A stretch of 64,000 nucleotides of DNA from positions 86,126 to 150,125 of the forward strand of contig JAVCCK010000034.1 of NCBI GenBank assembly GCA_030765525.1, read 5' to 3'. The position numbers and the translations under genes were made by a program. Of this stretch, positions 1 through 64,000 are shown piece by piece. The stretch is from Candidatus Lernaella stagnicola. Its GTDB lineage: Bacteria > Lernaellota > Lernaellaia > Lernaellales > Lernaellaceae. Position 1 is the first letter of the stretch, and every line of letters starts with the position of its first letter. The notes beneath the pieces are model-generated. The model was not told the DNA's origin and ran no database searches. It saw nothing but the letters and a program-made list of their open reading frames with translations.

Positions 1-986
1 GTTCGCTTCGCGGATATCGGCCACGGTGATGTCTTTGTTGAGTCGCGCGAGGGTGGAATCGTCACCGCTCTCGGCCCCGACGGTCATCTCGCGGAAACCA
101 TTCTCGAAAAGGAAATCCAAGAACTCCTCTTGCCAATGGCGGGCGATGTAATCGGCCCGGCACTCGCCGCGAATCGTGACGCGCAACCCTTTGGCGCGTA
201 GGCCGTCGGCAATACCTTCGACGCGCGCGCGGTCGACATAGAAATTGTCGTCCTTGATCAAAATACCCTGAATTCCGAATTGCTTGGTGATCGTCTCGAT
301 ATGCTCTACGACGGCGTCGGCAGGTTGCGCGTGCCAGCGGCGGCCGCCGTAGGGCAGGTTGTAACAATAGGCGCACGCGTTGGGGCAGCCGCGGCTGGTC
401 GTGATCGCCAAGTCCCGCAGGCCGAGGGTTTGGGTCGTGACGTAATCATCCACGTTGACCGCGTCGTAGTCGGGAATCAAAACCTCAGACAAATCGGTGA
501 TGCGCGGGGCGTCGGGCGTGCTTTTCACTTCCTCACCGTCGACCCACGTTAAACCCGGAACGTGCGTCCAATCGCCGCCGTCGACCAGCGCCGTGGCCAA
601 CGCCGCAACGGTCTGTTCGCCGTCACCGCGCACTACGAGGTCGACCAAAGGATGCCGGGCGCTTTGCTCGGGCACGAGCGACACGTGAATGCCGCCCCAC
701 ACAATCGGCGTGTCCGGGGTTGTCCGGCGCACGATTTGCGCGGCCCGCAAGCCCCAGTCAATTTGCGCCCCGGTCATTGCGCTGATACCCACGAAAAGCG
801 CTTCGGGAGCCGCTTCGCGCAGGTTGCGCTTCCATTGCGGATCGATGCGTTGGTCGATGATCACGGGGTCGAATCCGGCGCGGCGTAAGGGGCGCACGAG
901 GTACAACACGGCCAGCGGCAACAGCGATGTGACGTTTTTGATGTCCCAACCGGTGCGGGTATAAACCAAGACGATGCGGCGCTTCA
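1..986 (-). CDS. B12-binding domain radical SAM protein (start codon at 986; C-terminal part runs off window edge)
   Basis: Reverse-complement translation from ATG (rc of cat at 984-986) gives MKRRIVLVYTRTGWDIKNVTSLLPLAVLYLVRPLRRAGFDPVIIDQ... (B12-binding fold) followed by TSRGCPNACAYCYN, a CxxxCxxC radical SAM motif. Open to position 1. Not in ORF track because incomplete. Confidence 0.8.
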
Positions 987-1053
987 TGGCGGCATGGTAG
1001 GTCGCGCGTCGTTCGCGTGCAAGACGGTGATAAACGCGTTACGATATCGACCG

Positions 1054-2442
1054 ATGTCCGCCGATCCACCCATCGTAAAAAGACCGTCCCGCGCGCTCAC
1101 CGTATTGGGCGCGGTGGTCGCCGCTTTGCTGGGCGCCCTGCTTTTTGTAGTCGGCGCGAACGAATACTTGTTTCCTTCCTGGGGACGGTATGTCGCGTTG
1201 GGGGCGGGCGTGGCGATTGGACTGACCCTCCGCCTGGTGCGCCGCGGGGCGGGGCACGAGTTCGCGTGGGCTCTACTGACTCTTTTCCTTTATAACGCTC
1301 ATCTCTCGCTTGGCGGCTACACCTATCTCGGTTGGGTCGCGCCGGTGTTGTTTATCCTGTTGGCGGCGATTCCTTATCCGTTGTTTCGTCGCCGGACGTG
1401 TCTCTGGCGTATTCTCGCCGGCCTGAACGCGGCGTTCTTTGTCGGGCTTGTGCTCTTGATGGTTTATCGTGATTTCAGCTTTGTCGACGAACGAGCACAG
1501 TGTCGAGCCGAGGCGGACAAGGCCCCGTCGTTTGTGCGGGAATTGGGCGGACCGACGCACCCTTACGACTTCGCGGGGAATCCGAAAGACGCAGTGGCCG
1601 GTGTCGCGTACGGTTATGAAAACGAGTTTTACCTGATCGATCGCGACCAACCCACGTTGCGTCGCGGCGGAACCCTGGATGCGCGAATTCAGCGTCTCAC
1701 GCCGCACCCGCAGCAACGCGAATTCTTTGTTCCCTTGTGGGCGCAATGGGGCACGGACGAGCGGATGTTCGTCATGGATATGGATGCCGGAACCAAGGTG
1801 CGGGAAATCGCCGTACCGGGTTGCCGGAATCTTTTCGACGTCGAGTTTTACGGGGGACGGCTGTACGCGTTGTGCGAGGTCAGTCATTCGCTGCACGAGT
1901 TCGACGAAGCGCCGCCGCATCAAGCACGCCGCTCGCTCGTGTTGCCGGGGATGGACAGCTACGACATGGCTATCGACGCTACCCGGGGCGTGGCATTTGT
2001 CAGCGACTGGTTTTCTCCCTGGTTGACGGTCGTGGATCTGGCGTCGATGACCGTCCGCGAAAAAAAGTGGATCGGCTTTTCCTCGTTCGAAGTAAAGCTT
2101 GGCCCCGACGACAACCTGTATGTGGCGCAGATGTTTCTCAGGCGGGTTCTGGTCTTGAACGCGAAAACGTTGGCACGCATCGACACAATTGACGCCGGGT
2201 ATGGGCCGCGGGATTTAGAGTTCGATCTCGACCGCGGTTTGTTGCTCATCGGTAATTACTTCGACGGGACGATCGACTACGTGCGTTTGGCCGACCGGAA
2301 GCGCATCGGACGGGTGTTTGTCGGCCGGCCCCTGCGCGGCTTGTGGTACGACGCCGACTACGACCGGCTCTACGCCGCCTGCGGGTGTGGTGTCAAATTC
2401 GCGAAAACCGGTGACGTATTCGAGGGGCAGGTGCAGCGATAG
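1054..2442 (+). CDS. membrane-anchored protein with beta-propeller-like (YVTN/YncE-type) repeats; hypothetical
   Basis: ORF 994..2442. The likely start is the internal Met (MSADPPIVKRP). The N-terminal ~150 aa are hydrophobic (4 predicted TM helices). The C-terminal 300 aa have repeated hydrophobic-strand/turn motifs (YLIDRD, LYALCEV, GVAFVSDWFSPWLTVVDL, NLYVAQ). Confidence 0.5.
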   Translation: MSADPPIVKRPSRALTVLGAVVAALLGALLFVVGANEYLFPSWGRYVALGAGVAIGLTLRLVRRGAGHEFAWALLTLFLYNAHLSLGGYTYLGWVAPVLFILLAAIPYPLFRRRTCLWRILAGLNAAFFVGLVLLMVYRDFSFVDERAQCRAEADKAPSFVRELGGPTHPYDFAGNPKDAVAGVAYGYENEFYLIDRDQPTLRRGGTLDARIQRLTPHPQQREFFVPLWAQWGTDERMFVMDMDAGTKVREIAVPGCRNLFDVEFYGGRLYALCEVSHSLHEFDEAPPHQARRSLVLPGMDSYDMAIDATRGVAFVSDWFSPWLTVVDLASMTVREKKWIGFSSFEVKLGPDDNLYVAQMFLRRVLVLNAKTLARIDTIDAGYGPRDLEFDLDRGLLLIGNYFDGTIDYVRLADRKRIGRVFVGRPLRGLWYDADYDRLYAACGCGVKFAKTGDVFEGQVQR

Positions 2443-2531
2443 GCAATCATGGGAAAACCTCCGCGCCGTCGAACACGCTGGGTTGATGTTTTCCCTCGTC
2501 GCCGACGCAAAAAAGAGACCAAAACGCCCGT

Positions 2532-3851
2532 TTGATGGGTGTTCGGTCGCCTCGCGGGCGCGAAATCGACTTGACGCGGCGCGTGCGTCGTGTTTCTCTT
2601 AACGTTCCTGAAAACAGGTGGTTTGCATTTGACGACATGTCTTGTTGGATGTCCGTGGTGAGCGAAAAATTGCAACAGAATATCAAAACCTGGCGCGCCG
2701 ATTTGGAGCGCTTTCCGGACAAGCGATTGTACCATCGCCTTGCCGAAGCGCTCCTGTCGCTGGGTGAAGCCGAGGAAGCCCTGCAAGTGGCCGAGGCCGG
2801 GATGGCGCGCCACAAGCGATATTGGTCTTGTCAGGAGGCCATGGGCGCGGTGTTGGTCGCCCTGGGACGTTACGACGAGGCCGTGACGGCGCTGGAAGGT
2901 GTCGCCGAGCACGGGGGTATCGGCGAAGGGAAACGCAACCTGGCCAAAGCGTATTACAGCGCCGGTCGCGATCAGGATGGCGCCCGTGTCTGCAAGGAAC
3001 TGCTCCGCGCCGATCCCTTCGACAAAACCGCCAAGCAGTTGCTCGTAAAAGGCAAAGCCGTGCCGGCTTCGCCGCGCTTTGAGACGCCGCCGGCCGTTGA
3101 GACGCCGGTCCAAGAGCAGCCGGTTGTCCCGATCGAACCCGAACCGATAGCCGAGCCCGAACCTATCGCGGCCGAAGCGCTGATCGAGCCCGAGCCGATT
3201 AGCGAACCTGAACCTATCGCGGCTGAAGCCCCGGCAGCACCGCCGACCGAATCGACAGCGTCGCCGGTCGAACAGCCCGCGGAGAGGTCTGCGGTCGTCG
3301 AAACTCCTTTCGAGGACCTGAGCACCAGCGAGACCGACAGAGTCGTGGACGATTTCTTCGACCCGTTGATGGAAGAGCCCGCTCCGGATCAAGAGGACGA
3401 CGCGCCCGCGCAGCCTGAGGTCGACGAGCCGGAGCCGCCGCCGGAGGAAGATATTGCCGACGAGGACGGCGCGGAGGATTCGGTTGGCGTGCTCTCCGAC
3501 CCCGTCGAGCCTGAGCCGGTGGGCCAGAGGGAAGGCTTCGCGGTCGCGGACGACGCGGATCCCGATGCCGACGATGTCGAACCGGCGCACGAGTACGACC
3601 CGACCGAAGGCATGGATGAAAACGTCGATATCGAAGACGTCGATGTTTTCGGAAGTCTGGACGAGAACAGCGCACCCGAGGCGAGTCCGGATGAAAACGA
3701 GGCGGCGGACGAGGGGGAGGAACTCGAAGACCACGACGACGAACACGAAGATGAAGACGACGCGTCTATCAACGAAGAGCAAGGCGATCATTCAACCAAG
3801 AAGAAAAAACGTCGGCGGCGATGGAAACCGTGGCGGAAGAACAAGGAGTAA
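2532..3851 (+). CDS. TPR-repeat protein with acidic Pro/Glu-rich repeat region and polybasic C-terminal tail; hypothetical
   Basis: N-terminal TPR-like helices (RLYHRLAEALLSLGEAEEALQVAEAG..., YDEAVTALEG..., AKAYYSAGRDQDG...). Middle has tandem EPEPIAEPEPIAAEA repeats, then a D/E-rich segment. Ends KKKKRRRRWKPWRKNKE. An alternative ATG start lies at 2637. Its stop overlaps the aroQ RBS. Confidence 0.6.
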   Translation: MMGVRSPRGREIDLTRRVRRVSLNVPENRWFAFDDMSCWMSVVSEKLQQNIKTWRADLERFPDKRLYHRLAEALLSLGEAEEALQVAEAGMARHKRYWSCQEAMGAVLVALGRYDEAVTALEGVAEHGGIGEGKRNLAKAYYSAGRDQDGARVCKELLRADPFDKTAKQLLVKGKAVPASPRFETPPAVETPVQEQPVVPIEPEPIAEPEPIAAEALIEPEPISEPEPIAAEAPAAPPTESTASPVEQPAERSAVVETPFEDLSTSETDRVVDDFFDPLMEEPAPDQEDDAPAQPEVDEPEPPPEEDIADEDGAEDSVGVLSDPVEPEPVGQREGFAVADDADPDADDVEPAHEYDPTEGMDENVDIEDVDVFGSLDENSAPEASPDENEAADEGEELEDHDDEHEDEDDASINEEQGDHSTKKKKRRRRWKPWRKNKE

Positions 3852-3855
3852 GACC

Positions 3856-4302
3856 ATGCCCCGCGTAAAAATCATTCACGGGCCCTTGCTGGACCGGCTT
3901 GGGGAGCGCGAAACGGATTACTACGGCACCGAACCGTTGGAGGAGATCAACGCCTCTTTGGTGGCCATGGGCGAAGCTGTGGGCGTCGAAGTGGATTGCT
4001 TTCAATCCGACATCGAGGGCGAAATCGTCACCGAGATCGCCAACTGCCGTGGCAAGTGCAATTTCCTCATCGTCAATCCGGCCGCGTACTCCCACACGAG
4101 CGTCGCGATATACGACGCAATCGTTTTTTGTCAGGTTCCGACGGTGGAAGTGCATCTATCAAACTTGGCCTCGCGCGAGCCGTTCCGGCGGCAAAGCACG
4201 ATCTCCAGCGTCGTGGTGGGGCGCCTTGAAGGTCTCGGACCGGACGGTTATCGCCTCGCCATGCGATTTTGTTTAGAAAGGTTGACGGCAAATGGCATCT
4301 AG
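3856..4302 (+). CDS. aroQ: type II 3-dehydroquinate dehydratase
   Basis: MPRVKIIHGPLLDRLGERE...IVNPAAYSHTSVAIYDAI...VEVHLSNLASREPFRRQS... is a canonical AroQ sequence of ~148 aa. An AAGGAG RBS lies 6 nt upstream of the ATG. The ORF-track 282-aa ORF is an upstream in-frame extension. Confidence 0.85.
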   Translation: MPRVKIIHGPLLDRLGERETDYYGTEPLEEINASLVAMGEAVGVEVDCFQSDIEGEIVTEIANCRGKCNFLIVNPAAYSHTSVAIYDAIVFCQVPTVEVHLSNLASREPFRRQSTISSVVVGRLEGLGPDGYRLAMRFCLERLTANGI

Positions 4303-5368
4303 ACTCGAGCGGTTACGGCAGGCTTTACGCGAGAAAAGCTTTGAAGCGGCGTATGTATCTTATCTACCGAACGTCCGGTATCTGGCCGGGTTTACGGGGA
4401 CCGAAGGGTCGCTGTTGGTCACGGCCGACACCGCGCTCTTTTTCACGGACTCCCGCTACACCGATCAAGCCGGGAAGCAAGTGACGCCGCATGGGTTCAA
4501 GGTCGTCCAGTTTCAGAAAAAACTGGAAGAAATCGGCGTGAAAGTTCAGGAGTTGGGTATCGCGCAACTCGGCATCGAAGACAAAGCGATGACCGTGGCC
4601 ATGCACCGTGATTTCGCCACGCACTTGGGCGAGGTCAAGGCGACGCCGCTCGGCGGGTTGGTCACCAATTTGCGCGTTATCAAGGACGAGGCGGAACAGG
4701 AAAAAATCCGCCGCGCCGTTCAGGTGCAGGAACAGGCGATGGAGAAGATTCTGCCGATGATCGTGCCCGGTGCGGTCGAGCGCGACATCGCCTTTGAACT
4801 CGAAACCGAGATGCGGCGGCTCGGCGCCACAAGCCCGTCGTTCGATACGATCGTCGGTTCTGGGCCGCGCGGGGCCATGCCGCACGGCGTGGCTTCGGAC
4901 AAGGAAATTGCGGCCGGCGAGTTGGTCGTGCTCGATTGGGGTTGCGTGGTTGACGGTTATTGTTCCGATCAGACGCTGACGGTCGCTGTCGGCGAAGCGG
5001 CTGATCCGGAGGCCCACAAAGTCTACGACATCGTTTATAAAGCCCAGCGCCAGTGTATTGAATCGATCCGGCCGGGCATGGCCATGAAGGAAATCGATAA
5101 AGTTGCACGCGATGTGATCACCGAGGCCGGTTATGGGAAGCTCTTCGGGCATGGGACCGGTCACAGCCTGGGTTTGGAGATTCATGAGGATCCACGGGCC
5201 AGCATGCTCGGTGAGGGCAACGCGCAAATAGGGATGGTTTTCACCGTTGAACCCGGCATCTATTTGTCGGGACGCTTCGGCGTGCGCCTCGAGGATATCG
5301 TGGTCGTTACCCAGACAGGAGCCGAATGTTTGACCACGATGTCCAAGAAATGGCGATCCACCCTTTAA
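4292..5368 (+). CDS. M24 family Xaa-Pro aminopeptidase/dipeptidase
   Basis: The N-terminal creatinase-like domain begins MASRLERLRQALREKSFEAAYVSYLPNVRYLAGF. The M24 metal-ligand region reads VLDWGCVVDGYCSDQT...HGTGHSLGLEIHEDP...FTVEPGIY. It overlaps aroQ by 11 nt. Confidence 0.85.
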   Translation: MASRLERLRQALREKSFEAAYVSYLPNVRYLAGFTGTEGSLLVTADTALFFTDSRYTDQAGKQVTPHGFKVVQFQKKLEEIGVKVQELGIAQLGIEDKAMTVAMHRDFATHLGEVKATPLGGLVTNLRVIKDEAEQEKIRRAVQVQEQAMEKILPMIVPGAVERDIAFELETEMRRLGATSPSFDTIVGSGPRGAMPHGVASDKEIAAGELVVLDWGCVVDGYCSDQTLTVAVGEAADPEAHKVYDIVYKAQRQCIESIRPGMAMKEIDKVARDVITEAGYGKLFGHGTGHSLGLEIHEDPRASMLGEGNAQIGMVFTVEPGIYLSGRFGVRLEDIVVVTQTGAECLTTMSKKWRSTL

Positions 5369-5539
5369 AAACACGAACTTACACCTTGATTGCCGTACAC
5401 TAATCCAGTAGGTTTTGCTGTGCGGCAAATAAGGTCAATCACGGCAATTTCATGGGGAGGACCGGCCTAACGGCACGGCCTTTGTTTCTGCTGTTGTAGG
5501 GCCCTTTTCACCGATTCGTAATGACACGGGAGTATTGCC

Positions 5540-8500
5540 TTGGCCAAGGACAAAAAAGGTAAAAAGGACGGCTTGCTTAGTAAGCTTAAGGGATCCAAGC
5601 AAAAGAAATACGATCCCGAACTCGCCGAGCTGCAACGTGAGGTGCAGGATGACCCCGCGAATATGCGCGCCCGCCGTAAGTTGGCGGACTACTACCTCAA
5701 GCGGGGCGATAAGCTCAAGGCGCTGGATCAATACCTGACCGTCGCGGAAACCTACGCCGAAAAAGGCTTTTATCCCAAATCCGTAGCCGTGTACAAGCAG
5801 GCGCTGCAGTTGCAGCCGGATATGATCGAAATCTACCTCAAGCTCGCCGGCCTCTACCGCAAACTCGGCCTGATTCCCGAAGTGGTCGAGCAGTACCATA
5901 AGGCCGCTGCGATTTACGAAAACCAGGGCAAAAATCGTGAAGCGTTAGACATGCGCCGCATGATGCTCGACCTGGATCCGTCCAATATCATGGGTCGCCT
6001 GAAGCTTGGACAGAAGTACCTCGAAGGAGGGTTCAAAACCGAAGCGTCCGCCTCGTTTCTGCGCGTCGCCGAGTTGTTTGAACAACAAGGGAAAACCGCA
6101 GAAAAACAGAAGCTGCTCGAGGGCGTCCTCGATCGCGGTCTCGAGGTTTTCGAAATCCTCTATAAGCTGGTTGAACTTTACCGGGAGCAAGGCCACCCGG
6201 AATTGGCGCTGGCGCGATTGGCCAAACTCAGCGGCGAACTCGCCGGCAGTAGCAGCACGTTGGAGTTGACGGCCGAAATCGCCGCGGAACTCGGCAAGCC
6301 CGCCGTCGCCATCAAGGCGCTGGAACGCGCGAGCGAGCTTTACCGCAAAATCGACCGCATGGACAAAGTGCGCGAGGTGTGTGAGCGCATCTTGGAACTC
6401 GACGTCGACAACGAATACGCCGTTACCCGGCTTTCGGAGATTCCGTCTCCACCTGTGTCGGAAGATATCGAACTCGAGCCTCTGCCGGAAATGGAGGAAG
6501 AAGAAGAGTTCGAAACGATCACGCCGCCGGCTGCCAAGGTCGAAAAGGCTGTCGAAGAGATCACCATCGAGGATGACGAACTGCCGTTGGAAGAGGTGAG
6601 CCCAGAAGAAGAGCCCGTCATCGAGGAAGTCCAGATCGAGGATGATCTGGTGATCGAGGAAGTGGCGCTCGACGAAGAACAACCCGTAGTGGAAGTCGAA
6701 CCGGTCGAGGTGGAAGAGCCCGAGCCTGCCGAAATCGAGGAGATTGCACTCGAGGAAGAGCCGGTCGTCGAAGAAGTTGCGGTGGAAGAAGAGGTCGCGA
6801 TCGAAGAAGTTGCGATGGAAGAGGCCGAACTCGAGGAAGAGCCCGTCGTCGTAGAAGTCGCGATGGAAGAGGAGCCCGTCGTCGAAGAAGTTGCGGCCGA
6901 AGAAGAGGTCGCCGCCGAGGCCGAGGAACCGGTCGAAGAAGAGGCCGAAGAGGAAGGCCCGGACCAGATCGATCTGGGCGAGATGAGCGAAGAGGAAGCA
7001 GCCGAGCGCCTCGACGAGGCGATCGATATTTACTTGAAGTACAACCTGCGCGACAAGGCCGTTGAGTACCTCAACCTGGCGCTGGAGCGGAATCCATCAT
7101 CCCTGCTGGTGCTTGAAAAACTCATGACCGTGCACCGCGACTCCGGCGAGGACGCGAAAGCCGAACAGATTCTCGGCGAACTCATCGAAATCGCGCAGAA
7201 ACAGCAGCGGGTCGAGAAACTCGAGCAATACCTCACGCAGATGCTCGAAGCTTCTCCCGACGATCTGGACACCGCGCTGCGCTTGGCCGAACACTACGAG
7301 GAAACCGAGCCGGAACGCGCCATCGTTCATTTCTTCGACCTCGCCAACCGTCATCGCGACCTCGAAAACGCCGACGAAGCCGAACTCATGCTGGATCGTA
7401 TCTTGGCGATCGATCCCGAACACGAAGGCGCGCACCGCGAACTGCTCGATATTTTCGAACAAAGCGGCCAGATCGACAAAGCCGTCGAGAAGCTGTTCGC
7501 GTTGGCCGAAGCCGCTCGTGATTCCGGCGACACCGAAAGCGCCGAGAATTTCCTCATGCGGGTGTTGGACCATCACTCCAACGAAGATCGCGCACAAGAG
7601 GAATTGTTGGCGCTCTACGACCACGCCGGGGCCACCGACAAGTACGCCGATTTGCTGCGCCGTGTGGCCGATCAAAACGCTCAGGCGGGGCATTACGACC
7701 GCGCACTCGAGCAGTACGGGCAATGGCTCGATTTGGATGAGGACAACCTCGAAGCGCGGGAACGCATCAAAGACCTGTATCTCGAAAAGGGCGACACCGA
7801 CGAAGCCATCGGCATTCTCATCGATATCGCCGAGCGCGCGGCGGACGAGCATCCCACAAAAGCCGCCGAAGCCTTGCGCGAGATTCTCTCTTTGGATTCC
7901 GATCACGTGGCGGCCCGCGAGTCCCTGCGCGACGCGCTGCTGGCGGCCGGGGATGTCGCCGGAGCCGTCAACGAAATGATGACTCTGGCCAAAGCCGCTC
8001 TGGAGAACAGTGAGGCCGAGGAAGCGTTGGGGCATTTGGACGGCGTGCTCGGCGTCGATCCGCGCAACGACCAAGCGCTACGCCGCAAGATTTCCATCCT
8101 GCGCGATCTGGGTCGCGAGGACGAAGCGACCGAACTGCTCTTTGAGATCGCGGCCTTTGCCGAGCGTTCCGGCGACATCGACAAGGCCGAGGCGACGCTT
8201 CGCGAGGTGCTGGCGACCGACGAACACGCCATACGCGCCCGCATCTCGTTGAAGGATCTGTTCCTCAACGCGGGCCTGGAAGACAAAGCCGTAGCCGAGT
8301 TGATCGACTTGGCGCAAACCGCCGAGCAGACCGGAGACAACGATACCGCGCTGGTGTACTGGGGCGAAATCTCCGGCCTCGACCCCGACAATCTCGACGC
8401 GCGCAAGGGGATCGCCCGGTTGCATTTGGCCGGCGGCGACACCGACAGCGCCGTGTCCGAATTGCTTTCTGTGGCCGGCCTTCAAGAGACCGGGGGCGAC

Positions 8501-11500
8501 CTCGACGGCGCGATCGAAACCTTGCGGCAGGCGTTGGAATACGACGAACAGAACGAAGTCGCCGCTTCCCGCTTGATCGAATTGCTGCTGCAGACCGGCC
8601 AAACGGAGCCGGCCGTCGAATTGCTCATGACCGAAGCGGCGCACGCGCGTAGTGCGGGGCGGTTGCCGAAAGCTCGTGATTCATACGAACGGGTCATCGA
8701 GCATGACGGCCGGAACGTCGAGGCGCGCCGGCAACTCAAAGAGGTGTATCTCGGAACCGGGCGGCAGGATCGGGCGATCGAACAGTTGTTCGCCATGGCC
8801 GATCTTTTCAAGGCGCTCGATGAACCGGACAATGTCGAAGCCGCGCTGCGTGAAGTCATCGAACTCGACGGAGAAAATACGGAAGCCGCCACCGCGCTCA
8901 AGGACCACTACTTCGCCAGCGGTCAGCAAGCCGCAGGCTTGGATATGCTCCACGATTTCGTCCAGAAGGCTCGGGCACAACGGGAGATCGAAGAGGCGAA
9001 GACATTCGCCGAGGAAATGTTGGCCGTCCAGAGCGACGACCGCCGCGCCCTGATTGCGCTGGCCGAAATCGCCGTAGAGGAAAACGACACGTTCGCCGCC
9101 GTCGGTCGCTTCCGCACCCTGGCGGGTTTGGCGCTTGCCGAGAACGCCAACGAAGAAGCCGAGCGTCATTTCGCGCGTATCATTGAGTTGGACGACGCCG
9201 ACGCCGAGGCCCGCGCCGAACTAAAAACGCTGCTGCTGGCGCGTGGTGATCGGCTCGGCGCCACCGAGCAATTGTTCGCGCTTGCCGACCTGGCCGGCGA
9301 AGGCGGAGATTCCGACGAAGCGCTTCGCTATTACCGCGAAGTCCTCGAACTCGATTCCCGAAACGAAACGGCGTTAGAGAATTTGGTCGACATCATGGTT
9401 GCCGCCGGCGATGGCGATCAGGCGATCGAAGAGATGTTCCTGCTGGCCGAAATCGCGCGGGAGAAAACCGATTTCACGCGCGCCGAACGTTTCCTGCGGC
9501 AAGTGCTGGATGTCGACGGCGACAATACCCAAGCGCTGGAAATTCTCAGCGATGTGCATATCGCGGGCGGCGAGACGGGCCAGGCGGTCGAGGAACTCTT
9601 CCGCTTGGTAGAGGCGGCCGAGAACGCCGAGGATTATGAACACGCTTTGGGATTGGTCGATCGCGTGCTTGATCTGGATGAGGAAAACATCAACGCGTTG
9701 GGCAAAAAGGCCGACTTACTCGATCTTTTGGAGCGCCACGACGAGGCCGTCGCTTCTCTGCTGCAACTCGCCGGTGCCCAACGGGCGCGCGAACTTGACG
9801 ACCACGCCGAGCGCGCGCTGCGTAAGGCGCAAAAACTCGCGCCGGAAGACCAAGGTGTTCACGACGCCCTGATCGATTTGTTGAGCGGTGCCGAAGATAC
9901 GCAGCCGGTGATCGACGAACTGCTTCGCTTCAACGGCGCGGCGATTGAAGACGGCGACCACGACAAAGCCACCACGGTGGCCCGGCGTATTCTGGACCTC
10001 AATCCGCGCTTCGAACGCGCACACCGCATGCTCATTGACGCGCTCAAGGCGCAGGACGAACTCGAAGCCGCCACCGAAGCGCTCTTCGCGCTCAGCGATC
10101 TGCAGGCCGAAGCCGGCGAGCAGGCGGCGGCGGAGGAGACGATCGAAGAAGTCTTGTCGCTGGAGGCAACCAACCAAGCCGCCATCGACAAACTTACGAT
10201 GTTGATGCTCGACACCGGCCGCCACAGCGAGGCCGTCAAGCTGCTGTTGGCCTTTGGCGATCGGTTGCAGAGGGTTGAGCAATTCGCCGAAGCGCGCACC
10301 GCGTTCGAGCGCGTGCTCGACATCGAAGACGGCGACGCCGAGGCGCTGGGTAAACTCAAGGAATCTTATCTGGTCACGTCCGATATGGCCGAAGCGGTGG
10401 AGATTCTCTTCCGCACGGTCAGCGCCGCGGATTCGCGTCACGAAGAGGACTTGGCGTTCGACTCGTTGCGCGAAATCCTTGAACTGGACGAGCGCAACAT
10501 CGAGGCGTTCGAAGACCTGAAGGCGCGTTTGTTCAAGGCCGACCGGGTCGACGATGCCGTCGATCTCATGCTGATGGCCGACGAAAAAATGCCGCCGGTT
10601 TGGGACGAGGATCGCCGCATCGACAACCTGGAAGAAATTCTTGAGACCGACGAACAGAATAACGAAGCGTTGGAACGGCTCGCCGATATTTTCAAGAGAA
10701 CCGATCAAGCCGATCGCGCGATGGACATTCTTTTCCGGTTGGCCGAACTCGCCGAACAAGACGGCGACAGCGAAGGGGCCGCGGGGCGACTGGGCGACAT
10801 CATCGCCATCGACGGACGCAATCTGCGGGCTCACTTGCGCGTGGCGAATCTCTACGAACAGGCGGGTGATGAGGACGCGCTCGCTGCGCGCCTGTTGACG
10901 ATCGCCCACCTGCAGCAGGACGCGGGTGACTTGGACGAAGCCGCCGCGACTCTTCGCCGCGTGCAGGCAATCGAGAAGTTCGAGGAAAAAGCGCTGCGGG
11001 AACTGGATGATCTCTTCGGCGCGGCGGGCGACGAACAGCAGCGGCTGGAAGTCCGTTTCGAACTTGCCGCCGTGTACGGCCGCCGGGACGATGTCACCGA
11101 GGCCGAGGCGATCTACCTCGGGATTCTCAAGCAGGATACCGACAACCTGCTCGCGCGTGATTCGGTTATCAATCTGTACGCGGAGCACGAGCGCGGTGCC
11201 GATGCCGCGGCGCAGGCGATCGTTCTGGCCGACCGGGCGCGTAAAGCCGAGGACTTTGACGAAGCCATTTCGCGTTACGAGCAGGTGCTGTTCTTCGACG
11301 TGGATAACACTAAAGCAAGGCGTCATTTGAAATCCTTGCTGGTTAAGACCGAGCAGTTCGGGGCTGCGTGCATGCAGCTTCGCGTCTTGGCCGACGCGGC
11401 ACGCGATGGCGACGATTTGATCGCCGTGGAAGACGCTTTGACCGAGCTTTTGCAACTCCAACCGGACGATTTGGACGTACGCCGCGAGTTGGTGGATCTC

Positions 11501-13561
11501 TACGAGGAGACCGGCCAGCCCAACAAGGCGGTCATTCAATTGCTCGACCTCGCCGAGCAGCTTAGCGCGGCGGACGAGTCGGACGAGGCGGTCACGCAGC
11601 TTGAACGCGCCGTCGTCATGCAGCCGGGCAACGAGCCGGTCAACCAGCGGTTGGCCGAAGCCTACGGCGCGGCCGGCGAGAACGAGAAGGCGGTCGAGAA
11701 ATTCTTCCAATTGTATGAAATCGATATGGCGGCGCGGCGTCGGCGCGGCGCGGAAAGACACCTGCGCGAAATTCTCGAAATCGACCCCGACAACGCCGAG
11801 GCGAAAGAAAAGGTTTTCGACCTATTCAAGGCCGGCGTAACGCCGGAAGAAAAAATCGCCGATTTGTTCGAGCGGGCCGAAGAGTCGCTGGCCGGCGGCG
11901 ATATCAAGGCCGCCGAGCAGGCGCTCAAGCAGGCGCTCGTGATTGACCCGAGTCACAGCGAAGCGCGGGAACTGTTGACCCAAATCGCCACCACGCCCAC
12001 GCCGGAAATCGGCATCGAAGAACCGATCTCCGACGAGGTGTTCGACGTACAGGCCGTGAGTGACGAAACCGGAACCAGCGACGAGGAAATCGAAATCGAT
12101 TGGGGCGAACCCGAAGCGGCCGAAGAAGTGGCCGAAGAGATCGCCGTGCCGCACGCAGAACCGGACGAGGAAGTCGCTGCAGAGGGCGTGGAAGATGTCG
12201 ACGTGTTCGGCGACATGGCCGAAGGCGCACCCGAAGCCACGGCGGCGGAACCGGTTGCGGATGATGACCTTTCGCCGGAAGAGGTTGCTTTGGAAGACGC
12301 AATCGACCGCGTCGATTCGGCGTTGAGCGACAGCTTCGGCCAAGAGGGCGAGGAAGTGGAAGCCCCGGAAGAAGCCAAGGCTTCGGAAAACGTCGGCGAG
12401 AAATGGGTGGAGCGGCTCTTGCCGGAGACGGAAGAGGAAGCGACCCCCGAAATCTCCGAGGGAGAGTTTGCCGCCGCTGAGGAAGACATCGCCGAGATGG
12501 CCGCTCCTGCGGAAGCAGAGGTCGTCCAAGAGGAGTCGACCGACGAACTCACGCGGGCGATTGACGAATTCCTGGACGGCGCCACGCAGGAAGAAGAGCC
12601 GCCGACCAGCCTCGTGACGGAAGCGGAGCCCGAGACGGAATCGGCTGAAGATGTCGAAATGGTCGAAGGCCTGACGCAGGGCATTGACGATGTGTTCGAC
12701 CGGGAAGAGCCCGCGGCGGAAGCAGTCGTAGACGGCGACGAGATCTCCTCCGATGACTTCCTCGACGAAAAAGCCGAAGAAGAGCCCACCGAGGAAGGGC
12801 GCGTCGTCGAAGACTTCAAGCCGTTTACGGAGTCGACGCCGGAAGAAACGCTGGAGGGCGAAGTGGCTCCACCGGCGAGCGATGATGACTTCATGTCCGA
12901 TCTCCTGCACGAACTGGAGGAGGGGCAACCGGCGGAAGAAAAGCCTGCCGCTGAAGAAGCCGCGAGTGAGCCGCGCGACCTTTTCGACGAAGTGTTCGGT
13001 GAGGCCAAGACCGCCGCCGGTGCCGAAGGAAGCGGCGATGCTTTCGACGAATTGCTCGGTGATTTGGGCGAGGCGGGGAAGGCCTCCGAGGAAGACGACA
13101 TCTTCAAGTCTTTTGTCGAAGGTCTGCCGGAAGAGTTGCGCTCGTCCAATTCGGCGCAGACTCATTACGACCTGGGCATTGCGTTCCGCGAAATGGACTC
13201 GAACACCGAAGCCATTGCCGAACTCGAGAAGGCGCTGATCAAGGACGACGGTTCGCTGGCGTTCGCCGTCAATTACGAGTTGGGCCAGTGTTACGCCATC
13301 CTCGAAAAATTCGATATGGCCGTTGATTACTTCGAAACCGCGATATCGGCGGGCACCGACGACGAACAAGTCATGCTCGACCTCACTTTCGAATTGGCGG
13401 TCGCGCTCAAGAATATGGGCGAGTTCGGCGAGGCGAAAAAGTTCTTCGAGCAAGTCGACAAACAGTCGAAAAATTATCGCGGCGCCAAGGCTGAGATCGC
13501 CGAGTGCAAAGCCGGTGGCAAGAAACGCGGCGGGGACGACGATAACATCGGATACCTTTGA
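5540..13561 (+). CDS. giant (2673 aa) acidic TPR-repeat protein
   Basis: Single uninterrupted ORF, starting at TTG 5540 (GGGAG RBS 8 nt upstream) or the in-frame ATG at 5663. The whole length is built of TPR-like helix pairs (…ADYYLKRGDKLKALDQYLTVAETYAEKGFYPKSVAVYKQALQLQPD…, repeated dozens of times, e.g. …NEEAERHFARIIELDDADAEARAEL…). There is an E-rich low-complexity insert near aa 300-470 and an acidic disordered region near aa 2150-2530. The C-terminal TPRs end ...AKAEIAECKAGGKKRGGDDDNIGYL. Its stop overlaps the start of the downstream ATPase gene. Confidence 0.8.
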   Translation: MAKDKKGKKDGLLSKLKGSKQKKYDPELAELQREVQDDPANMRARRKLADYYLKRGDKLKALDQYLTVAETYAEKGFYPKSVAVYKQALQLQPDMIEIYLKLAGLYRKLGLIPEVVEQYHKAAAIYENQGKNREALDMRRMMLDLDPSNIMGRLKLGQKYLEGGFKTEASASFLRVAELFEQQGKTAEKQKLLEGVLDRGLEVFEILYKLVELYREQGHPELALARLAKLSGELAGSSSTLELTAEIAAELGKPAVAIKALERASELYRKIDRMDKVREVCERILELDVDNEYAVTRLSEIPSPPVSEDIELEPLPEMEEEEEFETITPPAAKVEKAVEEITIEDDELPLEEVSPEEEPVIEEVQIEDDLVIEEVALDEEQPVVEVEPVEVEEPEPAEIEEIALEEEPVVEEVAVEEEVAIEEVAMEEAELEEEPVVVEVAMEEEPVVEEVAAEEEVAAEAEEPVEEEAEEEGPDQIDLGEMSEEEAAERLDEAIDIYLKYNLRDKAVEYLNLALERNPSSLLVLEKLMTVHRDSGEDAKAEQILGELIEIAQKQQRVEKLEQYLTQMLEASPDDLDTALRLAEHYEETEPERAIVHFFDLANRHRDLENADEAELMLDRILAIDPEHEGAHRELLDIFEQSGQIDKAVEKLFALAEAARDSGDTESAENFLMRVLDHHSNEDRAQEELLALYDHAGATDKYADLLRRVADQNAQAGHYDRALEQYGQWLDLDEDNLEARERIKDLYLEKGDTDEAIGILIDIAERAADEHPTKAAEALREILSLDSDHVAARESLRDALLAAGDVAGAVNEMMTLAKAALENSEAEEALGHLDGVLGVDPRNDQALRRKISILRDLGREDEATELLFEIAAFAERSGDIDKAEATLREVLATDEHAIRARISLKDLFLNAGLEDKAVAELIDLAQTAEQTGDNDTALVYWGEISGLDPDNLDARKGIARLHLAGGDTDSAVSELLSVAGLQETGGDLDGAIETLRQALEYDEQNEVAASRLIELLLQTGQTEPAVELLMTEAAHARSAGRLPKARDSYERVIEHDGRNVEARRQLKEVYLGTGRQDRAIEQLFAMADLFKALDEPDNVEAALREVIELDGENTEAATALKDHYFASGQQAAGLDMLHDFVQKARAQREIEEAKTFAEEMLAVQSDDRRALIALAEIAVEENDTFAAVGRFRTLAGLALAENANEEAERHFARIIELDDADAEARAELKTLLLARGDRLGATEQLFALADLAGEGGDSDEALRYYREVLELDSRNETALENLVDIMVAAGDGDQAIEEMFLLAEIAREKTDFTRAERFLRQVLDVDGDNTQALEILSDVHIAGGETGQAVEELFRLVEAAENAEDYEHALGLVDRVLDLDEENINALGKKADLLDLLERHDEAVASLLQLAGAQRARELDDHAERALRKAQKLAPEDQGVHDALIDLLSGAEDTQPVIDELLRFNGAAIEDGDHDKATTVARRILDLNPRFERAHRMLIDALKAQDELEAATEALFALSDLQAEAGEQAAAEETIEEVLSLEATNQAAIDKLTMLMLDTGRHSEAVKLLLAFGDRLQRVEQFAEARTAFERVLDIEDGDAEALGKLKESYLVTSDMAEAVEILFRTVSAADSRHEEDLAFDSLREILELDERNIEAFEDLKARLFKADRVDDAVDLMLMADEKMPPVWDEDRRIDNLEEILETDEQNNEALERLADIFKRTDQADRAMDILFRLAELAEQDGDSEGAAGRLGDIIAIDGRNLRAHLRVANLYEQAGDEDALAARLLTIAHLQQDAGDLDEAAATLRRVQAIEKFEEKALRELDDLFGAAGDEQQRLEVRFELAAVYGRRDDVTEAEAIYLGILKQDTDNLLARDSVINLYAEHERGADAAAQAIVLADRARKAEDFDEAISRYEQVLFFDVDNTKARRHLKSLLVKTEQFGAACMQLRVLADAARDGDDLIAVEDALTELLQLQPDDLDVRRELVDLYEETGQPNKAVIQLLDLAEQLSAADESDEAVTQLERAVVMQPGNEPVNQRLAEAYGAAGENEKAVEKFFQLYEIDMAARRRRGAERHLREILEIDPDNAEAKEKVFDLFKAGVTPEEKIADLFERAEESLAGGDIKAAEQALKQALVIDPSHSEARELLTQIATTPTPEIGIEEPISDEVFDVQAVSDETGTSDEEIEIDWGEPEAAEEVAEEIAVPHAEPDEEVAAEGVEDVDVFGDMAEGAPEATAAEPVADDDLSPEEVALEDAIDRVDSALSDSFGQEGEEVEAPEEAKASENVGEKWVERLLPETEEEATPEISEGEFAAAEEDIAEMAAPAEAEVVQEESTDELTRAIDEFLDGATQEEEPPTSLVTEAEPETESAEDVEMVEGLTQGIDDVFDREEPAAEAVVDGDEISSDDFLDEKAEEEPTEEGRVVEDFKPFTESTPEETLEGEVAPPASDDDFMSDLLHELEEGQPAEEKPAAEEAASEPRDLFDEVFGEAKTAAGAEGSGDAFDELLGDLGEAGKASEEDDIFKSFVEGLPEELRSSNSAQTHYDLGIAFREMDSNTEAIAELEKALIKDDGSLAFAVNYELGQCYAILEKFDMAVDYFETAISAGTDDEQVMLDLTFELAVALKNMGEFGEAKKFFEQVDKQSKNYRGAKAEIAECKAGGKKRGGDDDNIGYL
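6440..6960 (+). repeat. in-frame imperfect tandem repeats encoding (E-E-V-A/P-V-x) glutamate-rich tract inside the giant TPR gene
   Basis: Nucleotide-level reiteration of gaagaagttgcggtggaagaagaggtcgc-like units. Protein reads PVVEEVAVEEEVAIEEVAMEEAELEEEPVVVEVAMEEEPVVEEVAAEEEVAAEAEE. Confidence 0.6.
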
Positions 13562-14493
13562 TGAACTACCTTGAGTTCTACGCGCTGGAGCGCGAGCCCT
13601 TTTCCAACGTGCCTGACCAACGCTTTTTTTGGAACGGTCGTTCGCACCAGGTCGCCCTGACCAAACTGCAATTCGCGCTCTCCCAACGCCGCGGCCTAGC
13701 CCTGGTCACCGGCGAAATCGGCGCGGGGAAAACCACGCTGGCCCGTCAACTCTTTGAGTCGCTGGACGACGACAAATTCTTCCGCGCCTTGCTCGTGGTG
13801 ATTCACGCCGAGGTGACGGCCGATTGGCTATTGCACCGGTTCGCTCAATTGCTGGGCGTCCCCGAACCCAAACACGGCAAGCTGGAATTGCTCGGGCAGA
13901 TATACCAACGCCTACGCGAAATCGACCGCGAAGATAAGACCGTCAGCCTGCTTATCGATGAAGCCCAGATGCTCGGCACCCGCGAACTGATGGAAGAATT
14001 CCGCGGCCTGCTCAACATCGAAATGCAGGGGCGAAAGCTGATCAACTTCGTGTTCTTCGGTCTGCCGGAAGTCGAACAGAACCTCACGCTCGACGAGCCC
14101 CTCCGCCAACGCGTCGCGCTGCGCATCGGCCTGCAACGCTACGACGAACACGACACCACCGAATACATCGCGCACCGCTTGAGAATCGCGGGCGGCGACC
14201 CGGAATTGATCAACGTCGACGCGGCCCGTTGCGTGCACTCTTTCAGCCTCGGTTCGCCACGCGTAACCAACGCGATTTGCGACAACCTGCTGCTGGAGGG
14301 TTTCCTCGATGAAACCCGGACGTTGACCGTGGAGATGGCGAAAAAAGTCGCCGGCGAACTGAATCTTCAACCGCCGCAACGGGACCCGCTCGCCGAAATC
14401 CTGGGGCGGCGACCGGGCAATCAACCGGCGCCGAACGCCGAAGAATGGCGCGAGGTTGACCTCGATAAACTGCTGAGTTTCCTCGACGAGTAA
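13558..14493 (+). CDS. ExeA/GspA-like AAA ATPase (AAA_22; general secretion pathway protein A-like / PEP-CTERM-locus-type secretion ATPase family)
   Basis: N-terminus is LEFYALEREPFSNVPDQRFFWNGRSHQVALTKLQFAL. Walker A is LVTGEIGAGKTTLARQL and Walker B is SLLIDEAQML. These match the typical ExeA/MshM architecture. The ATG at 13561 overlaps the TGA of the giant TPR gene (TGATG). Confidence 0.8.
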   Translation: MMNYLEFYALEREPFSNVPDQRFFWNGRSHQVALTKLQFALSQRRGLALVTGEIGAGKTTLARQLFESLDDDKFFRALLVVIHAEVTADWLLHRFAQLLGVPEPKHGKLELLGQIYQRLREIDREDKTVSLLIDEAQMLGTRELMEEFRGLLNIEMQGRKLINFVFFGLPEVEQNLTLDEPLRQRVALRIGLQRYDEHDTTEYIAHRLRIAGGDPELINVDAARCVHSFSLGSPRVTNAICDNLLLEGFLDETRTLTVEMAKKVAGELNLQPPQRDPLAEILGRRPGNQPAPNAEEWREVDLDKLLSFLDE

Positions 14494-14499
14494 TACGGC

Positions 14500-15390
14500 A
14501 TGGTCGAAATTTACGCGAAGACAGAGAAGCGGATCATCAAAGGCAATGACGGCACGCCGCTGGCCGTTTGGATCATGGGGGACGGGCCGGTGGATTGGGT
14601 CATCGCGCCCGGTCTCGGCACGCCGCACATTTCCTGGAAGTTCATTGTCGAGCGTTTCCAACACCAATTTCGCGTAATCACCTGGGACGCCCGGGGTACG
14701 TACTCGTCGGGCACGCCGCGCGACATGGATCGCCTGCGGGTCGAAGACCACGCTGCGGACTTGTTCGCGGTTGTCGATGAACTCGGTATTGACGAGTTTA
14801 TCGCCGGGGGGTGGTCGATGGGCGTGCAGATATCGCTCGAGGCCTTTCACCGGCAGCCCGAGCGCTTTTCCGCGCTCATTCTGCTAAACGGAGCTCCGGG
14901 TCAACTGCTTTCAACGGCGTACGGCGTTCCCGGTTTTGAGAAATTCGCCATTGCCGTTCTTAATGTCAGCAGCCGTTTCGGCTCGCTGTTCGGCCCGGCG
15001 TTTACTTGGTTGCTGACCCAGCCGTGGACGCTTTCGACCATGAAGGCGCTGCAGATATTTACCGACAACGAAGAGTATTTCAGAAAGATGGTCGGTACCT
15101 TCCGGGACCTCGACTTCGGCACCTACTTTAAGATGATGGTGCTCACGAACGAACACACGGCCGTACCATATCTACCGGAGGTCGACGTGCCGACGCTGAT
15201 TACCGCCGGCACCAAAGACAAGATGACGCCGCTGAAGACGGCACATTTGATCGTTGATACGATACCCAACGCGGAACTGTTCATTGTTCCCAACGGTACC
15301 CACTACACGATTGTCGAATATCCGGAGATCATCAATCTGCGCTTGGAACGCTTTTTCCGCGATCACGTGCCCGAAGCGAACGTGGACTAG
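14500..15390 (+). CDS. alpha/beta-fold hydrolase
   Basis: The nucleophile elbow is GGWSMGV (GxSxG). The distal segment reads LITAGTKDKMTPL...VPNGTHYTIVEYPE with the catalytic His. Total 296 aa. Confidence 0.7.
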   Translation: MVEIYAKTEKRIIKGNDGTPLAVWIMGDGPVDWVIAPGLGTPHISWKFIVERFQHQFRVITWDARGTYSSGTPRDMDRLRVEDHAADLFAVVDELGIDEFIAGGWSMGVQISLEAFHRQPERFSALILLNGAPGQLLSTAYGVPGFEKFAIAVLNVSSRFGSLFGPAFTWLLTQPWTLSTMKALQIFTDNEEYFRKMVGTFRDLDFGTYFKMMVLTNEHTAVPYLPEVDVPTLITAGTKDKMTPLKTAHLIVDTIPNAELFIVPNGTHYTIVEYPEIINLRLERFFRDHVPEANVD

Positions 15391-15414
15391 TCTCTTTTCC
15401 CGACTTAAAAAAAT

Positions 15415-15485
15415 AAGGACCGTGGGGGAGCACGGTCCTTCACTCCTTAGCTACTCGGTCGCAGGCCAAAATCGAATAGCTAAGT
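15415..15485 (+). terminator. two stem-loops downstream of the hydrolase gene (putative terminator / RNA structure)
   Basis: Hairpin 1 is ggaccgtg-ggggag-cacggtcc (~15417-15438). Hairpin 2 is ttagctactcg...cgaatagctaa (~15447-15482, 11-bp stem with 1 mismatch) followed by gtgttttc. Confidence 0.4.
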
Positions 15486-15986
15486 GTTTTCTCGAAAAAC
15501 GAAGCCAGGGACGCCGCCAAAAATATTAGAGGTTCCTTTTAGTCGGGTCGGCTTATATGTGAGGATCTCTTTCTGTTTATTGTTACAGAGCTTTGCCGAC
15601 GCCCCCAACTTCCATTTCTTGTTTATCAAAGAACACCTGCATTAAAAGCAAGGACAGTGCCAACGTCGAACCATCGTTGCAGGGGCAGCGTAACTAGTTG
15701 AAATATAAAGAATGTTACATGCACTCAGCGCACCACTGCGGACCCGGTCGACGCCACGACGCCGAATATTTGCGAAATCGGTTGAAAACAGTGCGGAAAA
15801 TCCAGCGGTCGCGCTGAAGATTAAGCGCGATGGACGGCCTCGGTGTAAGGCCATCCCCTACAGTGGGCCGTTTTTCGCGTCTGGAGCGACGCGGAATCTC
15901 GCGGGGAAATCCAGAAGCCGAATTGGAAACCGGTTGTCGTTAGACATGCGAAGCGGAGTCGAACGAGCGGCGTATCCTTACCCGTG

Positions 15987-16388
15987 TTACCCCATTCGTT
16001 CGGTGCGGTTCCGATCGTAGGGAACATCCGGGCGCTCGTGCCAGTAGCTTTCCTTTTGCGGTTCGATTTTGCGGTCGAAGAAGTCGATACGCAGCGCACG
16101 TAATACCAAGCCGACGGGTACGAACATGACAAGCCAAACCGAGGTCAACAGGATGCGTGTCACCACCCAGTTCAGCTTCATCGCCAACCACATCCAGCCG
16201 CGAAACACCGGCCGCATGAGCGGCTTCAGAAATAGGCCGACCACCAAAACGACAACCGCCGCGGCGGCCAGGTAGGGCCAGAATTCCCGCTCCCGATACC
16301 AGCCGAGCGCCGCAAAGCCGCCCAATAGCACCGCCAGGGCTAGGCTGAAGCTCCGGATGTCTTTGTTTTCGTCTTTTTTTCGTGCCAT
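15987..16388 (-). CDS. SxtJ-like small membrane protein (carbamoyltransferase-associated)
   Basis: 133 aa with three hydrophobic helices (LALAVLLGGFAALGWY, AAAAVVVLVVGLFL, LTSVWLVMFVPVGLVL). Placed 3 nt downstream of the carbamoyltransferase gene on the same strand. This size, topology and genomic context are typical of SxtJ-family proteins. Confidence 0.5.
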   Translation of the reverse strand: MARKKDENKDIRSFSLALAVLLGGFAALGWYREREFWPYLAAAAVVVLVVGLFLKPLMRPVFRGWMWLAMKLNWVVTRILLTSVWLVMFVPVGLVLRALRIDFFDRKIEPQKESYWHERPDVPYDRNRTERMG

Positions 16389-16391
16389 GGC

Positions 16392-18212
16392 TTAATCCGG
16401 ACGGAAGTGTTTGCGCCAGTCGAAGTCTTCTTCCCACTTCGGCTGTTCGGGTTTCAGGAGTAAAAGCGAGCCCATCATCAGCGCGTCCATTTCGGTGCGC
16501 ATGAAACAGCGGTAGGCGTCTTCCGGCGTGCGCACGATCGGCTCGCCCCGCACGTTGAAACTCGTGTTGATCACCAACGGCACGCCCGAGCGCTTCTCAA
16601 ATTCCTTGATCAACCGGTGGTAGGGCGCATTGACCTCCGCCCGCACCGATTGGATCCGTGCCGATCCATCCACGTGCGTGATCGCGGGCACTTCGCTGCG
16701 TACCACGCGAAGTTTGGCCAGCCCCTGCGTCGCCCGGTCCGCCTCGCTGACCGTTCGCCGCTTTTCGTCGGCCACTTGCGTGACCAGCAGCATGTAAGGG
16801 CTAGGCCGGTCGATATCGAACCAATCGCTGATATTCTCTTCGCATATCGTGGGCGCGAAGGGCCGGAAACTTTCTCGGTATTTGATTTTCAAATTCATCG
16901 TGCGCTGCATCTCCGAGTCTCGCGGATCGCCCAAGATGCTGCGCGCGCCCAACGCCCGCGGTCCGAATTCCATGCGTCCTTGGAACCAACCGAGTACTTT
17001 CCCGCTGTCGATCAACTCGGCGCCCTTAACCGGCACGTCGGCTTCACTGAGCTTGTGGAAGGGAATCTCGTGCCGTTTCAAGAATTCCTCAATGTAATCG
17101 TCGGAATAGGCCGGTCCCAGATAGCTGCCGCTTTGGGTGTCCTGACCGTCGGCCCGAACCTGACGCGGGCGATTCAGGTATTGGTGCCAGGAGAAAAGCG
17201 CCGCGCCTAACGCGCCGCCCGCATCGCCCGACGCGGGTTGAATCCACAAGTTTTCGAAGGGGCCCTCGCGCAGCACGCGGCCGTTGCCCACGCAATTGAG
17301 CGACACGCCGCCGGCGAGGCAGAGGTTTTTCTCGCCCGTCATCTTGTGGACGTGAAACGCCGTTTTCAGCATCACCTCTTCGGTCACCGCCTGCACCGAG
17401 CGCGCCAGGTCCATGTGAACCTGTTCGAGCTCGCTTTCCGGCAGGCGTCGGGGAATGCCGAAAAGCTTGGCGAACGCGCGGCCGGTCATGCGCAGGCCGT
17501 GCAGATACGTGAAGTACTTCATGTTCAGCTTGAAGCTGCCGTCGTCCTTGATGTGGATCAGGTGCTTTTTGATCAGGTCCACGAAGCGCGGTTCGCCGTA
17601 GGGCGCCAGGCCCATGACCTTGTATTCGCCGGAGTTGACGCGGAATCCGAGGAAATACGTAAACGCCGAATACAGCAGGCCCACGCTGTGCGGGAAGCGG
17701 ATGTCGGCGTGAATCTTGACCTGGTTGCCCTTCGCCGTGCCCCAACTCATTGTCGTCCACTCGCCGACGCCGTCAAAGGTAATGAACGCCGCCGATTCGA
17801 AGGGACTTGGGAAAAACGCGCTGGCCGCGTGGCTTTGGTGGTGTTCCGGAAACACCTGCGGGCCGTGGTAACTCAGTTCCCGCGCGATGACCTTGGGAAT
17901 CAACAGCTTCTGTTTCGTCCACAGGGGCATGGCCATCAGGAAGCTGGGCAGCCCCAGCGGCGCGACGTTGAGGTAGGTGCGCAGCAAGCGCTCGAATTTT
18001 AGGAAGGGTTTGTCGTAGAACGCGACCAGATCGACGTCGCCGATCTGGATTCCCGCCTCCTCCAGAAGATATTGCACGGCATGATCGGGCAGAGTGTGGT
18101 CGTGCTTGATACGCGTGAAGCGCTCTTCTTGCGCCGCCGCGATAATTTCTCCGTCTTTTACCAAACACGCCGCGCTGTCGTGGTAAAAAGCACTGATTCC
18201 CAGGATATACAT
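16392..18212 (-). CDS. carbamoyltransferase (NodU/CmcH/HypF-like family)
   Basis: MYILGISAFYHDSAACLVKDGEIIAAAQEERFTRIKHDH... and ...TSFNVRGEPIV... match the conserved N-terminal Kae1/YgjD-like and C-terminal carbamoyltransferase domains. Start refined to the Met at 18212. The ORF-track N-extension has no support. Confidence 0.85.
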   Translation of the reverse strand: MYILGISAFYHDSAACLVKDGEIIAAAQEERFTRIKHDHTLPDHAVQYLLEEAGIQIGDVDLVAFYDKPFLKFERLLRTYLNVAPLGLPSFLMAMPLWTKQKLLIPKVIARELSYHGPQVFPEHHQSHAASAFFPSPFESAAFITFDGVGEWTTMSWGTAKGNQVKIHADIRFPHSVGLLYSAFTYFLGFRVNSGEYKVMGLAPYGEPRFVDLIKKHLIHIKDDGSFKLNMKYFTYLHGLRMTGRAFAKLFGIPRRLPESELEQVHMDLARSVQAVTEEVMLKTAFHVHKMTGEKNLCLAGGVSLNCVGNGRVLREGPFENLWIQPASGDAGGALGAALFSWHQYLNRPRQVRADGQDTQSGSYLGPAYSDDYIEEFLKRHEIPFHKLSEADVPVKGAELIDSGKVLGWFQGRMEFGPRALGARSILGDPRDSEMQRTMNLKIKYRESFRPFAPTICEENISDWFDIDRPSPYMLLVTQVADEKRRTVSEADRATQGLAKLRVVRSEVPAITHVDGSARIQSVRAEVNAPYHRLIKEFEKRSGVPLVINTSFNVRGEPIVRTPEDAYRCFMRTEMDALMMGSLLLLKPEQPKWEEDFDWRKHFRPD

Positions 18213-18326
18213 TCCTGGCAGACCCCCTGCCGTTTGCCGGCGCATCGCCCCCCGGGGGCGCACGCAGGTTTGGACGGGACTTGTATCACAACGCGGCAAC
18301 TCCGGTCAATCGACGCGGCTTGTACG

Positions 18327-18356
18327 TTGACAACCTTCCCCAACAAATCCTATGGT
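18327..18356 (+). promoter_or_regulatory. sigma70-like promoter candidate for the Lys-rich lipoprotein gene
   Basis: TTGACA, then an 18-nt spacer, then TATGGT, located ~55 nt upstream of ATG 18410. GGGAGA RBS present. Confidence 0.3.
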
Positions 18357-18409
18357 GATTATCATCAACGCAACCGATTACCATTTTAGCTTGTGACGGG
18401 AGAAAGCCG

Positions 18410-18982
18410 ATGCGCGTCAAATCTATGTTTTTATTCGTGATTGTTATGGTATTCAGTCTTGCCCTGATGGCGAATTCATGCGATGTGGACACCAAGACGG
18501 TCAAATTGGGACACGTCGATAAAAGTCTGAAGAAATACAAGGATACGAAGTGGGACGGGCTCCAAGAGCAAAAAATCGAGTTCGCCGTCGGCACCGGTAA
18601 CAAGCAAGTGGATGATTGGTCCAAACAGGCTGCCGTATTTTACGCGTCGCTCGTGCAAGCCGAGCATGTAGTGGATGTGGCCGGCAAAAAGGCCGAAAAA
18701 CTCAAGAAGAAGAAAAACAGCAAAGCCAAGAAAGAAGCACAGAGAGCGGTCAACGAAGCCGAAAAGATTCTGAAAAAAGCGGCCGACAACGCTCCAAAGC
18801 TGATCAAGAACGGTGAAAAACTGGTTGCCGATTACAAGACGCTCATCAACAATCCGACTAAGTTGCCGGCGATCGGTAAAGCATTGATGGGCTCGCTCGA
18901 AAACCTGAAACAGGTGATTGACCGGGCGCCGAAGACCTTGAAGAAACTCGGGAAACTATCAAAGAAACTCGCTAAAATCTAA
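18410..18982 (+). CDS. lysine-rich secreted/lipoprotein, hypothetical (low-GC gene)
   Basis: Signal peptide MRVKSMFLFVIVMVFSLALMANSC. The mature part is strongly K-rich and predicted amphipathic helical (KKAEKLKKKKNSKAKKEAQRAVNEAEKILKKAADNAPKLIKNGEKL...). Local GC is ~48-50% versus ~63% in flanking DNA. Confidence 0.6.
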   Translation: MRVKSMFLFVIVMVFSLALMANSCDVDTKTVKLGHVDKSLKKYKDTKWDGLQEQKIEFAVGTGNKQVDDWSKQAAVFYASLVQAEHVVDVAGKKAEKLKKKKNSKAKKEAQRAVNEAEKILKKAADNAPKLIKNGEKLVADYKTLINNPTKLPAIGKALMGSLENLKQVIDRAPKTLKKLGKLSKKLAKI

Positions 18983-19013
18983 GTGGAAACAAGACCGCCG
19001 CTCGTCAAAGAGC

Positions 19014-19367
19014 GTGCCGGGTAGCGTATGGTGGGTGGAGGACGCGATGCAGTGGTTATTGGATAACTGGCAATTGTGCGTTTTCTATTGTCAGGAAGGG
19101 GCGTATTTCAGCGCCCTGCTGTCTCCCATTGGTATTGCCTTGTCGCTCCTGGTCGTGGTCCTGGGAGCCGTTCTCGGGAATATGCGAAAAACCCTGTGGA
19201 TGACCGTGTTCGCCGTGTGGTTTCTCGTGCCGCTTCACCATTTCACCGTCGAGGGCCAGACGCCCGGCGTCGGCAACGTGGGCGGCTACGGCGCGATGGG
19301 CGGGTTTGGTCTCGGCGTGCTGGTTGTTATCGCCGTTGGTTTCTACGTGTACCTCGTACGCGATTGA
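19014..19367 (+). CDS. small integral membrane protein, hypothetical
   Basis: 117 aa with 3 hydrophobic helices and a Gly-rich C-terminus (GVGNVGGYGAMGGFGLGVLVVIAVGFYVYL). Confidence 0.45.
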   Translation: MPGSVWWVEDAMQWLLDNWQLCVFYCQEGAYFSALLSPIGIALSLLVVVLGAVLGNMRKTLWMTVFAVWFLVPLHHFTVEGQTPGVGNVGGYGAMGGFGLGVLVVIAVGFYVYLVRD

Positions 19368-19383
19368 GGCGGCCGACAGGCTT

Positions 19384-20361
19384 ATGACCAAACGAATCGG
19401 CATCACTACCACTGTTCCTCACGAAATCATCGTTGCCGCCGGATACGTTCCGGTCGACCTGAACAACGTGTTCGCCGATGACGCCGACTCGGAGGCGATG
19501 GTGGCAAGCGCCGAAGACGAGGGCTTTCCGGCCGGCGTCTGCGCGTGGATCAAAGGCTTGTACGCCGCGATGCGGGCCGGGCGGGCCGATGCCGTGGTCA
19601 CCGTCGTCAACGGCGATTGTTCCAATACCCAATCCTTGGCCGAAGTATTACGGCACCGCGGCATCGAGACGATCCCTTTTTCCTTCCCCGCCAAACCGCA
19701 ACCGGATCTGGTCGAGCGGGCTCTACAGGATTTCGCTGCCGAACTCGGTACCGAACTGGCGGCGGCCGAGCGCGTTCGCCGGGACTGGCAAGACATTCGC
19801 CGAAACCTAGCCGAGTTGGACCGCCTCGCGTGGCGCGAAAACAAGATTACCTCCGCCGAATTGCACCACTGGTTGCTTTCCTCCAGCGACTTCGGCGGTG
19901 ACGCGAATGCGTTTGGCCGCGAACTTGACGCCTTTCTCGACGACGCCCGCCGTCGGCCGGCGCAACCTGTCGCGCTTCCCCTTGCGCTGCTGGGGGTACC
20001 GCCGATTTTCACCGACCTGTTTGCGCGCCTCGAGGAGCGCGGCGCCCGCTTCGTTTTTTGTGAGGTGCCGCGGCAGTTCTCCATGCCGTATGAATGCCGG
20101 GACCTGGTCGAGCAGTTCTGCCGGTACACTTATCCCTACGATCTCAACCACCGGCTTGATGACTTGTTACCGCAACTGGCCGAGCGGCGCGTCGCCGGCG
20201 CGGTGCATTACGTGCAAGCCTTCTGCCACCGGCAGATCGATCACATTGTCATCAAGGACAAATCGCCGATTCCCGTCTTGGCGCTGGAGGGCGACCGCCC
20301 GGGCACCCTATCTGGGCAGGCGGTCACGCGCCTCGACGCCTTTCTGGAGATGCTCGCGTGA
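19384..20361 (+). CDS. 2-hydroxyacyl-CoA dehydratase (HGD-D/BcrB-BadE-like) family protein
   Basis: MTKRIGITTTVPHEIIVAAGYVPVDLNNVF matches the conserved N-terminal T-T-x-P-x-E-ϕ-ϕ-x-A-x-G of the HGD-D family. Conserved Cys residues occur at VCAW, NGDCSNT, FCEVP and AFCHRQ. The stop overlaps the GTG start of rimO. Confidence 0.5.
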   Translation: MTKRIGITTTVPHEIIVAAGYVPVDLNNVFADDADSEAMVASAEDEGFPAGVCAWIKGLYAAMRAGRADAVVTVVNGDCSNTQSLAEVLRHRGIETIPFSFPAKPQPDLVERALQDFAAELGTELAAAERVRRDWQDIRRNLAELDRLAWRENKITSAELHHWLLSSSDFGGDANAFGRELDAFLDDARRRPAQPVALPLALLGVPPIFTDLFARLEERGARFVFCEVPRQFSMPYECRDLVEQFCRYTYPYDLNHRLDDLLPQLAERRVAGAVHYVQAFCHRQIDHIVIKDKSPIPVLALEGDRPGTLSGQAVTRLDAFLEMLA

Positions 20362-21719
20362 GTGGCAAAACGTTTCGCCTCACCAGCCTGGGCTGCGCGA
20401 AAAACCTCGTCGATAGCGAGGGGCTCGCGGCCTTGTTGGTACGGGCCGGTTGGCGTCTGGTAGACGACGGCCCGGTCGATTTGGTCGTGGTCAACACGTG
20501 CAGTTTCGTCGAGGATGCCGCGCAAGAATCGGTCGATACGCTGCTGGCCGAGGTGGAGCAGAAGCGGGCCGGGCAGACGAGTCGGCTCGCGGCGGTGGGG
20601 TGCCTGCCGCAGAAATACGGTGACGAACTCGCCGACGCCATGCCCGAGCTCGATCTCGTGCTCGGCACCGGGGACCTAGGTTCGATCGTTCGCCGCCTCG
20701 AGCATTTGATCGACACCAACGAGCGGGAAATCGCCGTCGGCCCGCCGTCCGCGGTGTACGAGGAATGGCCCGCCCGTCTGCGGTCGCAGCCCGCGCACCG
20801 CGCCTATCTGAAAATCGCCGAAGGATGCGACAACGCCTGCGCCTTCTGCATCATCGGGCGCTTGCGCGGCCCCTTCCGCAGTCGCGCGCCTGAAGCGATT
20901 TTGGCCGAGGCGGCCGACCTGGGCGCAGCCGGCGTCGTCGAACTCAATTTGGTTGCGCAGGATTTGACGCTTTATGGGCGCGACCTCGCCTCCGCGACAA
21001 CGTTGGCCGAACTACTGCCGCGCCTATCCACCGCCGTGGACGACACCGCTTGCCGCCGCTTGCGATTGCTCTATTTGCACCCGGCGCGGGTCGAGGAAAA
21101 CCTGCTGCGAGTGATCGCCGAGACACCGCGGGTTGTCCCGTACCTCGACATGCCGCTCCAGCATGTCAGCGACCGCGTTTTGCAGCGGATGGGTCGGCCG
21201 CAGAACGCCGCCGATTCGCGCCGTGTTGTGGAACTGGCCCGCCGCCTGGTGCCCGACGTGGCGATCCGCACGACCTTCCTGCTCGGTCATCCCGGAGAGA
21301 GTGAGGACGACTTTGCGGCCTTGCTCGATTTCGTGGCGGAGTATCGTTTCGAACACCTCGGCGCGTTCGCGTGGTCGCCGGAAAAAGGCACCGTGTCATA
21401 TGAACAGGACGATTGGGTCGAAGCCGAATTGCGGGCCGAAAGGGTGGAGCGATTGATGGAATTGCAGCAGGGCGTCAGTCACGAACGGTTGCGCGAGCGG
21501 ATCGGTGGCGTAGTGGAATTGTTGGTCGAGGAGGTGCTCCATAAGCACGATGACGAGGCCTATTCGCACATCGGCCGTCTACCGCAACAAGCGCCCGAAA
21601 TCGACGGCGTCGTGTACCTTCGCGCGCCCCGCGAAGAGGCGTGCCGACCCGGGGACATCGTTCGCGCCGTTGTGACCGATGCCCACGACTACGATCTGTT
21701 CGCCGATCTACTCGCCTGA
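20358..21719 (+). CDS. rimO: ribosomal protein S12 methylthiotransferase RimO (MiaB-family radical SAM)
   Basis: The MTTase N-domain reads FRLTSLGCAKNLVDSE...VVNTCSFVEDA. The radical SAM motif is AEGCDNACAFCII. The TRAM C-terminus is PEIDGVVYLRAP...PGDIVRAVVTDAHDYDLFADL. The sequence is collinear with E. coli RimO. Confidence 0.8.
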   Translation: MSGKTFRLTSLGCAKNLVDSEGLAALLVRAGWRLVDDGPVDLVVVNTCSFVEDAAQESVDTLLAEVEQKRAGQTSRLAAVGCLPQKYGDELADAMPELDLVLGTGDLGSIVRRLEHLIDTNEREIAVGPPSAVYEEWPARLRSQPAHRAYLKIAEGCDNACAFCIIGRLRGPFRSRAPEAILAEAADLGAAGVVELNLVAQDLTLYGRDLASATTLAELLPRLSTAVDDTACRRLRLLYLHPARVEENLLRVIAETPRVVPYLDMPLQHVSDRVLQRMGRPQNAADSRRVVELARRLVPDVAIRTTFLLGHPGESEDDFAALLDFVAEYRFEHLGAFAWSPEKGTVSYEQDDWVEAELRAERVERLMELQQGVSHERLRERIGGVVELLVEEVLHKHDDEAYSHIGRLPQQAPEIDGVVYLRAPREEACRPGDIVRAVVTDAHDYDLFADLLA

Positions 21720-22040
21720 TCCGCAGTCCTCGAGACACAACGCCAACGAAGTGCAGAGCCCCTTGTTTTCGAACACGCAGTCATCGATGCAGGCCCAGTC
21801 GTAGAATTGGTCATCGCGGCAGTAGGTGCGCGCGTCGCCGCGGTCCGGGTGCGCGCCGTCGTGGAGCGGCAAGTTCGTGTCGCAGTCGTCGTAGATGATT
21901 TCGACCAGTTCGTCGCATTCGAGGTCAGCCACCGCGTCGGGGTCATCCTCGTCGTTGCACGCGACGGCAAACACGGCGATCAGCAGGCAGCCGATGCAGA
22001 CCAGCACTCGCCGGGAAGAAGAGCCCGTCAACAGCCGCAA
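21708..22040 (-). CDS. small acidic Cys-rich lipoprotein (paralog of 35487..35912)
   Basis: Signal and lipobox LIAVFAVAC, then the D/E-rich CNDEDDPDAVADLECDELVEIIYDDCDT... and a C-terminal ...WACIDDCVFENKGLCTSLALCLEDC motif. Overlaps the S8 protease gene by 13 nt. Its 3' end overlaps the rimO 3' end by 12 nt (convergent). Confidence 0.55.
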   Translation of the reverse strand: MRLLTGSSSRRVLVCIGCLLIAVFAVACNDEDDPDAVADLECDELVEIIYDDCDTNLPLHDGAHPDRGDARTYCRDDQFYDWACIDDCVFENKGLCTSLALCLEDCGSGE

Positions 22041-24106
22041 CCTCCGTCCTCATCATCATTGTCATCGTCGTCATCATCGTCGTCGGCAGCCGGTTCGGCG
22101 GGAACAGAGTCGTCGTCGGTCGAATCATCCGGCAAACCTTCGGGCGAGACGCCCGGGAAATCTTCATCGATAAAACCGTCACAGTCCTCGTCGACGCCGT
22201 TGCCTTCTATCTCGGCCGCGCCGGGCCGGATCGACGGATTGCCGTCGGCGCAGTCGTTGCCGCCGCAGTTCGCGCCAGGGGACCCGTCGCCGTCGGCGTC
22301 ACAATTTTCACTTGCCAGCGCCCATCCGGCGAGCGCGAAGGTTTGCGTGGTCGTCAGGTCGGCGGCCGAGACCCGCACCGTCCACGTGCCTGCCGCGGGC
22401 TCGACGACTGTTACGCGTTCGACGTTGTTCCGGTCATCCACGCCCGTGACGGCGAGCTGGGCAGGATCGTCGGGGTTTAGCAGCCACGGCAAATACTCCG
22501 CCTTGTCTGGGCCGATCAAGCGCAATTCCAAATCGTTGACCAAGACGCGCACCGCACTCGCGGCGGCGGCGGGATCGTTCCACACAATCGTGATTTCCAG
22601 GACCGGCGAACCCGCCTCGATCTCCACGTCAAACTCGACGAAGTCTTCTTCCGAGGTTATCTCGCCGGCGGCGAACCCGTCGAAATACAGCATCGACAGG
22701 GCCGCTGCGACGTCGATGTGTCCCCAGCCGGTTTGGAAATCCGGCCCCGCGGCTTCCACGTCACGAGCCGTGGCGATCAACAGTGTTTTGGCCAACGCCG
22801 GTGTCCACTCGACGCCCAGATCGTCGGCCGCCTGGCGCAACAATCCCACTGCGCCGGTCACTTGCGGCGCGGCCATGCTCGTGCCGCACCACATGGATCC
22901 GGCGTAACCGCCGCCCGCTATCGTGGAAACGATGTAACCCGGCTTCGGAGGCATGCAGCCGGCCGCGACGACATCCGGCTTCAAGCGACCGTCGTCCGTC
23001 GGCCCGCGGCTTGAATAATCGCTGGTGGTCAGGCCGCCGTCCGCGCTGCCCACGGTGATCACGTTTTTCGCCGTGCCCGGCGGCGGCAAGCTGTGGTAAC
23101 CCTGTCGCGCCGCGATCTCGCAGTCGGACATCGAACCCATGTTCCCGGCCGCGAAGGTGACACCGAGCACCCCGCCGTGTTCGCCCATGACGGCGCGGTC
23201 GTATTCGGCCGTGAAGTCGTCGTAGCTGCCAAGGTAGGCGCAGTTGTCTTCTTCGTCGGACAGCGCGTAGACCCAGCTATTGTTGATCCAAATCGCGCCG
23301 TGGGCCGCGATATCGGCGATTTTTTCGGTCGGCCGATCGAAATCCCACGCCAGGATCGTCGCCCCGGGAGCCACGCCGCGATACAATCCGTCGCTTTCCA
23401 CGCCGTCACCAGCCATCGTGCCGCATACGTGGGTGGCGTGATCGCTTGGGCCGCCGGCTGCGAAATTTCCCAGACGCCCCGCGAAATCCGCGTGCAAGAC
23501 GCGCGCTTCATCGACAATCGCCAAGGTGACGTCGCGACCGGTTAGCGCCCAAGCGTCGGCGGCCTGTGCGAATTCGGCGCCGGTGATGTGGCGGATGTTG
23601 GCGTTGGCCGGTACCAAGCGCGGCGGCTGGGCCTCGATGAGCCACACGGTCGGTTCGGCGGCCAAGTCATCGCGCTTCGATCCGGTTGCGGTCACGACGG
23701 TCGATCGCCCGCGGTCGAAACGCCGCGTCCGCCATGTCGCCGGGGCGTCGTTGACTGCGCGCCGGGACATTTTCGCCGCCGGCGGCATCGGGCCGCACCA
23801 CACGACTTCCGGAGGCGGCGGCGTGCTGGGCGAGGCAGCGGCGACGACGTATCCATGGGGCGGCACCGGCGCAAGCCAGATGATTCCGTCCGGCGTCTCG
23901 CCATTGCGCGGTATGTTCACCGCCCGGTTCAAACGCACGAGGAAGGGGTGACCGGTGCGGGCGAGGGCGGCCCAGCGCACTTGTCGAATTTGGGTGGATA
24001 ACGCGGGAGCGTCCACGCGCGTGGCGACGAATTCAACCGCGGGCGCGGCCATCGCGGGGCAGGCCGAAAAAAGCAACAGTGCAATAATCCATTTGATCCG
24101 ATTCAT
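22028..24106 (-). CDS. secreted subtilisin-like serine protease (S8) with C-terminal MopE-like Cys-rich putative metal-binding domain and poly-Asp tail
   Basis: Signal peptide MNRIKWIIALLLFSACPAMA. S8 catalytic blocks are AIVDEA (Asp), HGTH-like HATHVCGT and GTSMAAPQVTGAV (Ser). The C-terminal part reads CDADGDGSPGANCGGNDCADGNPSIRPGAAEIEGNGVDEDCDGFIDED, then DDDDDDDDNDDEDGGCGC. Confidence 0.85.
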   Translation of the reverse strand: MNRIKWIIALLLFSACPAMAAPAVEFVATRVDAPALSTQIRQVRWAALARTGHPFLVRLNRAVNIPRNGETPDGIIWLAPVPPHGYVVAAASPSTPPPPEVVWCGPMPPAAKMSRRAVNDAPATWRTRRFDRGRSTVVTATGSKRDDLAAEPTVWLIEAQPPRLVPANANIRHITGAEFAQAADAWALTGRDVTLAIVDEARVLHADFAGRLGNFAAGGPSDHATHVCGTMAGDGVESDGLYRGVAPGATILAWDFDRPTEKIADIAAHGAIWINNSWVYALSDEEDNCAYLGSYDDFTAEYDRAVMGEHGGVLGVTFAAGNMGSMSDCEIAARQGYHSLPPPGTAKNVITVGSADGGLTTSDYSSRGPTDDGRLKPDVVAAGCMPPKPGYIVSTIAGGGYAGSMWCGTSMAAPQVTGAVGLLRQAADDLGVEWTPALAKTLLIATARDVEAAGPDFQTGWGHIDVAAALSMLYFDGFAAGEITSEEDFVEFDVEIEAGSPVLEITIVWNDPAAAASAVRVLVNDLELRLIGPDKAEYLPWLLNPDDPAQLAVTGVDDRNNVERVTVVEPAAGTWTVRVSAADLTTTQTFALAGWALASENCDADGDGSPGANCGGNDCADGNPSIRPGAAEIEGNGVDEDCDGFIDEDFPGVSPEGLPDDSTDDDSVPAEPAADDDDDDDDNDDEDGGCGC

Positions 24107-24172
24107 CGGATAATTCTAGCAGAGACGGTGACGCCGGGGAACGAAGAAGAAACGCGCGTCAAAGCGGGGCGA

Positions 24173-24685
24173 TCACGTCGCGGGGCGGCCTTGATTGACG
24201 TCGAACTCGTACACCAGGCTGGCCTCGAAGCGATCGAGATTTCCCTGCAGGTCTTCTTCTTCGTAGTACAAGGTTAGCTGGAAGTTCAGAAAAATCGGCA
24301 CGGAATTGATTTGCGGAATGTAGAACTCAAAGTCCGTCTCTTTTTCGTCGGCGTCAAACTCGACGAGATACGAATCGTCCTTGATGGCGTCCGGGTTGAT
24401 CAGCTCGAAAGTGCCGAAAAGATCTTTATCCTGGAATCGGTCGTAGTCATTCAAACTCACGCGGCATTGCACACGCGAGCCGACGATGCCATTGGTATTG
24501 CTGAAGCGCGCGCGACCGATCACCGCGCTCTGCACGAAGCCGAACACGTGGTCTTGATCCACGCGCAAATTGATCTTCACCGAGTTGTCGCCTTTTTCTT
24601 CTTCGTCCTCACCATCGTCTGTGCATGCCGCCGCGAGCAGGCAACAGGGGAGAAGCAGCAAAAGTAGTATTCGGTACCAGCGCAT
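24173..24685 (-). CDS. lipoprotein, hypothetical
   Basis: MRWYRILLLLLLPCCLLAAAC (lipobox) followed by an acidic linker DDGEDEEEKGD. The start is the internal Met of ORF 24173..24940, 66 nt upstream of the protease gene. Confidence 0.55.
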   Translation of the reverse strand: MRWYRILLLLLLPCCLLAAACTDDGEDEEEKGDNSVKINLRVDQDHVFGFVQSAVIGRARFSNTNGIVGSRVQCRVSLNDYDRFQDKDLFGTFELINPDAIKDDSYLVEFDADEKETDFEFYIPQINSVPIFLNFQLTLYYEEEDLQGNLDRFEASLVYEFDVNQGRPAT

Positions 24686-24766
24686 TCCAACGCCTCCGGG
24701 TAATTCGCGTTCGGTTAGCCTTTGGTATGCCAGCACGCGATTTGTGTCAACTCGTCTATAACACGC

Positions 24767-24794
24767 TTGACCCTCTTTCCCCTCGTGCTTTAAT
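24767..24794 (+). promoter_or_regulatory. sigma70-like promoter candidate upstream of pspA
   Basis: TTGACC, then a 16-nt spacer, then TTTAAT, ~95 nt upstream of ATG 24891. GGAGGA RBS present. Confidence 0.25.
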
Positions 24795-24890
24795 GGCGGA
24801 GTCAATTCTTTCCGTGCAACAGAACGTTTGGGCCTGAGGTCTAAACTTATCGCTACGGGTGCTCCGGGCGATATCCGACAGGAGGAAATC

Positions 24891-25694
24891 ATGTGGGAAC
24901 GATTCAAACGCTGGGTGCGTAGTGTATTCGGCGGCGCCATTGATTCGATGGAAGATCCGGAAAAGATCCTTAGACAAAATATCCGGGATATGACCGATCA
25001 GATCCCCCGCATGAACGAGTCGCTGGCCATGCTCCGGGCAAACGTGACGCTCTTGGCCAACCGCGCGAAGAAACGACAGACGCTTCTGGACGGGCTCAAG
25101 GCCAAAATCAAGGCCGCGCTCCAAGCCGGTCGACGGGACATCGCCTTGACCTATGCCACCCAAATGGAACAACTCCAGCGCGAAATCGGCGGCGATCAGG
25201 AGCAGCTTCGTATCAGCGAGGAAGGATACGAAAAAGCCGTCAAGGTTAAAGAAGCCTTTCTAGCCGAGAAAAGACGCAAAATCGAAGAAGCGCAGCAGGC
25301 GATCGCCAAGCACAAACAGTCCGAATGGCAGAAGAAGGTCGCCGACGCGATGGAATCCTTCGAAGTGGCCGGTGTCGACCAAACTCACGATGAAATGATT
25401 GACCGCATCGAGCAGGAATCGGCGCTCAACCAAGCCCGCTTGGAAATGGCGCTCGACAATATCGACGTTCATTCCATGGAAATCGAACGTGAGGCCCAGG
25501 AAATCCAAGCCAATGAAATCCTAAAGCAATTCGAGATGGAGCTGGGCCTTACCGATGGCGAAGCGGCCGAAAAGACGCTCGGTCCGGGGGAGGCGGTGCT
25601 CGCCAACGTGGAAGCCGAAACCCAAGCGGAGGAAGTTGCCGTGGCGGAACCGGAGGTCGTCAAGACCGTCGGGCCGAAAAAACCGGGTGAATAG
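24891..25694 (+). CDS. pspA: PspA/IM30 family protein (phage shock protein A-like)
   Basis: MWERFKRWVRSVFGGAIDSMEDPEKILRQNIRDMTDQIPRMNESLAML... followed by a long coiled coil, typical of PspA/Vipp1. GGAGGA RBS 4 nt upstream. Confidence 0.8.
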   Translation: MWERFKRWVRSVFGGAIDSMEDPEKILRQNIRDMTDQIPRMNESLAMLRANVTLLANRAKKRQTLLDGLKAKIKAALQAGRRDIALTYATQMEQLQREIGGDQEQLRISEEGYEKAVKVKEAFLAEKRRKIEEAQQAIAKHKQSEWQKKVADAMESFEVAGVDQTHDEMIDRIEQESALNQARLEMALDNIDVHSMEIEREAQEIQANEILKQFEMELGLTDGEAAEKTLGPGEAVLANVEAETQAEEVAVAEPEVVKTVGPKKPGE

Positions 25695-25828
25695 GCGGAA
25701 AACGGGGTAAAAACCGGATAAATTTGGCAAAATATGGCTGAATTTTGCGGTTTTTCGTAAAGTGCGCGAATTTTCGCTTTTTTCGTTAAAGAAATCTTCT
25801 CACTTGGCCGATTATCCAAACAGGCACT

Positions 25829-26836
25829 GTGCTTGAATTGGATTGGATTATGAATGCGGCTGAATTTTATAGGGGTTTCCTGCTAAACAACGGACGTCTG
25901 GTCGTGCTGGCAATGGATCCTAATCTCCAAATTGTCGAAGCCGGCCAGGGTTGCGTTCAGGCGCTAGGTTATCCCACTGAAGAACTCGTCGGCAGAAACT
26001 TGTATGAGTTTCTCGTCGCCGAGTCTCGTGATGCCACTTACCAACTCACCGATGTGGATCATTTCGCCAACGAAACCATCACCCTGCGCACGGCTGACGG
26101 CCGCAAAACGCCACTTTTAGCCTCCTTTTTCCGTGATGATAAAGGCGTGGTGCTGGTCGGCGAGGTTCTCGACCTCGATGTGAAAAATCGCGACGCCCTT
26201 CTGGAAATGCACAAGAAATCCTTCAGCCTTGCCAAGGAAATCGAAGAGTTGCGGCAACGCAACGAGAACCTGGATATGGTCAACCATTGGCTGCGCGAAA
26301 AAGCGGTGACCGATCCCCATACCGGGCTGTACAAACGCAACCACCTTGACCGACTGCTCAAAGCCGAATGGGAACGCGCCAAGCGTTACATGGCCGATCT
26401 GAGCTTCATGCTCACGGGAATCGACGGCCTGCGCGCGTTTCGCGAAGTGCAGGGAGATGACGCCGCCACCCGCGTGATGCGGGGCGTTTCGCGCGTGCTG
26501 GACGGCCGCAAGCGTCTGTTTGACATCCTGGGGCACTTCGATAACGAGACCTTCTTCCTGATTCTGCCGCACACCAATGCCAAGGGCGCGCGGGAGTTCG
26601 GCGAACGCCTCCTGCAAATGCTGCATAACCGGGAAATTCGAGCCGGCGGATACCCCTTCCACATCTTCTTGTCGATCGGGACCGCGAGCTACCACAACCG
26701 CAACTTACCGCTCAAGAGCCATGAAGAGTTGATCCATGCGTCGGTCGACTTCCTCGGCCAAGCCCAGTTGGCCGGCGGCAACCAGGTGTTCAGCCGGCAG
26801 TCGCCGCCGACGAAGTTGCGCGTCGCCAACCCCTGA
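25829..26836 (+). CDS. PAS domain protein with degenerate GGDEF (diguanylate cyclase-like) domain
   Basis: The N-terminal PAS region is VVLAMDPNLQIVEAGQGCVQALGYPTEELVGRNLYEF. The coiled linker leads into a GGDEF-fold segment (DPHTGLYKRNHLD...FMLTGIDGLRAFREVQGDDAATRVMRGVS...) where the GG(D/E)EF signature is replaced by GHFDNETF. Start is GTG 25829 or ATG 25850. Confidence 0.7.
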   Translation: MLELDWIMNAAEFYRGFLLNNGRLVVLAMDPNLQIVEAGQGCVQALGYPTEELVGRNLYEFLVAESRDATYQLTDVDHFANETITLRTADGRKTPLLASFFRDDKGVVLVGEVLDLDVKNRDALLEMHKKSFSLAKEIEELRQRNENLDMVNHWLREKAVTDPHTGLYKRNHLDRLLKAEWERAKRYMADLSFMLTGIDGLRAFREVQGDDAATRVMRGVSRVLDGRKRLFDILGHFDNETFFLILPHTNAKGAREFGERLLQMLHNREIRAGGYPFHIFLSIGTASYHNRNLPLKSHEELIHASVDFLGQAQLAGGNQVFSRQSPPTKLRVANP

Positions 26837-26995
26837 TCGGAACCCCAACGCGAAAACCATGTCGCCTAGCCGGGCGTATCTTCCAAAAGTTCACGCTGTT
26901 TCACCACGTTGCGGGCGCCGTGCGCACGTTGACATCCAGGGGACCAAAGGATACTTTCGCGGTCTGGAAAGCAGCCGGAAAGGGCGGGATAAAAT

Positions 26996-27454
26996 ATGTT
27001 CGGCATGAGTTTTGGCGAGATCGTGGTCGTACTGGTGCTCGCCCTGGTTGTCGTCGGACCGAAGAACCTGCCCAAGGTCGCTCGTTCCATGGGCCGGGCC
27101 TATGCCTGGGTCCGCCACCACCTCGCTGTCATGCAACGCGAAATCAACATGGAAATGCGACGCATCGACATGGAGGTCCGGGAGAGCGCGACGGAACCCA
27201 ATGTCGCCGGGAAGCAGGAGGCGACGCCCGATCCGGGACCCGCCTACGACGACTCGGAGTCACCACAGCCGCCCGAGCACGACGCGAGCATATTGGAAGG
27301 CGGCGAACCGGATGATAAGCCGCCGGTGGAAATCAGCACCACCGGCAATCCACGCATTCCGCCCAGCGATCCGGACGCAGACGAAGACAAGCCCGGCCGC
27401 GCGTCCGTCGAAGATAGCGTCGCCTTCTCCGCCGGGGAGGATAGCGATCAGTGA
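26996..27454 (+). CDS. tatB: Sec-independent protein translocase TatA/TatB family (TatB-like, 152 aa)
   Basis: The N-terminus is MFGMSFGEIVVVLVLALVVVGPKNLPKVARSMGRAYAWVRHHL (TM helix plus amphipathic helix). The C-terminus is an acidic, Pro-rich tail. The stop overlaps the tatC start. Confidence 0.75.
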   Translation: MFGMSFGEIVVVLVLALVVVGPKNLPKVARSMGRAYAWVRHHLAVMQREINMEMRRIDMEVRESATEPNVAGKQEATPDPGPAYDDSESPQPPEHDASILEGGEPDDKPPVEISTTGNPRIPPSDPDADEDKPGRASVEDSVAFSAGEDSDQ

Positions 27455-28281
27455 CCGACATCGGCAGCCCGCCACCGCCTCCTACAACGCCGCTCGACAT
27501 GTCGCGCGACGGTACGATGGGCATTCTCGACCATTTGCGGGAATTGCGTAACGCGATTGCTTTCGCGCTGCTTTCGATTGCCGTGGCGAGCATACTCGGC
27601 ATCGTTTTCGCGCACGATATCTTCCGCGTGCTGACCCTGCCGCTTATGGAGATTTACAACCGGATCGGCCACGAGCAGAAACTGATTTTCACATCGCCGC
27701 CCGAAGGATTCATCACGTATTTGAAGGTCGGTGTTTTTGCCGGTCTTCTGGCCGCGACGCCGCTCTGGATGTTTTTTATGGGACGTTTCGTGTGGGTAGG
27801 GTTGTACCCGCTGGAACGGCGATTCCTGATGGTTTTCGTCGCCGTGGGATCGTTCCTGTTTGTCATTGGCGGGGCGTTCGGCTATTTCCGGATTTTTCCA
27901 TTGGGATTGAGTTTCCTGATTGAGAACTACCGCAGCGAAAGCCTGGAAGCGTTGATCAGCGCGCGGGAATATTTTTCGTTTGCGGTTCGACTTATTCTCG
28001 CTTTTGGGTTAGCTTTCCAATTGCCGCTTGTGCTCTTCCTTCTGGGTCGGCTGGGAGTTGTGACGGCGCGGGGGCTGCTGCGAGGCATTAGGTGGGCGAT
28101 ATTGATCATCTTTATCGCCGCCGCGGTTTTGACGCCGCCGGACGTGGTGACGCAGATCGGCCTAGGTTTACCGTTGATTTTCTTGTACCTGGCCGGCGTA
28201 TTGGCAGTAGCCCTATTCGGGAAGCGTAAGAAACCGGATGAAGTGAGTGACGACGCAGCCGACGCCGAAAAAACCGCGTGA
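27451..28281 (+). CDS. tatC: twin-arginine translocase subunit TatC
   Basis: LDHLRELRNAIAFALLSIAVASILGIVFAHDIF..., with six hydrophobic helices and the FGxAFQLPLVLFLL motif, matches TatC. Confidence 0.85.
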   Translation: MTDIGSPPPPPTTPLDMSRDGTMGILDHLRELRNAIAFALLSIAVASILGIVFAHDIFRVLTLPLMEIYNRIGHEQKLIFTSPPEGFITYLKVGVFAGLLAATPLWMFFMGRFVWVGLYPLERRFLMVFVAVGSFLFVIGGAFGYFRIFPLGLSFLIENYRSESLEALISAREYFSFAVRLILAFGLAFQLPLVLFLLGRLGVVTARGLLRGIRWAILIIFIAAAVLTPPDVVTQIGLGLPLIFLYLAGVLAVALFGKRKKPDEVSDDAADAEKTA

Positions 28282-28380
28282 TGTCAAAGGGTACGGTGTC
28301 TCGACTGACGTCGGGACGGTTTTGCATATTCGTCAAAAGCAGGTAGCATAAGCGCGAAAACAGGTGCAGACGGAGACGAC

Positions 28381-29415
28381 TTGAAGCGACGCATTCGGCC
28401 GATCTTGGTGATAGCAGCAATCGTTTTGGCGCTCGTTTCGTGCCAAACGGCGCAAAAGAAAAACGAGTTAGTACAAACCGAACTCGCGTGGTGGGAAAAT
28501 GCGCAGGCTCCCGAAGACGAGCAGGCGATCCGCGAGCGCGCCAAGGATATGCTCGACACCATCCGCAAGCGCCGCCCGGTGTACCGCATCGGCCCGGAAG
28601 ATATGTTGCGAGTCGCCATTTGGAACCGCCCGGACCTGAGCAAAGAGGGCCGGGTGCGCAACGACGGTATCTTCTTCCTACCCCTGATCGGCAACATCAA
28701 GGCCGACGGCTTGTCGGTCGCAGAGCTTCAAACCGTGCTCCGCGAAAAATTCGGCCGCCTACTTCGCGATCCGCAGGTTGACGTCGAGATCATCGAATAC
28801 GGCAGCAAGGTCTATTACGTATTCGGGCAGGTCTACAAACCGGGCGTGTATCCCGTCAAAGCCACCAGCTCCGTGCTCGAGGGTGTGGCCGGGGCCGGCG
28901 GCACGACCGAAAAGGCGAACCTCGGCGCAGCCTATCTCATCCGTGCCGGCACGGTTGTGCCGATCGATTTCTACCGCCTGTTCGAACGCGGCGACATCGG
29001 CCAAAACCTATTGCTGGCCGACGGCGACATCATCTACGTGCCCGACATTGCCGACTCCAAGGTGTACGTGCTGGGCGAAGTAAACGCCGCGACCGCAGTA
29101 CCGATGCGCGGCACTCGCATGCGGCTTTCCGAAGCGGTCGCGATGGCCGGGGGCTTCAACGAGATCACCGCCTTCAAGCGCGGCATCAAAATCATTCGCG
29201 GCGGTTTAGGCAATCCCCGCGTGTACACGGTCAATTACGAAGACATTCGCCGCGGCAAGGTGCCGGATATCGCCTTTTTACAGAACGGCGACATCGTGTA
29301 CGTGCCCGCCGGCGGGCTAACGAAATGGGACCGCGTAATGGGTCAATTGTTACCCAACTTGAGCCGCATCATCGTCGATGCGGCGGCGATCGACTCGCTG
29401 ACGGGAAACCGCTAA
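28381..29415 (+). CDS. Wza-like polysaccharide export lipoprotein (polysaccharide biosynthesis/export domain + SLBB)
   Basis: TTG start with lipoprotein signal MKRRIRPILVIAAIVLALVSC. The Poly_export motif is YRIGPEDMLRVAIWNRPDLSKEGRVRNDGIFFLPLIGNIKADGLSVAELQ, followed by SLBB-like repeats. Confidence 0.8.
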   Translation: MKRRIRPILVIAAIVLALVSCQTAQKKNELVQTELAWWENAQAPEDEQAIRERAKDMLDTIRKRRPVYRIGPEDMLRVAIWNRPDLSKEGRVRNDGIFFLPLIGNIKADGLSVAELQTVLREKFGRLLRDPQVDVEIIEYGSKVYYVFGQVYKPGVYPVKATSSVLEGVAGAGGTTEKANLGAAYLIRAGTVVPIDFYRLFERGDIGQNLLLADGDIIYVPDIADSKVYVLGEVNAATAVPMRGTRMRLSEAVAMAGGFNEITAFKRGIKIIRGGLGNPRVYTVNYEDIRRGKVPDIAFLQNGDIVYVPAGGLTKWDRVMGQLLPNLSRIIVDAAAIDSLTGNR

Positions 29416-29418
29416 ACG

Positions 29419-31743
29419 ATGGAACTGAGCTACCGCACCAAAGACGTGCAGATTTCCGATTACTTCCGCGTGCTCTTTCGCCGCCGGGTCGTCGTCTTGC
29501 TCACGTTCCTGGCCGTCTTCTTGTCGGTGTTGATCCACACCTTCCTCATGACGCCCATCTTCGAAGCCTTCGCCACGGTGCAAGTTAAGGAAGAGCAAAC
29601 CCAGACGATGCTGCTGGGCGAACTGGGGCGCTTCGGGCGAGCCAACACCGTCAAGGCCGAGATGGAGATCATCAAGAGCCGCACCATCGCCGAAGCCGTC
29701 GTGCGCGAACTGCACCTCGACCTTTTGGTCGTCGACCAAAGCCGGGGCCTCCAGGTCGATCTGAAAAACGTCAACCTTCCCTTGGATCAGCGCGGGCGCA
29801 CGTTCGACGTCGAATTCCTCAATGAGCAAGGACGCTTCGAGGTGTCCTACAAAGGCGACAAGCTCGGCGAAGGATCGCTGGAAGCCGGTTGTCACGAAAA
29901 GGAATTGCACTTCGACGTGGAGGTCGCGGGCGATCCGCCGCAAGCGGGCGACGGGTTCAAATTCGTGCAGCGCCCGTTTGCCGCGGTCGTGCGCATGGTG
30001 CAAAACAGTTTGGATGTCGTCGAGGTCGGCGACCGCACCAATATCATCAAGATATCTTATCGCAGCCAATATCGCGACATGGCGCGCGACATCGTCAACA
30101 AATCGGTCGAGGTCTACCAGCAGAAGGACATTGAGTACAAGAGCAGCGAAGCGGGCAACACGGTCGGTTTCATTGAGAGCCAGATCGAAGCGATTTCCCG
30201 CAACCTGGGCGACTTCGAGCAGAGTTTGCAGGAGTACAAGAAAGACCAGGGAATTATCGAGTTGTCCGCCGAGGCCGGTACGCTGATCGACGCCATCGCC
30301 GATTTCGAAGTGCAACGCTCCCAGTTGGAGATCGAACGCTATCGCTATGCGGCGATGCTGCAATCGATCAAAAAGTACGGTGTCGAAACCGCCTCGTTGC
30401 CCAGCCTGTCATCCGCCCAAGACACTGTTTTGACCGGACTCGGCCAGATATTGGCCGAACTCAAAAGCAAGAAGAGTTCCTTGTTGATCGAACTGAAACC
30501 CGAACACCCCCAGGTTAAAGCGGTCACGCAGGAAATCCAGGCCATTGGTTCGCAGATCGCCGCGATTCTCGCGCAAACCACCAAGACCCTGGATTCGCGG
30601 TTGACCAAATTGGGGCAGGTCATCGACAAGTACAACCAGAAAATCAGCGTTCTGCCCGCGACAGAGCGCAAGCTGGCGGAACTGAAACGCTCGACTGAAG
30701 TCACGAGTCAGATATACACCTTTTTACTGGAAAAGCAGCAGGAAGCCCGCATCGCGCAGGCGTCCGAGATCAGCAACATCCGCGTGATCGATTTGGCGGT
30801 GACGCCCAGCACGCAGATCAAGCCGAATATCCGACTCAATCTACTCCTCGGAATTGTCGCCGGGTTGTTGCTGGCCATCGGTGTCGCGTTCTTCTTGGAA
30901 TTCATCGACGACTCCCTCAAGTCGATCGAGGAAGTCGAGCGCTTCGTGCGCCGGCCGGTCTACGGCATCATTCCGCGCATTCCGGATTACCGTAAGGACG
31001 AAGAAGGCGGTCGCACCGTCGCGTCGGCGCTGGTAACGCACTACAGCCCGAAGAGCCCCATTTCGGAAGCTTTTCGCACGCTGCGTACGAATATCCATTT
31101 CGCCGATCCCGACCAAAAACTGCACACGTTGCTGATCACCAGCGCCGGGCCGAGCGAGGGAAAGTCGACGATCGTTTCCAACCTCGCGCTGACCTTCGCC
31201 AACACCGGCCGCAAAACCCTGCTGATCGACTGCGACCTGCGCAAACCGAATATGCAAAACATTTTTGAGATTGAACGGGATCCCGGCCTGACCACCGCAC
31301 TGCTCGGCGAAAAGCCCTGGCAGGAAGTCGTCGTAAAAACGAAGGTCGACAACCTGTTCATCATGCCCTCCGGGCCGATTCCGCCCAATCCCACGGAACT
31401 ACTGGGCAGCCAGCAAATGAAAGACGTGATCGCTTTGCTGAGAAGTGAGTTCGACCTCATCTTGTTTGACAGCCCGCCGGTCATCGCCGTGACCGACGCG
31501 GCGATTCTTTCCTCGGTGGTCGACGCCACGTTCATTGTCGTCGAACTCGGCCGCAGCCGGGGCACGGCGGTCAATCGCGCGATCGGCCTGCTGGAGAAAG
31601 TCAAAGCCAACTTGCTGGGTGTCGTGACCAACAATATCTTCGCCGGCTATCGCTACGATTACGGCTATTACAGCTACTACTATTACTACGCCGACGGCGG
31701 TCAGAAAAAGAAGCGGCGGCGGCGCACGCGATACGGGTACTAG
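29419..31743 (+). CDS. polysaccharide co-polymerase / tyrosine autokinase (Wzc/GumC-type chain-length determinant)
   Basis: The N-terminal Wzz-like TM region and long coiled-coil periplasmic domain are present, with a second TM helix LLLGIVAGLLLAIGVAFFL. The C-terminal BY-kinase domain has Walker A ITSAGPSEGKSTIVSNLAL and a tyrosine cluster GYRYDYGYYSYYYYYADGG. The 3-nt gap to the Wza-like gene suggests an operon. Confidence 0.85.
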   Translation: MELSYRTKDVQISDYFRVLFRRRVVVLLTFLAVFLSVLIHTFLMTPIFEAFATVQVKEEQTQTMLLGELGRFGRANTVKAEMEIIKSRTIAEAVVRELHLDLLVVDQSRGLQVDLKNVNLPLDQRGRTFDVEFLNEQGRFEVSYKGDKLGEGSLEAGCHEKELHFDVEVAGDPPQAGDGFKFVQRPFAAVVRMVQNSLDVVEVGDRTNIIKISYRSQYRDMARDIVNKSVEVYQQKDIEYKSSEAGNTVGFIESQIEAISRNLGDFEQSLQEYKKDQGIIELSAEAGTLIDAIADFEVQRSQLEIERYRYAAMLQSIKKYGVETASLPSLSSAQDTVLTGLGQILAELKSKKSSLLIELKPEHPQVKAVTQEIQAIGSQIAAILAQTTKTLDSRLTKLGQVIDKYNQKISVLPATERKLAELKRSTEVTSQIYTFLLEKQQEARIAQASEISNIRVIDLAVTPSTQIKPNIRLNLLLGIVAGLLLAIGVAFFLEFIDDSLKSIEEVERFVRRPVYGIIPRIPDYRKDEEGGRTVASALVTHYSPKSPISEAFRTLRTNIHFADPDQKLHTLLITSAGPSEGKSTIVSNLALTFANTGRKTLLIDCDLRKPNMQNIFEIERDPGLTTALLGEKPWQEVVVKTKVDNLFIMPSGPIPPNPTELLGSQQMKDVIALLRSEFDLILFDSPPVIAVTDAAILSSVVDATFIVVELGRSRGTAVNRAIGLLEKVKANLLGVVTNNIFAGYRYDYGYYSYYYYYADGGQKKKRRRRTRYGY

Positions 31744-31745
31744 TC

Positions 31746-32966
31746 GTGAAGTTCCTGATCGTTATTCCGGCCCTCAACGAAGAGCAGGCCGTTCGCGCCA
31801 TCATCGAACGCTGCCTCGCCGCGCGCCCGGCCATCATCGCGCAAACCCCCGTCGACGAAGTAGACATCACCGTCGTCTCTGACGGCTCCAGTGACCGCAC
31901 GCCCGAAATCGCCGCCGAATACACGGACCGAATCACCCTCGTGAGCTATCGCGTCAATCGCGGCTACGGCGCGGCGATCAAGCTCGGCTGGTCTAATTCG
32001 GATGCCGAACTCGTGGGGTTCCTCGACGCCGACGGCACGTGCGATCCGCTCTTTTTCGTCGACTTGATCAACAAACTCGTCGGCGACGAACTGAATGTCG
32101 TGCTCGGTTCACGGATGGGCGAGGACAGTGAAATGCCCAAAGTGCGCCGGTTCGGCAACCGGGTGTTCGCCGCGATCATCAACCTGATCGCCCGCGCGAA
32201 AATTTCCGACTCGGCCTCCGGGATGCGCGTGGTGCGCCGCGAAAGCCTCCCGCGTCTATATCCGTTGCCCGACGGCCTGCACTTCACGCCCGCGATGAGT
32301 TGCAAGGCAGTGCTCGATCCGCAATTGAAGATCGGCGAAGTGCCGATGACCTACGCCGAACGCCTGGGCGAATCCAAACTTTCGGCCCTCAAAGACGGCG
32401 TGCGTTTTCTACGGATCATCCTCGACATCGCCATGACGTACCGGCCCTTCCGCGTGTTCGGCGTGATCGGGATAGTTTTTTTGCTCCCGGCGCTCTTTTT
32501 CGGCGCAGACCTGGTGGCCAATTACTTCGCTTCGGGCCACGTCCCCGACGGCATGATCTACCGCGTGCTTGCCGTCGTCGTGCTCGGCTTTGCCGGTTTG
32601 CTGATCATGGGCGCCGGGATGATCGCCGAGGGCGTGGTCGAATTGCGCAATCCGTGGATTCGCCCGCACGGCGCGTTCTATCGCTTAGTGCGTCGCGTGA
32701 CGCAGTCCGACGCCATGCTGACGTTGGCCGGGATCGTCCTGCTGGCGGCGCTCGTATTCGTGGCGCGACCGGCCGTTCAATACGTGCTGACCGGTCACAT
32801 TGCGGCGCACTGGTCGCAAGTGGCGCTGGCCGGCGCGATGTTTTTGCTGGCCGTGCAGTTGACCGTGCTGGCGGGGCTGCAACGCATGCTCGCCACCATG
32901 CTCGCTACCGAGACCGATGACGTCGACCCTCGCTTCGACAAGGAGCAAGTGCTTGGCAAGGACTGA
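31746..32966 (+). CDS. family 2 glycosyltransferase with C-terminal multi-TM domain (polyprenyl-phosphate sugar transferase-like)
   Basis: GTG start. The GT2 motifs are MKFLIVIPALNEE, VVSDGSSDRT and FLDADGTCDP. Four hydrophobic helices follow (FGVIGIVFLLPALFF...). Confidence 0.75.
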   Translation: MKFLIVIPALNEEQAVRAIIERCLAARPAIIAQTPVDEVDITVVSDGSSDRTPEIAAEYTDRITLVSYRVNRGYGAAIKLGWSNSDAELVGFLDADGTCDPLFFVDLINKLVGDELNVVLGSRMGEDSEMPKVRRFGNRVFAAIINLIARAKISDSASGMRVVRRESLPRLYPLPDGLHFTPAMSCKAVLDPQLKIGEVPMTYAERLGESKLSALKDGVRFLRIILDIAMTYRPFRVFGVIGIVFLLPALFFGADLVANYFASGHVPDGMIYRVLAVVVLGFAGLLIMGAGMIAEGVVELRNPWIRPHGAFYRLVRRVTQSDAMLTLAGIVLLAALVFVARPAVQYVLTGHIAAHWSQVALAGAMFLLAVQLTVLAGLQRMLATMLATETDDVDPRFDKEQVLGKD

Positions 32967-34419
32967 CCGCGGGCGCGTCGCCCTTGTCAATGCGCCGTTT
33001 CTGCCGCGCTTTTCCCGCTCCCAACGAAGCCCGGGCGTCATCAAAAGCAACGTGCTCTACTACCCCTATTGGCTGGCCCACGCCGCCGCCTTGCTGCAGC
33101 GCGAAGGCTTCGTCGTCGATCTGCTTGACGCCCCCGCGCTAGGCCTCGATTCGACGCCCGCCGTCGATCACGTCGTGAGCTTTCAACCCGACCTCGTATT
33201 GGTCGAAACCAGCACGCCGTCCATCGCCGCCGATCGCGCCTACGCCGTCGAAGTCAAAAACAAGATGCCGGAAGCCGCCGTGTTCCTGGTCGGTACGCAC
33301 GTCACCGCGCAGCCCATACAAACCCTGGGCGACTCGCCGCTCGACGGCGCCCTGCTCGGCGAGTACGACTTCACAGCCCTCGAACTTGCGCGCGTCGTCG
33401 TCGCCGGCGGCAACCGCGCCGACGTGCCGGGTGTGGCGGTTTGCGGCGCGAGCGGCGGCGAAATTGGCGCAACACGCGCTCTGATCGAAAACCTGGACGA
33501 ACTGCCGTGGATCGCCCCGATCTACAAGCAGTTTCTGCCGATCGAGGCATACAACTTCAGTCTCGCCCATCACCCGATGGTGATGCTGATCAGCGGCCGC
33601 GGCTGCCCCAACAATTGCTTCTTCTGCCTGTATCCACAGGTGATGCACGGCCGGCGCTTTCGTGCCCGCAGCCCTGAGCACGTCGTCGGCGAACTGGAGT
33701 ATGTCGCCACGCAGATGCCCGGCGTGCGGGAAATCGTATTCGAAGACGACACCTTCACCGCCGACGAAACCCGCGCCATACAAATCGCCGAACTGAAAAT
33801 GCAGCGCGGCGTCAAGCTGCCGTTTTTCGCCAACCTGCGCGTCAATACCGAACCGGAGACCGTGCGCGCCCTGGTGCGGGCCGGGCTGCGCAGTTGCGCC
33901 GTGGGCTTTGAATCCGCCGGCGAAAAGGCGCTGGAGCGCATGAAAAAAGGCATATCGCTCGAGCGCGCCAAACGCTTCATGCAGATCGCCCGCGCCGAGG
34001 GGTTACTGGTACACGGCTGCTTCATGGTGGGGTTTCCGGGAGAGACGCGCGAGACCATGGCGCACACGCTACGTTACGCCATCGAACTCGAGCCTGATTC
34101 CGCGCAGTTTTATCCGGTGTTTCCGTACCCGGGAACCGAGGCGTACGAGTGGGCCGAACGAAACGGGTATCTCAGTACGCACGACTTTCGCAAATGGCTG
34201 ACGCCCGCCGGCCATCACGCGGCGGTGATTGATCTGCCCGGCCTGTCGCATCAGGAGCAATGGGCGTTTTGTGAAAAGGCGTACCGGCGATTCCATTTTC
34301 GCCCGCGCTACCTGGTACGCAAACTCGTCCAGGCGATTCGGCGGCCCGCGGAAGGATGGCGAAGTCTGCGCGGATTGTTCGCGTACCTGCGTTATCTCGT
34401 TGGGCGGAGAGCGTCATGA
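32917..34419 (+). CDS. B12-binding domain radical SAM protein (class B rSAM)
   Basis: The B12-binding fold is RVALVNAPFLPRF...VVDLLDAP...PDLVLVETST...VFLVGTHVTAQP. The rSAM core is MLISGRGCPNNCFFCLYPQV. The most probable start is TTG ~32953 (AAGGAG 7 nt upstream) rather than the ORF-track ATG 32917. Embedded between two GT2 genes. Confidence 0.8.
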   Translation: MTSTLASTRSKCLARTDRGRVALVNAPFLPRFSRSQRSPGVIKSNVLYYPYWLAHAAALLQREGFVVDLLDAPALGLDSTPAVDHVVSFQPDLVLVETSTPSIAADRAYAVEVKNKMPEAAVFLVGTHVTAQPIQTLGDSPLDGALLGEYDFTALELARVVVAGGNRADVPGVAVCGASGGEIGATRALIENLDELPWIAPIYKQFLPIEAYNFSLAHHPMVMLISGRGCPNNCFFCLYPQVMHGRRFRARSPEHVVGELEYVATQMPGVREIVFEDDTFTADETRAIQIAELKMQRGVKLPFFANLRVNTEPETVRALVRAGLRSCAVGFESAGEKALERMKKGISLERAKRFMQIARAEGLLVHGCFMVGFPGETRETMAHTLRYAIELEPDSAQFYPVFPYPGTEAYEWAERNGYLSTHDFRKWLTPAGHHAAVIDLPGLSHQEQWAFCEKAYRRFHFRPRYLVRKLVQAIRRPAEGWRSLRGLFAYLRYLVGRRAS

Positions 34420-35435
34420 AACGGGTGACGGTTGCCGTACTCGCTTACAACGAAGAGGCCAATTTGCCGGACCTGCTCGGCAGCTTGGCGGCGCAAACCT
34501 TACCGCAAGACCAATTCGATATTCTTATCGTCGATAACGGCAGTTCCGACCGCACGCGCGAGATCGCCGAACAGTGGCAAAGCCCCTTGAACAACCTGCG
34601 CGTGGTCGTTCAACCCGTACCGGGCATCGCCGTTTCCCGCAATTGCGCGCTGGCGGAAGCGACCACGGCGTTGATTGCGTTCACCGACGCCGATGTCATT
34701 TGTCCGCCCGGTTGGCTGCAAACGCTGGTCGAGGGTTTCGATCGGCACCACGCACGCGACGAGCATGTTGTGGCCGTGGGTGGCGGCAACACGCCCGTGT
34801 CGGGGCAGGGCGCTTTTCTCACGGCGATCGGCATCACGCTAAATAGTTTCTGGGGCAGTCACGGCAGCGTGCAGGGCATGATCTACACCGACGATCGGGA
34901 CGTGGAGCACATTCCGACGCTCAATATTTGCTACGACCGGGAGCGGGTGCGCGCCGCGGGCGGGTTTGACGAAGATTTCCGCATGGTCAGCGAAGATCCG
35001 GAACTCAATCACCGGCTGACGCGCCGCCACGGGTACAAAATCGTTTTTCTCGCCGGGGCCGAGGTGGAGCACAAAATGCGGCCGGACCTGAAAAGTTGGT
35101 GGCGCAACGTGTACATGTACGGTCGCGGGCGCACGCAGATCATCAAGAAGCACCCCGATCATCTCCAGTGGAAGTACATGGTGCCGCCGGTATTGCTGGC
35201 GGTCTTGGCGTTGATCCCACTGGGATTGGTGCATCCGCTATTTTGGCTGCCGGCCGTGTATTGGATTGCGCCGCTGCCCATCGCCGCGTACTTGTGCCTG
35301 CGCGCCGGGAAACCCACGTTGACGCCGCTGGCCTACCTCATTTTGGTCGGCAATCCCGTTTTCTACGGATTGGGCATGATCCACGGCCTGTGGTTTCGCT
35401 ACGAACCCGTTAGCCCGCGCTGCGTTGACCCATAA
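34416..35435 (+). CDS. family 2 glycosyltransferase
   Basis: MKRVTVAVLAYNEEANLPDLL...ILIVDNGSSDRT...AFTDADVICPPGWL (DxD-like), with two C-terminal TM helices. The ATG overlaps the TGA of the upstream rSAM gene (ATGA). Confidence 0.8.
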   Translation: MKRVTVAVLAYNEEANLPDLLGSLAAQTLPQDQFDILIVDNGSSDRTREIAEQWQSPLNNLRVVVQPVPGIAVSRNCALAEATTALIAFTDADVICPPGWLQTLVEGFDRHHARDEHVVAVGGGNTPVSGQGAFLTAIGITLNSFWGSHGSVQGMIYTDDRDVEHIPTLNICYDRERVRAAGGFDEDFRMVSEDPELNHRLTRRHGYKIVFLAGAEVEHKMRPDLKSWWRNVYMYGRGRTQIIKKHPDHLQWKYMVPPVLLAVLALIPLGLVHPLFWLPAVYWIAPLPIAAYLCLRAGKPTLTPLAYLILVGNPVFYGLGMIHGLWFRYEPVSPRCVDP

Positions 35436-35468
35436 AAAAACCCCGGAGCCGCAGCCCCGGGGTCTTCG
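35434..35468 (-). terminator. rho-independent terminator (minus strand; possibly bidirectional)
   Basis: The stem is ccccgg with loop agccgcagcc and ccgggg. On the minus strand the hairpin is followed by TTTTTTT, just downstream of the lipoprotein gene 35487..35912 and 1 nt after the GT2 stop. Confidence 0.5.
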
Positions 35469-35486
35469 ACACTTATTGTCTTAGGC

Positions 35487-35912
35487 TTAGCTGAACAGGT
35501 CGGTCAGGCACGCTTCGATGTCGACACAGTCGTCGTTTTCATCGATGCAGGCGTAGATATCACTGTCCTTGCCGTAATTCTCATCGCCGGCGGAGCAAGC
35601 GTCGATGACGGCGCCCAAGGCGATTTCGATTTCATCGGCATCGTAGAACGCCAGTCCGCATACATCGTACAGGTACGTGTAATTGGTGGCGCACTCGTCG
35701 TCGGTCGTGTCGTCGTCACCCGCCGTGTCGTTATCGTCGTTATCGTCGTTGTCATCGTCGTCGTCGCCGGCCGTGTCGTCATCGGCCGTGTCGTCGTCGG
35801 CCACGGTATCGTCGTCGTCGTCGTCATCGCCACAGGCAGCCATCGCGCCGAACGCCAGCGCCAACACCGTAATCAGCGCGAGCAGCAGGAACTTGTTATT
35901 AACCACACTCAT
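35487..35912 (-). CDS. small poly-Asp Cys-rich lipoprotein (paralog of 21708..22040)
   Basis: Signal and lipobox LALAFGAMAAC. A ~60-aa tract follows that is almost exclusively D with T/A/N (GDDDDDDDTVADDDTADDDTAGDDDDDNDDNDDND...). The C-terminal Cys-containing domain is ...ECATNYTYLYDVCGLAFYDADE...IDACSAGDENYGKDSDIYACIDENDDCVDIEACLTDLFS. Located 212 nt downstream of the giant rSAM gene on the same strand. Confidence 0.6.
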   Translation of the reverse strand: MSVVNNKFLLLALITVLALAFGAMAACGDDDDDDDTVADDDTADDDTAGDDDDDNDDNDDNDTAGDDDTTDDECATNYTYLYDVCGLAFYDADEIEIALGAVIDACSAGDENYGKDSDIYACIDENDDCVDIEACLTDLFS

Positions 35913-36124
35913 TTTCGTCTCCTTCGACTAGTTTTGGAATTATCAAGTTTTTAAGCGCACCGAAGAACCCGCGTAACACGGGCATCGGCATCTTCCTCCC
36001 ATTTCCTGCGGGGAGCAGCCATTGTAACCCCTTCAGACCCACTGTAAACAGCGAAGGTTCCCAATGAGATCATATTTCATGTACTTGATGAAAAACGGAG
36101 TTATCGGCAGGGGTGGGAAGGCTT

Positions 36125-39100
36125 CTAAACCTTTGATAATTCGCGGGATTCCTGTGATTGAAGGCGTTTACGCAATTCTTCGGTCAATCGTCCGATTCGT
36201 TCGTGGGCGCCGCGATTGTGGCCGAGATTGTCGCAGGCTTGGTAGCAGCCGATGACCGAAAAGTACGGATCCGATTTGGGTGTCGTCAGGGCTTTTCGGC
36301 GAAATTCCCGATAGGTCTCGCCGGTCCAAATCGTGCGGAAGTCGGCCTCGTGCAGGTTGCCCATGGGCAGGTCGTCGGCTTTGCAGCACGGAATGACCGA
36401 GCCGTCGGTTTTCACGCGGGCGTAGGTCCAGCCGATGGAGCAGGGGATTTTGTCCACCATTTCCGCGTCGTACCCCGAGCCTTCACCGGCCTGGATGCGT
36501 CGCAGGAACACGCCGTAACCGAGGAAGCTCAGGAATTCCACTTTGATCGCATAGCGCTCTTTGTCGATGGCGCACTGCGGATTATCGGGGCAGCGTTCGC
36601 ACTCGTGACGCGGATAGTAAAAAATGAGCGCGTTTTCCACGACGTTGTCTTCTTCGATTTCCAGCCGCCATTCCTTGCGGTGACACAAGACGTCGAATCG
36701 CGTGATGTCGTCGAGTTCGTAGCGGAAGCCGCCGGGCAGCAGGCTGCGCTTGACGAAGCGCGCGAATTCCAGCCCCTCGCCGTCGGCGTCCTGTCGCTTA
36801 GCACCGCGCGTGGGGTCGAGTTCGAGGTAGTCTTCGCGCTTGGGCAGATCGTTGAGCTGCCGCACGATTTCGGCGCGATCGGCCTCGGTCAGCGCCAGCG
36901 AATCGGTGTAGCCGGGCACGATGTCGATGGGCGTGAACTCGACGTACTCGGCCAGCGATTCAACGGCGAAGGAGACCATGTTCGCCACGTCATGGGCGTT
37001 CGTGTGACAGACGACGTGGTAGACCTTCACTTGCGGTTGGAAGCTATTGCGCTCGGCTTTGAGCCGGTGCAAGAGCTGGAGAGACTCCATGATTCGGCGC
37101 AGCGTCTTCGGCTGCTGATTCGGATGCACGGCGGCGTACACTTCGGGCGATCCCGCCCACACGCTCACCGTCAGGTGGTCGACGCCCGCCTCGACCAGGC
37201 CTTCGCAAACTTTTTCCGTCAGCAACGTGCCGTTGGTGATGACGGTGCATTCCAGGCCGCGCGCTTTGACTCGGCGGATGATCTCCATGGCATCGGTGTG
37301 GCAAAGCGGGTCGCCCGCGCCGGAAAGTTGCACGTGTTTGGCGCCCAATTCGGCCGCGTCGTCGATCAATCGCAGCACCAATTCGGTGGGTAGGTGTTGC
37401 TGTTTTTCCTCGCCGGTCATTCGCCGTTCGGCGAGCAGTGGCGAGTGGTTCCAGCAGCCGATGCAATCCAGGTTGCAGAAGTTGGTCAGGTCGATCTCGA
37501 AAATTTCGGGCCCGGCCAAGACTTCCTCGCCGTCCAGAATGCCTGCCAGGGCGAGGTTGTCTTCCACAAACGCCTGCGCCTCTTGGGCGGTAAGCGCGGC
37601 TTCCTCGACGGGCGCTTCAATTTCCGGCGCCGCCTCATCTTTAACCGGTTCCGGCATGATATAGCTGCAGCCCAGGGGGCCGGCGCGGTCACCCGCCTCG
37701 GGAATGTCGGTCTTGAACGAACGCAGGTCGTTGATCTCGTCGATCAGGATTTTCATGCGCTCTTCCATCGACAGTTCGGGGCGAAACTTCTCGACGACAC
37801 TCGCTTGCTTGCCTTCGGTGAGATTGGTCTCCCGCACTTCGACGTCCAACTCTTCGCAAAGCCGCAGCAGGGCGCGGATGCGGGCGTTGCGCACCGCCGG
37901 CGTGTTGGCACCGTCCAGGGACTCCCACAAGTAGTGATAATCCGTCTCCGGCAGGTGGATGCCGAACCGTTCCGGGTACACGTGCAAAGCCGTGCCGGTG
38001 ATCACGTGCATCGAGTTGATGCTCTTGATCTGGCCGATCCACGCCGCATTCTCGCGGATGAAATCGAGCGTCATCTGGAAATCATCGGCGGTCTCGCCCG
38101 GGAAACCCACGATGATGAACAAGCAGGTTTTGATGCCCGCCTCATGGCAGTCGCGGATGACGCGGCGGGCTTGCTCGACTTCGAAAAAGCGCAGTTTTCC
38201 CATGCGCTTGAGCACCGTGGGCGAGCCCGATTCGACGCCCCACTGCATTTCGTAGCAGCCCGCGGCCGCCATTTTATCCAGCAACTGCCTAGTCATGCCG
38301 GGCAGGGGGATGGCTTCGCCGTTCCAGCGGAATTCCAGCCCGGCGTCGATGATCCGGTCACAGAGTTCTTCGAGAATCACCACGTCACCGTTGAGCAGGT
38401 TGTCGGCGATCGTGAAATTGCGAAAGCCGTGCGTCTCCACATGACGGCGCAGTTCGCCGAATATGTGCTTGGCGCTGCGCATGCGAAAATCGCCGCTGAT
38501 CTGTTTGCCTTTGCAGTAGGTGCAGTTGGCGATGCAGCCGCGGCTCCATTCAAGGATCAGCGAATCGCCGGGGTACTGCTCGATGTCGAACTCGTCGTAA
38601 GTGGGCGGCGCGAGCGTGTCCAGGTCCATGATGGGGGCGCGCGGTGTGAAGCGGCATTCGCCTTGTTCGTCGAGAATCATCAGGCCGGGGATGTTCCGCA
38701 AATCCTCCCCGGCGCGCGTGCGTTCGACGATCTCCAGCAGCGTATTTTCACCTTCGCCGACCACGTAGCCGTCGATCAGGTCTCCGGCGCGGTCGATGAA
38801 AATTTGCCGGTATTCGGGCGTGAAGCACGCGGGACCGCCCAGGATGATGCGCGTGTCGCGATTGTGCTCGCGGAAACGCCGAATCACTTCCAGCGTGATG
38901 CGCTCTTTCGGGTCGACGACGCTGAAGCCGAGGATCGGCGGCGACAGGTCGACTAACTCCTCCACCGCTTGGTCAATTTGTCCCCGCAGACTGTGTTTGA
39001 CAACTTCGAAGGTCGTGTCGTTCGACCAGAAGTTCTTGTTCTCCACGTGCCACAGCATGCGGTATATCTCGTGGACGCCGTTGTAGAACTCGATGTTGAA

Positions 39101-42091
39101 ATCGCGCATCGCAGTGTGATAACCGCGCGCCCGCAGGAAGCTCGACAAATACGCCAGCCCCACCGGTGGGTTTTCGTAGCCCCAGGGGGGCAAGGTCACA
39201 AGCACGACATCCGGCGCCGGAGTGATTTTGCGCAGCAGGCGGTCGCGAATCTGTGTCTCGATTTTTCGAAACTCATGCCCCGGAGGCACGAAGAAATCGT
39301 AGTTGAATTTGACGTCCAGGCCCGCGACCCAAATCGCCATTTCCATCATGCGTTTTCGCCGCCAAGACGGATTGTTGTACGCCTTGTACGACCACGACTG
39401 GAAGTGCTTGCCCGGCGGCAGCAGAACGCCGTACGTGACGCAATCGCGCTCGAGCGCGCTGCCGGGCAGGATGTAGCAGGGCGTGACCTCGTCCACGTAG
39501 TCAATCGTGTCTTGAGCGTCATGCACCGCTTTGACCGTGGCGAGAAAATCCCGTTCGGTTTCGCCCGGGAAACCAACGAGCAGATTGACGTGCGTTTCGA
39601 TGCCCGCCGCGTGTGCCTGCCGCAGGTTATCTAGCGCGACTTGCCCGGTGTAACCCTTGTTCATGTGCGCCAAGAGTTCGTCGGAGAAACTTTCGACGCC
39701 GAAGCGTATCTTTGCGCAGCCGCCACGGGCCAACGTTTCGAAGAACGCCGCGTCCATCTCGACTCGCGGCGCCATGCGGCAGGTCCACCGGAAGGGCCGC
39801 CCGCTGTGGGCGATGCGTTCGGCCAGTTCGCGCAAAGCGTCGAGGTCGCCGTTGGCGATCAGGTCGGTGAAGTGAAACGTGAATACTTCCCACGTGTCGT
39901 GGTGGTCGCACATTTCCGCGAATACCGACGCCGCGCTGCGTGTGCGAAAACTTCCCTCCGCCGGTTGCTCGGCGCAAAACGCGCACCGGAAGCGGCAGCC
40001 GCGGCTCATGCGGATGGGCAACACCGGGCTTTCATAACGGTCCGGGCGAAATTCGCGGAAAGTCGGGTAGCCGATCACGTCCAGGTTGCGCAGTGGTTCG
40101 CGGGGCAAGAACTCGGGTTCGCCGTCCGGCCCCACCCAGCGTGCTCCGCGCAGAAACGCATTGCCGTCGCCGCGCCGATGCCGGCGAATGATTTCCACCA
40201 GCGTTCCTTCCGGCTGACCGATCAGCGCCAAGTCGCAAATGGCTTCGGGGAACAAGTCGCGCTCGGCGTCGATGCGTGTGGGGTCACCGCCGATGATCAG
40301 TTTGCGCGCCGGGTCGCGTTCGCGGATGGCCGTCATCACATCGCGAGTGACCAGCAAGTTGCCGCGCACGAGGTGGAAGTAAACGAGGTCCCCGGACGCC
40401 GCCAGGATTTGTTCGGCGAGCTTGGCGGGCGACAGGTCCAGTTTTTTGCGGAACGCCTCGTACGCGATGGGGTTCGCCCATTGATCGTGGCGCGGTAACT
40501 CCCACAGCTTTCGATCTTCCTCCGTGGCCCGCAGGTATTCCTGAATCGACAAATCCAGAGCGAAGGCTTTGAGACTGCGCCCGGCGAGGTAGGACGCAAT
40601 GGCCGCCAGTTCCAGCGGCGGGTGCGAGACGTCGAAGGGTGGGCACAGCACGAGCAGTAAGTCGTGGTCTTCGCCCGCCAGATGACTTGCCTCGTCGACA
40701 AAGCCGAGGTTGGTTTGCCGCACCGGTAAGCCGAGTCGATCCAACGCCGCTTTGACCCGCGTGAGGCGCTCGTGCCGCACTTGCGGCGTGTTGCCGTCCT
40801 GACCGATCCACGCAACTTCAAACCAGTCTGGGTCCACCGGCGGCAGAATGCCGTACTTCTCCGGCTTCTCCGCCAACACCGAATACTCGAGGATGTTGCA
40901 GGAATTGAGCACGGCGACTTCGTCGATCCACTCCGTGTTTGCTTCGACCCAAGCGATTGTTGCGTCCAAATGCGCTTCGGTCTCGCCCGGAAAACCGACG
41001 ACGAAATTGACCCAGGTCGTGATGCCCGCATCCTTGACCGCGCGCAACGTGTTCGTCGCGGCCTGGGCGGTCGTGCCTTTGTTCATCCATCGCAGCACAT
41101 CATTGCTGCCCGACTCGACACCCAGCGCCAACGTGTGACAGCCCGCGCGGCGCATCGCCCGGAGCGCTTCGGGTGTGAGTTTGTCGCTGATCGCCGCGTT
41201 AGCGTTCCAGCGAATGTCCAGACCGGCGTCTTCGAGCATCCCGCACAGGCTCACCACGTCGTCCACGATTTGCGTGATCTGCAGGTCGACGACCATGAAG
41301 TCGCGTTTGTCGAGTGTTTCGACGTGGTGCTGAATCTCGGCAAAAACATTTTCGGCCGACCGGCGGCGGAAACGCCCCATCAACACGCGGTCGTTGCACA
41401 GCGTGCAGCCCTTGGTGCAACCGCGGCTCATGGCCAGCGGCAGGTTGGGCGTCGCGTAGAGGGACAGGTCAAAATCGCTGAAATCGGGGAAGGGAAAATC
41501 GTCCAAGGTTTTGGCGACCGGCCGGTCGACACAAGGGCCGCCGGGCAACGCCACGCCCGCGATGTCTTCCGGCACCTCGCCGGCCACCAAGGCGCGGGCC
41601 GCTTCCACGACCGCCACTTCGCCTTCGCCGACGACAAAGGCGTCGACCAAGGCTTTCGGGAACGCGTTGCGGCTCGCTTCGCTGAACGCGCCGAGACCGC
41701 CGACGAGAATCTTGATGCCCGGCCGCCGCGCCCGCAAGCGCCGCATCAACTCGATGGTCACCGCGCGGTTGTCGCTGTGCACCGAGAAACCGGCCACCGC
41801 CGCGCCGCTTTCATCGATCTCGCGAGCCATGCGGTCAAAGGCGTCGCCGAATGCGGCGATCGTGCTGGGCACCCGGCTCTCCCAAACCCACGCGGCCTTG
41901 TGGGCCGGATCCCAAAGATGCCCCTGGCTCGCCTCAAACTCGCGATATAGCTCGATATTGAAATCACGCGCGCATACCGAAAAATCAGCGCGGCGCAATG
42001 CGGCGGTCACGCAGGCCAAACCCAGCGGCGGGCCCTCGGGCCCGAAGGGAGGCAAGATCGCTAAAAACATATCCGGTGCAGCTTTTACCAT
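36125..42091 (-). CDS. giant multi-domain radical SAM protein: three tandem B12-binding/radical-SAM modules + C-terminal SPASM/twitch-type radical SAM domain (~1990 aa)
   Basis: Continuous ORF with no stops. Module 1 is ILPPFGPEGPPLGLACV...AMSRGCTKGCTLCNDRVLMGRFRRRSAENVFAEI. Module 2 is LVLCPPFDVSHPPLELAAI...RMSRGCRFRCAFCAEQPAEGSFRTRSAASVFAEM. Module 3 is VLVTLPPWGYENPPVGLAYL...EWSRGCIANCTYCKGKQISGDFRMRSAKHIFGEL. The fourth domain is IDLTNFCNLDCIGCWNH...GAGDPL... plus a C-terminal Cys cluster (CERCPDNPQC, CSIGW, IPCC, GCYQAC). The start is assigned to Met (MVKAAPDMFLAILPP) just before module 1. The upstream in-frame 116 codons of ORF-track ORF 36125..42439 are low-complexity and run into the tRNA. 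Confidence 0.8.
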   Translation of the reverse strand: MVKAAPDMFLAILPPFGPEGPPLGLACVTAALRRADFSVCARDFNIELYREFEASQGHLWDPAHKAAWVWESRVPSTIAAFGDAFDRMAREIDESGAAVAGFSVHSDNRAVTIELMRRLRARRPGIKILVGGLGAFSEASRNAFPKALVDAFVVGEGEVAVVEAARALVAGEVPEDIAGVALPGGPCVDRPVAKTLDDFPFPDFSDFDLSLYATPNLPLAMSRGCTKGCTLCNDRVLMGRFRRRSAENVFAEIQHHVETLDKRDFMVVDLQITQIVDDVVSLCGMLEDAGLDIRWNANAAISDKLTPEALRAMRRAGCHTLALGVESGSNDVLRWMNKGTTAQAATNTLRAVKDAGITTWVNFVVGFPGETEAHLDATIAWVEANTEWIDEVAVLNSCNILEYSVLAEKPEKYGILPPVDPDWFEVAWIGQDGNTPQVRHERLTRVKAALDRLGLPVRQTNLGFVDEASHLAGEDHDLLLVLCPPFDVSHPPLELAAIASYLAGRSLKAFALDLSIQEYLRATEEDRKLWELPRHDQWANPIAYEAFRKKLDLSPAKLAEQILAASGDLVYFHLVRGNLLVTRDVMTAIRERDPARKLIIGGDPTRIDAERDLFPEAICDLALIGQPEGTLVEIIRRHRRGDGNAFLRGARWVGPDGEPEFLPREPLRNLDVIGYPTFREFRPDRYESPVLPIRMSRGCRFRCAFCAEQPAEGSFRTRSAASVFAEMCDHHDTWEVFTFHFTDLIANGDLDALRELAERIAHSGRPFRWTCRMAPRVEMDAAFFETLARGGCAKIRFGVESFSDELLAHMNKGYTGQVALDNLRQAHAAGIETHVNLLVGFPGETERDFLATVKAVHDAQDTIDYVDEVTPCYILPGSALERDCVTYGVLLPPGKHFQSWSYKAYNNPSWRRKRMMEMAIWVAGLDVKFNYDFFVPPGHEFRKIETQIRDRLLRKITPAPDVVLVTLPPWGYENPPVGLAYLSSFLRARGYHTAMRDFNIEFYNGVHEIYRMLWHVENKNFWSNDTTFEVVKHSLRGQIDQAVEELVDLSPPILGFSVVDPKERITLEVIRRFREHNRDTRIILGGPACFTPEYRQIFIDRAGDLIDGYVVGEGENTLLEIVERTRAGEDLRNIPGLMILDEQGECRFTPRAPIMDLDTLAPPTYDEFDIEQYPGDSLILEWSRGCIANCTYCKGKQISGDFRMRSAKHIFGELRRHVETHGFRNFTIADNLLNGDVVILEELCDRIIDAGLEFRWNGEAIPLPGMTRQLLDKMAAAGCYEMQWGVESGSPTVLKRMGKLRFFEVEQARRVIRDCHEAGIKTCLFIIVGFPGETADDFQMTLDFIRENAAWIGQIKSINSMHVITGTALHVYPERFGIHLPETDYHYLWESLDGANTPAVRNARIRALLRLCEELDVEVRETNLTEGKQASVVEKFRPELSMEERMKILIDEINDLRSFKTDIPEAGDRAGPLGCSYIMPEPVKDEAAPEIEAPVEEAALTAQEAQAFVEDNLALAGILDGEEVLAGPEIFEIDLTNFCNLDCIGCWNHSPLLAERRMTGEEKQQHLPTELVLRLIDDAAELGAKHVQLSGAGDPLCHTDAMEIIRRVKARGLECTVITNGTLLTEKVCEGLVEAGVDHLTVSVWAGSPEVYAAVHPNQQPKTLRRIMESLQLLHRLKAERNSFQPQVKVYHVVCHTNAHDVANMVSFAVESLAEYVEFTPIDIVPGYTDSLALTEADRAEIVRQLNDLPKREDYLELDPTRGAKRQDADGEGLEFARFVKRSLLPGGFRYELDDITRFDVLCHRKEWRLEIEEDNVVENALIFYYPRHECERCPDNPQCAIDKERYAIKVEFLSFLGYGVFLRRIQAGEGSGYDAEMVDKIPCSIGWTYARVKTDGSVIPCCKADDLPMGNLHEADFRTIWTGETYREFRRKALTTPKSDPYFSVIGCYQACDNLGHNRGAHERIGRLTEELRKRLQSQESRELSKV

Positions 42092-42396
42092 CCCACCAGG
42101 ATACTTATGGCCCAACGTGCTCACAAGCGCTTTTACGGTTACAATGTGAATCGATTGTTGAGAAGATCGATCGAGGGAACCGTGGCGGAGAGTTCGCGGT
42201 CGAAATGAATGAAACGAAGTTCGAAGGGATACGTGTCGCCGAATGCCCGCGCAGCCTGCGGGCGCGGCAGCGTTGTTGGAAACCTCCAGGCCGGTGGCAC
42301 GGACGGGCGGATCGGCCGGTGGAGGGCAACAATTTATCCCTGTTTGATAGTGACGAATTGCCGGGACGGGGCTGCCGTTAAGAGAGCGTAATGCTC

Positions 42397-42424
42397 TGGA
42401 CAAGGGCGCAATCGTAAGTATAAT
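42397..42424 (+). promoter_or_regulatory. sigma70-type promoter for tRNA-Thr
   Basis: TGGACA, then a 16-nt spacer, then TATAAT, ending ~10 nt before the mature tRNA 5' end. Confidence 0.45.
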
Positions 42425-42434
42425 CATCCACCGC

Positions 42435-42507
42435 GCCACCGTAGCTCAGTTGGTAGAGCACGCGATTCGTAATCGTGAGGTCAGGAGTTCGAATCTCCTC
42501 GGTGGCT
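42435..42507 (+). tRNA. tRNA-Thr (anticodon CGU)
   Basis: GCCACCGTAGCTCAGTTGGTAGAGCACGCGATTCGTAATCGTGAGGTCAGGAGTTCGAATCTCCTCGGTGGCT. Folding gives a 7-bp acceptor stem, D-arm GCTC/GAGC, anticodon stem CGCGA/TCGTG with loop TTCGTAA (anticodon CGT), and T-arm AGGAG-TTCGAAT-CTCCT. No CCA is encoded. Confidence 0.85.
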
Positions 42508-42611
42508 TTCATTGTTTAAGCGGCAATGCATGCGGACAAGGGTACGGGGGGAACCAGGCACGTGACAGAAACGTCCTAGTCTGGTAGTCAAGCACGAGAC
42601 AGGGAGCAACC

Positions 42612-45005
42612 ATGGCCGGCCCCCGAACCGCAAAAAAAGGCAAGCGAGCCGCAGGCAAATCGTCCGGCGGGGCATTTGCGTCGCTGTTTAAAATCGGCGC
42701 GTGGTGGGCCTTCAACGTCGCCGTATGGACTTCCTTCATTTTGATACTCGCCGGAGGGCTCTACGCTTTTTCCGTCGACCGCGGACTGCGTGACAAATTC
42801 GAGGGCAATCGTTGGAAGTTGCCCAGCCACGTGTATTCCGACAGCTTGACGGTTCTGCCCGGCGATCTGCTTTCCACGACCGGCCTGATCGAGCGCCTGA
42901 AACGCCTCAACTATCAGGAAAAAGACACGGCGACCGAGCGTCCCGGCCAATACCACCGCGGCACCGGCACGCTGGAAATTTACCTGAACCGCTTTGACTA
43001 TCCCGGGGAAGCGCGGCCGGCGCGATTGGTCAAGATGTTGCTCGGCGGTGAAGCCGTCACGAAAATCTTCGACGCCAAGACAGGCGAAGAGCTGTTTATG
43101 CTCGAAGTGGAGCCGGAATTGATCAGTCGTTTCTTCGGTCAGGTGCAGGAAGAACGGCGCATTATTCCGTACGAGGCGATCCCGAAAAGTCTCGTGTGGA
43201 GCGTGGTCGCCGTCGAGGACGCCGCCTTTTTCGAGCACCACGGCATCAATTTCAAAGGCATCACGCGGGCGGTCGTCAAGGGCATTCTGCGTTTCAGCTT
43301 CCGCGAGGGCGGCAGCAGCATCACGCAGCAGTTGGTGAAAAACCTATACCTCTCGCCCGAGCGCACGATCAGCCGCAAGCTCAAAGAGGCGGTGATGGCG
43401 ATCGTGCTGGAGATGCATTACCCGAAGGAAAAGATCTTCGAGGTGTACATCAACGAGATCTACTTCGGGCAGTCGGGCAGCGTGTCGATATGCGGCCTGG
43501 GCGAAGCGGCGAAATTCTATTTCGGGAAGGACGCCGAGGATATGACGCTCGCCGAATCCTCGCTGTTGGCCGGGTTGATTCGCAGCCCCGCCGGTTACAA
43601 TCCGCGCAAGCACGTGGAACGGGCGAAGATCCGCCGCGACTACATCCTGGATCGACTCGCAAAAATGCCGCAGGCGATACAGGAACTGGGCGTCACAGTG
43701 CAGGATCTCGACGACGCCAAGCTGCAGGATTTGGTGGTCAGTCGCCATTTGCCGCCCAGCACGATCGCGCCGTACTTCATTGCGTTTTTACGGCAGCAGC
43801 TCAATCGCACCTACGGCGAGGACGTGCTGCAAAGCGTCGGATTACGCATTTTCACGACACTGGACGCCGCCGCGCAACAGAACGCGGAAGGCGCGGTGGA
43901 CCGAACGCTGAAAGAATTGGAAACGAACAACAAGCGGCTCCAGGTGACCGACAACAACCGCTTGCAGGCGGCCCTGGTCGTGCTCGAACCGTCGACCGGC
44001 TACGTGCGCGCGATGGTCGGCGGCCGCAATTTCGTCGAGTCGCCCTTCAATCGCGCCGTCCAGATGCAGCGTCAGGTGGGCTCGACGTTCAAGCCGATCG
44101 TGTATACCGCGGCGTTTCATCGCGCCTTCGAAGAGCGCGGCTTTGAATTCACGCCGGCCACGATCATTGAAGACAAGCCGTTGTCGATCACGTCGGGCGG
44201 CCAGAAGTGGAAGCCGAATAACTTCGACCACAAATTCGAGGGCAACATCACCGCGCGGCATGCCTTGGAGCAAAGCCGCAACGTGCCCACCGCGCGTGTC
44301 GGTTTGATGGTCGGTATCGACAACGTGATTCGCACGGCGCGCGATATGGGCGTAACCGCCGACCTGCCGCCGTACCCGGCTCTGTCGTTGGGCATCGCGG
44401 AAATGAGCCCGTTGGAACTCGCCAGCGTATACGCCACGTTGGCCAACCAAGGTTACTACAACGCGCCCATCGCCATTCGCGACGTCGTCGACCAAACCGG
44501 CGCCGTGCTCGAAAAGCGCAGCGTTAAGCCGCGCCGTGCGGTGCCGCCGCAAGTCGCTTACCTCACTACGCACATCCTGGAGGGCGCCATCAATCGCGGA
44601 ACCGGCGCCGGAGTGCGACGCCTTGGTTTGAAGATCGCCGCCGCCGGGAAAACGGGCACGACCAATGACGCCAAGGACGCTTGGTTTGTCGGTTACACGC
44701 CGAACATATTGGCCGCGGTGTGGGTCGGTTTCGACACCGATCGTAACGTTGGGCTGACCGGCGGGCGTGCCGCGCTGCCGATCTGGACCCGTTTCATGCT
44801 AGACTTCACCCGCGGGAAAGACGTCGGCCGCTTCGAAACGCCGCCGGGCATCGTGTTCCGGAAAACATGCCAGAAATCCGGCTTGCTGGCGCATTACAAC
44901 AGCCCGGACGTCGTCGACGAAGCTTTCGTAGAGGGGACCGAGCCCACGGAGGAAAGCCGTCTTTTCCGCGACGAAGTGCTGGACTTTTTCAAGAAGAGGA
45001 AATGA
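42612..45005 (+). CDS. class A penicillin-binding protein (PBP1A-type; GT51 transglycosylase + transpeptidase)
   Basis: The N-terminal TM helix is WWAFNVAVWTSFILILAGGLYAF. The GT51 motifs are AVVAVEDAAFFEHHGINFKGITRAV and GGSSITQQLVKN. The transpeptidase motifs are STFKP, SRN and KTGTTND. Confidence 0.85.
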   Translation: MAGPRTAKKGKRAAGKSSGGAFASLFKIGAWWAFNVAVWTSFILILAGGLYAFSVDRGLRDKFEGNRWKLPSHVYSDSLTVLPGDLLSTTGLIERLKRLNYQEKDTATERPGQYHRGTGTLEIYLNRFDYPGEARPARLVKMLLGGEAVTKIFDAKTGEELFMLEVEPELISRFFGQVQEERRIIPYEAIPKSLVWSVVAVEDAAFFEHHGINFKGITRAVVKGILRFSFREGGSSITQQLVKNLYLSPERTISRKLKEAVMAIVLEMHYPKEKIFEVYINEIYFGQSGSVSICGLGEAAKFYFGKDAEDMTLAESSLLAGLIRSPAGYNPRKHVERAKIRRDYILDRLAKMPQAIQELGVTVQDLDDAKLQDLVVSRHLPPSTIAPYFIAFLRQQLNRTYGEDVLQSVGLRIFTTLDAAAQQNAEGAVDRTLKELETNNKRLQVTDNNRLQAALVVLEPSTGYVRAMVGGRNFVESPFNRAVQMQRQVGSTFKPIVYTAAFHRAFEERGFEFTPATIIEDKPLSITSGGQKWKPNNFDHKFEGNITARHALEQSRNVPTARVGLMVGIDNVIRTARDMGVTADLPPYPALSLGIAEMSPLELASVYATLANQGYYNAPIAIRDVVDQTGAVLEKRSVKPRRAVPPQVAYLTTHILEGAINRGTGAGVRRLGLKIAAAGKTGTTNDAKDAWFVGYTPNILAAVWVGFDTDRNVGLTGGRAALPIWTRFMLDFTRGKDVGRFETPPGIVFRKTCQKSGLLAHYNSPDVVDEAFVEGTEPTEESRLFRDEVLDFFKKRK

Positions 45006-45772
45006 CCGTGCAGATACGCTTGGTGCTTATTTCAATCGTGGTCCTAACACTGGTTTTCGGTGGGGCCGCGTGTACGGTCAAACGAACCGGAGCCAACATT
45101 GGCGAGGCCGATTTGGACGACGAAGCCACGCCGCAACCCGCAGATCCAAAAACTGCGACGCCGGCCACTCCCTCCTTCGAGGACCCGCTGGCCCGCATAT
45201 TCGAGGACGATACCCGCGACCCGGAAATTGACGAACGCGATTTGCCGGTCGATCCCGACCCGATCCCCGACGTTGCGCCGCCGATGCGCGAACCACTGTC
45301 CGAGCAAGGGCCGCTGGCGACGGTTGATCCCCACCGCGAACGCTCGGCGTTGAACGGGCACGGAGGCACTTCGCAACGCAAGGCGGCGCTGGCCCTGACG
45401 CGCGACGGTCGCTCCTTGTTGCAGCAGGGTAACAACTACTTGGCGGAGAAACGATTCGAGCGCGCACTGTCGATCGACCCGCAAAGCGGCCAGGCCTATC
45501 TAGGTTTGGCGGAAGTTCGTTTTCAGGAAAAGAAATGGGGGCAGGCGGCCGACCTGGCCACGAAGGCGGCGCTGCGGTTGCGGAAGGAAAACTATTTTCG
45601 TTCCCGCGCGCATCTGCTCGCCGCGAAAGCGATGATCAACACCGACCGTCCCGGCGGCGCCTACAAGCAAGTTCAATTGGCTCTTAAAGTCGATCCCGAC
45701 AACCGTGAAGCGGCGTTGCTCAAATACCGGCTTGAAAAACATTTGGGAATCCAAGCGCCCCTAACCAATTAG
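45002..45772 (+). CDS. TPR-repeat lipoprotein
   Basis: MTVQIRLVLISIVVLTLVFGGAAC (lipobox). A Pro/Asp-rich linker leads into C-terminal TPRs (NNYLAEKRFERALSIDPQSGQAYLGLAEVRFQEKKWGQA...). The ATG overlaps the PBP stop (ATGA). The ORF-track N-extension is unsupported. Confidence 0.6.
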   Translation: MTVQIRLVLISIVVLTLVFGGAACTVKRTGANIGEADLDDEATPQPADPKTATPATPSFEDPLARIFEDDTRDPEIDERDLPVDPDPIPDVAPPMREPLSEQGPLATVDPHRERSALNGHGGTSQRKAALALTRDGRSLLQQGNNYLAEKRFERALSIDPQSGQAYLGLAEVRFQEKKWGQAADLATKAALRLRKENYFRSRAHLLAAKAMINTDRPGGAYKQVQLALKVDPDNREAALLKYRLEKHLGIQAPLTN

Positions 45773-45778
45773 CGGCGT

Positions 45779-46522
45779 TCAGCGCGGCGCGAAGCGTCGC
45801 CTTTTCGGCGGCGGACTTTCAAAAAAGAAGGGTATTTGCGCGCGGGCAAACGGGTGCTGTGTCGTGATTTGAATCTCGCCGGTGATGCGGACGCCTTTCT
45901 TGGCCAGGACCGCTTCCACTTCCAACACCGTCGAATCCCCCGCCTCCAGAGAAATCGGCAACGCCGCTTGCGGGAAGTGCGCCTGAACATGCGGGCAGGC
46001 CGGAAACACGGTTGCCGAGGTCAGTTCAAGCGGCTGGTCGGAGGTGTTCACGATCCTCACGCGCTCTACGTGGCGACCCTCGATTTTCTTGGCCACAAGT
46101 CGCCGCGGTTCGCAAACCAGATACGTGCGCACGACACCCTCGAGCGTCAGTCGCACTCGTTGCCGGTAGGGATCGTTGGTGTGCACGATGACCGCTTTGG
46201 ACTGCGGCCCCCAGAGGGACTTGGTATCCAGTTCCACCCGTAAGATTCTCTGCTGCCGCGGCCCGATGCGCTCACCTTCCAGACGCGTCGATGTGCAACC
46301 ACAGGTGTTTTCCACGCGCACGATGTTGATGGGGTAGGGGGCGGGGTTGTATATCGTGAACTGCGTCTGAATCGTCTCGCCTTGAAACACTTCGCCGAAA
46401 TGGTACCGCCCGGTTTTCTCCGGAACGAATATCGCATCCGGCGGCGCGGCCGAAGGCATCACCGACGCGCAACCGGTTAACACAAGAAGGGCGAGAAGCC
46501 CAAACCAAAAACAGCGATTCAT
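45779..46522 (-). CDS. DUF1573 domain lipoprotein
   Basis: MNRCFWFGLLALLVLTGC is a lipoprotein signal. HFGEVFQGETIQTQFTIYNPAPYPINIVRVENTCGCTS matches the DUF1573 signature (FxFGxV...N.G..PL.I..V...CGCT). Confidence 0.65.
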   Translation of the reverse strand: MNRCFWFGLLALLVLTGCASVMPSAAPPDAIFVPEKTGRYHFGEVFQGETIQTQFTIYNPAPYPINIVRVENTCGCTSTRLEGERIGPRQQRILRVELDTKSLWGPQSKAVIVHTNDPYRQRVRLTLEGVVRTYLVCEPRRLVAKKIEGRHVERVRIVNTSDQPLELTSATVFPACPHVQAHFPQAALPISLEAGDSTVLEVEAVLAKKGVRITGEIQITTQHPFARAQIPFFFESPPPKRRRFAPR

Positions 46523-46652
46523 TTCATCATCGTGGCAAAAACTGTGAGCTCCGACAAGTAGCGGGGTTTGAAAAACGAACGACGTCTTCATTTTTCCTAA
46601 GAAAAAAGGCGACCTCCGGGGGCCACCTTTAGTACATCCGTTGAAACGATGA

Positions 46653-47096
46653 TTAGATATCGATTTCTTCCACGTCCAGGCCGATTCCCGCCGCCGCTGC
46701 TTTCAGCGCTTCTTCACCGGTCTCGACCCGCTTGAAAAAGCTTTCGGTCTTTTTGACGTTGGCCGGGTTGAAGGGGTCGATGCCGATTTTGCCCATCATC
46801 ATCGACATCATCGCGCTGCGCGGGCCGCCGTTAAGGCCGTCAAGCATAAAGCCCAGCATCGTGTTGATGCCGCCCTGTTTCAGCGTAAAGGTGACCGCAG
46901 CGTCGGATTCTTTGTGGCCTTCGCCGCACTCGATCGTGCCGTCGGCGTTGAATTGCATGAACCAATCAGGCCGCGGTACGCGGTCGCCATCCACATCCGT
47001 CACCAAATTAAAAATGACGAGGTCGCCTTCCGCGTTCTTGGAAAGCTTCGGCAGAACCTCCATCAATTTGGCCATCGGGACTTCGCTCAATTTCAT
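46653..47096 (-). CDS. SCP2 sterol-binding domain protein
   Basis: MKLSEVPMAKLMEVLPKLSKNAEGDLVIFNLVTDVDGD...VTFTLKQGGINTMLGFMLDGLNGGPRSAMMSMMMGKIGIDPFNPANVKK matches SCP2-fold motifs. AGGAGG RBS lies 6 nt upstream of the ATG. The ORF-track N-extension is rejected. Confidence 0.6.
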   Translation of the reverse strand: MKLSEVPMAKLMEVLPKLSKNAEGDLVIFNLVTDVDGDRVPRPDWFMQFNADGTIECGEGHKESDAAVTFTLKQGGINTMLGFMLDGLNGGPRSAMMSMMMGKIGIDPFNPANVKKTESFFKRVETGEEALKAAAAGIGLDVEEIDI

Positions 47097-47263
47097 AGGA
47101 TAATCCTCCTGTCGTGCGCAATGCGCGGTTTCTATTTTCGTCAGCAAACAATACGTTTGCGCATATCCGCCTGGAGAAGCGTAGGGATTATAACGACTGC
47201 ACCCGAGAAGGGCAAGCAGTGAATGAATGGCCATTCATTATTTCCTGGCGGTCCGCCGGGGGG

Positions 47264-48595
47264 TTATAGGGGGCCGGGCGTCAACTTTTCGGCGAGCTGT
47301 AAACCCATGGCAATTGAATGGTCCATGTTGTTGTACCAGAAGGTGCCCGTGCGGCCGGCGAGACTCAAATTGGCGACCCGCGCCATGCGATCTCGCAGAG
47401 CGGCAAGTTTTTCGTCATAACCGATATCATAAATAGGATAGGACTCGCGCACCTTTTCGATGTGTACTGCCACCACGTCCTGCCGGCCGGTGATCAAATC
47501 CACACGGATCAAGTCGTCGAGAACCTGATCTTGGAACGCTTCGGGATGATCCCAAGCCTCCGGCGGTGAGGATACTTCGACGCAGAGCCCGCTGCGGCCG
47601 CCGGCGATAATATCCGGGTCGAAGGCTTCGGGCCGACTTACTCGGGAAAAAACGAGATCCTGCGAGCCGAAGTAGCACCACTGAAATTCAGGCCCATGGT
47701 GCTTCGTGGTCACGACGTTGAAGCACACGAGGTTGAGGAAATGCAGGTCGGGTTTCGTTTCGCCGGCCATGTCGAGCAGCGCGGTGGGCGAAGCCGTCCA
47801 CACGACGTGCTTGGGCTGCCACGTCCGTCCTCCGGCGCGTACTTCGGTGATCCGCTCGTCGTTCAAAACGACGCCGTCCGCCGGGGTGCCCAACAAAACA
47901 TCGCCGCCCGCCGCCACGATACGGTCACGCAGCTTCTTCGCGAAAACATCGATTCCGCCGCGCGGATAGCGGAACTGAATCTCTGCACCCTTGGGCCGGA
48001 CGAACAAACTCTTGATCAATTCGAACAAGGTGTTGATCTTCAGCCGCTCGTCGATGATGGCCCGGTCGATGCCCGTTCTCGCCCAATCGGCGTGAGTTTC
48101 GCTCGGCGTGATGCCGAGGAATTTCGTCGAGTAGTCGCGGAAAAACGCACGGTACAAAGTGCGTCCGTACATGTTCAGGATGTAGTCTTCGAAGCTGCTC
48201 GGGCGGCGTTTGCGGTACAGGCGAAACAGCAGGTCGAGAACGACGCCAACGATCAAGCGCGGCGGCAACCGCAGCAAGTGCAGCGTCGGGTGAATCGGCC
48301 AGCGGTAGTAGTGCCGGAAGAAATACACGAGGCTGGTCCGCGGTATGTGCAAGACATCGTCGCCGAGGACTTCGTCGAGGAAGCGCAGCACCGTCTCGTC
48401 GGTCGTGTGAAAGCGGTGGGGGCCGATATCGAAATTGCCTTCCGGATAATGGAAGGTGCGCGCCAGGCCGCCCAGTTGGTCTTCGCGTTCGATCACCGTC
48501 ACGCGCGACCCGGCGGCGGCAAGCCGGTCGGCAACCGTCAAACCGCAAACCCCGGCGCCGACAATCAGAAAATCGGGTTGATGGTGTTCCGGCAA
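47264..48595 (-). CDS. FAD/NAD(P)-binding oxidoreductase (amine oxidase / UDP-galactopyranose mutase-like fold)
   Basis: DFLIVGAGVCGLTVADRLAAAGSRVTVIEREDQLGGLA is a Rossmann GxGxxG dinucleotide-binding motif followed by the GG motif. Confidence 0.7.
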   Translation of the reverse strand: MPEHHQPDFLIVGAGVCGLTVADRLAAAGSRVTVIEREDQLGGLARTFHYPEGNFDIGPHRFHTTDETVLRFLDEVLGDDVLHIPRTSLVYFFRHYYRWPIHPTLHLLRLPPRLIVGVVLDLLFRLYRKRRPSSFEDYILNMYGRTLYRAFFRDYSTKFLGITPSETHADWARTGIDRAIIDERLKINTLFELIKSLFVRPKGAEIQFRYPRGGIDVFAKKLRDRIVAAGGDVLLGTPADGVVLNDERITEVRAGGRTWQPKHVVWTASPTALLDMAGETKPDLHFLNLVCFNVVTTKHHGPEFQWCYFGSQDLVFSRVSRPEAFDPDIIAGGRSGLCVEVSSPPEAWDHPEAFQDQVLDDLIRVDLITGRQDVVAVHIEKVRESYPIYDIGYDEKLAALRDRMARVANLSLAGRTGTFWYNNMDHSIAMGLQLAEKLTPGPL

Positions 48596-48696
48596 AAAAT
48601 CCTCCCATTTGCTATGCCAGTAGTTAACTTTGTACCGATGCGCTTGGCAAGCAAGGATACAACATTCGCCGCGCGTAAAAAAAGAAAGGACATCGC

Positions 48697-49911
48697 ATGA
48701 AGCTCGAGGATTCGTTGCCCAAAATGCGCGCTGTCGAAATCGTGCCGCTGCACGAGGGACGGGAGGAAAGTTTCCTGCTGCGGGACCCGCTGCAATTGTC
48801 CGACGAGGCGCTCACGGTATCCCACTCGGTGCTTTTCTGTTTGCAGTTCTTCGACGGCACCTTGCAGGTCGCAGCACTGGCCGCCGCATGGAAGGAAGCC
48901 GCCGACGGCAACGAATTGCCTTTGGGACAAGTCAAGAAGATCGTCAACGAACTCGATCGCGTATTCCTACTGGACAACGAACGCAGTTACGAAAAGCTTC
49001 TGAAAATCAAAACCGAATTCCTACGCGAACCCCTCCGTGCGTATCGCTTCTCGGACGGCGGCTTCCTGGATGACTGTTACCGCGCGGCGTTGTTACCGTC
49101 GCCCAGCCAAATCCCCAACGAGAGAAACGATCTGGGTGTGCTCGTGGCTCCGCACATCGATTACGAGCGCGGCGCGTCGGCCTGGGGCTTGGCGTACAGC
49201 ACGGCGAAACAACGCTTTGGCGGTGACGTGGTGATCGTGCTGGGCGTGAACCACCAACCGCATGCGACCGCGGCGACACTCACGCGCAAAGATTTCGACA
49301 CGCCGTTCGGCACTGTAAAAGCCGATGGCGAGCTGGTCGATGAAATCGCCGCCGCCCTTCCTTTCGACGCCTTTGAAGATGAATTCTGCCACCGTGACGA
49401 ACACAGCATCGAACTGGCCGCCACCGCCCTCAAGCACGCGTACGGCGACGCCTGCCCGCGGATCGTACCCATTCTTTGCGGCAGCTTCGAAGAGTTCGTC
49501 GTGCGGCAAACGTCGCCCGTCGAAACGGAAGCCGTGGTGGCGGTGCAGGAGGCTTTGCTTGCCGTGGTCGAACGTCTCGGCGAGCGCGTGTTGCTGCTGG
49601 CCAGTGTGGATCTGGCCCACATCGGGCCGCAATTCGGTTGGGCGAAGCCGATCGAAGAAACGCAGATGCGCGAGTCGCTCGACCGCGACCGGGAGTTGCT
49701 GAACAAGGTGAACGAAGGCGATGCGGAAGCGTTTTTCGAAATGCTGGTGGCCGAGGGCAACCGCCGCAACGTGTGCGGCACCGCCCCCTTGTATCACGCC
49801 TTGAGCGTGCGGCCCGGGTCCGGCTCGATGGGAGACGCCAGCCTGCATTACTGGCGCGCCGACGATGACACCGGCGCCGTGAGCTTCGGCGTAGCCGGAC
49901 GCTTGCGTTAG
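48697..49911 (+). CDS. MEMO1-family protein (AmmeMemoRadiSam system protein B-like)
   Basis: LVAPHIDYERGASAWGLAYS, VVIVLGVNH, CHRDEHSIE and LLASVDLAHIGPQFG are conserved His/Asp-containing MEMO1 (DUF52) motifs. Confidence 0.75.
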   Translation: MKLEDSLPKMRAVEIVPLHEGREESFLLRDPLQLSDEALTVSHSVLFCLQFFDGTLQVAALAAAWKEAADGNELPLGQVKKIVNELDRVFLLDNERSYEKLLKIKTEFLREPLRAYRFSDGGFLDDCYRAALLPSPSQIPNERNDLGVLVAPHIDYERGASAWGLAYSTAKQRFGGDVVIVLGVNHQPHATAATLTRKDFDTPFGTVKADGELVDEIAAALPFDAFEDEFCHRDEHSIELAATALKHAYGDACPRIVPILCGSFEEFVVRQTSPVETEAVVAVQEALLAVVERLGERVLLLASVDLAHIGPQFGWAKPIEETQMRESLDRDRELLNKVNEGDAEAFFEMLVAEGNRRNVCGTAPLYHALSVRPGSGSMGDASLHYWRADDDTGAVSFGVAGRLR

Positions 49912-52460
49912 GACCAGGTCACCGACCACAAATCGAAGTGCGTCACCAGATCCGGGTGCGACGGCAAAACCCGCGCGCTGAACCCGTGCCGGCCGGAGGC
50001 CTTACACGGAATGTCGGTCGCGTAGCGGAAACTGCCGTTTTGCTGATCTTCGCTATGGGTTAGATCGATGGTTTCACCGTTGATGATCACGCCCTTGTCG
50101 TCCAGCGGCCCCACGTAGACCTGCACGACCACGTCCTCGGGTTGCAGGTGTCCGAGGACGACCTGCACCGCGATACCGAAACGATCGCCTACGGCCAGGA
50201 CGTCGCCGGCGTTGATTTTGACGTCGGTGATTTTGACTTCTTGCCAGTACTTAAAAAGCTTTGTTTTCCACGCCGCGAGATCCTTGGCTCGGCGGTAACC
50301 ATCGGCCGTGAGGCGTTGATAGCGTTCGAATGCGGGTTGATAAAACTCTTCGGTGTAGTTTTGCACCATGCGGTGAGTGTTGAAGTAAGGAACCAACTCC
50401 ATCATCGATTTCTTCATCATCGCGATCCACCGACGCGGCAGGCGGTCGGCGTCGATGTCGTAGAAAGTCGGCACGATTTCGTTTTCGAGCAGGTTGTAGA
50501 GCGCGTTGGCTTCGATGTGGTCCTGCTCGGCGAAGTCGTCGTAGTCCTCGCCGGCGCCGATGGCCCAGCCGACTTCGGGTTGGTAAGCCTCGTCCCACCA
50601 ACCGTCGAGCACCGACACGTTCAGCGCCGCGTTCGCCGCGGCTTTCATGCCGGAGGTGCCGCTTGCCTCCAGCGGGCGCCGCGGGCTGTTCAACCATACG
50701 TCCACGCCCTGCACCAGATAACGCGCGACGGAGATGTCGTAGTTTTCCAGAAACACCAGGCGACGCCGCACGTGCGATTCGCGCGCGAAATGGACCAACT
50801 GCTTAATGAGTTCCTTGCCGTGCACGTCCTTCGGGTGCGCCTTGCCGGCGAAAATGAATTGAATCGGACGCTCGGAGTGAAGCAGGAGGCGACGCAGGCG
50901 GTCCGGGTTTCGCAAGATCAACGTCGCGCGTTTGTAGGTGGCGAAGCGCCGCGCGAAACCGATGGTCAGGATGTTGGGATTCAGCACTTCTTTGGCTTCG
51001 TCCAGTTCGCTGCGGCTCGCGCCCCGCTTGAGCAAGTGCTGCTGCAGACAGCGCCGCGCGAAACCCACAAGACGCTCGCGACGACGAATGTGCACGCGCC
51101 AGATCTCCTCGTCCGGGATCTGCGCGATGCGACGCCACACGGCTTCGTTTTCCGGATCCTCGTGCCACTCGCTGCCCAGGTAGGTGTCGAGCAAATCCAC
51201 CATCTCGCGGCTGAGCCACGTTCGCAAATGCACACCGTTGGTGATGGCATGGATGGGAATCTCATGAACCGGCACGCCTTCCCATTGGTTCTTCCACATT
51301 TCCCGCGTTACGACGGCGTGCAGTTTGGAGACGCCGTTGATGAAACTGGCGTGCTTGCCCGCCAGCAGGGCCATGTTGAAGCCTTCTTCGTTGTTGTTCG
51401 GGTCCAGGCGTCCCAAGGCCAGAAAGGCTTTTTTCGACAAGCCGACGCGCGCCGGATAATCGCGCAGGTATTTTTCCATCAACTCCGGCCCGAAAATATC
51501 AAACCCGGCCGGTACGGGGGTATGGGTCGTAAACACGTTGGCCGAGCCGATCGCCTCGCGGGCTTCGGAAAACTCCAGGTCGGAGCTTTCCGTGAGTTGC
51601 CGAATGCGTTCCAGGGTTAGAAACGCGCTGTGGCCTTCGTTCATGTGGCAGATGGTCGGATAGATATCCATGGCGTGCAGCGCGCGAATTCCACCGATGC
51701 CCAGCACGACTTCCTGCTGGATGCGCATTTCCTGATCGCCGCCGTATAGGGTGTCGGTGATCTTGCGGTCATCGGGGTGATTTTCGTCGCAATTGGTGTC
51801 GAGTAGATACAGCGTTACGCGGCCCACCAGCACCCGCCAAAGCTGCACTTGTACCGTGCGGTGCGGGAACCAAATCGGCACTTTCACACGCTGGCCTTCG
51901 GCGTCGAAGACCGGTTTCATCGGCAGATTGAAAAAGTCGTTGGTCGGATACTGCTCCTGCTGCCACCCGTCGACGTTCAGGTACTGCCGGAAGTACCCCT
52001 GTTGGTAGGCCAGACCGACCGCGACCAGCGGCAAGCCGAGATCCGAGGCGCTCTTGAGGGTATCACCGGCCAAAACGCCTAGGCCACCGGAATAAACGGG
52101 CAGGCTTTCCGAAAGGCCGAATTCCATCGAGAAATAGGCGAAGCGATTGCCGTTGGCGCCGTACTTTTTCTGGTACCATCCTTTGCTGTTCAGGTAGACC
52201 TGCAGCGCCACGTACACGCGGTTCAAATGAGCCAGAAAGCCGTCGTCGTTCGCCAATTCTTCCAGGCGGGCCTGACTGACGCGGCCCAGCATCAACACCG
52301 GGTTATGGTTCAAGTCCTCCCATAAATCCCGATCGACACGTCGGAAAAGCACAATGGCATCGTGATGCCACGTCCACCATAAGTTGTAGGCGATTTCGAG
52401 CAGCGAAGAAATTTTGTCCGGCAGTTTCGGTACGATTTCGTACTTGTAAATGGTCGGCAT
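49908..52460 (-). CDS. alpha-glucan family phosphorylase (GT35, DUF3417 N-terminal type)
   Basis: MPTIYKYEIVPKLPDKISSLLEIAYNLWWTWHHDAIVLFRRVDRDLWE...YFSMEFGLSESLPVYSGGLGVLAGD...TNGVHLRTWL...EASGTSGMKAALNG-like (EASGTSGMKAAANAALNVS). The pyridoxal-phosphate Lys context is present. Confidence 0.85.
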   Translation of the reverse strand: MPTIYKYEIVPKLPDKISSLLEIAYNLWWTWHHDAIVLFRRVDRDLWEDLNHNPVLMLGRVSQARLEELANDDGFLAHLNRVYVALQVYLNSKGWYQKKYGANGNRFAYFSMEFGLSESLPVYSGGLGVLAGDTLKSASDLGLPLVAVGLAYQQGYFRQYLNVDGWQQEQYPTNDFFNLPMKPVFDAEGQRVKVPIWFPHRTVQVQLWRVLVGRVTLYLLDTNCDENHPDDRKITDTLYGGDQEMRIQQEVVLGIGGIRALHAMDIYPTICHMNEGHSAFLTLERIRQLTESSDLEFSEAREAIGSANVFTTHTPVPAGFDIFGPELMEKYLRDYPARVGLSKKAFLALGRLDPNNNEEGFNMALLAGKHASFINGVSKLHAVVTREMWKNQWEGVPVHEIPIHAITNGVHLRTWLSREMVDLLDTYLGSEWHEDPENEAVWRRIAQIPDEEIWRVHIRRRERLVGFARRCLQQHLLKRGASRSELDEAKEVLNPNILTIGFARRFATYKRATLILRNPDRLRRLLLHSERPIQFIFAGKAHPKDVHGKELIKQLVHFARESHVRRRLVFLENYDISVARYLVQGVDVWLNSPRRPLEASGTSGMKAAANAALNVSVLDGWWDEAYQPEVGWAIGAGEDYDDFAEQDHIEANALYNLLENEIVPTFYDIDADRLPRRWIAMMKKSMMELVPYFNTHRMVQNYTEEFYQPAFERYQRLTADGYRRAKDLAAWKTKLFKYWQEVKITDVKINAGDVLAVGDRFGIAVQVVLGHLQPEDVVVQVYVGPLDDKGVIINGETIDLTHSEDQQNGSFRYATDIPCKASGRHGFSARVLPSHPDLVTHFDLWSVTWS

Positions 52461-52570
52461 CGAATCCTCGCTATGTTCAGTTGTATAACATTACTGTGAG
52501 CACGGTAACCATTACAGTCCAGGATATCGAGTGGTTACTCTGCTAAAAAGCTTGGCGCGAAAAAACGGCC

Positions 52571-53578
52571 TCACTGTTCTCCGGCATGGTCGCGATACCA
52601 TGCCGCCGCCTCCAGAAAGGCCTGCAGGGTGTCGTATTTAGGCCGAAAACCAAGCTCAGCCAGTGCCCGACCCGTACTGTAGCACGTATGTTCAAGCGCG
52701 CTACGGGCGAATTCCGGTAGAATAAAAGGATCGCCGATCCACGTCGTTACCGCGTTGATTACCGGCAACGCCAGGCGCGGCAGGGGAATGGGCACGCTGT
52801 GGCTATCGAGCGCATCGGTCACCGCGTCGAAAATCTCGGCGACGGTCGCCGCTCCGGCCCCGGCCACGTTGTACGTCCGACCCGACGCCTGCGGCCGCGT
52901 CAGGGCGCGTTCGATGGCGTCGACGGCGTCGCGCCGATGGACGCAATGTTTCAACGTGCTGCCCGATTGAGTAAGCGGGATCGGCAGATGTCGCAGTGCC
53001 AAGCGGAACAAACGGTTGACCATCGCGATGTTCGCCGGAAAACGACCGAGAATCGTGGCGAAGCGTAAGACCACCACTTCCAGGTCGCCGCTCCGGTGCA
53101 GCTCGTTCAGCACGTATTCCGCTTCCAGTTTGGATCGCCCATACGGCCCGTTGGGTGCCGGCGGGGTCGCTTCGGTGCACGGACACTCGCGGGGCGGCGG
53201 GCCGTAAACACTCTCGCCGCTGGCGTAGAGGAATCGGCCAACACCGGCGTCCCGCGCCATCAGCGCCAGCCGCCGTGTCCCTTCCAGATTGACGTGGAAC
53301 ATCTGCTTGTCGTAACCCACCGGGCCGATGCGCGCGATCAAATCACGATTGGGGCGAACCTCCGCCAAGTGCACGATGGCCGTGGCGCCTTCCACGGCTC
53401 GTTTCATGACCAGCGGGTTGAACAGGTCGCCGATTACGGTCTCGTGGCCGGCAAACCACGGGCGTACGGTCAGGCCGACCAAGCGTAGGCGTACTCGCTT
53501 CGCGGCCAAATGGGCCGTCAACTCGCGTCCCAATCGGCCGCCGGCGGCAGTGATGACGATTAGTTCTCGTTCTGCCAC
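52571..53578 (-). CDS. NAD-dependent epimerase/dehydratase family protein (SDR)
   Basis: LIVITAAGGRLGREL is the N-terminal Rossmann motif. YASGESVYG...YGRSK is the YxxxK catalytic motif. Confidence 0.8.
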   Translation of the reverse strand: MAERELIVITAAGGRLGRELTAHLAAKRVRLRLVGLTVRPWFAGHETVIGDLFNPLVMKRAVEGATAIVHLAEVRPNRDLIARIGPVGYDKQMFHVNLEGTRRLALMARDAGVGRFLYASGESVYGPPPRECPCTEATPPAPNGPYGRSKLEAEYVLNELHRSGDLEVVVLRFATILGRFPANIAMVNRLFRLALRHLPIPLTQSGSTLKHCVHRRDAVDAIERALTRPQASGRTYNVAGAGAATVAEIFDAVTDALDSHSVPIPLPRLALPVINAVTTWIGDPFILPEFARSALEHTCYSTGRALAELGFRPKYDTLQAFLEAAAWYRDHAGEQ

Positions 53579-54417
53579 TGCGGCTCCTCCAGCAATTTGA
53601 CCAAGTGCACGAAACTTTTCTCAACCCACTTGTCCTCTTTGCGCCCGTTCCACAAAGGCAGGTCGACATCCACCGCGCACAAGCCGTCAAATCGATGCCG
53701 CGCCAACAAGCGGAAAATCTCCCGAAAATCGATCTGCCCTTCACCGATCGGACGGCCTGCGGTGCGCAAACCCATGCCCACGCGATCCTGCAAAAACACG
53801 GTCGCCGCCAACGGGGCGAATTCATCCACCAGCCGGTAGGGATCCTCACCTTGCGCCAACGCCTGACCTGTATTGAGCGCCACTTTCAAGTTGTCACGAT
53901 CGACACGGCGAACCAGCCACAGCAGTTTCTGGATGCCGACCACACCTTGATTGGCGAAGGTCACGACCAAGTTGGCTTCCGCCGCGCGATCGCAAAACTC
54001 CGCCAGGCGCTTGGCCGCCCATCGCATTTGCATGCGTCCGGTGAAACTGAATCCACCATACAAGGGGGCCAGCGAGGGCAGGGGCAGGTAGAATGCGGGT
54101 CTCGCCTCGACGGTACGGACTCGCAGGCGGCGGGCCAGTGTCCAAAACGAATTCAGTTCACGACCCACCAGTCGCCACGCCGCGTCCGGCATCGAGAGCG
54201 GCACGCCGAAGCCAAGCGTGTACTCGAGCCGAAATTCGCTCTGCAATTGCAGCAGTTTTACGGGGTTAGTCCGCCATGCGGCGGGCAGGGCGAAATATTC
54301 CAGCGAGACGCCGACAGCGCCCAGCTCCGCGCCGCGCCGAATCATCGTCTCGTGGTCGAGGCGACCGGCCAGCAGCGAGTTGTGATAGCTCCACCAATCC
54401 AGGGCGAGACGAATCAT
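53560..54417 (-). CDS. sugar phosphate isomerase/epimerase (xylose isomerase-like TIM barrel)
   Basis: MIRLALDWWSYHNSLLAGRLDHETMIRRGAELGAVGVSLEYF... has the typical AP-endonuclease-2/TIM-barrel family organisation. Start refined to the internal Met (ORF 53560..54510). Overlaps the epimerase gene by 19 nt. Confidence 0.6.
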   Translation of the reverse strand: MIRLALDWWSYHNSLLAGRLDHETMIRRGAELGAVGVSLEYFALPAAWRTNPVKLLQLQSEFRLEYTLGFGVPLSMPDAAWRLVGRELNSFWTLARRLRVRTVEARPAFYLPLPSLAPLYGGFSFTGRMQMRWAAKRLAEFCDRAAEANLVVTFANQGVVGIQKLLWLVRRVDRDNLKVALNTGQALAQGEDPYRLVDEFAPLAATVFLQDRVGMGLRTAGRPIGEGQIDFREIFRLLARHRFDGLCAVDVDLPLWNGRKEDKWVEKSFVHLVKLLEEPQWQNEN

Positions 54418-54527
54418 ATTCGTTGGTCTCCGAAACACGCGGCCACACGTTACGGAAAAAACGACAGGGGTGCAAACCGGGCAAGATTCTACTATTAAGT
54501 AATTAACCATTCTTGCAGGAGGCCGGC

Positions 54528-55229
54528 ATGCTCACTGTGGCGATTGTGGTCGCCGGTGGCCGGGGGCGTCGCATGCGCACCGACCAGGCGAAGCAATACA
54601 TCGAGCTGGAAGGCAAATCGATTCTCCAACGCTCTCTCGAAGCGGTGGCGGCCGCCGATCTCGTCGACCAGATCATTCTCGTGGTGCCCCGGGGAGACGT
54701 CGTGTTCTGCCGCGACACATTGGTCGACCGGGGAAATCTGGACAAGATGGTGCGCGTCGCCATGGGCGGCAAGAACCGGCAGGAATCGGTTGCCAAAGGC
54801 TTGGCGGCCATCGAAAAGCTCGGCCTGCTGCCCGATGTCGTCGTCGTGCACGACGGTGTGCGCCCCTTCGTCGATCCCAAGCTCATCGATAAATCGGTGC
54901 GCATCGCCGCTAACTTTGGCGGCGCCTTGGTGGCCGTGCCGGTCACAGACACAATCAAGGTCATTACCGACGACGGTTTTATTCGGCAGACTCCGGACCG
55001 GCGGTGGCTCTTCAGCGCCCAGACGCCGCAGGCATTCCAGTACCACACGCTGGTCGACGCGCACCGCAAGGCCGAGGCCGACGGTTTCGTGGGCACCGAT
55101 GATTGCCAGCTTGTCGAGCGCGTGGGCGGGCAGATTGTCATCGTGGAAGGCGATGAACGAAACATCAAGATCACGACGCCGCACGATCTTCTCGTGGCGC
55201 GGGCTTTGCTGAAAGGAGTTCGGCGATGA
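54528..55229 (+). CDS. ispD: 2-C-methyl-D-erythritol 4-phosphate cytidylyltransferase
   Basis: [16 protein letters not shown]...[12 protein letters not shown]...[20 protein letters not shown] upstream. The stop overlaps the ispF start. Confidence 0.85.
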
Positions 55230-55708
55230 CCTACCGCATCGGGCACGGTTACGATGTGCACCGCCTTGTTGCGGGGCGTCTTCTCATCCTCGGCGGCGTG
55301 ACGATCGACTTCGAAAAAGGATTGCTCGGTCACAGCGACGCCGACGTGCTGACCCACGCGGTAGCCGACGCGGTTCTCGGTGCCGCGGCGCTGGGCGACA
55401 TCGGCCGCCATTTTCCCGACACCGACCCAGAATACGCCGGGGCCGACAGCCTTGAACTGCTTGCGCGCTGCGTGCGTTTCGCCCGTGAACGGGGCTTCGT
55501 CGTCGCAAATGTCGACGCCACGGTGATCGCAGAGAAACCGAAGATCGCGCCCTTCGTCGAGAAGATGCGGGAGAACCTGGCACGCGTGTTGGGAGTCGGC
55601 GAGATGTGCGTCAACGTCAAGGCGACAACCGAAGAGGGGCTGGGCATAACCGGGCAGGGCGAAGCGATGGTCGCGCACGCGGTCGTCCTGTTGAAGCTGA
55701 TCGATTAG
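55226..55708 (+). CDS. ispF: 2-C-methyl-D-erythritol 2,4-cyclodiphosphate synthase
   Basis: [46 protein letters not shown]...[18 protein letters not shown] is a canonical IspF sequence. Confidence 0.9.
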
Positions 55709-57246
55709 GGAGTCGGCTCGGCCCGCCGCTCCATGACCAAAAGGCGCTCGTCGAGATAATCAAGATCGAACAGCGGCTCGGCTCGTTCGGCGATGGCGTG
55801 AAGGTTGGCGGCAAACCCCGTCGCCACCAAGTGAGTGTACTGCCCCACCATGTCCGGATCATCCAGATGCCATATGCGGCTTACGTCCGGCAGTCGTGAC
55901 GGATTGCGCACGGTCACGATGCCCGTACCGAACAGCGCCCGCAGATAGCCGCCGCCGGTGATCACCCGGTGATACGGCAGGTAGCGCAACGGATTGACCG
56001 AGTTCGGGTACGAATAGGGGTCGGCCGCCTTCTCCAAATACGACCGGTTCTCTCGAAAATGAAAATGCGAGTCGGCGAGTATCAACATCTTCGCCCGCGG
56101 TGGAACCAACTGTTCCAGCACGCGGCGCTCTTGCTGAAGAACGCCGCCCGCCTGAAACCACCATACCGCGTTCCACGCCAGCAGCGCCGCCACCGCAAGC
56201 CCCGCCAGGCGAAAACGGCGCGTCGAGAGAGTCGCGGGGCTGGATGTCGATGCGAACAACAGCAGAACCGCCACGAAGATCAGCCGCTGTCCCGGCCGCA
56301 GCAGTTCGTAAATACGGGTGGGCGTCAGCAGGCCGATGATAATCAGGGCGACGGCGAGCACGATCACTGGATTGCGGCGGTCGAAGCGGCCCCGCACGGC
56401 AGACACCACGATGAACGCGCCGACGGCCAGGATTGCTGCGGCGTTGATCGCCGTGTTGATCCAAGCCGCCCAGGTCGGCGTCAACGGGTAGTAACTCGAC
56501 GCAATCGCCCACGGGCCGACCTTGTACCACGTGTAGTAAAGGGGATTGTGAAAGGCGTAGTGAAACCAGAACTCGCCCGCTCGTTGCGAAACGTACCACG
56601 CCAAACACGCCAAAGACGGCGCAAAGGCCGTGCCGGTCACCAGCAGCCGACGCCCCCGTTGCTTGCCGAAGCACGCGAAAATCAGCACGGCCAAACCGGC
56701 GACCGCAAAAGTCAGGAAGTGCGACAGGTAAACCAGAAACACGAGTGCCGCGAGAATCAGCCAGCGCCCGACCGACCACTTGTCCTCAACGCGACGCAGG
56801 AAACCGAGCACCAGGAAGAGCAGTGCCAAGCCGATCGTGAAATTGAAGAAACCCATCAAGAAAAAATGGTTGGCCGCGTACACGACCGCCGCCAGTTCAG
56901 CCAGCGGGCGCTCCCGGCCTTCGGCGCGTGCGAAATAGGAAAACGCCGTCACGAACAAGATCAAATACAGCGCGTAGGCCAGCGCCGCCGCGGTGAATAC
57001 CGGCGCCAGCTTCGTCAAACCGGCGATCACCAGGGTCCCGAGCAGGTTCGGGATGGGCTGCAGGTTGACCACAAAATTGTCCGCCCACGGCTGACTTCCG
57101 GCGTCGGCGATGATCTGCGCCTGCAGCACCCAGTCCATTTGATCCTGCAGGGGCGCCACGCGCACGAGTAACGGCCACGTTGCCAAAAACAACGTCAGCG
57201 CCGCCAACGTGATGTAACGCTCGCGTTTCCGGTGTGCCTCGTTCAT
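55705..57246 (-). CDS. polytopic membrane protein, hypothetical (possible glycosyl/arabinosyl-transferase-like)
   Basis: ~10 predicted TM helices followed by a ~150-aa soluble C-terminal domain. Start assigned to [11 protein letters not shown]. Confidence 0.55.
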
Positions 57247-57356
57247 GGGCCCCTGCTTAGCGCGTTTGCCGCCAAAAGAAAAGACGAGCCGCAAAAACTT
57301 GCGCTATCGCGGGGGCTTGCGGTAGGATGACGGCAACTATCCGCGGGGGAGGTCGT

Positions 57357-58046
57357 ATGCGGCGTACATTGCGCCTTGTCGGAATCGCGTTGATCGTGTT
57401 GTGTTGGGTCGGCGCGGCGCAGGCCGCCGAGAAGAAAATCGGCCTGGGCCTCAAGCTCGGCTACCACAACTTTGTGCGCTACAACCCCACCGACGACCCC
57501 GATGGCGACGGCGTGCTCGAAGATGGTGAGATCGACCAATCGATCGACGCCGGTGCGTTCGACGGCTTTGCTGTCGAAGGTGATTTTGAGTATCGCTTCC
57601 ACCCGAATTTCGTACTCGGCGGCGGAGTCCAGTGGTACGGGGCCAATGTGATCGTCGACGGCGTCACCGACGAAAACCGCGTCAAGGGCGACATCGCACT
57701 TTCGATCACGGCCCTGACGATTACGCCCAAGATCGTTCTGCCGATCAAATTCGTGAACCTGTATACCGGCGGCGGCTTGGGGCTGTACTGGCGGGTGTTG
57801 GGCTCCAGCTATGAATACACCGACCGCTTCGGCAACGACACCTCCGAATCCAACGCCGACAGCCAGGGCACGCTCGGCTACCACGCGATGGTCGGCGCCG
57901 AATTCTTCGTACTCAATTGGATCGGTATCGTCCTGGAAGATCGCTTCGCTTTCGTGCACTTCAAGGGGCAGGACCCCAAAACCGACCTGGACGACAACGA
58001 CGCCGGCGGCAATTCGGTCTTTCTCGGTACGCGCTTCCATTTCTAA
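57357..58046 (+). CDS. outer-membrane beta-barrel protein (OmpW/OmpA-like barrel domain)
   Basis: Signal peptide MRRTLRLVGIALIVLCWVGAAQA. Alternating amphipathic beta-strands. C-terminal aromatic residue (…GTRFHF). Confidence 0.6.
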   Translation: MRRTLRLVGIALIVLCWVGAAQAAEKKIGLGLKLGYHNFVRYNPTDDPDGDGVLEDGEIDQSIDAGAFDGFAVEGDFEYRFHPNFVLGGGVQWYGANVIVDGVTDENRVKGDIALSITALTITPKIVLPIKFVNLYTGGGLGLYWRVLGSSYEYTDRFGNDTSESNADSQGTLGYHAMVGAEFFVLNWIGIVLEDRFAFVHFKGQDPKTDLDDNDAGGNSVFLGTRFHF

Positions 58047-58120
58047 GGCTCCGGCTTGTCCGCCGCGCGGCGGGTCGTTACCGTAGCAACCTCATCGTAT
58101 CTATACCGGAGGAAAGCCAC

Positions 58121-59878
58121 GTGCGAGTTGTGTTTCACTGGGTCGACGAACGATCCGGCCGTTCCCTGCGGCATCCGTTGACGTTCGCGTACATGGCGGC
58201 GTTTCTCGAGTACCTCGACTTCGATGCGCAGTGTTCCTACGAGCCGGACGTGGAAGGGCTGTTGGCCGTCAACCCCGATGTCGTCTGCATATTGTGCAAT
58301 TCGTTTCACTACGCCCGCGCCGTCGAGGCTGCGCGCGAGATCAAGCAACGTCGCCGCGCCAAGTTCGTGCTTTGCGGCCCGCACATATCCAACCGGCCCG
58401 AAAGCCTCGATCCGATTTTCGACGTCGGATTGGTCGGCGAACCGGAAGATTCCCTCCACCATGTGCTCAACGTGTTGAAATCAACCGGCGATCTGTCCCC
58501 CGAGGACCTGCGCGACGTGCCCGGTGTCGTTTTTCTCGAACACCGCACGCCGGTCGTCACCGATCCGCGCGAACTGATCGACCTGGAAATGGCGATGCCG
58601 GTGCCCCGCCGCGACATTCTGCCGCGCTCGCCGTTCCCCGCCGTCGTGGGCGGACGGGGGTCGCCTTTCGAGGACGGCATTCTGGGCGGCTACGTGAACT
58701 GGGGGCGCTACCGAGCCTTCACGAACGGTGTCATCGCGCACGAAATCGAGGAACTGGCTGCGGAAAAAAACGCCGCCATATTACTCGACGACCCTTGGCT
58801 CACCGCCGACGCGTTGCGGCTGGTCGATCTGGCCGACCTACTCGAAGACAAAGAGGTCCTTGGAACCGTCCAGTTTGAAGCGCACGCCCGCGCCGCCTGG
58901 GTTACCGATGAAGTGGGCGAGTTTTGGGTGCGCCTCAACGTCACGCGGGTCGTGCTGGATATGATCGGCGATCTTCGCGATCCTGACGATTTGTACGGTG
59001 CGCGCGTCGATCTGGAAACGCTCGAGAACGCCATCGAAGTGTGCGAGCGTTATGAAGCGGCGGTTCACCTGTTTGCCCATGTCGGCGCGCCCGGCGACGA
59101 CATCGAACGGATTCGCGACTTGTTTGCTTTTCTCACCGAGAAGATTGCCGGCGGCATCCTCGCCTCGGCCCGCGTGGGTTGGCTGCCGCCGCTGCCGGGA
59201 ACGCGCTTTTGGGACGCCGGTGTCGAATCGGGCGTGGTGCGCGAGCCCCAAACCGACTGGGTGGCGTTCGCCCGACTCGCCGACGAACCCAGCCTGGAAC
59301 CGAAACTCGCGCCGCACGTGCCGCGCATCAACCTATGGCGCAAGCACCTGCAGCGTCTCGAAAAAGCGTTCCGGCGTCCCTTGGCATTGTTCGTTCGAGA
59401 CGACGCGGACATGGATATTGAAGTCGACCCTATGGCGTTGCGCTCCATTGTTTTTGTCGTCGAAGAAGAGGGAGTCAGCGAGGTGCTCAGCGACGACGAA
59501 GTCAAAATGGTCCGCTTCTCGCTGGCGGCCTTGCGTCGCGACCTGGAAAAAAACGCTGCCGACGACGATACGGCGCTGGTGCTCTTCGCGCCCCGCCCCG
59601 AGGAAGTCACGATGGAGGACATCCGCGCTCTGCGCCTCGCGGCTTCGCTCGATGGCGTGAGCATCAGCCGGCCGTCTTCAAAACCCTTTCCGTTGCTACT
59701 GTCGGTGCGGGCCGCGCTCGAGTTCGATGTTGATACCTGGCGGGCCTGGCTGGCCGGTGATGAAGCCTCCGTGCCGCCCGCGGCGACGCCCGTGGAGTTC
59801 GCGCCTTATCTCCAGTTGCCCGCGGCCGATCTCGACCAACCCGTTCCGGTTTCGGAGAAGCCTCGCGAGGAGGAATGA
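58121..59878 (+). CDS. B12-binding/radical-SAM-like protein lacking the CxxxCxxC cluster motif (degenerate class B rSAM homolog)
   Basis: GTG start with GGAGGA RBS. The B12-binding-like fold is VRVVFHWVDERSG...DVVCILCNSFHYARAVEAAREIKQRRRAKFVLCGPH. The region homologous to the rSAM cluster loop reads AVVGGRGSPFEDGILGGYVNWGRYR (compare ..SRGCxxxCxxC..R.R in the neighbouring modules), i.e. no Cys triad. The stop overlaps the next gene's ATG. Confidence 0.55.
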   Translation: MRVVFHWVDERSGRSLRHPLTFAYMAAFLEYLDFDAQCSYEPDVEGLLAVNPDVVCILCNSFHYARAVEAAREIKQRRRAKFVLCGPHISNRPESLDPIFDVGLVGEPEDSLHHVLNVLKSTGDLSPEDLRDVPGVVFLEHRTPVVTDPRELIDLEMAMPVPRRDILPRSPFPAVVGGRGSPFEDGILGGYVNWGRYRAFTNGVIAHEIEELAAEKNAAILLDDPWLTADALRLVDLADLLEDKEVLGTVQFEAHARAAWVTDEVGEFWVRLNVTRVVLDMIGDLRDPDDLYGARVDLETLENAIEVCERYEAAVHLFAHVGAPGDDIERIRDLFAFLTEKIAGGILASARVGWLPPLPGTRFWDAGVESGVVREPQTDWVAFARLADEPSLEPKLAPHVPRINLWRKHLQRLEKAFRRPLALFVRDDADMDIEVDPMALRSIVFVVEEEGVSEVLSDDEVKMVRFSLAALRRDLEKNAADDDTALVLFAPRPEEVTMEDIRALRLAASLDGVSISRPSSKPFPLLLSVRAALEFDVDTWRAWLAGDEASVPPAATPVEFAPYLQLPAADLDQPVPVSEKPREEE

Positions 59879-61947
59879 GCCGACGTCGTAAAACCGTCTT
59901 AATTCTCTTGGCCGTTCTGGCGGCTTGGGGCTTTGTGTACGGTTTGACGCAGGACCTTGCCTTGGCGCCGTATCCACTCGCGGCCGGCGAAACGTTGGCG
60001 CTGGACACTGCGGGCGCAGCGCTGAAAATCATTCTACGGACAGCGAATCCCGAAGGCCTGCATCTGAAATGCCTCAGCAAGCAGGGCGAGGCGATCTACC
60101 GACCCGCGCGTTCGGATTATCCCCTTTTCGCGAACGATCAATACGTCACGCTGGAGGTTCTGCCCAGGGAAAGCGGGATTTTGTTTGCGCTCAACGGCGG
60201 GGCGCTGAGCAGGCGAGAGGAGCACGGCCGGCCTGAGCGATGTTATCTGACGGCCGGGCTGGCGGAGGTCGCCGTGCGCGACGTGGGGCGCGCCGCGGAT
60301 GTGCGGGACAAACGCGTGGCGATGTGGCTGCTTATGCTTGTCGTGGCGGCGGCGTGGTTTTGGATGGAGTCGCGCCTGGTCGGCCGTCTGCAAGTCGATC
60401 GCGGCCGGTGGCTGACGAGTCTCGTGCTGAGCGCGCTGGCGGTCGGGTGCTGGCTGTCCCTGGCGGGCGCATGCCTGTGGCTACCTACGCTGCATCCGTT
60501 GGCGTTGGCGCTGTTTGCGGCTTCGCGCGTCGCCTTTTGGCTGGTGGCGGGCGGGAGCTTTCGTGAACCGTCGGGCGGCACGCGGCGCTACGTACTTGGC
60601 GGCGTCGGCTTACTCGGTTTCGTATTGTGTTGCGGCGCTCTCATAGCATACGCGTCGCCACGAATTGGAATCGCGGCCTTACTGCTTACCGCGGCGTTGG
60701 GATTCGACGTGGCGTTCCAACTCGATTGGCGAAAGGGGCGGTGGCTTGCCGCGACGGCCCTGCTACTGGCTCCCTTCGCCGTCATCGCGGTGCTCTCTAC
60801 CCAGAAACCGCCGGTCGGCCCGTACGCCCTGTGGGGATTACTGCCCGCGGGCGTCGCGCTGCTCGCGGTTCCGTTGGCCGCCAACCGCGATCGGTTGGGT
60901 CATTACGGTTGGCTGCGTCTGGCTCACGCCGTTCTATTTCTATTCGTGCTCGACGGCGCGTTGCGTCTTTCCCCCGCGGCCAATTACGTAAAGCCCGCCG
61001 GTATCGGGGCGGATTACCAAACGCACGAGGACCTATTCTGGGTGCCCAAGCGGTTTTTCGGCTACGAACAAGATTCCGACGACCGCGGTGACTTTCGCGT
61101 GCCGCGGGTACGTTTCCGCGGCGATGAAGATGCGACGCGCCAAAAGCCGCAGGGCACGGCGCGTATCATCGTCACCGGCGGATCCAACGCCTGGGGCGAC
61201 GGCCAACCGACGCCGGAAACCGCTTTTTCCGCTTTGCTCGAACAAGATTTGCAGGCGAAAACCGGCCGGCAAGTTGAGGTCCTTAACGGCGGCGTCAGGG
61301 GATTTCTTGTTTTTCAAGTCATGGTGCTGACCACCGAATACCTGCTGCAGTACAACCCCGATATTTTGATCGTATACGCCGCCCGCAACGACGTCTTGGA
61401 GCACAAGGGGCTGCAAACGTATCGGGAATTGTGGCGCCGAAAACAGGCGGGCGAAACCTCCTCGGCGCCGACTATCCAGGGCGTCTTGCGTGGCAGCGCC
61501 CTTTACAATGGTCTTACGGCCCTCATTGTGCAGTGGCGCGATGGGGGATTGCGTTGGTACGAACCCGCACGATGGAAGCCCGTCAATCCGCCGGAAGATT
61601 TCGCCGCGAATCTGCGCGACATCATTCATGCGGCCAAGAGCCGCGGCTGCCGAGTGGTTCTAGCTTCGGAGTTCTTCGGCGAGCACTTCTTCTACGACAT
61701 CGAGATGCCCCGGTTGCGTGAACTCCAGCAGAACATGAAGCAGGTAGCCAAGACGGAGAAGGCGCCCTTTTTCGACGCGTGGACGCTTTTCCACGAGACC
61801 GGCAAGCCACGTTCCTATTTGATGGCGGACGACCCGGTTCACATCAACGCCGCCGGTCACGCCCTACTGGCCCGCCATTTGGCCGACTATTTGGTGAGCG
61901 ACCCGAGTACGTCTGGGGTCTTGCTGGCCGCCGAGCCGCTCAAGTAG
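59875..61947 (+). CDS. membrane-anchored SGNH/GDSL-family hydrolase (possible O-acyltransferase/esterase)
   Basis: The N-terminal ~400 aa have ≥8 TM helices. The C-terminal domain has SGNH blocks ARIIVTGGSNAWGDG (block I), VLNGGVRG (II), ILIVYAARND (III) and DPVHINAAGHALLA (V). Confidence 0.65.
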   Translation: MSRRRKTVLILLAVLAAWGFVYGLTQDLALAPYPLAAGETLALDTAGAALKIILRTANPEGLHLKCLSKQGEAIYRPARSDYPLFANDQYVTLEVLPRESGILFALNGGALSRREEHGRPERCYLTAGLAEVAVRDVGRAADVRDKRVAMWLLMLVVAAAWFWMESRLVGRLQVDRGRWLTSLVLSALAVGCWLSLAGACLWLPTLHPLALALFAASRVAFWLVAGGSFREPSGGTRRYVLGGVGLLGFVLCCGALIAYASPRIGIAALLLTAALGFDVAFQLDWRKGRWLAATALLLAPFAVIAVLSTQKPPVGPYALWGLLPAGVALLAVPLAANRDRLGHYGWLRLAHAVLFLFVLDGALRLSPAANYVKPAGIGADYQTHEDLFWVPKRFFGYEQDSDDRGDFRVPRVRFRGDEDATRQKPQGTARIIVTGGSNAWGDGQPTPETAFSALLEQDLQAKTGRQVEVLNGGVRGFLVFQVMVLTTEYLLQYNPDILIVYAARNDVLEHKGLQTYRELWRRKQAGETSSAPTIQGVLRGSALYNGLTALIVQWRDGGLRWYEPARWKPVNPPEDFAANLRDIIHAAKSRGCRVVLASEFFGEHFFYDIEMPRLRELQQNMKQVAKTEKAPFFDAWTLFHETGKPRSYLMADDPVHINAAGHALLARHLADYLVSDPSTSGVLLAAEPLK

Positions 61948-62001
61948 CAGCAAATTCAAACCGATAACAAGATAAGAGATGAAACAAAAGAAAGGTGCGT
62001 C

Positions 62002-62232
62002 ATGGCCTTAACGCAGGCAATCGGCTACGCGGTGCAGGGCATCAAGAGCGCCGAACACCAAGTCGAAAAAGCGGCTCAAAAAATCGCCGGCTTCAGCGGC
62101 CCGGACGCCGACGTCCATCTGCCGGAGGATATCGTCAGCATAAAACTGGCCAAGGCGGCGCACCAAGCCAACGTCTCGATGTTGCGCGCTGCGGCGGAAA
62201 TGGAAAAGGAAACGATCGACATCATCGTTTAG
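62002..62232 (+). CDS. small hypothetical protein (76 aa; weak resemblance to YjfB-type putative motility proteins)
   Basis: MALTQAIGYAVQGIKSAEHQVEKAAQKIAGFSGPDADVHLPEDIVSIKLAKAAHQANVSMLRAAAEMEKETIDIIV. Followed by a clear terminator hairpin. Confidence 0.4.
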   Translation: MALTQAIGYAVQGIKSAEHQVEKAAQKIAGFSGPDADVHLPEDIVSIKLAKAAHQANVSMLRAAAEMEKETIDIIV

Positions 62233-62265
62233 ACGAAGGTAGTTGCTCCACTTGCAGATGCAAAT

Positions 62266-62300
62266 AAGGCGGGCTGTTTTGCAGGGCCCGCCTTCCTTGT
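62266..62300 (+). terminator. rho-independent terminator (usable in both orientations)
   Basis: aggcgggc-tgttttgcag-ggcccgcct followed by ttccttgt. On the opposite strand the hairpin is followed by ttatttg. Confidence 0.5.
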
Positions 62301-62310
62301 ATGCGCGTGA

Positions 62311-62979
62311 CTAATCTAGCGCCGGACAATATTCGTGCTGATCCGTGCGGATATCGCCATACGCGTACGTGATGAAATCCTGGGTCAGGTAAATGCAGCC
62401 GTCGTCGCATTCGTAGATGCCCACGCCGACAAACTTGAAATTCCGTGCCAGGATATTGGAGCGGTGGTTGGGCTCGCATTCCGGCTCGTCCATGAAATCG
62501 ATTTCGGCTTGCGTGATCACCTGGCTCAACGACATCCCACAAGCCATGTAAATGTTCTCGCCGGCCGCGACAAAACCGAGCCCCGCCGCCTCCATACGAT
62601 CAAAGGGACTTTCGCCGTCGGGGTTCGCGTGATCGAAAAAGCCGCGTTCACACATATCGCGCGAATGGGCTTCGGCCACTGCGGCCACTGGATCGTCGTA
62701 GAATAAGGGCTGGGCGCAGTCGGATTCTTCCGGATGGGCGTAGCGATCTTCATTGAGCAATCGCGCGTGGGTGCATTCAGCCTCGGGACCGTCACAATCC
62801 ATATCGACGCTGTAGTCGATATCGCACTCTTCGCTGAATAGGCTTCCGTCGCCGCCGCCGTCGTCGTCATCGTCGTCGGTGGAGCCGAACGAATTGGGTG
62901 CTTCGGTTTCGTCACTACCGCACGCCACGAAAAAGCCCATGGCCAAAATCGCAATCACGATCAAAACATACAATCTCAT
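62311..62979 (-). CDS. CAP/SCP/PR-1-like (YkwD-type) domain lipoprotein with poly-Asp linker
   Basis: MRLYVLIVIAILAMGFFVAC (lipobox). The linker is GSTDDDDDDGGGDGS. The CAP-domain motifs are HSRDMCERGFFDHANPDG...GENIYMACGMSL...EPNHRSNILARNFKFVGVGIYECDDG. Start refined to the internal Met of ORF 62311..63051. Confidence 0.65.
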   Translation of the reverse strand: MRLYVLIVIAILAMGFFVACGSDETEAPNSFGSTDDDDDDGGGDGSLFSEECDIDYSVDMDCDGPEAECTHARLLNEDRYAHPEESDCAQPLFYDDPVAAVAEAHSRDMCERGFFDHANPDGESPFDRMEAAGLGFVAAGENIYMACGMSLSQVITQAEIDFMDEPECEPNHRSNILARNFKFVGVGIYECDDGCIYLTQDFITYAYGDIRTDQHEYCPALD

Positions 62980-63103
62980 TGGCGATCTTTTCCTTTCCAC
63001 GGTGTCTACGACCGCTGAGCTAAGTTTGCCCGGCTGATTCCCTGTTGTCAAAACAAAAATCTTTGACTTGACACTGCCGCGTTGGGCTTACACCATCGGC
63101 CCA

Positions 63104-64000
63104 ATGAAACAACGTCTTGTACACTATATTAGCGCGATTGCGACGCTGTTGAGCCTCATTTTGCTTCCGATTGGAACCTCGATTGCGTCCAAAACTCTGG
63201 ATCGGACGCCCGATCCGGTCGTCGTTCGCGGCGATTTGCTCGCGTCGGCACACCGAATCGAGATTCGCCGACTCGCGCTGTTAGGTTGTGACAGCGATCG
63301 CTGGCGTCCGGTTCCTTTCCAGATCGACGAGCGTTTGCACGACCGATACGTGCTGCAATCGGGGCCGGAAGCCGAGGCGGATATCGATTGGGGTCGATTC
63401 GACGCCGACGACGAAATCGCCTTCATGGTCGCCGATACCGGCCCGCGCTGCACCGGCCTACCGTTTCCAAAAGATGTTGAAAACATTCAAGAAATTGAAG
63501 TACAGGACCCCGTTGACGGGAGCAGGGCGTATGTATACCTGGCGGTGTATCCCGACACAGCCCCGCGGTCCGGGACCGACTATGTGACCTACAACGTCGA
63601 GAAAAATCTAATTGAAACAACGGATTACACCATCGGCTACCATGCCGAGGCGCCCATCAGCATTAGCCGACTGGCGGTGCCGCGCCGAGCTGGTGGGAGC
63701 GGACAGAGCGTCGCCGATCGCCAAAAGATCCGCGCTCGCGCCGTAACTGTATGGAATATATTGACAATATCCAAGAACGAGAACGATTTTCGTGCGGAAA
63801 TCCTTGCCTATACCGATGGCCCGGTGCGGGTCGTCAGGCGGACCCGAAACTGGGTGAGGTTGTTCGGACGGGTCCCGAGCCCCAGCGTGGAGCTAACCAG
63901 CGTTTACTGGAAGACCGGAATGCAATTTCCTTTGAAAATTCGGGTACCTTTCAGGGTCCCCCGGTTTTTCGAGGAGGCTGGTTTGCGGGTTTATGTCGAT
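63104..64000 (+). CDS. secreted hypothetical protein (3' end off window)
   Basis: ATG at ~63104 opens a frame with no stop to the window end. The N-terminus MKQRLVHYISAIATLLSLILLPIGTSIASKTLD is a signal peptide. Not in the ORF track because incomplete. Confidence 0.45.
   Translation, partial: MKQRLVHYISAIATLLSLILLPIGTSIASKTLDRTPDPVVVRGDLLASAHRIEIRRLALLGCDSDRWRPVPFQIDERLHDRYVLQSGPEAEADIDWGRFDADDEIAFMVADTGPRCTGLPFPKDVENIQEIEVQDPVDGSRAYVYLAVYPDTAPRSGTDYVTYNVEKNLIETTDYTIGYHAEAPISISRLAVPRRAGGSGQSVADRQKIRARAVTVWNILTISKNENDFRAEILAYTDGPVRVVRRTRNWVRLFGRVPSPSVELTSVYWKTGMQFPLKIRVPFRVPRFFEEAGLRVYVD

Follow-up and report, generated by a model that had tools for sequence, protein, structure and literature searches.

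The window analysed here is a 64,000-nucleotide stretch of DNA from Candidatus Lernaella stagnicola. On its minus strand, positions 35487..35912 encode a lipoprotein precursor of 141 aa, annotated as a 'hypothetical protein' (MDP8224727.1, P9L99_15310). The minus strand is also the coding strand of two further lipoprotein genes, 21708..22040 and 62311..62979, and plus-strand translations at these three sets of coordinates are meaningless. Four observations establish 35487..35912 as a real gene. A ribosome-binding site recognised by sequence, GAAGGAG (35919..35925, minus strand), lies 6 nt 5' of the ATG, and an intrinsic terminator follows at 35434..35467 (minus strand), with a 14-bp G+C-rich stem, a 4-nt loop and U7. 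Comparison with the ortholog at locus L003 gave a dN/dS of 0.17 (68 codons), and public data contain the exact 141-aa protein, with an identical copy from two other samples.

The upstream neighbour, at 36125..42070 on the minus strand, encodes a four-domain radical SAM (rSAM) protein of 1981 aa (MDP8224728.1), in which Pfam and NCBIfam models delimit three B12-binding/rSAM units and one rSAM-SPASM unit, and which is a 100% match to P0001. The lipoprotein gene comes directly after it, in the same orientation. The original prediction had described it as directly following this four-centre rSAM gene and as having a terminator of its own, and both points were borne out: the gap is 212 nt, and the terminator RNA folds with −31.7 kcal/mol (z = −4.9), a stability equalled by none of 200 shuffles. 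Within the gap lies a promoter-like site, TTTACA-16-TACAAT (36021..36048, minus strand), which in a consensus scan matched 10 of 12 positions and is a consensus match only; its −10-like element TACAAT aligns with TACAAC in L003. The gene is probably transcribed on its own, at least partly. We saw no terminator in the gap, so read-through or co-transcription from the rSAM gene is possible. RNA structure in the intergenic region was not significant (z = −0.38), and an Rfam search of this region together with the lipoprotein gene returned chance-level matches only.

Inspection of the sequence delimits a signal peptide at residues 1-26 (35835..35912, minus strand), in which the positively charged n-region MSVVNNK is followed by the hydrophobic h-region FLLLALITVLALAFGAM and then by AA, the layout of a bacterial lipoprotein signal peptide; relatives of the protein are built alike. 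The signal peptide ends in a lipobox-like M-A-A-C. Compared with the pattern [LVI][ASTVI][GAS]-C, positions −2, −1 and +1 fit, and Met at −3 fits relaxed patterns only; the corresponding sequence is V-V-A-C in the L003 ortholog and V-I-A-C in the relative P0071. By established lipoprotein biogenesis (Lgt, LspA), the precursor would be cleaved before Cys27, the predicted lipidated +1 cysteine of the translation (codon 35832..35834, minus strand), and would be lipid-anchored there. We infer that the product is a cell-envelope lipoprotein, exported via a Sec-type signal peptide with a lipobox and predicted to be lipidated.

The mature protein begins with a poly-Asp tether, residues 28-72 (35697..35831, minus strand), in the translation of which 28 of the 45 residues (62%) are Asp and none is basic. 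The tether consists of degenerate DDDT[AG] repeats with a 15-nt unit at the DNA level, and Tandem Repeats Finder reported period 15 with 6.8 copies and period 3 with 45 copies; in the L003 ortholog it is 9 residues longer. An NCBIfam 'EbpS' match to the signal peptide and acidic tract scored 23 bits, the cut-off being 300, and was discarded as an effect of composition. We then counted lipobox-like ORFs in which 10 or more of the 30 residues following the Cys are D/E. Lernaellota loci (431 kb) yielded 9 of 39, and the 914 kb of sequence from other phyla yielded 0 of 37. In Lernaellota the acidic tether precedes unrelated domains, including CAP, VWA, DUF218 and others. As judged from sequence, it is a lineage-wide lipoprotein style of Lernaellota, and no signature of any one Cys-domain family. 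If this is true, a whole uncultured phylum (Lernaellota/FEN-1099) makes lipoprotein tethers of near-homopolymeric Asp repeats.

Such a stalk may act as an extended, charge-repelled spacer that keeps a small domain off the membrane. Disordered N-terminal linkers are common among the outer-membrane lipoproteins of E. coli (bioRxiv 10.1101/2021.01.05.425367), the Pal linker being an example (PMC12826056). The architecture is alike in the lipidated Cys, the low-complexity, presumably disordered tether and the folded domain kept away from the membrane. However, the linkers of E. coli do not consist of poly-Asp, and the Lernaellota tether differs further in its DNA-level repeats and its much higher charge.

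Behind the tether, residues 73-141 (35490..35696, minus strand) form an unannotated C-terminal domain of 69 residues, delimited in our family alignments A1 and A4, with six Cys that are invariant in all full-length family members. The domain follows the pattern C-x10-C-x20-C-x15(-20)-C-x6(-7)-C-x5-C, with F-x-D, a third-loop Gly and a conserved Tyr of helix 1, and the family HMM scored the protein at E = 2.6e-29. A phmmer search of 1.84e9 (1.84 billion) representatives gave seven family matches, to which P0071 is additional, and all members that could be placed taxonomically belong to Lernaellota (FEN-1099). Two of them, P0065 and P0066, are further six-Cys paralogs from the same genome. A word-indexed protein search with the C-terminal domain returned no homolog, domain-pattern scans of genome and metagenome contigs found nothing, and a local jackhmmer search seeded with the domain added no members to those known.

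AlphaFold2, run with eight sequences, modelled the domain as four helices (pLDDT 93.6, pTM 0.80). It is thus predicted to be a compact four-helix bundle, which three disulfides would hold together. The domain had no match in Pfam or NCBIfam (in Pfam, none at E ≤ 1 in any of 8 family members) or among PDB sequences, and Foldseek found no structural match for the model in the PDB or BFVD. Nor did any EF-hand, dockerin or MopE-type Pfam model match the 8 members at E ≤ 1; a MopE motif does occur in the S8 protease of the window, and the 35487 protein lacks it. A conserved family of Cys-rich lipoproteins had been proposed for this locus, and the six Cys invariant across members confirm it. By these sequence comparisons, the six-Cys domain is a small, conserved and previously unannotated family, so far found in Lernaellota only. 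It would add a small, unannotated, disulfide-type helical domain family to those known.

Three lipoproteins of the window had been grouped by a shared organisation. The lipobox and acidic tract are indeed present in each, and belong to the lineage-wide tether style. The protein encoded at 62311..62979 (minus strand, 222 aa) carries a CAP domain (Pfam, E = 3e-14) and no six-Cys domain; past the signal peptide and acidic tract it showed no similarity to the 35487 protein (hhalign probability 0.4%). We therefore rejected a single paralogous family of three, since the CAP protein has only these two elements in common with the others.

The second protein, MDP8224715.1 (21708..22040, minus strand, 110 aa), has a lipobox and begins with an acidic stretch, and its Cys-rich module contains eight Cys. 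As originally noted, its gene overlaps that of an S8 protease, the TTG start lying 13 nt within the protease gene's end. To call it and the 35487 protein true paralogs overstated the case: a BLASTP comparison of their C-terminal modules gave E = 0.21, and the six-Cys family HMM did not retrieve the 21708 protein at E < 100. What stands is a weak profile signal (hhalign of the family against 21708, P about 7e-4), which one of 200 full shuffles surpassed and none of 200 in which the Cys were fixed. In the alignment, the invariant Cys of the family are all matched, by six of the eight Cys of the 21708 protein, and an AlphaFold2 model built with the family alignment, and biased by it, had the same helix order (pLDDT 81.6). 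The 21708 protein may at best be a distant eight-Cys relative. A fourth lipoprotein with an acidic start, C-T-D-D-G-E-D-E-E-E, is encoded on the minus strand at about 24173..24685, its start being approximate; it belongs to no Pfam family, and an ortholog-like ORF lies at 13030..13599 of L017.

We favour, with a probability of roughly 0.6, the reading that the 35487 protein is an envelope lipoprotein in which a phylum-typical Asp stalk carries the new Cys domain as a binding or adaptor module, and that its adjacency to the rSAM gene reflects an insertion without substrate pairing. The domain itself would most likely serve in the envelope, as a small module for binding or as an adaptor. A more specific role, as an inhibitor, chaperone or anchoring adaptor of co-encoded exported proteins, with the 35487 copy an orphan, appears unlikely. 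Several arrangements speak for it: the 21708 relative is translationally coupled to the S8 protease, the P0068 gene ends 6 nt before a gene for a Tat-signal amidohydrolase, a member in L081 ends 35 nt before a VWA lipoprotein gene, and in P0065, P0066 and P0070 the six-Cys domain is C-terminal, behind other domains. However, the partner differs in each case, the copies in the window and L003 stand alone, the P0071 gene is followed by one for a cytoplasmic-looking protein, and the family has no similarity to known protease inhibitors.

The composition of the tether invites a second alternative. Poly-Asp proteins in other systems bind Ca2+ and mineral, and the mollusc Asprich and Aspein proteins, acidic matrix proteins of biomineralisation, are secreted and contain long near-homopolymeric Asp runs. 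The 35487 product could likewise be a surface protein whose stalk sequesters Ca2+, Mg2+ or metals or nucleates mineral, with the Cys domain as a cap. The 28 Asp in the tether, the strongly acidic character of the six-Cys domain and the source of the genome, a saline Antarctic lake (PMC9324843), would agree with this. There is, however, no homology to Asprich or Aspein, and the Lernaellota run is an anchor-to-domain tether common to many unrelated lipoproteins. A tract of the same kind stands before many unrelated enzymes and domains across the phylum, including relatives from fen and groundwater, and a generic tether therefore fits better than a dedicated function. In addition, orthologs differ freely in the length and sequence of the tract, while selection on the Cys domain is purifying. 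We thus regard a dedicated cation or mineral function as quite unlikely. Chemically, it would be plausible for the poly-Asp tract to bind metal, and the stalk probably binds divalent cations incidentally.

The original prediction had also suggested that the lipoprotein could work together with the giant rSAM enzyme, either as a substrate that is altered in the cytoplasm prior to Sec export or as a partner that binds the enzyme's product. Sulfatases, which are Sec-exported and modified by anSME, are a precedent for the former. Same-strand adjacency in the window and in L003, with no terminator seen between the genes, is one argument for such a pairing. Comparison of 17 orthologous giant-rSAM loci showed that this adjacency is restricted to these two, which belong to one lineage, L003 being one of two 74%-identical relatives. 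In two further loci, L081 and L018, relatives lie nearby in convergent orientation. The remaining 13 (L005, L004, L007, L014-L017, L020-L022 and L078-L080) have no such lipoprotein, and at these junctions the rSAM gene is bordered by convergent EPS genes or by others. Genes found downstream of the 17 rSAM orthologs include those for GT2, Wzz, acyl-CoA dehydrogenase, PMT_2, VWA and others, and the conserved neighbours of the enzyme are cell-envelope glycan genes. The 35487 gene probably owes its position to a lineage-specific insertion. The junction concerned is variable, while the units on its two sides, the rSAM gene and a convergent exopolysaccharide cluster, are conserved.

Proximity at a larger distance was seen in other places. 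In L081, a divergent family member (E = 7.6e-5 among 15,372 ORFs) lies 1.25 kb downstream of the rSAM ortholog, and in L018 eight-Cys relatives lie 1-2 kb downstream; these genes are convergent with the rSAM gene, however, and belong to operons other than its own. P0065 and P0066 sit 22 genes from P0037, the second giant rSAM of Candidatus Lernaella stagnicola, so that each of the two six-Cys loci of this organism has a giant rSAM paralog in its surroundings, one at a distance of 1 gene and the other at 22. P0071 and P0068 occur in unrelated contexts, with no rSAM found within about 6-8 kb; P0068 is in assembly GCA_964653995.1, and the rSAM ortholog P0010 in a different one, GCA_964534375.1. 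Giant multi-rSAM relatives in Omnitrophota, Planctomycetota and archaea lack such a neighbour, and flanks of up to 10 kb contained no family member at the 52 loci outside Lernaellota at which relatives of the giant rSAM are encoded. Conservation of the gene neighbourhood, which had been proposed as a check, is therefore lacking at 13 of the 17 loci. Co-occurrence was found at L003, L081 and L018, however, so the refuting result named in the original prediction, a complete lack of co-occurrence, was not obtained.

Properties of the two proteins bear on the same question. The lipoprotein resembles the substrates of rSAM/SPASM maturases, as known from ranthipeptides, sactipeptides, the anSME-sulfatase pair and proteusin C-methylation, in being Cys-rich and encoded beside a multi-domain rSAM/SPASM gene. 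Unlike these, it has a Sec/lipoprotein signal in place of a leader peptide, and unlike RiPP precursors it is missing beside the enzyme gene at most orthologous loci. The giant enzyme has no RRE/PqqD domain (Pfam, E ≤ 0.01). Against the RiPP methyltransferase model TIGR03975, whose cut-off is 281.85 bits, its B12-rSAM domains reach 96-142 bits each, and no domain taken by itself passes an NCBIfam cut-off; an identification with TIGR03975 was rejected as an artefact, the cut-off being exceeded only when three domains are summed. The 35487 protein lacks the sulfatase-type motif C/S-x-P-x-R, all six of its Cys lie inside a confidently predicted compact fold, as structural disulfides would, and a promoter-like site precedes its gene.

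Because adjacency is not conserved in most relatives, the 35487 protein is probably not a substrate of the giant rSAM enzyme. The 13 loci without the neighbour, along with the members that have no rSAM nearby, leave substrate-type coupling unsupported, and we consider the pairing, including its product-binding form, very unlikely. A looser tie of the Lernaellota Cys-domain poly-Asp lipoproteins to giant four-centre rSAMs, as pre-export substrates or as envelope partners of the product, would explain the proximity of less than 2 kb in two or three lineages and the position of both six-Cys loci near rSAM paralogs, and is comparably improbable. The proximity itself, which recurs in these two or three lineages in varying orientation and is commoner than a simple random model predicts, speaks against the favoured reading. 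At present, the 35487 lipoprotein offers no way of finding out what the giant four-centre rSAM does.

Under the favoured reading, that of a stalked envelope lipoprotein, the start of the mature protein is of further interest. In E. coli, Asp at position +2 is an inner-membrane retention signal. Surface lipoproteins of Bacteroidota, for example SusG and MucG, carry a lipoprotein export signal (LES) such as CS(D/E)2 or SDDDD (PMC5080379, PMC6222051). The 35487 protein starts with C-G-D-D-D-D; as in the LES, position +2 is small or polar and two or more acidic residues come next, at +3/+4. The starts C-G-D-D-D, C-N-D-E-D and C-T-D-D found in the window resemble the LES at the level of pattern only. 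Because of this resemblance to the acidic export signal of Bacteroidota, the 35487 protein may be exposed at the cell surface. In both groups the motif is missing from periplasm-facing lipoproteins such as Wza, the Wza-type lipoproteins here having no acidic start. The two signals differ in that the Lernaellota run comprises 30-50 residues of near-homopolymeric Asp and that of Bacteroidota 2-4 residues, and in that Lernaellota are another phylum. If the tether start does mimic the Bacteroidota signal, acidic-signal export of lipoproteins outside Bacteroidota becomes a question that can be asked. Against the analogy, at least one presumably periplasmic enzyme, the SLT/LysM lipoprotein in L081, also begins with an acidic stretch, C-A-K-D-E.

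The gene at 35487..35912 (minus strand) is real, and its 141-residue product combines a lipobox-like signal, a tether of poly-Asp repeats and a six-Cys domain that is conserved. NCBI labels the protein hypothetical (MDP8224727.1), the next accession (MDP8224728.1) being the giant radical SAM (rSAM) protein, and the source is a Candidatus Lernaella stagnicola MAG from Ace Lake, Antarctica (phylum Lernaellota, = FEN-1099). All three lipoprotein genes named in the original prediction exist, each on the minus strand. A GAAGGAG ribosome-binding site lies 6 nt 5' of the 35487..35912 ATG, and the signal peptide, MSVVNNK-FLLLALITVLALAFGAM-AA, leads to a lipobox-like M-A-A-C whose cysteine is Cys27. 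Of the 45 residues in the next tract, 28 are Asp and none is basic; a degenerate 15-nt repeat that translates to DDDT[AG] encodes this tract. The 69-residue C-terminal module contains six Cys. Comparison of this module with its ortholog at L003, another Lernaellota locus, gave a dN/dS of 0.17, indicating a protein-coding gene under purifying selection.

The gene has its own terminator, as had been claimed, with a 14-bp G+C stem and a U7 tail at 35434..35467 on the minus strand (-31.7 kcal/mol, z = -4.9). A consensus terminator scan of 35300..36300 reported none despite this textbook hairpin and U-tract, and negatives of that scan, taken alone, should not be trusted. The 212-nt gap 3' of the rSAM stop codon contains a promoter-like TTTACA-16-TACAAT; no terminator and no significant structure were found in this gap, and so transcription of the lipoprotein gene by read-through from the rSAM gene is possible.

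The C-terminal module had no domain match in Pfam or NCBIfam, and a word-indexed protein search returned no homolog. An exhaustive phmmer search of 1.84 billion representative proteins retrieved seven proteins at E <= 1e-3, and a profile search gained one further member. Every full-length member has the six Cys without exception, together with an F-x-D motif and a Gly. The majority of the family also carry both a signal of lipobox-like type and a linker rich in Asp. P0065, P0066 and P0070 are longer proteins with the module as their C-terminal domain, the first two lying in tandem in the Lernaella genome from which the window comes. The six-Cys module is a genuine, very small, unannotated domain family. 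AlphaFold2, given only eight sequences, modelled it confidently as four helices, the first followed by a hairpin-like loop (pLDDT 93.6, pTM 0.80).

The original prediction had suggested that the lipoprotein could be a substrate or product-binding partner of the giant rSAM. Full-length orthologs of this enzyme (45-74% identity) were found at 16 further loci, 17 with the window. Only in the window and L003 (74% identity) was the gene 3' of the rSAM a six-Cys lipoprotein gene on the same strand. At L005, also 74% identical, a convergent acyl-CoA dehydrogenase gene lies 49 bp past the rSAM stop; a convergent GT2 gene abuts the rSAM at L014, L015, L016 and L078, a convergent Wzz kinase gene does so at L007 and L017, and other genes lie downstream at L004, L020, L021, L022, L079 and L080. 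At L081 (51% identity) a divergent member of the family with two domains lies 1.25 kb downstream of the rSAM gene, convergent with it and upstream of a VWA lipoprotein gene, and L018 (48% identity) has two convergent eight-Cys relatives 1-2 kb downstream. P0071 and P0068, which also belong to the family, have unrelated gene surroundings that are free of rSAM genes for about 6-8 kb; they share metagenomes with rSAM orthologs, and contig G+C is similar. In other phyla, 52 loci that encode relatives of the giant rSAM contained no family member. Because the neighbours vary, P0071 and P0068 lack a nearby rSAM and the 52 loci lack members, a substrate-enzyme pairing is not supported; the adjacency is not conserved, and the proposed link as a whole is mostly unsupported.

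Some proximity is left to explain. Family hits in the sampled surroundings of rSAM orthologs numbered only three, each within 2 kb downstream of the rSAM. A 301,050-bp Lernaella contig outside the window carries two tandem six-Cys lipoproteins of 264 and 247 aa with an extra N-terminal domain (MDP8223494.1, MDP8223495.1), and P0037, a second giant multi-rSAM paralog of 2288 aa (MDP8223517.1); 22 protein genes separate the P0066/P0065 locus from P0037. Proximity to giant rSAM genes exceeds the prediction of a simple random model, with differing orientations. The window holds unusually many rSAM genes, and any gene in it is more likely to have one close by. We consider some functional tie between the family and the giant rSAM improbable.

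The giant rSAM itself (36125..42070, minus strand; 1981 aa) comprises three B12-binding/rSAM domains and one rSAM-SPASM domain. Taken singly, none of its domains reached the curated cut-off of any NCBIfam model, and no RRE/PqqD domain was found in it. The apparent pass for the RiPP C-methyltransferase model TIGR03975 was rejected, as it arises from summing three domains. The four-domain gene is conserved across Lernaellota (L003-L022, L078-L081), and related proteins in which 2-4 rSAM domains are fused are found in Omnitrophota, Planctomycetota, Woesearchaeota and other groups. Recurrent neighbours vary with evolutionary distance: closer loci have a PBP1 gene that is divergent and an EPS cluster (Wza, Wzz kinase, GT2, B12-rSAM, GT2) that is convergent, and three more distant loci, L079-L081, have PMT_2 (GT-C) glycosyltransferases nearby. 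These neighbours point to an envelope glycan or lipid, rather than a peptide, as the substrate. The window's single-domain B12-binding rSAM gene (32917..34419, plus strand) sits between two EPS-cluster GT2 genes, an order conserved in L003, L005 and L078 and apparently in L015 and L016. A 653-aa protein with a B12-binding domain is encoded at 57917..59878 (plus strand).

Of the other two lipoproteins, both said to share the organisation of the first, the 21708..22040 product had been called a true paralog. The CAP-domain protein (62311..62979) has only a signal peptide and acidic tract in common with the 35487..35912 product. The 21708..22040 protein has an eight-Cys module that gave a BLASTP E of 0.21 against the 35487 module and was not retrieved by the family HMM. 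The term 'true paralog' goes too far for it, but it may be a distant relative: hhalign aligned the full domain with the six-Cys family (P = 7e-4), a score reached by 1/200 full shuffles and 0/200 Cys-fixed shuffles, and six of its Cys coincide with the six invariant columns in a global alignment. An AlphaFold2 model (pLDDT 81.6) has the family's helix order, an outcome biased by use of the six-Cys family alignment. The Cys spacing of the 21708..22040 protein, ..C-x9-C-x3-C-x7-C-x5-C-x3-C, is found again in two small lipoproteins of L018 with poly-Asp and in domain two of the L081 two-domain protein, whose first domain matches the six-Cys profile; this tandem arrangement connects the two module types.

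At L081, the two-domain lipoprotein, with six-Cys-like and eight-Cys domains in tandem, forms an operon (11020..12862, minus strand) with the VWA lipoprotein, whose tether is acidic and whose C-terminal tail is rich in Cys. Just downstream of the L018 rSAM ortholog, four Cys-rich acidic lipoprotein genes cluster at 16860..20446 (122, 157, 543 and 169 aa, the third containing repeats rich in Thr and in CxxC), and 16080..16325 holds a small antitoxin-like ORF.

The overlap predicted between 21708..22040 and an S8 protease gene was borne out: the TTG start overlaps the protease stop codon by 13 nt, which suggests translational coupling. The protease (22028..24106, minus strand) has a MopE-type motif and a poly-Asp tail, ..AADDDDDDDDNDDEDGGCGC, at its end, and the eight-Cys protein is possibly its inhibitor or partner. 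A MiaB-like methylthiotransferase gene (20358..21719, plus strand) is convergent with the 21708 gene. A fourth acidic-start lipoprotein, C-T-D-D-G-E-D-E-E-E..VFGFV, with no Pfam family, is encoded at 24173..24685 (minus strand), and a similar ORF lies at 13030..13599 of L017.

The tether style is phylum-wide. We counted D/E in the 30 residues after the Cys of lipobox-like ORFs; at least 10 were present in 9 of 39 ORFs from 431 kb of Lernaellota loci, compared with 0 of 37 from 914 kb of other phyla. The tract fronts unrelated domains (CAP, VWA, DUF218 and a large repeat protein rich in Cys, among others) and is absent from the Wza-type, TPR and DUF1573 lipoproteins that these loci encode. It is a habit of the phylum and no mark of the six-Cys family. 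In Bacteroidota, a lipoprotein export signal (LES), CS(D/E)2 or SDDDD, drives surface exposure (PMC5080379, PMC6222051); the window starts C-G-D-D-D, C-N-D-E-D and C-T-D-D fit it by resemblance only, and an acidic start is also seen in one enzyme that is likely periplasmic. In E. coli, disordered N-terminal tethers are a common feature of lipoproteins of the outer membrane (bioRxiv 10.1101/2021.01.05.425367).

As a tethered lipoprotein, the 35487..35912 product is of an ordinary kind; its tether is unusual, its domain is unannotated, and its phylum is poorly known. It would be lipidated at Cys27, and its tether would act as an extended, electrostatically repelled spacer, perhaps LES-like in sorting by analogy and possibly binding cations incidentally. 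The six-Cys domain, with its predicted compact four-helix fold, would carry three disulfides and may serve as a small envelope binding module. Elsewhere in the window, a 2673-aa ORF (5540..13561, plus strand) consists almost wholly of TPR repeats and weakly resembles the TPR region of Slam, the surface lipoprotein assembly modifier.

What the first reader, a model, noticed from the sequence alone, without database searches (positions are those of the whole stretch)
36125..42091. Single ~6 kb gene fusing three B12-binding radical SAM modules and a SPASM-type radical SAM domain
Read directly from the minus strand. One uninterrupted reading frame of ~1990 codons contains three consecutive ~500-aa units, each with a B12-binding Rossmann-like segment (…L/V-L-P-P-F/W-G…PP-G/L-E/GLA…) followed by a radical SAM core with its own CxxxCxxC (SRGCTKGCTLC, SRGCRFRCAFC, SRGCIANCTYC). 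After a ~120-aa acidic linker comes a fourth, different radical SAM domain (FCNLDCIGCWNH, GAGDPL) with a C-terminal auxiliary-cluster Cys array (CERCPDNPQC…CSIGW…IPCC…GCYQAC) typical of SPASM/twitch domains. Class B rSAM enzymes (e.g. Fom3, GenK, TsrM, PoyB/C, HpnJ) and SPASM enzymes normally occur as single-domain proteins. A covalent 3+1 assembly line of four radical-SAM catalytic centres is, to my knowledge, not a described architecture. It implies a multi-step, processive modification (e.g. iterative C-methylations plus a crosslink or oxidation) on one substrate. The gene sits next to a polysaccharide export/GT cluster, a tRNA-Thr gene and a small poly-Asp Cys-rich lipoprotein.
Basis: partly seen in the sequence, partly recalled or inferred. 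Interest (0 to 1): 0.92.

Follow-up and report, generated by a model that had tools for sequence, protein, structure and literature searches.

The report
Four radical-SAM enzymes fused in one gene
One real 6-kb gene of an uncultured anaerobe (Candidatus Lernaella) joins three vitamin-B12-type radical SAM enzyme modules and a fourth iron-sulfur radical SAM module; relatives in many uncultured bacteria and archaea sit among sugar-polymer genes, which suggests an unstudied kind of glycan chemistry.

Summary
Window 36125-42091 (-) is one uninterrupted 1988-codon gene with four radical SAM cores. Three are B12-binding (class B) modules. The fourth is a BtrN/BlsE-like twitch/SPASM module.

It is not an assembly artefact. 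Twenty orthologs (46-74% identity) from independent assemblies keep the same order and all four CxxxCxxC motifs. The three B12 modules are only 30-34% identical to each other, and each forms its own clade.

It is also not unique. It is one layout of a large, unnamed group of multi-module radical SAM proteins (BB, BBS, BBBB+S, SBBBBS, SSS and others) in Lernaellota/FEN-1099, Omnitrophota, Planctomycetia, Cloacimonadota, Methanosarcinales and Woesearchaeota MAGs. The modules are fused in some genomes and encoded by adjacent genes in others.

The neighbourhoods are dominated by glycan assembly and export genes, not by RiPP genes:
- No conserved precursor ORF or RRE was found.
- The poly-Asp lipoprotein is not a conserved partner.
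- The apparent TIGR03975 "RiPP methyltransferase" hit comes from summing three weak module scores.

My best reading is a cytoplasmic multi-step tailoring enzyme for a lipid- or nucleotide-linked sugar of an envelope glycan. The chemistry is unknown, and I found no paper describing this architecture.

The parts
36125..42091 (-). Whole CDS, 1988 aa plus stop: module order B12-rSAM 1, B12-rSAM 2, B12-rSAM 3, linker, twitch/SPASM-type rSAM ('BBBS')
   Evidence: Uninterrupted frame. 100% identical to P0001, 'radical SAM protein [Candidatus Lernaella stagnicola]'. 20 orthologs share the architecture. The start at 42091 is supported by ortholog N-termini.
40658..42091 (-). Module 1 (aa 1-478): B12-binding Rossmann domain (Pfam hit aa 86-164, nt 41600-41836) plus radical SAM core; CTKGCTLC at aa 225-232 (nt 41396-41419)
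   Evidence: Pfam B12-binding 44.6 bits and Radical_SAM 80 bits. Best NCBIfam is TIGR03975 at 142 bits, below the 281.85 cutoff. The Cys triad is invariant in orthologs.
39197..40657 (-). Module 2 (aa 479-965): B12-rSAM-like, the most diverged module; CRFRCAFC at aa 699-706 (nt 39974-39997)
   Evidence: Radical_SAM 74.9 bits. B12-binding only 19.7 bits, below the 32.1 cutoff. 30-32% identical to modules 1 and 3. The Cys triad is invariant.
37772..39196 (-). Module 3 (aa 966-1440): B12-rSAM, the best conserved module; CIANCTYC at aa 1186-1193 (nt 38513-38536)
37532..37771 (-). Linker (aa 1441-1520): acidic, poorly conserved, no domain hit
   Evidence: No Pfam family. On average only 0.41 of orthologs keep the window's residue in this segment, against 0.57-0.67 in the modules.
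36128..37531 (-). Module 4 (aa 1521-1988): radical SAM core (CNLDCIGC at aa 1539-1546, nt 37454-37477), a ~170-aa insert with 4 invariant Cys (aa 1803-1840, nt 36572-36685), and a twitch-type auxiliary-cluster Cys set (aa 1884-1953, nt 36233-36442)
28381..35435 (+). Convergent neighbouring operon, probably the same functional cluster: Wza-like 28381-29415, Wzc-like 29419-31743, GT2 (polyprenyl-P-sugar-synthase-like) 31746-32966, HpnJ-like B12-rSAM 32917-34419, GT2 34356-35435
   Evidence: Pfam and NCBIfam hits. The synteny is kept in orthologous loci L001, L004, L009-L012. Homologs of the HpnJ-like gene lie directly upstream of module-4-type genes in Omnitrophota/Planctomycetia operons and in L022 and L043.
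47264..48595 (-). Amine-oxidase/NAD_binding_8 flavoprotein; possible distant member of the same system (weak)
   Evidence: Full-length homolog (24% identity, E 2e-34) of the flavoprotein that opens the Wzm-Wzt-B-SSS operons of Omnitrophota.

Best explanation
The gene encodes a cytoplasmic, oxygen-sensitive enzyme with four radical SAM active sites.

Shown:
- There are three class-B-type modules (Rossmann plus radical SAM barrel) that diverged from one another long ago, followed by a BtrN/BlsE-like twitch/SPASM-type module.
- All four [4Fe-4S]-binding Cys triads and all auxiliary Cys are conserved.
- The same set of module types is found fused in some lineages and as adjacent genes in others. 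That is the pattern of proteins that work together, as with FbiC versus CofG+CofH.

Inferred:
- The modules carry out successive tailoring steps on one carbohydrate-containing precursor of an envelope glycan. The precursor is most likely a polyprenyl-phosphate-linked or nucleotide-linked sugar made by the adjacent GT2 / HpnJ-like rSAM / GT2 genes.
- The finished glycan is then exported by Wza/Wzc here, and by Wzm/Wzt in other phyla.

Speculative:
- The B12 modules would each perform a different C-alkylation (methylation) or rearrangement at an unactivated carbon.
- Module 4 would perform an oxidation, decarboxylation or epimerisation of the BtrN / BlsE / DesII type.
For: Reality and conservation:
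- The frame is open and the domain hits are clear.
- 20 orthologs at 46-74% identity have identical module order and motif positions.
- All catalytic and auxiliary Cys are invariant.
- Modules are 30-34% identical to each other, and each position forms an exclusive clade in a 182-module tree.

Functional coupling of module types:
- 41 of 48 loci that carry a module-4-type gene have B12-rSAM modules fused or within 10 kb.
- Layouts include BBBS, BBS, SBBBBS, BBBB+S+S+S, BBB+B+S+S and B+SSS+BBB.

Glycan context:
- The most frequent neighbour families are GT2 (15 loci), Wzt-like ABC ATPase (12), GT1-family (9), Wzm (9), GT4 (8) and PMT_2 (5).
- 34 of 48 loci hold at least one such gene.
- Module-4-like domains are fused to GT4 glycosyltransferases (P0073, P0075-77), and B12 modules are fused to a GT2 (P0059).
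- L007 and L056 add NDP-sugar epimerase/dehydratases, carbamoyltransferases and an SGNH esterase.
- In the BBBS orthologs themselves, 7 of 12 loci abut the GT2/rSAM/GT2/Wzc/Wza operon. Three have a PMT_2 (GT-C) gene within 10 kb; in L003 and L008 it lies directly downstream on the same strand.
- The window's HpnJ-like rSAM has full-length homologs next to module-4 genes in other phyla.
- GT2 31746-32966 most resembles polyprenyl/dolichyl-phosphate sugar synthases such as AglJ and ArnC.

Structural neighbours:
Against: - In the window the giant gene is convergent with the glycan operon, not co-transcribed with it.
- Two orthologous loci (L002/L017 and L014) have no recognisable glycan gene nearby.
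- Many of the loci come from related lineages, so the counts overstate independent support. GT genes are also common in any genome.
- The top NCBIfam hits of the B12 modules include RiPP and protein methylases (TIGR03975, ApyD, QCMT).
- Cobalamin binding cannot be read from sequence. AprD4, an equally good structural match, has this fold but, from my own recollection of the AprD4 literature and not from any tool result here, does not use B12. Module 2's B12-domain score is sub-threshold.
- No substrate, product or expression data exist.
Confidence: 0.55

Rival explanations
1. RiPP or protein maturase: the B12 modules C-methylate a ribosomal peptide or protein (PoyC/QCMT-like), and the SPASM-type module installs a crosslink or epimerisation.
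For: - The whole-protein TIGR03975 'RiPP maturation radical SAM C-methyltransferase' score is 356 bits, above the 281.85 cutoff.
- ApyD and QCMT families are among the top module hits.
- QCMT is module 3's best structural match.
- SkfB, SuiB and PqqE are close structural matches of module 4.
Against: - The TIGR03975 score is the sum of three sub-threshold modules (142, 89 and 137 bits).
- No PqqD/RRE domain or any other domain is found in the linker or elsewhere.
- No conserved small ORF flanks the gene in 12 orthologous loci.
- No RiPP-type peptidase or exporter recurs. The recurrent neighbours are glycosyltransferases and glycan exporters.
- The poly-Asp lipoprotein is exported and is conserved only in the nearest relative.
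Confidence: 0.12
2. Lipid tailoring: the modules methylate, cyclise or crosslink an isoprenoid or other membrane lipid (like HpnR, GrsA/B or Tes), possibly the lipid part of a glycolipid or of the polyprenyl carrier.
For: - The recurrent flavoprotein neighbour resembles HpnE/CrtI-type desaturases as much as it resembles UDP-galactopyranose mutase.
- The neighbouring rSAM is HpnJ-like.
- MBOAT and GDSL genes lie near the paralog class.
Against: - All these family scores are far below their cutoffs.
- No lipid-synthesis genes (prenyltransferases, squalene/hopene cyclase, GGGP synthase) were seen among the recurrent neighbours.
- Direct fusions are to glycosyltransferases and carbamoyltransferases, which are sugar-tailoring enzymes.
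Confidence: 0.15
3. Artefact: an assembly chimera, collapsed paralogs, or a frameshift-masked run of four ordinary genes.
For: The window comes from a metagenome-assembled genome, and no read data could be inspected.
Against: - The same 4-module ORF is found in 20 independent cluster representatives from JGI, ENA, NCBI and Logan assemblies, with contigs up to 1.47 Mb.
- It is also found in about ten GTDB species genomes.
- The modules are only 30-34% identical, and the longest internal DNA repeat is 37 nt.
- Inter-module junctions are conserved in register.
Confidence: 0.02

Closest known systems
Class B (cobalamin-dependent) radical SAM enzymes: QCMT/MgmA (9CCB), TsrM, CysS, TokK, OxsB; also the B12-less look-alike AprD4
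   Different: - Sequence relationship is remote. The best PDB hit has E 3.5e-13, and no NCBIfam cutoff is reached.
- The known enzymes are single-module proteins, whereas here three diverged modules are fused in tandem.
- Substrate and reaction are unknown, and B12 use is unproven.
Twitch/SPASM radical SAM enzymes acting on carbohydrates: BtrN (2-deoxy-scyllo-inosamine dehydrogenase), BlsE (cytosylglucuronate decarboxylase), DesII
   Different: - Module 4 carries a ~170-aa insert with four further invariant Cys that is absent from those enzymes and from short relatives of module 4.
- It lacks the canonical SPASM CX2CX5CX3C block after the hairpin.
- It is fused to, or adjacent to, B12-rSAM modules.
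FbiC (FO synthase): CofG and CofH fused
   Same: This is a precedent for two radical SAM domains in one polypeptide that are separate genes in other organisms, acting on one pathway (PMC11917521). The fused-versus-split logic is the same as BBBS versus BBBB+S.
   Different: FbiC has two domains, neither of them B12-type or SPASM-type, and is unrelated in sequence. Here there are four radical SAM domains, and up to six in relatives.
HpnI/HpnJ/HpnK-type glycolipid head-group remodelling (hopanoid cyclitol ether pathway)
   Same: The neighbouring operon pairs GT2 glycosyltransferases with an HpnJ-like B12-rSAM. TIGR03471 aligns over the full length at 354 bits.
   Different: The score is below the 577.6 cutoff. 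No hopanoid genes were seen in the window. The giant protein's own modules are not HpnJ-like, scoring 70-85 bits per module.
TIGR03975 / PoyB,C-type RiPP radical SAM C-methyltransferases
   Same: This is the best-scoring named family for modules 1-3.
   Different: Each module scores 89-142 bits against a cutoff of 281.85. No precursor peptide or RiPP context was found.

Membership tests
Radical SAM superfamily (PF04055) | CxxxCxxC motif within a partial TIM-barrel core that matches PF04055 above the gathering score | tested here: met
   Four separate matches of 75-85 bits each (cutoff 29.5). The motifs at aa 225, 699, 1186 and 1539 are invariant in 20 orthologs.
Class B (cobalamin-dependent) radical SAM | N-terminal B12-binding Rossmann domain (PF02310) preceding the radical SAM core | tested here: met
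Class B (cobalamin-dependent) radical SAM | Actual binding and use of cobalamin | not testable with these tools
   AprD4 matches module 3 as well as QCMT and TsrM do. From my own recollection, not from any tool result here, AprD4 has this fold without using B12, so sequence and fold alone cannot settle the question.
TIGR03975 RiPP maturation radical SAM C-methyltransferase | A single catalytic unit scoring above the curated cutoff (281.85 bits) | tested here: not met
   The modules score 141.7, 88.9 and 137.0 bits separately. The 356-bit whole-protein score is their sum.
TIGR03975 RiPP maturation radical SAM C-methyltransferase | Association with a precursor peptide gene or RiPP cluster | tested here: not met
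   No conserved small ORF lies within 700 nt either side of the gene in 12 orthologous loci. No RRE/PqqD domain was found. The neighbours are glycan genes.
SPASM domain (PF13186 / TIGR04085), two auxiliary clusters | Match to the SPASM model | tested here: met
   PF13186 scores 47.2 bits (cutoff 21.5) at aa 1884-1933.
SPASM domain (PF13186 / TIGR04085), two auxiliary clusters | Canonical seven-Cys pattern CX9-15GX4C ... CX2CX5CX3C ... C downstream of the core | tested here: not met
   CX12GX4C is present (C1884...C1902). It is followed only by CX3C (C1949, C1953). A CX2CX5C block (C1831, C1834, C1840) plus C1803 lies upstream, in an insert.
Twitch-domain radical SAM (BtrN-like, one auxiliary cluster) | Four-Cys auxiliary site in a beta-hairpin/helix C-terminal extension homologous to BtrN | tested here: met
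   The profile hit to BtrN residues 165-227 has E 1.5e-11. C1884 and C1902 align with BtrN Cys. NF033640 'twitch domain-containing radical SAM' matches the same stretch. C1884, C1902, C1949 and C1953 are invariant. Cluster binding itself was not tested.
HpnJ (TIGR03471), for the neighbouring gene 32917-34419 | Score above the equivalog cutoff of 577.6 bits | tested here: not met
   It scores 354.3 bits with full-length alignment, so it is HpnJ-like but not HpnJ.

The most novel reading that the evidence does not exclude
The protein is the fused form of a widespread, unrecognised radical SAM 'tailoring line' of anaerobic bacteria and archaea. This line would install several C-C bond modifications (for example C-methylations or ring rearrangements) and a redox step on sugars of envelope glycans or glycolipids. 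That would be a class of polysaccharide chemistry with no characterised example. The number of modules (2 to 9 per locus) would set the number of modifications.
Probability: 0.3. Interest if true: 0.85.

Novelty: new variant of a known kind. Interest (0 to 1): 0.64.

Why it matters
Radical SAM enzymology has been built almost entirely on single-module enzymes. A conserved polypeptide with four radical SAM centres, probably six or more Fe-S clusters and up to three cobalamins raises several questions: how reducing equivalents, SAM and the substrate are shared between sites, and whether intermediates are channelled.

The comparative data turn one odd gene into a testable system. The same module set is fused or split across at least ten phylum-level lineages, including archaea, and it sits in glycan assembly and export clusters. 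If the substrate is a sugar, this would reveal unknown C-alkylated or rearranged glycans on the surfaces of abundant uncultured anaerobes (Omnitrophota, Lernaellota, DPANN, Methanosarcinales).

It also shows an annotation trap. Summing three weak module scores pushes the protein over the cutoff of a RiPP methyltransferase family to which no single module belongs.

Tried and rejected
- **Assembly artefact or collapsed paralogs.** Rejected: only motif-length DNA repeats, low inter-module identity and 20 independent orthologs.
- **Recent internal duplication.** Rejected: each module position is an exclusive clade.
- **RiPP maturase.** I looked for RRE/PqqD domains, conserved small ORFs and RiPP neighbours and found none.
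- **Poly-Asp lipoprotein as partner or substrate.** It is present only in the window and in L001, has its own promoter-like site, and acidic tracts are common in this organism's secreted proteins.
- **Riboswitch control (cobalamin or SAM) in the 343-nt upstream region or elsewhere.** Rfam finds only the tRNA.
- **Named-family assignment.** No module reaches any NCBIfam cutoff.
- **Literature.**
  - Phrases for multiple, tandem or fused radical SAM domains returned only FbiC and an irrelevant hit.
  - The 2026 B12-rSAM review and the RadicalSAM.org paper do not mention such fusions.
  - The paper describing Ca. Lernaella never mentions radical SAM.
  - A search for cobalamin-rSAM plus polysaccharide returned nothing relevant.
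- **Technical dead ends.**
  - The search for related loci with the 18-sequence alignment A1 failed because no stretch was conserved enough. It worked with A2.
  - The Lernaella paralog P0037 is not on record for a context look-up.
  - Two translate-frame errors occurred.
Full report
**1. The observation**

The minus strand of window 36125-42439 is open for 2104 codons from a GTG. Ortholog N-termini (M-x6-9-L-x-I/L-x-PPFGPEGPP) support the ATG at 42091, which gives 1988 aa. NCBI's own model of the same gene (P0001, 'radical SAM protein', Candidatus Lernaella stagnicola, contig 356 kb) starts seven codons later and is 100% identical.

Four CxxxCxxC motifs lie at aa 225, 699, 1186 and 1539. Pfam finds four Radical_SAM matches. 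It also finds B12-binding domains in modules 1 and 3 above threshold and in module 2 below threshold (19.7 against 32.1 bits), and a SPASM match at aa 1884-1933.

GC content is even. The longest internal DNA repeats are 24-37 nt and correspond to conserved protein motifs spaced one module apart. The linker is about 80 aa rather than about 120 aa. The auxiliary Cys array is not a canonical SPASM (section 3).

**2. Not an artefact, and an old fusion**

A search of 5.8 billion proteins returned 20 full-length orthologs (1929-2064 aa, 46-74% identity) from JGI, ENA, NCBI and Logan assemblies, on contigs up to 1.47 Mb. One is from Ca. Alcyoniella australis. All have the order M1-M2-M3-linker-M4, with the four motifs at matching positions.

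- The three B12 modules are only 30-34% identical to each other.
- In a neighbour-joining tree of 182 B12 modules from 64 homologs, the M1, M2 and M3 modules of the 20 orthologs each form an exclusive clade. The triplication therefore predates the orthologs' divergence, and each position has kept its own identity.
- All twelve radical SAM Cys and all nine auxiliary Cys of module 4 are invariant.
- The linker is the least conserved segment.

**3. What the modules are**

No single module reaches the curated cutoff of any NCBIfam family.

- Modules 1-3 score best against TIGR03975 (RiPP C-methyltransferase) at 142, 89 and 137 bits, against a cutoff of 281.85. The next hits are PhpK, ApyD, QCMT, HpnJ, BchE and the 'ladderane lipid' family.
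- Module 4 scores best against the tungsten-cofactor maturase family at 112 bits, against a cutoff of 380. The next hits are MoaA, PqqE and AhbD.
- The whole-protein TIGR03975 score of 356 bits is the sum of three sub-threshold modules and should not be read as family membership.

An alignment of module 4 with stand-alone relatives shows three Cys groups:
- the radical SAM triad;
- four invariant Cys (C1803, C1831, C1834, C1840) in a ~170-aa insert that shorter relatives lack;
- a CX12GX4C ... CX3C set (C1884, C1902, C1949, C1953).

The first two Cys of the last set align with the twitch-domain Cys of BtrN. Module 4 is thus twitch-like, with an extra 4-Cys insert that could hold a further cluster or a metal ion.

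**4. A large, modular, unnamed group**

Other homologs show many layouts, writing B for a B12-rSAM module and S for a module-4-type rSAM:
- BB, BBB, BBBB, BBS, BBBS, BBBSB, BSB and SBBBBS;
- a ~2300-aa class with an N-terminal rSAM/SPASM domain followed by four B modules, which includes a second Lernaella protein, P0037;
- SSS proteins of 1300-1440 aa.

An exhaustive HMMER search of 1.84 billion cluster representatives was run with M3-linker-M4. Among the 142 further top representatives, 96 were multi-module and 40 fused B with S. Some of these may be fragments.

A scan of one genome per GTDB species with a module-4 alignment found 47 loci. They come from FEN-1099/Lernaellota, Omnitrophota, Planctomycetia, Cloacimonadota, Wallbacteria, UBP17, Desulfatiglandales, Caldisericota, Thermoanaerobaculia, Methanosarcinales and a Woesearchaeota-type archaeon. 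All are MAGs.

In 41 of 48 loci the module-4-type gene is fused to, or within 10 kb of, B12-rSAM modules. Examples:
- Methanosarcinales MAGs encode BBBB, then S, S, S as separate adjacent genes.
- Archaeon AR15 encodes BBB, B, S, S.
- Omnitrophota and Planctomycetia encode Wzm, Wzt, an HpnJ-like B, SSS, then further B modules.

This fused-or-adjacent pattern has the same logic as FbiC versus CofG+CofH (PMC11917521). It argues that the modules act in one pathway.

**5. Context points to carbohydrates, not peptides**

I clustered all neighbour proteins of these loci and annotated the largest clusters. The counts were:

| Neighbour family | Loci |
|---|---|
| GT2 | 15 |
| Wzt-like ABC ATPase with long C-terminal extension | 12 |
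| GT1-family | 9 |
| Wzm ABC-2 permease | 9 |
| Amine-oxidase/NAD_binding_8 flavoprotein | 9 |
| GT4 | 8 |
| PMT_2 (GT-C) | 5 |
| PAPS-reductase-like | 3 |

AsnB-type amidotransferases also recur.

- Thirty-four of 48 loci have at least one glycan assembly or export gene.
- Module-4-like domains are covalently fused to GT4 glycosyltransferases (P0073, P0075-P0077).
- B modules are fused to a GT2 (P0059).
- In Ca. Alcyoniella the paralogous giant sits in one operon with a GT4-rSAM fusion, a carbamoyltransferase-rSAM fusion, two NDP-sugar epimerase/dehydratases, another carbamoyltransferase and an SGNH esterase.

For the BBBS orthologs themselves:
- Seven of twelve loci abut the convergent operon Wza-Wzc-GT2-(HpnJ-like B12-rSAM)-GT2, as in the window.
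- Three have a PMT_2 gene within 10 kb. In L003 and L008 it lies immediately downstream on the same strand.
- Two have no recognisable glycan gene nearby.

Three further links tie the window's genes to this system:
- The window's HpnJ-like rSAM (32917-34419) has full-length homologs directly upstream of the SSS gene in at least 14 Omnitrophota/Planctomycetia loci, and also in L022 and L043.
- The GT2 at 31746-32966 most resembles polyprenyl/dolichyl-phosphate sugar synthases such as AglJ and ArnC.
- The flavoprotein at 47264-48595 is homologous to the one that opens the Omnitrophota operons.

Against a RiPP role:
- No RRE or other domain is found in the linker.
- No conserved small ORF flanks the gene in twelve loci.
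- No riboswitch or other RNA element is present.
- The poly-Asp lipoprotein is conserved only in the closest relative.

**6. Most likely mechanism**

Shown: a conserved four-centre radical SAM protein whose module types are functionally coupled across phyla and embedded in glycan clusters.

Inferred: it tailors a lipid- or nucleotide-linked sugar in the cytoplasm before export. The three diverged B modules would do three different steps, and module 4 would do a BtrN/BlsE/DesII-type redox or decarboxylation step.

Speculative: the B steps are C-methylations.

I put about 0.55 on the glycan-tailoring reading, 0.15 on lipid tailoring, 0.12 on peptide or protein maturation and 0.02 on artefact. 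The remainder goes to something not considered here.

**7. Novelty**

The domains are known kinds. The 3+1 fusion, the module-4 subfamily with its 4-Cys insert, and the wider multi-module system are not described in any paper I could find. They carry only generic database names.

I rate it a new variant of a known kind. It is interesting to radical SAM enzymologists and to those studying the envelopes of uncultured anaerobes. The function is unproven, however, and the domain content is visible to any routine Pfam scan.

Noticed in passing
window 28381-35435 (+): A Wza/Wzc exopolysaccharide operon contains GT2, an HpnJ-like B12-radical SAM (TIGR03471 354 bits, below the 577.6 cutoff) and a second GT2, with overlapping gene ends. 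A cobalamin-type radical SAM enzyme embedded between glycosyltransferases in an EPS operon is itself unusual. It recalls HpnI/HpnJ head-group remodelling.
   Followed up: partly
window 35487-35912 (-), 22028-24106 (-), 24173-24940 (-); L001 16305-16757; L014 9981-11423: Secreted proteins and lipoproteins of this lineage carry long poly-Asp/acidic low-complexity tracts just after the lipobox Cys or at the C-terminus. One example is a subtilase-like protein ending ...DDDDDDDDNDDEDGGCGC. This looks like a lineage trait rather than something tied to the radical SAM gene.
   Followed up: partly
L030 9965-14287; L028 9950-13849; L037 9947-14233: Omnitrophota and Planctomycetia encode 1300-1440-aa proteins made of three tandem module-4-type radical SAM/SPASM units (SSS). 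They lie directly after Wzm, Wzt and an HpnJ-like 790-aa B12-rSAM.
   Followed up: partly
L028 4133-7573; L034 4805-7570; L030 5550-7610: Wzt-like ABC transporter ATPases in these operons have 450-900-aa C-terminal extensions with no Pfam match. These could be glycan-cap-binding modules.
   Followed up: no
L056 1-10004 (Ca. Alcyoniella australis, JAVCCG010000110.1): The operon has a GT4-rSAM/SPASM fusion (887 aa) and a carbamoyltransferase-rSAM/SPASM fusion (896 aa). It also has two NDP-sugar epimerase/dehydratases and a second carbamoyltransferase that is translationally coupled to a 2358-aa S+BBBB radical SAM giant.
   Followed up: partly
window 42435-42507 (+): tRNA-Thr(CGT) has a near-consensus sigma-70-like promoter at 42397-42424 (11 of 12 matches). 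It sits between the giant gene and the divergent PBP1A gene (42612-45005). The long ORF's GTG start at 42439 overlaps the tRNA and is not the real start.
   Followed up: yes
window 20358-21719 (+) and 1-987 (-): There are further radical SAM genes in the window. One is a MiaB/RimO-type methylthiotransferase (UPF0004 + Radical_SAM + TRAM). The other is a partial B12-rSAM-like ORF at the window edge.
   Followed up: partly
L005 1-6725; L006 975-1826; L018 3-554: PAPS-reductase-like genes, and in L005 four sulfatase-family genes, lie next to stand-alone module-4 plus B12-rSAM genes. This hints at sulfated or otherwise activated glycans in some versions of the system.
   Followed up: no

Follow-up and report, generated by a model that had tools for sequence, protein, structure and literature searches.

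A cysteine-less, degenerate cobalamin-type radical SAM homolog overlapping a membrane SGNH gene in Candidatus Lernaella stagnicola

Class B radical SAM (rSAM) enzymes of solved structure include MgmA/QCMT (9ccb), TsrM (6wtf), CysS (9n1b), TokK (7kdx) and OxsB (5ul4), and a structure is also available for the B12-domain dehydratase AprD4 (6fd2). Like these proteins, the product of the gene described here (gene A) has a Rossmann B12-type domain at its N-terminus and, after it, a partial TIM barrel, and it keeps H88, the GE dipeptide, R179-G180 and W194. Unlike them, it lacks the CX3CX2C motif and the GGE-type motif, has substitutions at the GG and GxS glycines, and adds a C-terminal domain of ~170 aa that is found only in its own clade. 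The hopanoid-associated B12-rSAMs HpnR and HpnJ, like other class B rSAMs that modify lipids or glycans, are cytoplasmic enzymes with membrane-associated substrates and an envelope-related setting. HpnR is among the best NCBIfam alignments of gene A (E 1e-8), collinear over ~320 residues (47-365), yet it scores 34 bits against a cutoff of 650, and the operon of gene A contains no hopanoid genes.

The intact counterparts of gene A are copies of the second rSAM (rSAM2) of one specific operon, namely P0004 (loci L002/L014), the L005 protein and P0006 of Ca. Alcyoniella australis (MDP8254895.1). Like gene A, they lie directly upstream of a gene for a transmembrane SGNH protein (TM-SGNH), with a 4-nt overlap, in an operon led by an outer-membrane protein (OMP); unlike gene A, they keep GRGCPYxCxFC and FGxES, and their operons still include rSAM1 and 2-3 GT-C genes. 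Across the whole protein, C-terminal domain included, gene A is 31-34% identical to P0004 and to the L005 protein, which is incomplete at its N-terminus (contig end); to P0006, for which the match covers only ~430 residues, it is ~25% identical. Gene A is an ortholog of rSAM2.

The full operon is uncharacterised and consists of the OMP barrel, rSAM1, 2-3 GT-C (PMT_2) genes, rSAM2 and TM-SGNH, sometimes with a second SGNH protein at the end; NCBIfam has no model for any of its genes. The order rSAM1-PMT_2(x2-3)-rSAM2, with or without SGNH, occurs in L014/L002/L003, L009 (Ca. Alcyoniella australis), L011, L015, L010 and L016. In the window analysed here (64,000 nucleotides of contig JAVCCK010000034.1; Table 1), a short spacer occupies the place of rSAM1 and three GT-C genes. 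A tblastn search between the OMP gene and gene A found no trace of rSAM1 or PMT_2, and L004, which is syntenic with the window both upstream and downstream, retains a 285-aa remnant of the PMT1 C-terminus at this position. The OMP barrel shares 75.5% identity with its L004 counterpart and 61% with that of L014/L002, both likewise located upstream of rSAM genes, and synteny with L014 continues downstream through B, the 76-aa gene and CAP. Judged from sequence comparison, the A-B pair is the remainder of the ancestral operon after deletion of rSAM1 and 2-3 GT-C genes.

Table 1. Features of the gene A/gene B locus and its surroundings (window coordinates)
Feature	Position	Strand	Details
Polytopic membrane protein, 529 aa, divergent from the operon	55705..57294	-	about 10 hydrophobic segments
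Outer-membrane beta-barrel protein, 239 aa, encoded at the head of the conserved operon	57327..58046	+	signal peptide; Pfam OMP_b-brl E 3.6e-9
Spacer, 74 nt, with GC-rich palindrome CCGCCGCGCGGCGG and gene A RBS GGAGGAAAG	58047..58120	+	
Gene A, cysteine-less degenerate ortholog of rSAM2 (second cobalamin-type rSAM enzyme of the operon)	58121..59878	+	585 aa
B12-binding-like Rossmann-type domain of gene A	58121..58570	+	residues ~1-150; Pfam B12-binding
Former Cys loop, R179-G-S-P-F-E-D-G-I-L-G-G-Y-V-N-W194	58655..58702	+	alignments
Degenerate GGE-type SAM-binding strand/loop with low-confidence insertion	58952..59011	+	family consensus FGxES
C-terminal alpha/beta extension of gene A, rSAM2-clade-specific	59378..59830	+	residues ~420-570; pLDDT ~85-95
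ATGA, start of gene B overlapping stop of gene A, translational-coupling layout	59875..59878	+	GAGGAGGA upstream
Gene B, 690-aa membrane protein	59875..61947	+	about 9 TM helices; C-terminal SGNH domain
SGNH/GDSL domain of gene B, catalytic blocks complete	61162..61884	+	Pfam Lipase_GDSL_2
SGNH catalytic residues	GGS437 (61183-61185), G473, N505 (61387-61389), D653 (61831-61833), H656 (61840-61842)	+	
Conserved 76-aa ORF after gene B	62002..62232	+	homolog at same position in L014, 37% identity
CAP/SCP-family secreted protein, downstream synteny boundary	62311..63051	-	Pfam CAP E 4e-14

Gene A is an unbroken ORF of 585 codons with a GTG start 6 nt downstream of its RBS, and its product has the same sequence as MDP8224742.1 ('hypothetical protein P9L99_15390', Ca. 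Lernaella stagnicola, NCBI). Ca. Lernaella stagnicola is a bacterium of an Antarctic lake, and gene A comes from a metagenome-assembled genome. By single-sequence comparison, its homology to B12-rSAM enzymes is real, though weak: Pfam B12-binding aligned to residues 18-115 with 27.9 bits (E 2e-6), under the 32.1-bit cutoff, Radical_SAM_N2 gave E 7e-4, Radical_SAM was unmatched in the Pfam search, and TokK (E 1e-9) and CysS (E 2e-6) were matched by sequence in the PDB. A profile built from two sequences, gene A and P0002, recovered 12,647 proteins at E<=1e-3, which are B12-rSAM relatives. Among the matches listed (P0006-P0152), all 147 relatives outside the clade of gene A carry CxxxCxxC; of the matches listed, only P0004, P0005 and P0002 were full-length, including the C-terminal extension, and the remaining rSAMs aligned to profile positions 1 to ~430 only. 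The AlphaFold2 model (pLDDT 89.2, pTM 0.88), whose fold is partly inherited from an alignment dominated by functional enzymes, gave Foldseek top matches in the PDB that were all B12-domain rSAMs (E 1e-18 to 1e-12), the best being MgmA, TsrM, AprD4, CysS and OxsB with TM ~0.5 over the query. The model predicts that the Rossmann-plus-partial-barrel fold and the clade-specific C-terminal domain are kept. On these profile, PDB-sequence and fold matches, gene A is genuinely homologous to class B (cobalamin-type) radical SAM enzymes, and the initial annotation had likewise described it as a cysteine-less B12-rSAM homolog.

The cofactor sites of gene A are degenerate. In the former Cys loop, C181, C185, F187 and C188 are replaced by S, D, I and L, respectively, and the stretch G180-SPFEDGIL-GGYVNW194 is equal in length to GCPYECRFCSSRRMW of the closest Cys+ relative (P0004). 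Gene A is unable to bind the radical-SAM cluster through the canonical cysteine triad. At the GGE-type site, column analysis placed D280 at the family-invariant G, a gap at the invariant E and I282 at the S, and pLDDT falls to 61-68 within residues 281-300. The cobalamin motifs, whose roles are as given in PMC9204698, read CIL for GxS, CG for GG and GEPE for GEGE. Gene A has C85 in place of the Gly of GGxH and P108 in place of the third Gly of GEGE, both invariant in the family; conservation is less strict at GxS, where G (87%) and S (81%) are C56 and L58. Many family-conserved structural residues are retained (G86, H88, E107, E109, R179, G180, W194 and R198, as well as P324, P357, P359, W364 and W380). 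C181, C185, C188, F187 and G-x-E-S are all changed in A, P0005 and P0002; two other proteins of the clade, P0004 and that of L005, retain all of them.

The metagenome-assembled source would make it conceivable that the Cys loss is an artefact, arising from a sequencing or assembly error or from a frameshift. The codons at the triad positions, however, are tcg, gac and ctg, and no fewer than 7 separate base changes, without any indel, would be needed to restore the triad, so the loss is not a sequencing error. The loop length is unaltered, the GGE and cobalamin motifs have changed too, and the same loss occurs in independent assemblies from other samples (L004/L013 and L001). We regard the artefact as effectively refuted, and the loss, which the initial annotation had asked to be confirmed by alignment, as genuine.

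Changed motifs in a kept fold could also reflect a new function, as an enzyme or carrier, in which the old barrel/Rossmann pocket would serve non-radical chemistry or hold a ligand (cobalamin or another), for example as a sensor or chaperone. AprD4 (PDB match 4) keeps a B12-like domain and is not known to use cobalamin, and gene A keeps the fold, the GE dipeptide (G106-E107), H88 and many pocket-lining positions. A second precedent is TsrM, a family member able to work without reductive SAM cleavage (PMC9204698). Against this, the former catalytic positions differ among the three Cys-less proteins (S/N/gap, D/T/L and L/S/E), which share no new motif, the GG and GxS cobalamin glycines have become C/F and C/A, and the GGE SAM-binding strand is broken by a low-confidence insertion. 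A new function of this type seems extremely doubtful.

The Cys loss is common to gene A, the syntenic L004 and a separately branching third homolog, P0002. The ORF is intact in each of the three Cys-less lineages, whose mutual identity is only 33-41%. In a neighbor-joining tree, Cys-less P0002 groups with Cys+ members and not with A/P0005, which implies at least two independent Cys losses with the protein kept; on these sequences, this small clade seems to have lost the cysteines two or more times.

The same comparisons bear on whether rSAM2 is simply eroding, left with no substrate once rSAM1 and the GT-C genes had been deleted. Its ORF would then persist just for lack of time to decay, or because an interruption would abolish coupled translation of B, so that the frame rather than the protein is under selection. 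The remainder of the operon is clearly lost, the Cys-less sequences are the longest branches of the tree, and the motifs have eroded stepwise, with Fe-S, then SAM, then the cobalamin glycines affected in A and P0005 and the last not yet in P0002. Between the window and L004, gene A is 36% identical, compared with 57-75% for its neighbours, and its non-synonymous rate is ~3x theirs. Apparent dN/dS was ~0.55 for gene A, ~0.36 for gene B and 0.09-0.28 for neighbouring genes, values that are rough since dS (1.1-2.3) is close to saturation. In the strain variant L013, a 7-bp deletion puts the last ~32 codons of A out of frame and abolishes the ATGA junction, which may indicate that decay is under way, or an assembly error. 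Nevertheless, dS is near saturation and the 585-codon frame, the structural residues and the C-terminal domain are all kept, where a random frame of such GC content would be expected to hold ~17 stop codons. Speed alone is no evidence of decay because B, with its catalytic residues intact, changes at nearly the same pace, and the second independent Cys loss with the ORF kept (P0002) argues for a value that does not depend on the cluster. Simple erosion is possible, if unlikely, and is the main rival to the retention of gene A as a pseudoenzyme.

The start of gene B overlaps the stop of gene A, as had been noted at the outset, and the 4-nt overlap recurs in L004, L002/L003/L014, L005 and L009, that is, in every one of the five distinct loci with the pair, some of which have a Cys+ A. 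The predicted order of gene B is an N-in TM1, an outside loop of ~120 aa, TM2-9, a conserved linker and the SGNH domain. This topology was derived from hydropathy and the positive-inside rule (K+R = 4, 4, 3, 3, 2 in inside loops vs 0, 1, 1 in short outside loops) and predicts short cytoplasmic loops of 8-16 aa; it places the SGNH domain probably in the periplasm, outside the cytoplasmic membrane. Pfam Lipase_GDSL_2 matched residues 435-664 (E 7e-20), the SGNH motifs are unchanged throughout three aligned orthologs, and gene B is 36-39% identical to its orthologs in L004, L014 and L005.

The initial annotation, which was right about a polytopic protein with a C-terminal SGNH domain, had further likened B to OatA. 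The pair would then be a polysaccharide/peptidoglycan O-acyltransferase module in which B moves acyl groups across the membrane and the dead rSAM presents the substrate. Like OatA-type AT3-SGNH O-acetyltransferases, B combines a polytopic domain with a predicted extracytoplasmic C-terminal SGNH domain and a complete Ser/Asp/His set, and its context is envelope-related. The AT3 domain has 10-11 TM helices, from which the layout of B differs (about 9 helices, as TM1, the 120-aa loop and 8 TMs), and a search as permissive as E<=10 detected neither Acyl_transf_3 (PF01757) nor MBOAT in the membrane domains of B and four homologs. B was not matched by the Pfam model 'SGNH fused to AT3', for which the L014 paralog B2 alone gave a sub-threshold match. 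The nearest solved relatives of the SGNH domain are generic GDSL esterases and acetyl-xylan esterases, with no specific similarity to the SGNH domains of OatA, PatB or Ape. Gene A has no predicted signal peptide or TM segment and is therefore predicted to be cytoplasmic; the membrane would separate it from the SGNH domain, which also weakens the earlier idea of a substrate-binding adaptor. Lacking an AT3 domain, B is not OatA-like, and a module of this kind is very improbable. What holds of the earlier picture is the barrel upstream and the cell-envelope flavour of the locus, given by the OMP barrel, the probably periplasmic SGNH domain and the GT-C glycosyltransferases of the full operon.

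We favour, with moderate confidence, the explanation that gene A is a pseudoenzyme retained with B, the degenerate rSAM2 of a cut-down envelope operon. In the Lernaella lineage, deletion of rSAM1 and the GT-C genes would have reduced the operon to OMP-A-B, and from rSAM2 the GGE SAM-binding motif and all three [4Fe-4S] cysteines would have disappeared, with two family-invariant glycines of its cobalamin motifs replaced. Gene A would no longer do radical chemistry and may have been kept as a cytoplasmic partner without catalytic activity, one that helps to fold, stabilises or regulates B via the cytoplasmic loops of B, for instance, or delivers a membrane-associated ligand. As the cistron upstream, it may also drive the coupled translation of B. 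The invariance of the catalytic blocks in orthologs suggests that B remains active, possibly as an SGNH esterase/acyltransferase on a periplasmic envelope glycoconjugate or lipid. For retention we count the intact ORF in three divergent Cys-less lineages, the 4-nt overlap in all five distinct loci with the pair, the repeated Cys loss with the protein kept, pN (0.45) below pS (0.61) in gene A, and a dN/dS similar to that of catalytically intact B. Against it we count the faster non-synonymous change in A, which fits relaxed constraint, the L013 frameshift, P0002, which has no B gene within 167 nt downstream of its stop, and B homologs without gene A (L006). The opposite predicted locations of A and the SGNH domain, which leave only short loops of B as an interface, also count against it.

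The divergent membrane protein upstream is 62% identical to its syntenic L004 gene and had no family at threshold in Pfam or NCBIfam. In hhalign it matched the operon's PMT_2 alignment with 77% probability (E 2e-5, 247 TM-region columns), so that it may be a remote GT-C-like protein. The 76-aa ORF had no family in Pfam, and the CAP protein is 56-58% identical to its syntenic L004 and L014 copies (BLASTP). Gene A had initially been grouped, as collinear, with the other rSAM modules of the window; these lie 16-25 kb away, are about 21-22% identical to gene A and are not its closest relatives. The HpnJ-like gene at 32917-34419, 22% identical to gene A, encodes an intact, distinct protein.

The product of gene A, the cysteine-less homolog of B12-type radical SAM (rSAM) enzymes, was identical to MDP8224742.1 ('hypothetical protein P9L99_15390'), from a 356-kb contig of Ca. 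Lernaella stagnicola (phylum Lernaellota). This MAG came from Ace Lake, Antarctica (anoxic zone and oxic-anoxic interface), and the published description gives the organism as a facultative anaerobe with a cobalamin importer (PMC9324843). The reading frame of A is intact over 585 codons, and its GTG start lies 6 bases 3' of GGAGGAAAG, a ribosome binding site. The assignment of A to the B12-rSAM homologs, made in the initial annotation, was borne out despite sub-threshold Pfam scores. Pfam B12-binding (PF02310) matched residues 18-115 with 27.9 bits (E 2e-6), under the 32.1-bit cutoff, and is present in the precomputed Pfam annotation of A; Radical_SAM_N2 gave a weak Pfam match, and Radical_SAM (PF04055) gave none even at E<=1. 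The NCBIfam model HpnR was collinear with residues 47-365 (E 1e-8) and other B12-rSAM models aligned too, all with scores far under the family cutoffs. Among enzymes with solved structures, a two-sequence profile matched TokK (E 1e-9) and CysS (E 2e-6), with alignments that cross the B12 domain and reach the Cys-loop region. When 1.84 billion representatives were searched exhaustively with HMMER, 12,647 relatives were recovered at E<=1e-3, and CxxxCxxC was present in all 147 listed relatives outside the A clade (P0006-P0152). Word-indexed searches with A, B or an alignment of the A clade returned only the query itself and P0002, a homolog of A; the index misses a family that the exhaustive search found. 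Relatives that are full-length, including the C-terminal extension of about 170 aa, were few. Current annotations list A as a 'hypothetical protein' and give its homolog P0005 the wrong label 'radical SAM superfamily enzyme YgiQ'.

The AlphaFold2 model of A was confident (pLDDT 89.2, pTM 0.88; 101-sequence alignment), and the top Foldseek matches in the PDB were all B12-domain rSAM enzymes (MgmA, TsrM, AprD4, CysS and OxsB; E 1e-18 to 1e-12), although functional enzymes predominate in the alignment used for the model. Together with the profile matches, these predictions support descent of A from a common ancestor with the radical SAM superfamily and retention of the partial (beta/alpha)6 TIM barrel; in the model, the N-terminal Rossmann-type B12-binding fold is kept too.

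The cofactor sites gave a different picture from the fold. When columns were compared with 97 Cys-containing relatives, S181, D185 and L188 of A stood at the three invariant cysteines and I187 at a conserved Phe. A has five cysteines in total, and no C...C..C or C(2-8)C..C pattern occurs anywhere in it. At the GGE-type SAM motif (FGxES), D280 replaces the invariant Gly and the invariant Glu falls in a gap, followed by a low-confidence insertion. The cobalamin-contact motifs (GxSx, a Gly-Gly pocket and Gly-Glu) have been defined from the structures of OxsB, TsrM and TokK (PMC9204698). In A, GxS is C56-I-L58, GG is C85-G86 and GEGE is GEPE, while the GE dipeptide (G106-E107) and H88 are kept; the first Gly of GG, C85 in A, is 100% conserved in the 97 functional relatives. 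The loss of the cysteines is not a local sequencing error, since the G180-W194 loop has exactly the length of that in the nearest Cys-containing relative and the codons tcg, gac and ctg are at least seven point changes, with no indel, away from the Cys triad. A cannot ligate the radical SAM cluster through the canonical triad, and it is without the GGE motif. The loss of radical chemistry in A is a solid conclusion. A shares descent and a predicted fold with class B radical SAM enzymes, yet has neither their cluster motif nor their SAM motif and falls below the Pfam threshold, and we therefore file it as a radical-SAM-like pseudoenzyme rather than a radical SAM enzyme. To our knowledge, naturally cluster-less members of the superfamily that are retained as proteins have rarely been documented, and no characterised protein works like A.

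A is the ortholog of the second of two cobalamin-type rSAMs (rSAM1 and rSAM2) of an operon that also encodes an OMP, GT-C proteins (PMT_2) and a membrane protein with an SGNH domain (TM-SGNH). At L014, a locus with the full operon, the order is OMP_b-brl, B12-rSAM (662 aa), PMT_2, PMT_2, PMT/PMT_2, an rSAM of the P0004 type, TM-SGNH (732 aa), a second SGNH protein (689 aa), a 76-aa gene and CAP (- strand), and most junctions overlap, by 4-8 nt. The core (rSAM1, two or three PMT_2, rSAM2, with or without TM-SGNH) was also found in L009, L010, L011/L012, L015 and L016; L009 belongs to Ca. Alcyoniella australis, the other described genus of Lernaellota. The rSAM1 proteins have about 660 aa and the rSAM2 proteins about 580-630 aa. 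A second flavour of the operon, in L011 and L015, has no SGNH gene and is followed, after 1-4 intervening genes, by a conserved small rSAM, a GT4 (with a methyltransferase in L015) and enolase. No NCBIfam model reached threshold for any operon gene, and literature searches found no description of the operon or of a cysteine-less class B (B12) rSAM. GT-C enzymes use lipid-linked sugar donors at the outer face of the cytoplasmic membrane. The ancestral operon may have built or modified an envelope glycoconjugate or lipid, with two cytoplasmic rSAMs, periplasmic GT-C and SGNH proteins, and the OMP as a partner or target. To this extent the envelope-related setting proposed initially holds, as the ancestral context includes an OMP and GT-C glycosyltransferases.

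Positions of the features discussed, in the window and in loci from other assemblies
Sequence	Positions	Strand	Feature
Window	67-795	-	Partial B12-binding radical SAM gene
Window	28381-35435	+	Polysaccharide export/synthesis cluster
Window	32917-34419		HpnJ-like B12-rSAM gene
Window	36125-42439	-	2104-aa ORF with Radical_SAM stretches
Window	55705-57294	-	529-aa polytopic membrane protein
Window	57480-57560		Acidic stretch of the OMP barrel (residues ~52-78)
Window	58121-59878	+	Gene A (GTG start at 58121)
Window	59875-59878		ATGA overlap of the A stop and B start
Window	59875-61947	+	Gene B (690 aa)
Window	62002-62232	+	76-aa ORF
L014	1368-16064		Operon
L009	1-12172		Operon
L011	677-9176		Operon
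L015	4606-11734		Operon
L004	9081-9938		285-aa protein
L004	11702-11708		TTGACCG, deleted in L013 (~11702)
L001	1866-2033		Region 3' of P0002

The window shares with L004, the locus that carries P0005, the order GlgP, epimerase, AP_endonuc_2, IspD, IspF, a 529/509-aa membrane protein, OMP, A, B and CAP, on both sides of the pair, and shares with L014 the downstream order B, 76-aa ORF and CAP. Identities of the window genes to those of L014 and L004 were 61-75% for the OMP, 34-36% for A and 36-39% for B. The conservation of the OMP gene is far above that of the rest of the operon; its barrel contains an acidic DPDGDGVLEDGEIDQSID stretch, which resembles thrombospondin type 3-like calcium-binding motifs. 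The 76-aa ORF, which looks unannotated, has a ribosome binding site and matches no Pfam family; it is 37% identical to the L014 gene between the SGNH gene(s) and CAP. Gene B is orthologous to the first SGNH gene of L014 (36% identity), not the second (26%). The rSAM2 and TM-SGNH orthologs of the window are adjacent, overlap by 4 nt and are led by OMP_b-brl, which identifies the locus as a form of the operon. The OMP gene is separated from A by 74 nt, and tblastn with the rSAM1 and PMT proteins of L014 and L015 found nothing between or near these two genes within the window. In L004, the interval from the OMP gene to the Cys-less rSAM gene encodes a 285-aa protein with one N-terminal TM helix. 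Its homology is to the non-membrane C-terminal part of PMT1, the first PMT_2 protein of the operon (E 1e-18; profile E 3e-15), with 31% identity to residues 483-687 of L014 PMT1; it is a PMT_2 remnant and a visible deletion scar. The short gap, the lack of any rSAM1 or PMT_2 trace in it, and the L004 remnant show that the window locus is a reduced operon. From this locus the rSAM1 and GT-C genes have been deleted and the second SGNH gene lost, and its rSAM2 has been stripped of the cofactor sites. Such operon erosion is a more ordinary explanation than the purpose-built 'adaptor' of the initial annotation.

The cysteines were not lost in A alone. The triad is also lost in P0005 (L004 and its sister L013, syntenic with the window) and in P0002 (L001, a 2-kb contig), and both of these lack the GGE motif as well. 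It is kept in P0004/P0153 (L002, L003 and L014, with the full operon) and in the rSAM2 protein of L005, where B follows with a 4-nt overlap and the contig end truncates the N-terminus; both P0004 and the L005 protein retain GRGCPYxCxFC and FGLES/LGLES. The replacement residues differ between A, P0005 and P0002 (S/N/gap, D/T/L and L/S/E). In a neighbor-joining tree, which is distance-based and has no support values, A grouped with P0005, and P0002 grouped with the Cys-containing P0004 and L005 proteins; the longest branches were those of the Cys-less sequences. P0002 is 48-49% identical to the P0004 and L005 proteins versus 33-41% to A and P0005. This placement of P0002 indicates that the cysteines were apparently lost at least twice, independently, within the A clade. 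Oxygen was considered as the driver of this loss, given that Ca. L. stagnicola is a facultative anaerobe and Ca. A. australis, with an intact operon, a strict one (PMC9324843). The idea was dropped in view of the several intact rSAM enzymes that are encoded in the window.

Seemingly repeated loss of the cysteines, with the protein and its SGNH link kept, makes the pseudoenzyme hypothesis a live one, and the rate at which A evolves bears on whether it is instead merely an eroding relic. Between the window and L004, A is 36% and B 39% identical by BLASTP (B 43% in the codon alignment), against 58-76% for the neighbouring genes (85% for partial GlgP in the codon alignment). By the Nei-Gojobori method, A had pN 0.45, pS 0.61 and an apparent dN/dS of ~0.55, B had pN 0.42, pS 0.67 and ~0.36, and the neighbours had pN 0.09-0.25, pS 0.49-0.71 and 0.09-0.28; with dS close to saturation, the true ratios are lower than these, which makes the comparison rough and no more than semi-quantitative. 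The rates of A and B were similar and high also in comparisons involving L014, a Cys-containing locus, so fast evolution belongs to the pair and not only to the Cys-less state. At this divergence A keeps its 585-codon frame, ribosome binding site, 4-nt junction and many family-conserved structural residues, which argues against a free-running pseudogene. Neither a disrupted frame nor lost translation signals, the marks of a classical pseudogene, were seen in A, and L004 and L001 likewise have an unbroken frame.

Three findings run counter to this. Across 21.8 kb, the only difference between L013 and L004, which are from sister samples, is a 7-bp deletion (TTGACCG) in L013. It lies in the 3' tail of the A homolog, where it shifts the frame of the last ~32 codons and breaks the ATGA junction with the SGNH gene; this is the only frameshifted copy, and the deletion could be genuine or could stem from the assembly. 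With zero substitutions between them, the two loci yield no dN/dS. No B gene follows P0002 in the 167 nt past its stop, and L006 has a B homolog without A. We regard the relic explanation as the main rival of a retained protein, and as the less likely of the two. Past the stop of P0002, the L001 region contains no SGNH gene and carries two direct copies of TTGTAAGAGCGCCTTTCC(A/G)(G/A)GCGCGAT, ~50 nt apart.

The overlap of the A stop with the start of B was read directly as ATGA, with GAGGAGGA upstream, and this coupled-translation layout was present in every locus bearing the pair except the L013 variant. An alignment of B found no match among GTDB species genomes and four loci in metagenomes, with the A/B pair in L005 only. 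As first described, B is a membrane protein with a C-terminal SGNH domain: Lipase_GDSL_2 (PF13472) matched residues 435-664 (E 7e-20), and blocks I, II, III and V are all present (GGS437N, NGGVRG with G473, RN505D and D653PVH656), with S437, N505, D653 and H656 invariant in the orthologs. Hydropathy and the positive-inside rule predict an N-in topology with TM1, an outside loop of ~120 aa, eight TM helices and an SGNH domain outside; a single-sequence AlphaFold2 model was unusable (pLDDT 39). B thus shares with OatA-type AT3-SGNH proteins a C-terminal SGNH domain, predicted to be extracytoplasmic, with Ser, Asp and His, but not the AT3 membrane domain. Neither Acyl_transf_3 (PF01757) nor MBOAT was detected at E<=10 in B or in the membrane parts of its orthologs (~400-450 N-terminal residues), and no relevant Pfam family matched the membrane part of B and four orthologs at that threshold. 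The nearest solved SGNH relatives, by PDB sequence, are generic GDSL esterases and acetyl-xylan esterases. Of the proposal that a pseudoenzyme is paired with an OatA-like O-acyltransferase, the first half therefore stands, with cluster and SAM motifs gone and the fold predicted to be kept, and the second half is withdrawn. B is instead a predicted SGNH hydrolase/acyltransferase with a new membrane-anchoring architecture.

We lean, with modest confidence, towards A as a retained non-catalytic partner. It may be kept as a cytoplasmic partner of B, as an upstream cistron for translation of B, or as both. In Lernaella the SGNH step alone would survive, possibly with the divergent 529-aa membrane protein encoded beside the OMP. 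The little probability left beyond this reading and the relic is shared by the OatA-like adaptor model, neo-functionalisation and artefact. A further, speculative and rather doubtful proposal is that rSAM2 also serves, independently of its cluster, as an obligate cytoplasmic subunit of TM-SGNH; two or more losses of its radical chemistry could then have occurred with the protein and its coupling to B preserved. A would then be a true rSAM pseudoenzyme controlling or assembling a periplasmic acyl-transfer or esterase step, and the parent operon an undescribed envelope glycoconjugate/lipid-modification pathway of Lernaellota and other uncultivated lineages.

An apparently independent pair of losses, in one small clade and with the same membrane partner, amounts to a natural experiment that could separate the structural from the catalytic role of the B12-rSAM scaffold. 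The recurrent operon, lying outside curated families, may encode an as yet unknown modification of the envelope in 'dark matter' phyla, with a new TM-SGNH architecture. Should A be no more than a decaying relic, the locus would illustrate ordinary operon erosion.

A had also been described as collinear kin of the neighbouring rSAM modules of the window. This did not hold, as A is only 21-22% identical to the 2104-aa ORF and the HpnJ-like gene and is closer to the operon's rSAM1 and rSAM2; a paralog origin from the other rSAMs of the window was rejected. The 2104-aa ORF is a single frame with four CxxxCxxC motifs, four Radical_SAM stretches (E 3e-88), two B12-binding stretches and a C-terminal SPASM domain. 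It represents an unusual fusion of radical SAM modules, or else several genes were read as a single frame. The HpnJ-like gene is intact (TIGR03471, 354 bits, under the 578-bit cutoff) and lies inside the polysaccharide cluster, which comprises Wza-like Poly_export/SLBB, Wzc-like GNVR/AAA_31 and two GT2 genes. The 529-aa membrane protein was assigned to no Pfam or NCBIfam family; it is 62% identical to the L004 gene at the same place, and its TM region aligned with the operon's GT-C proteins in hhalign (77% probability, E 2e-5). Near the window start, the partial radical SAM gene (B12-binding E 8e-12, Radical_SAM E 4e-6) encodes a product that shares 32% identity with rSAM1 of the operon across 251 residues.
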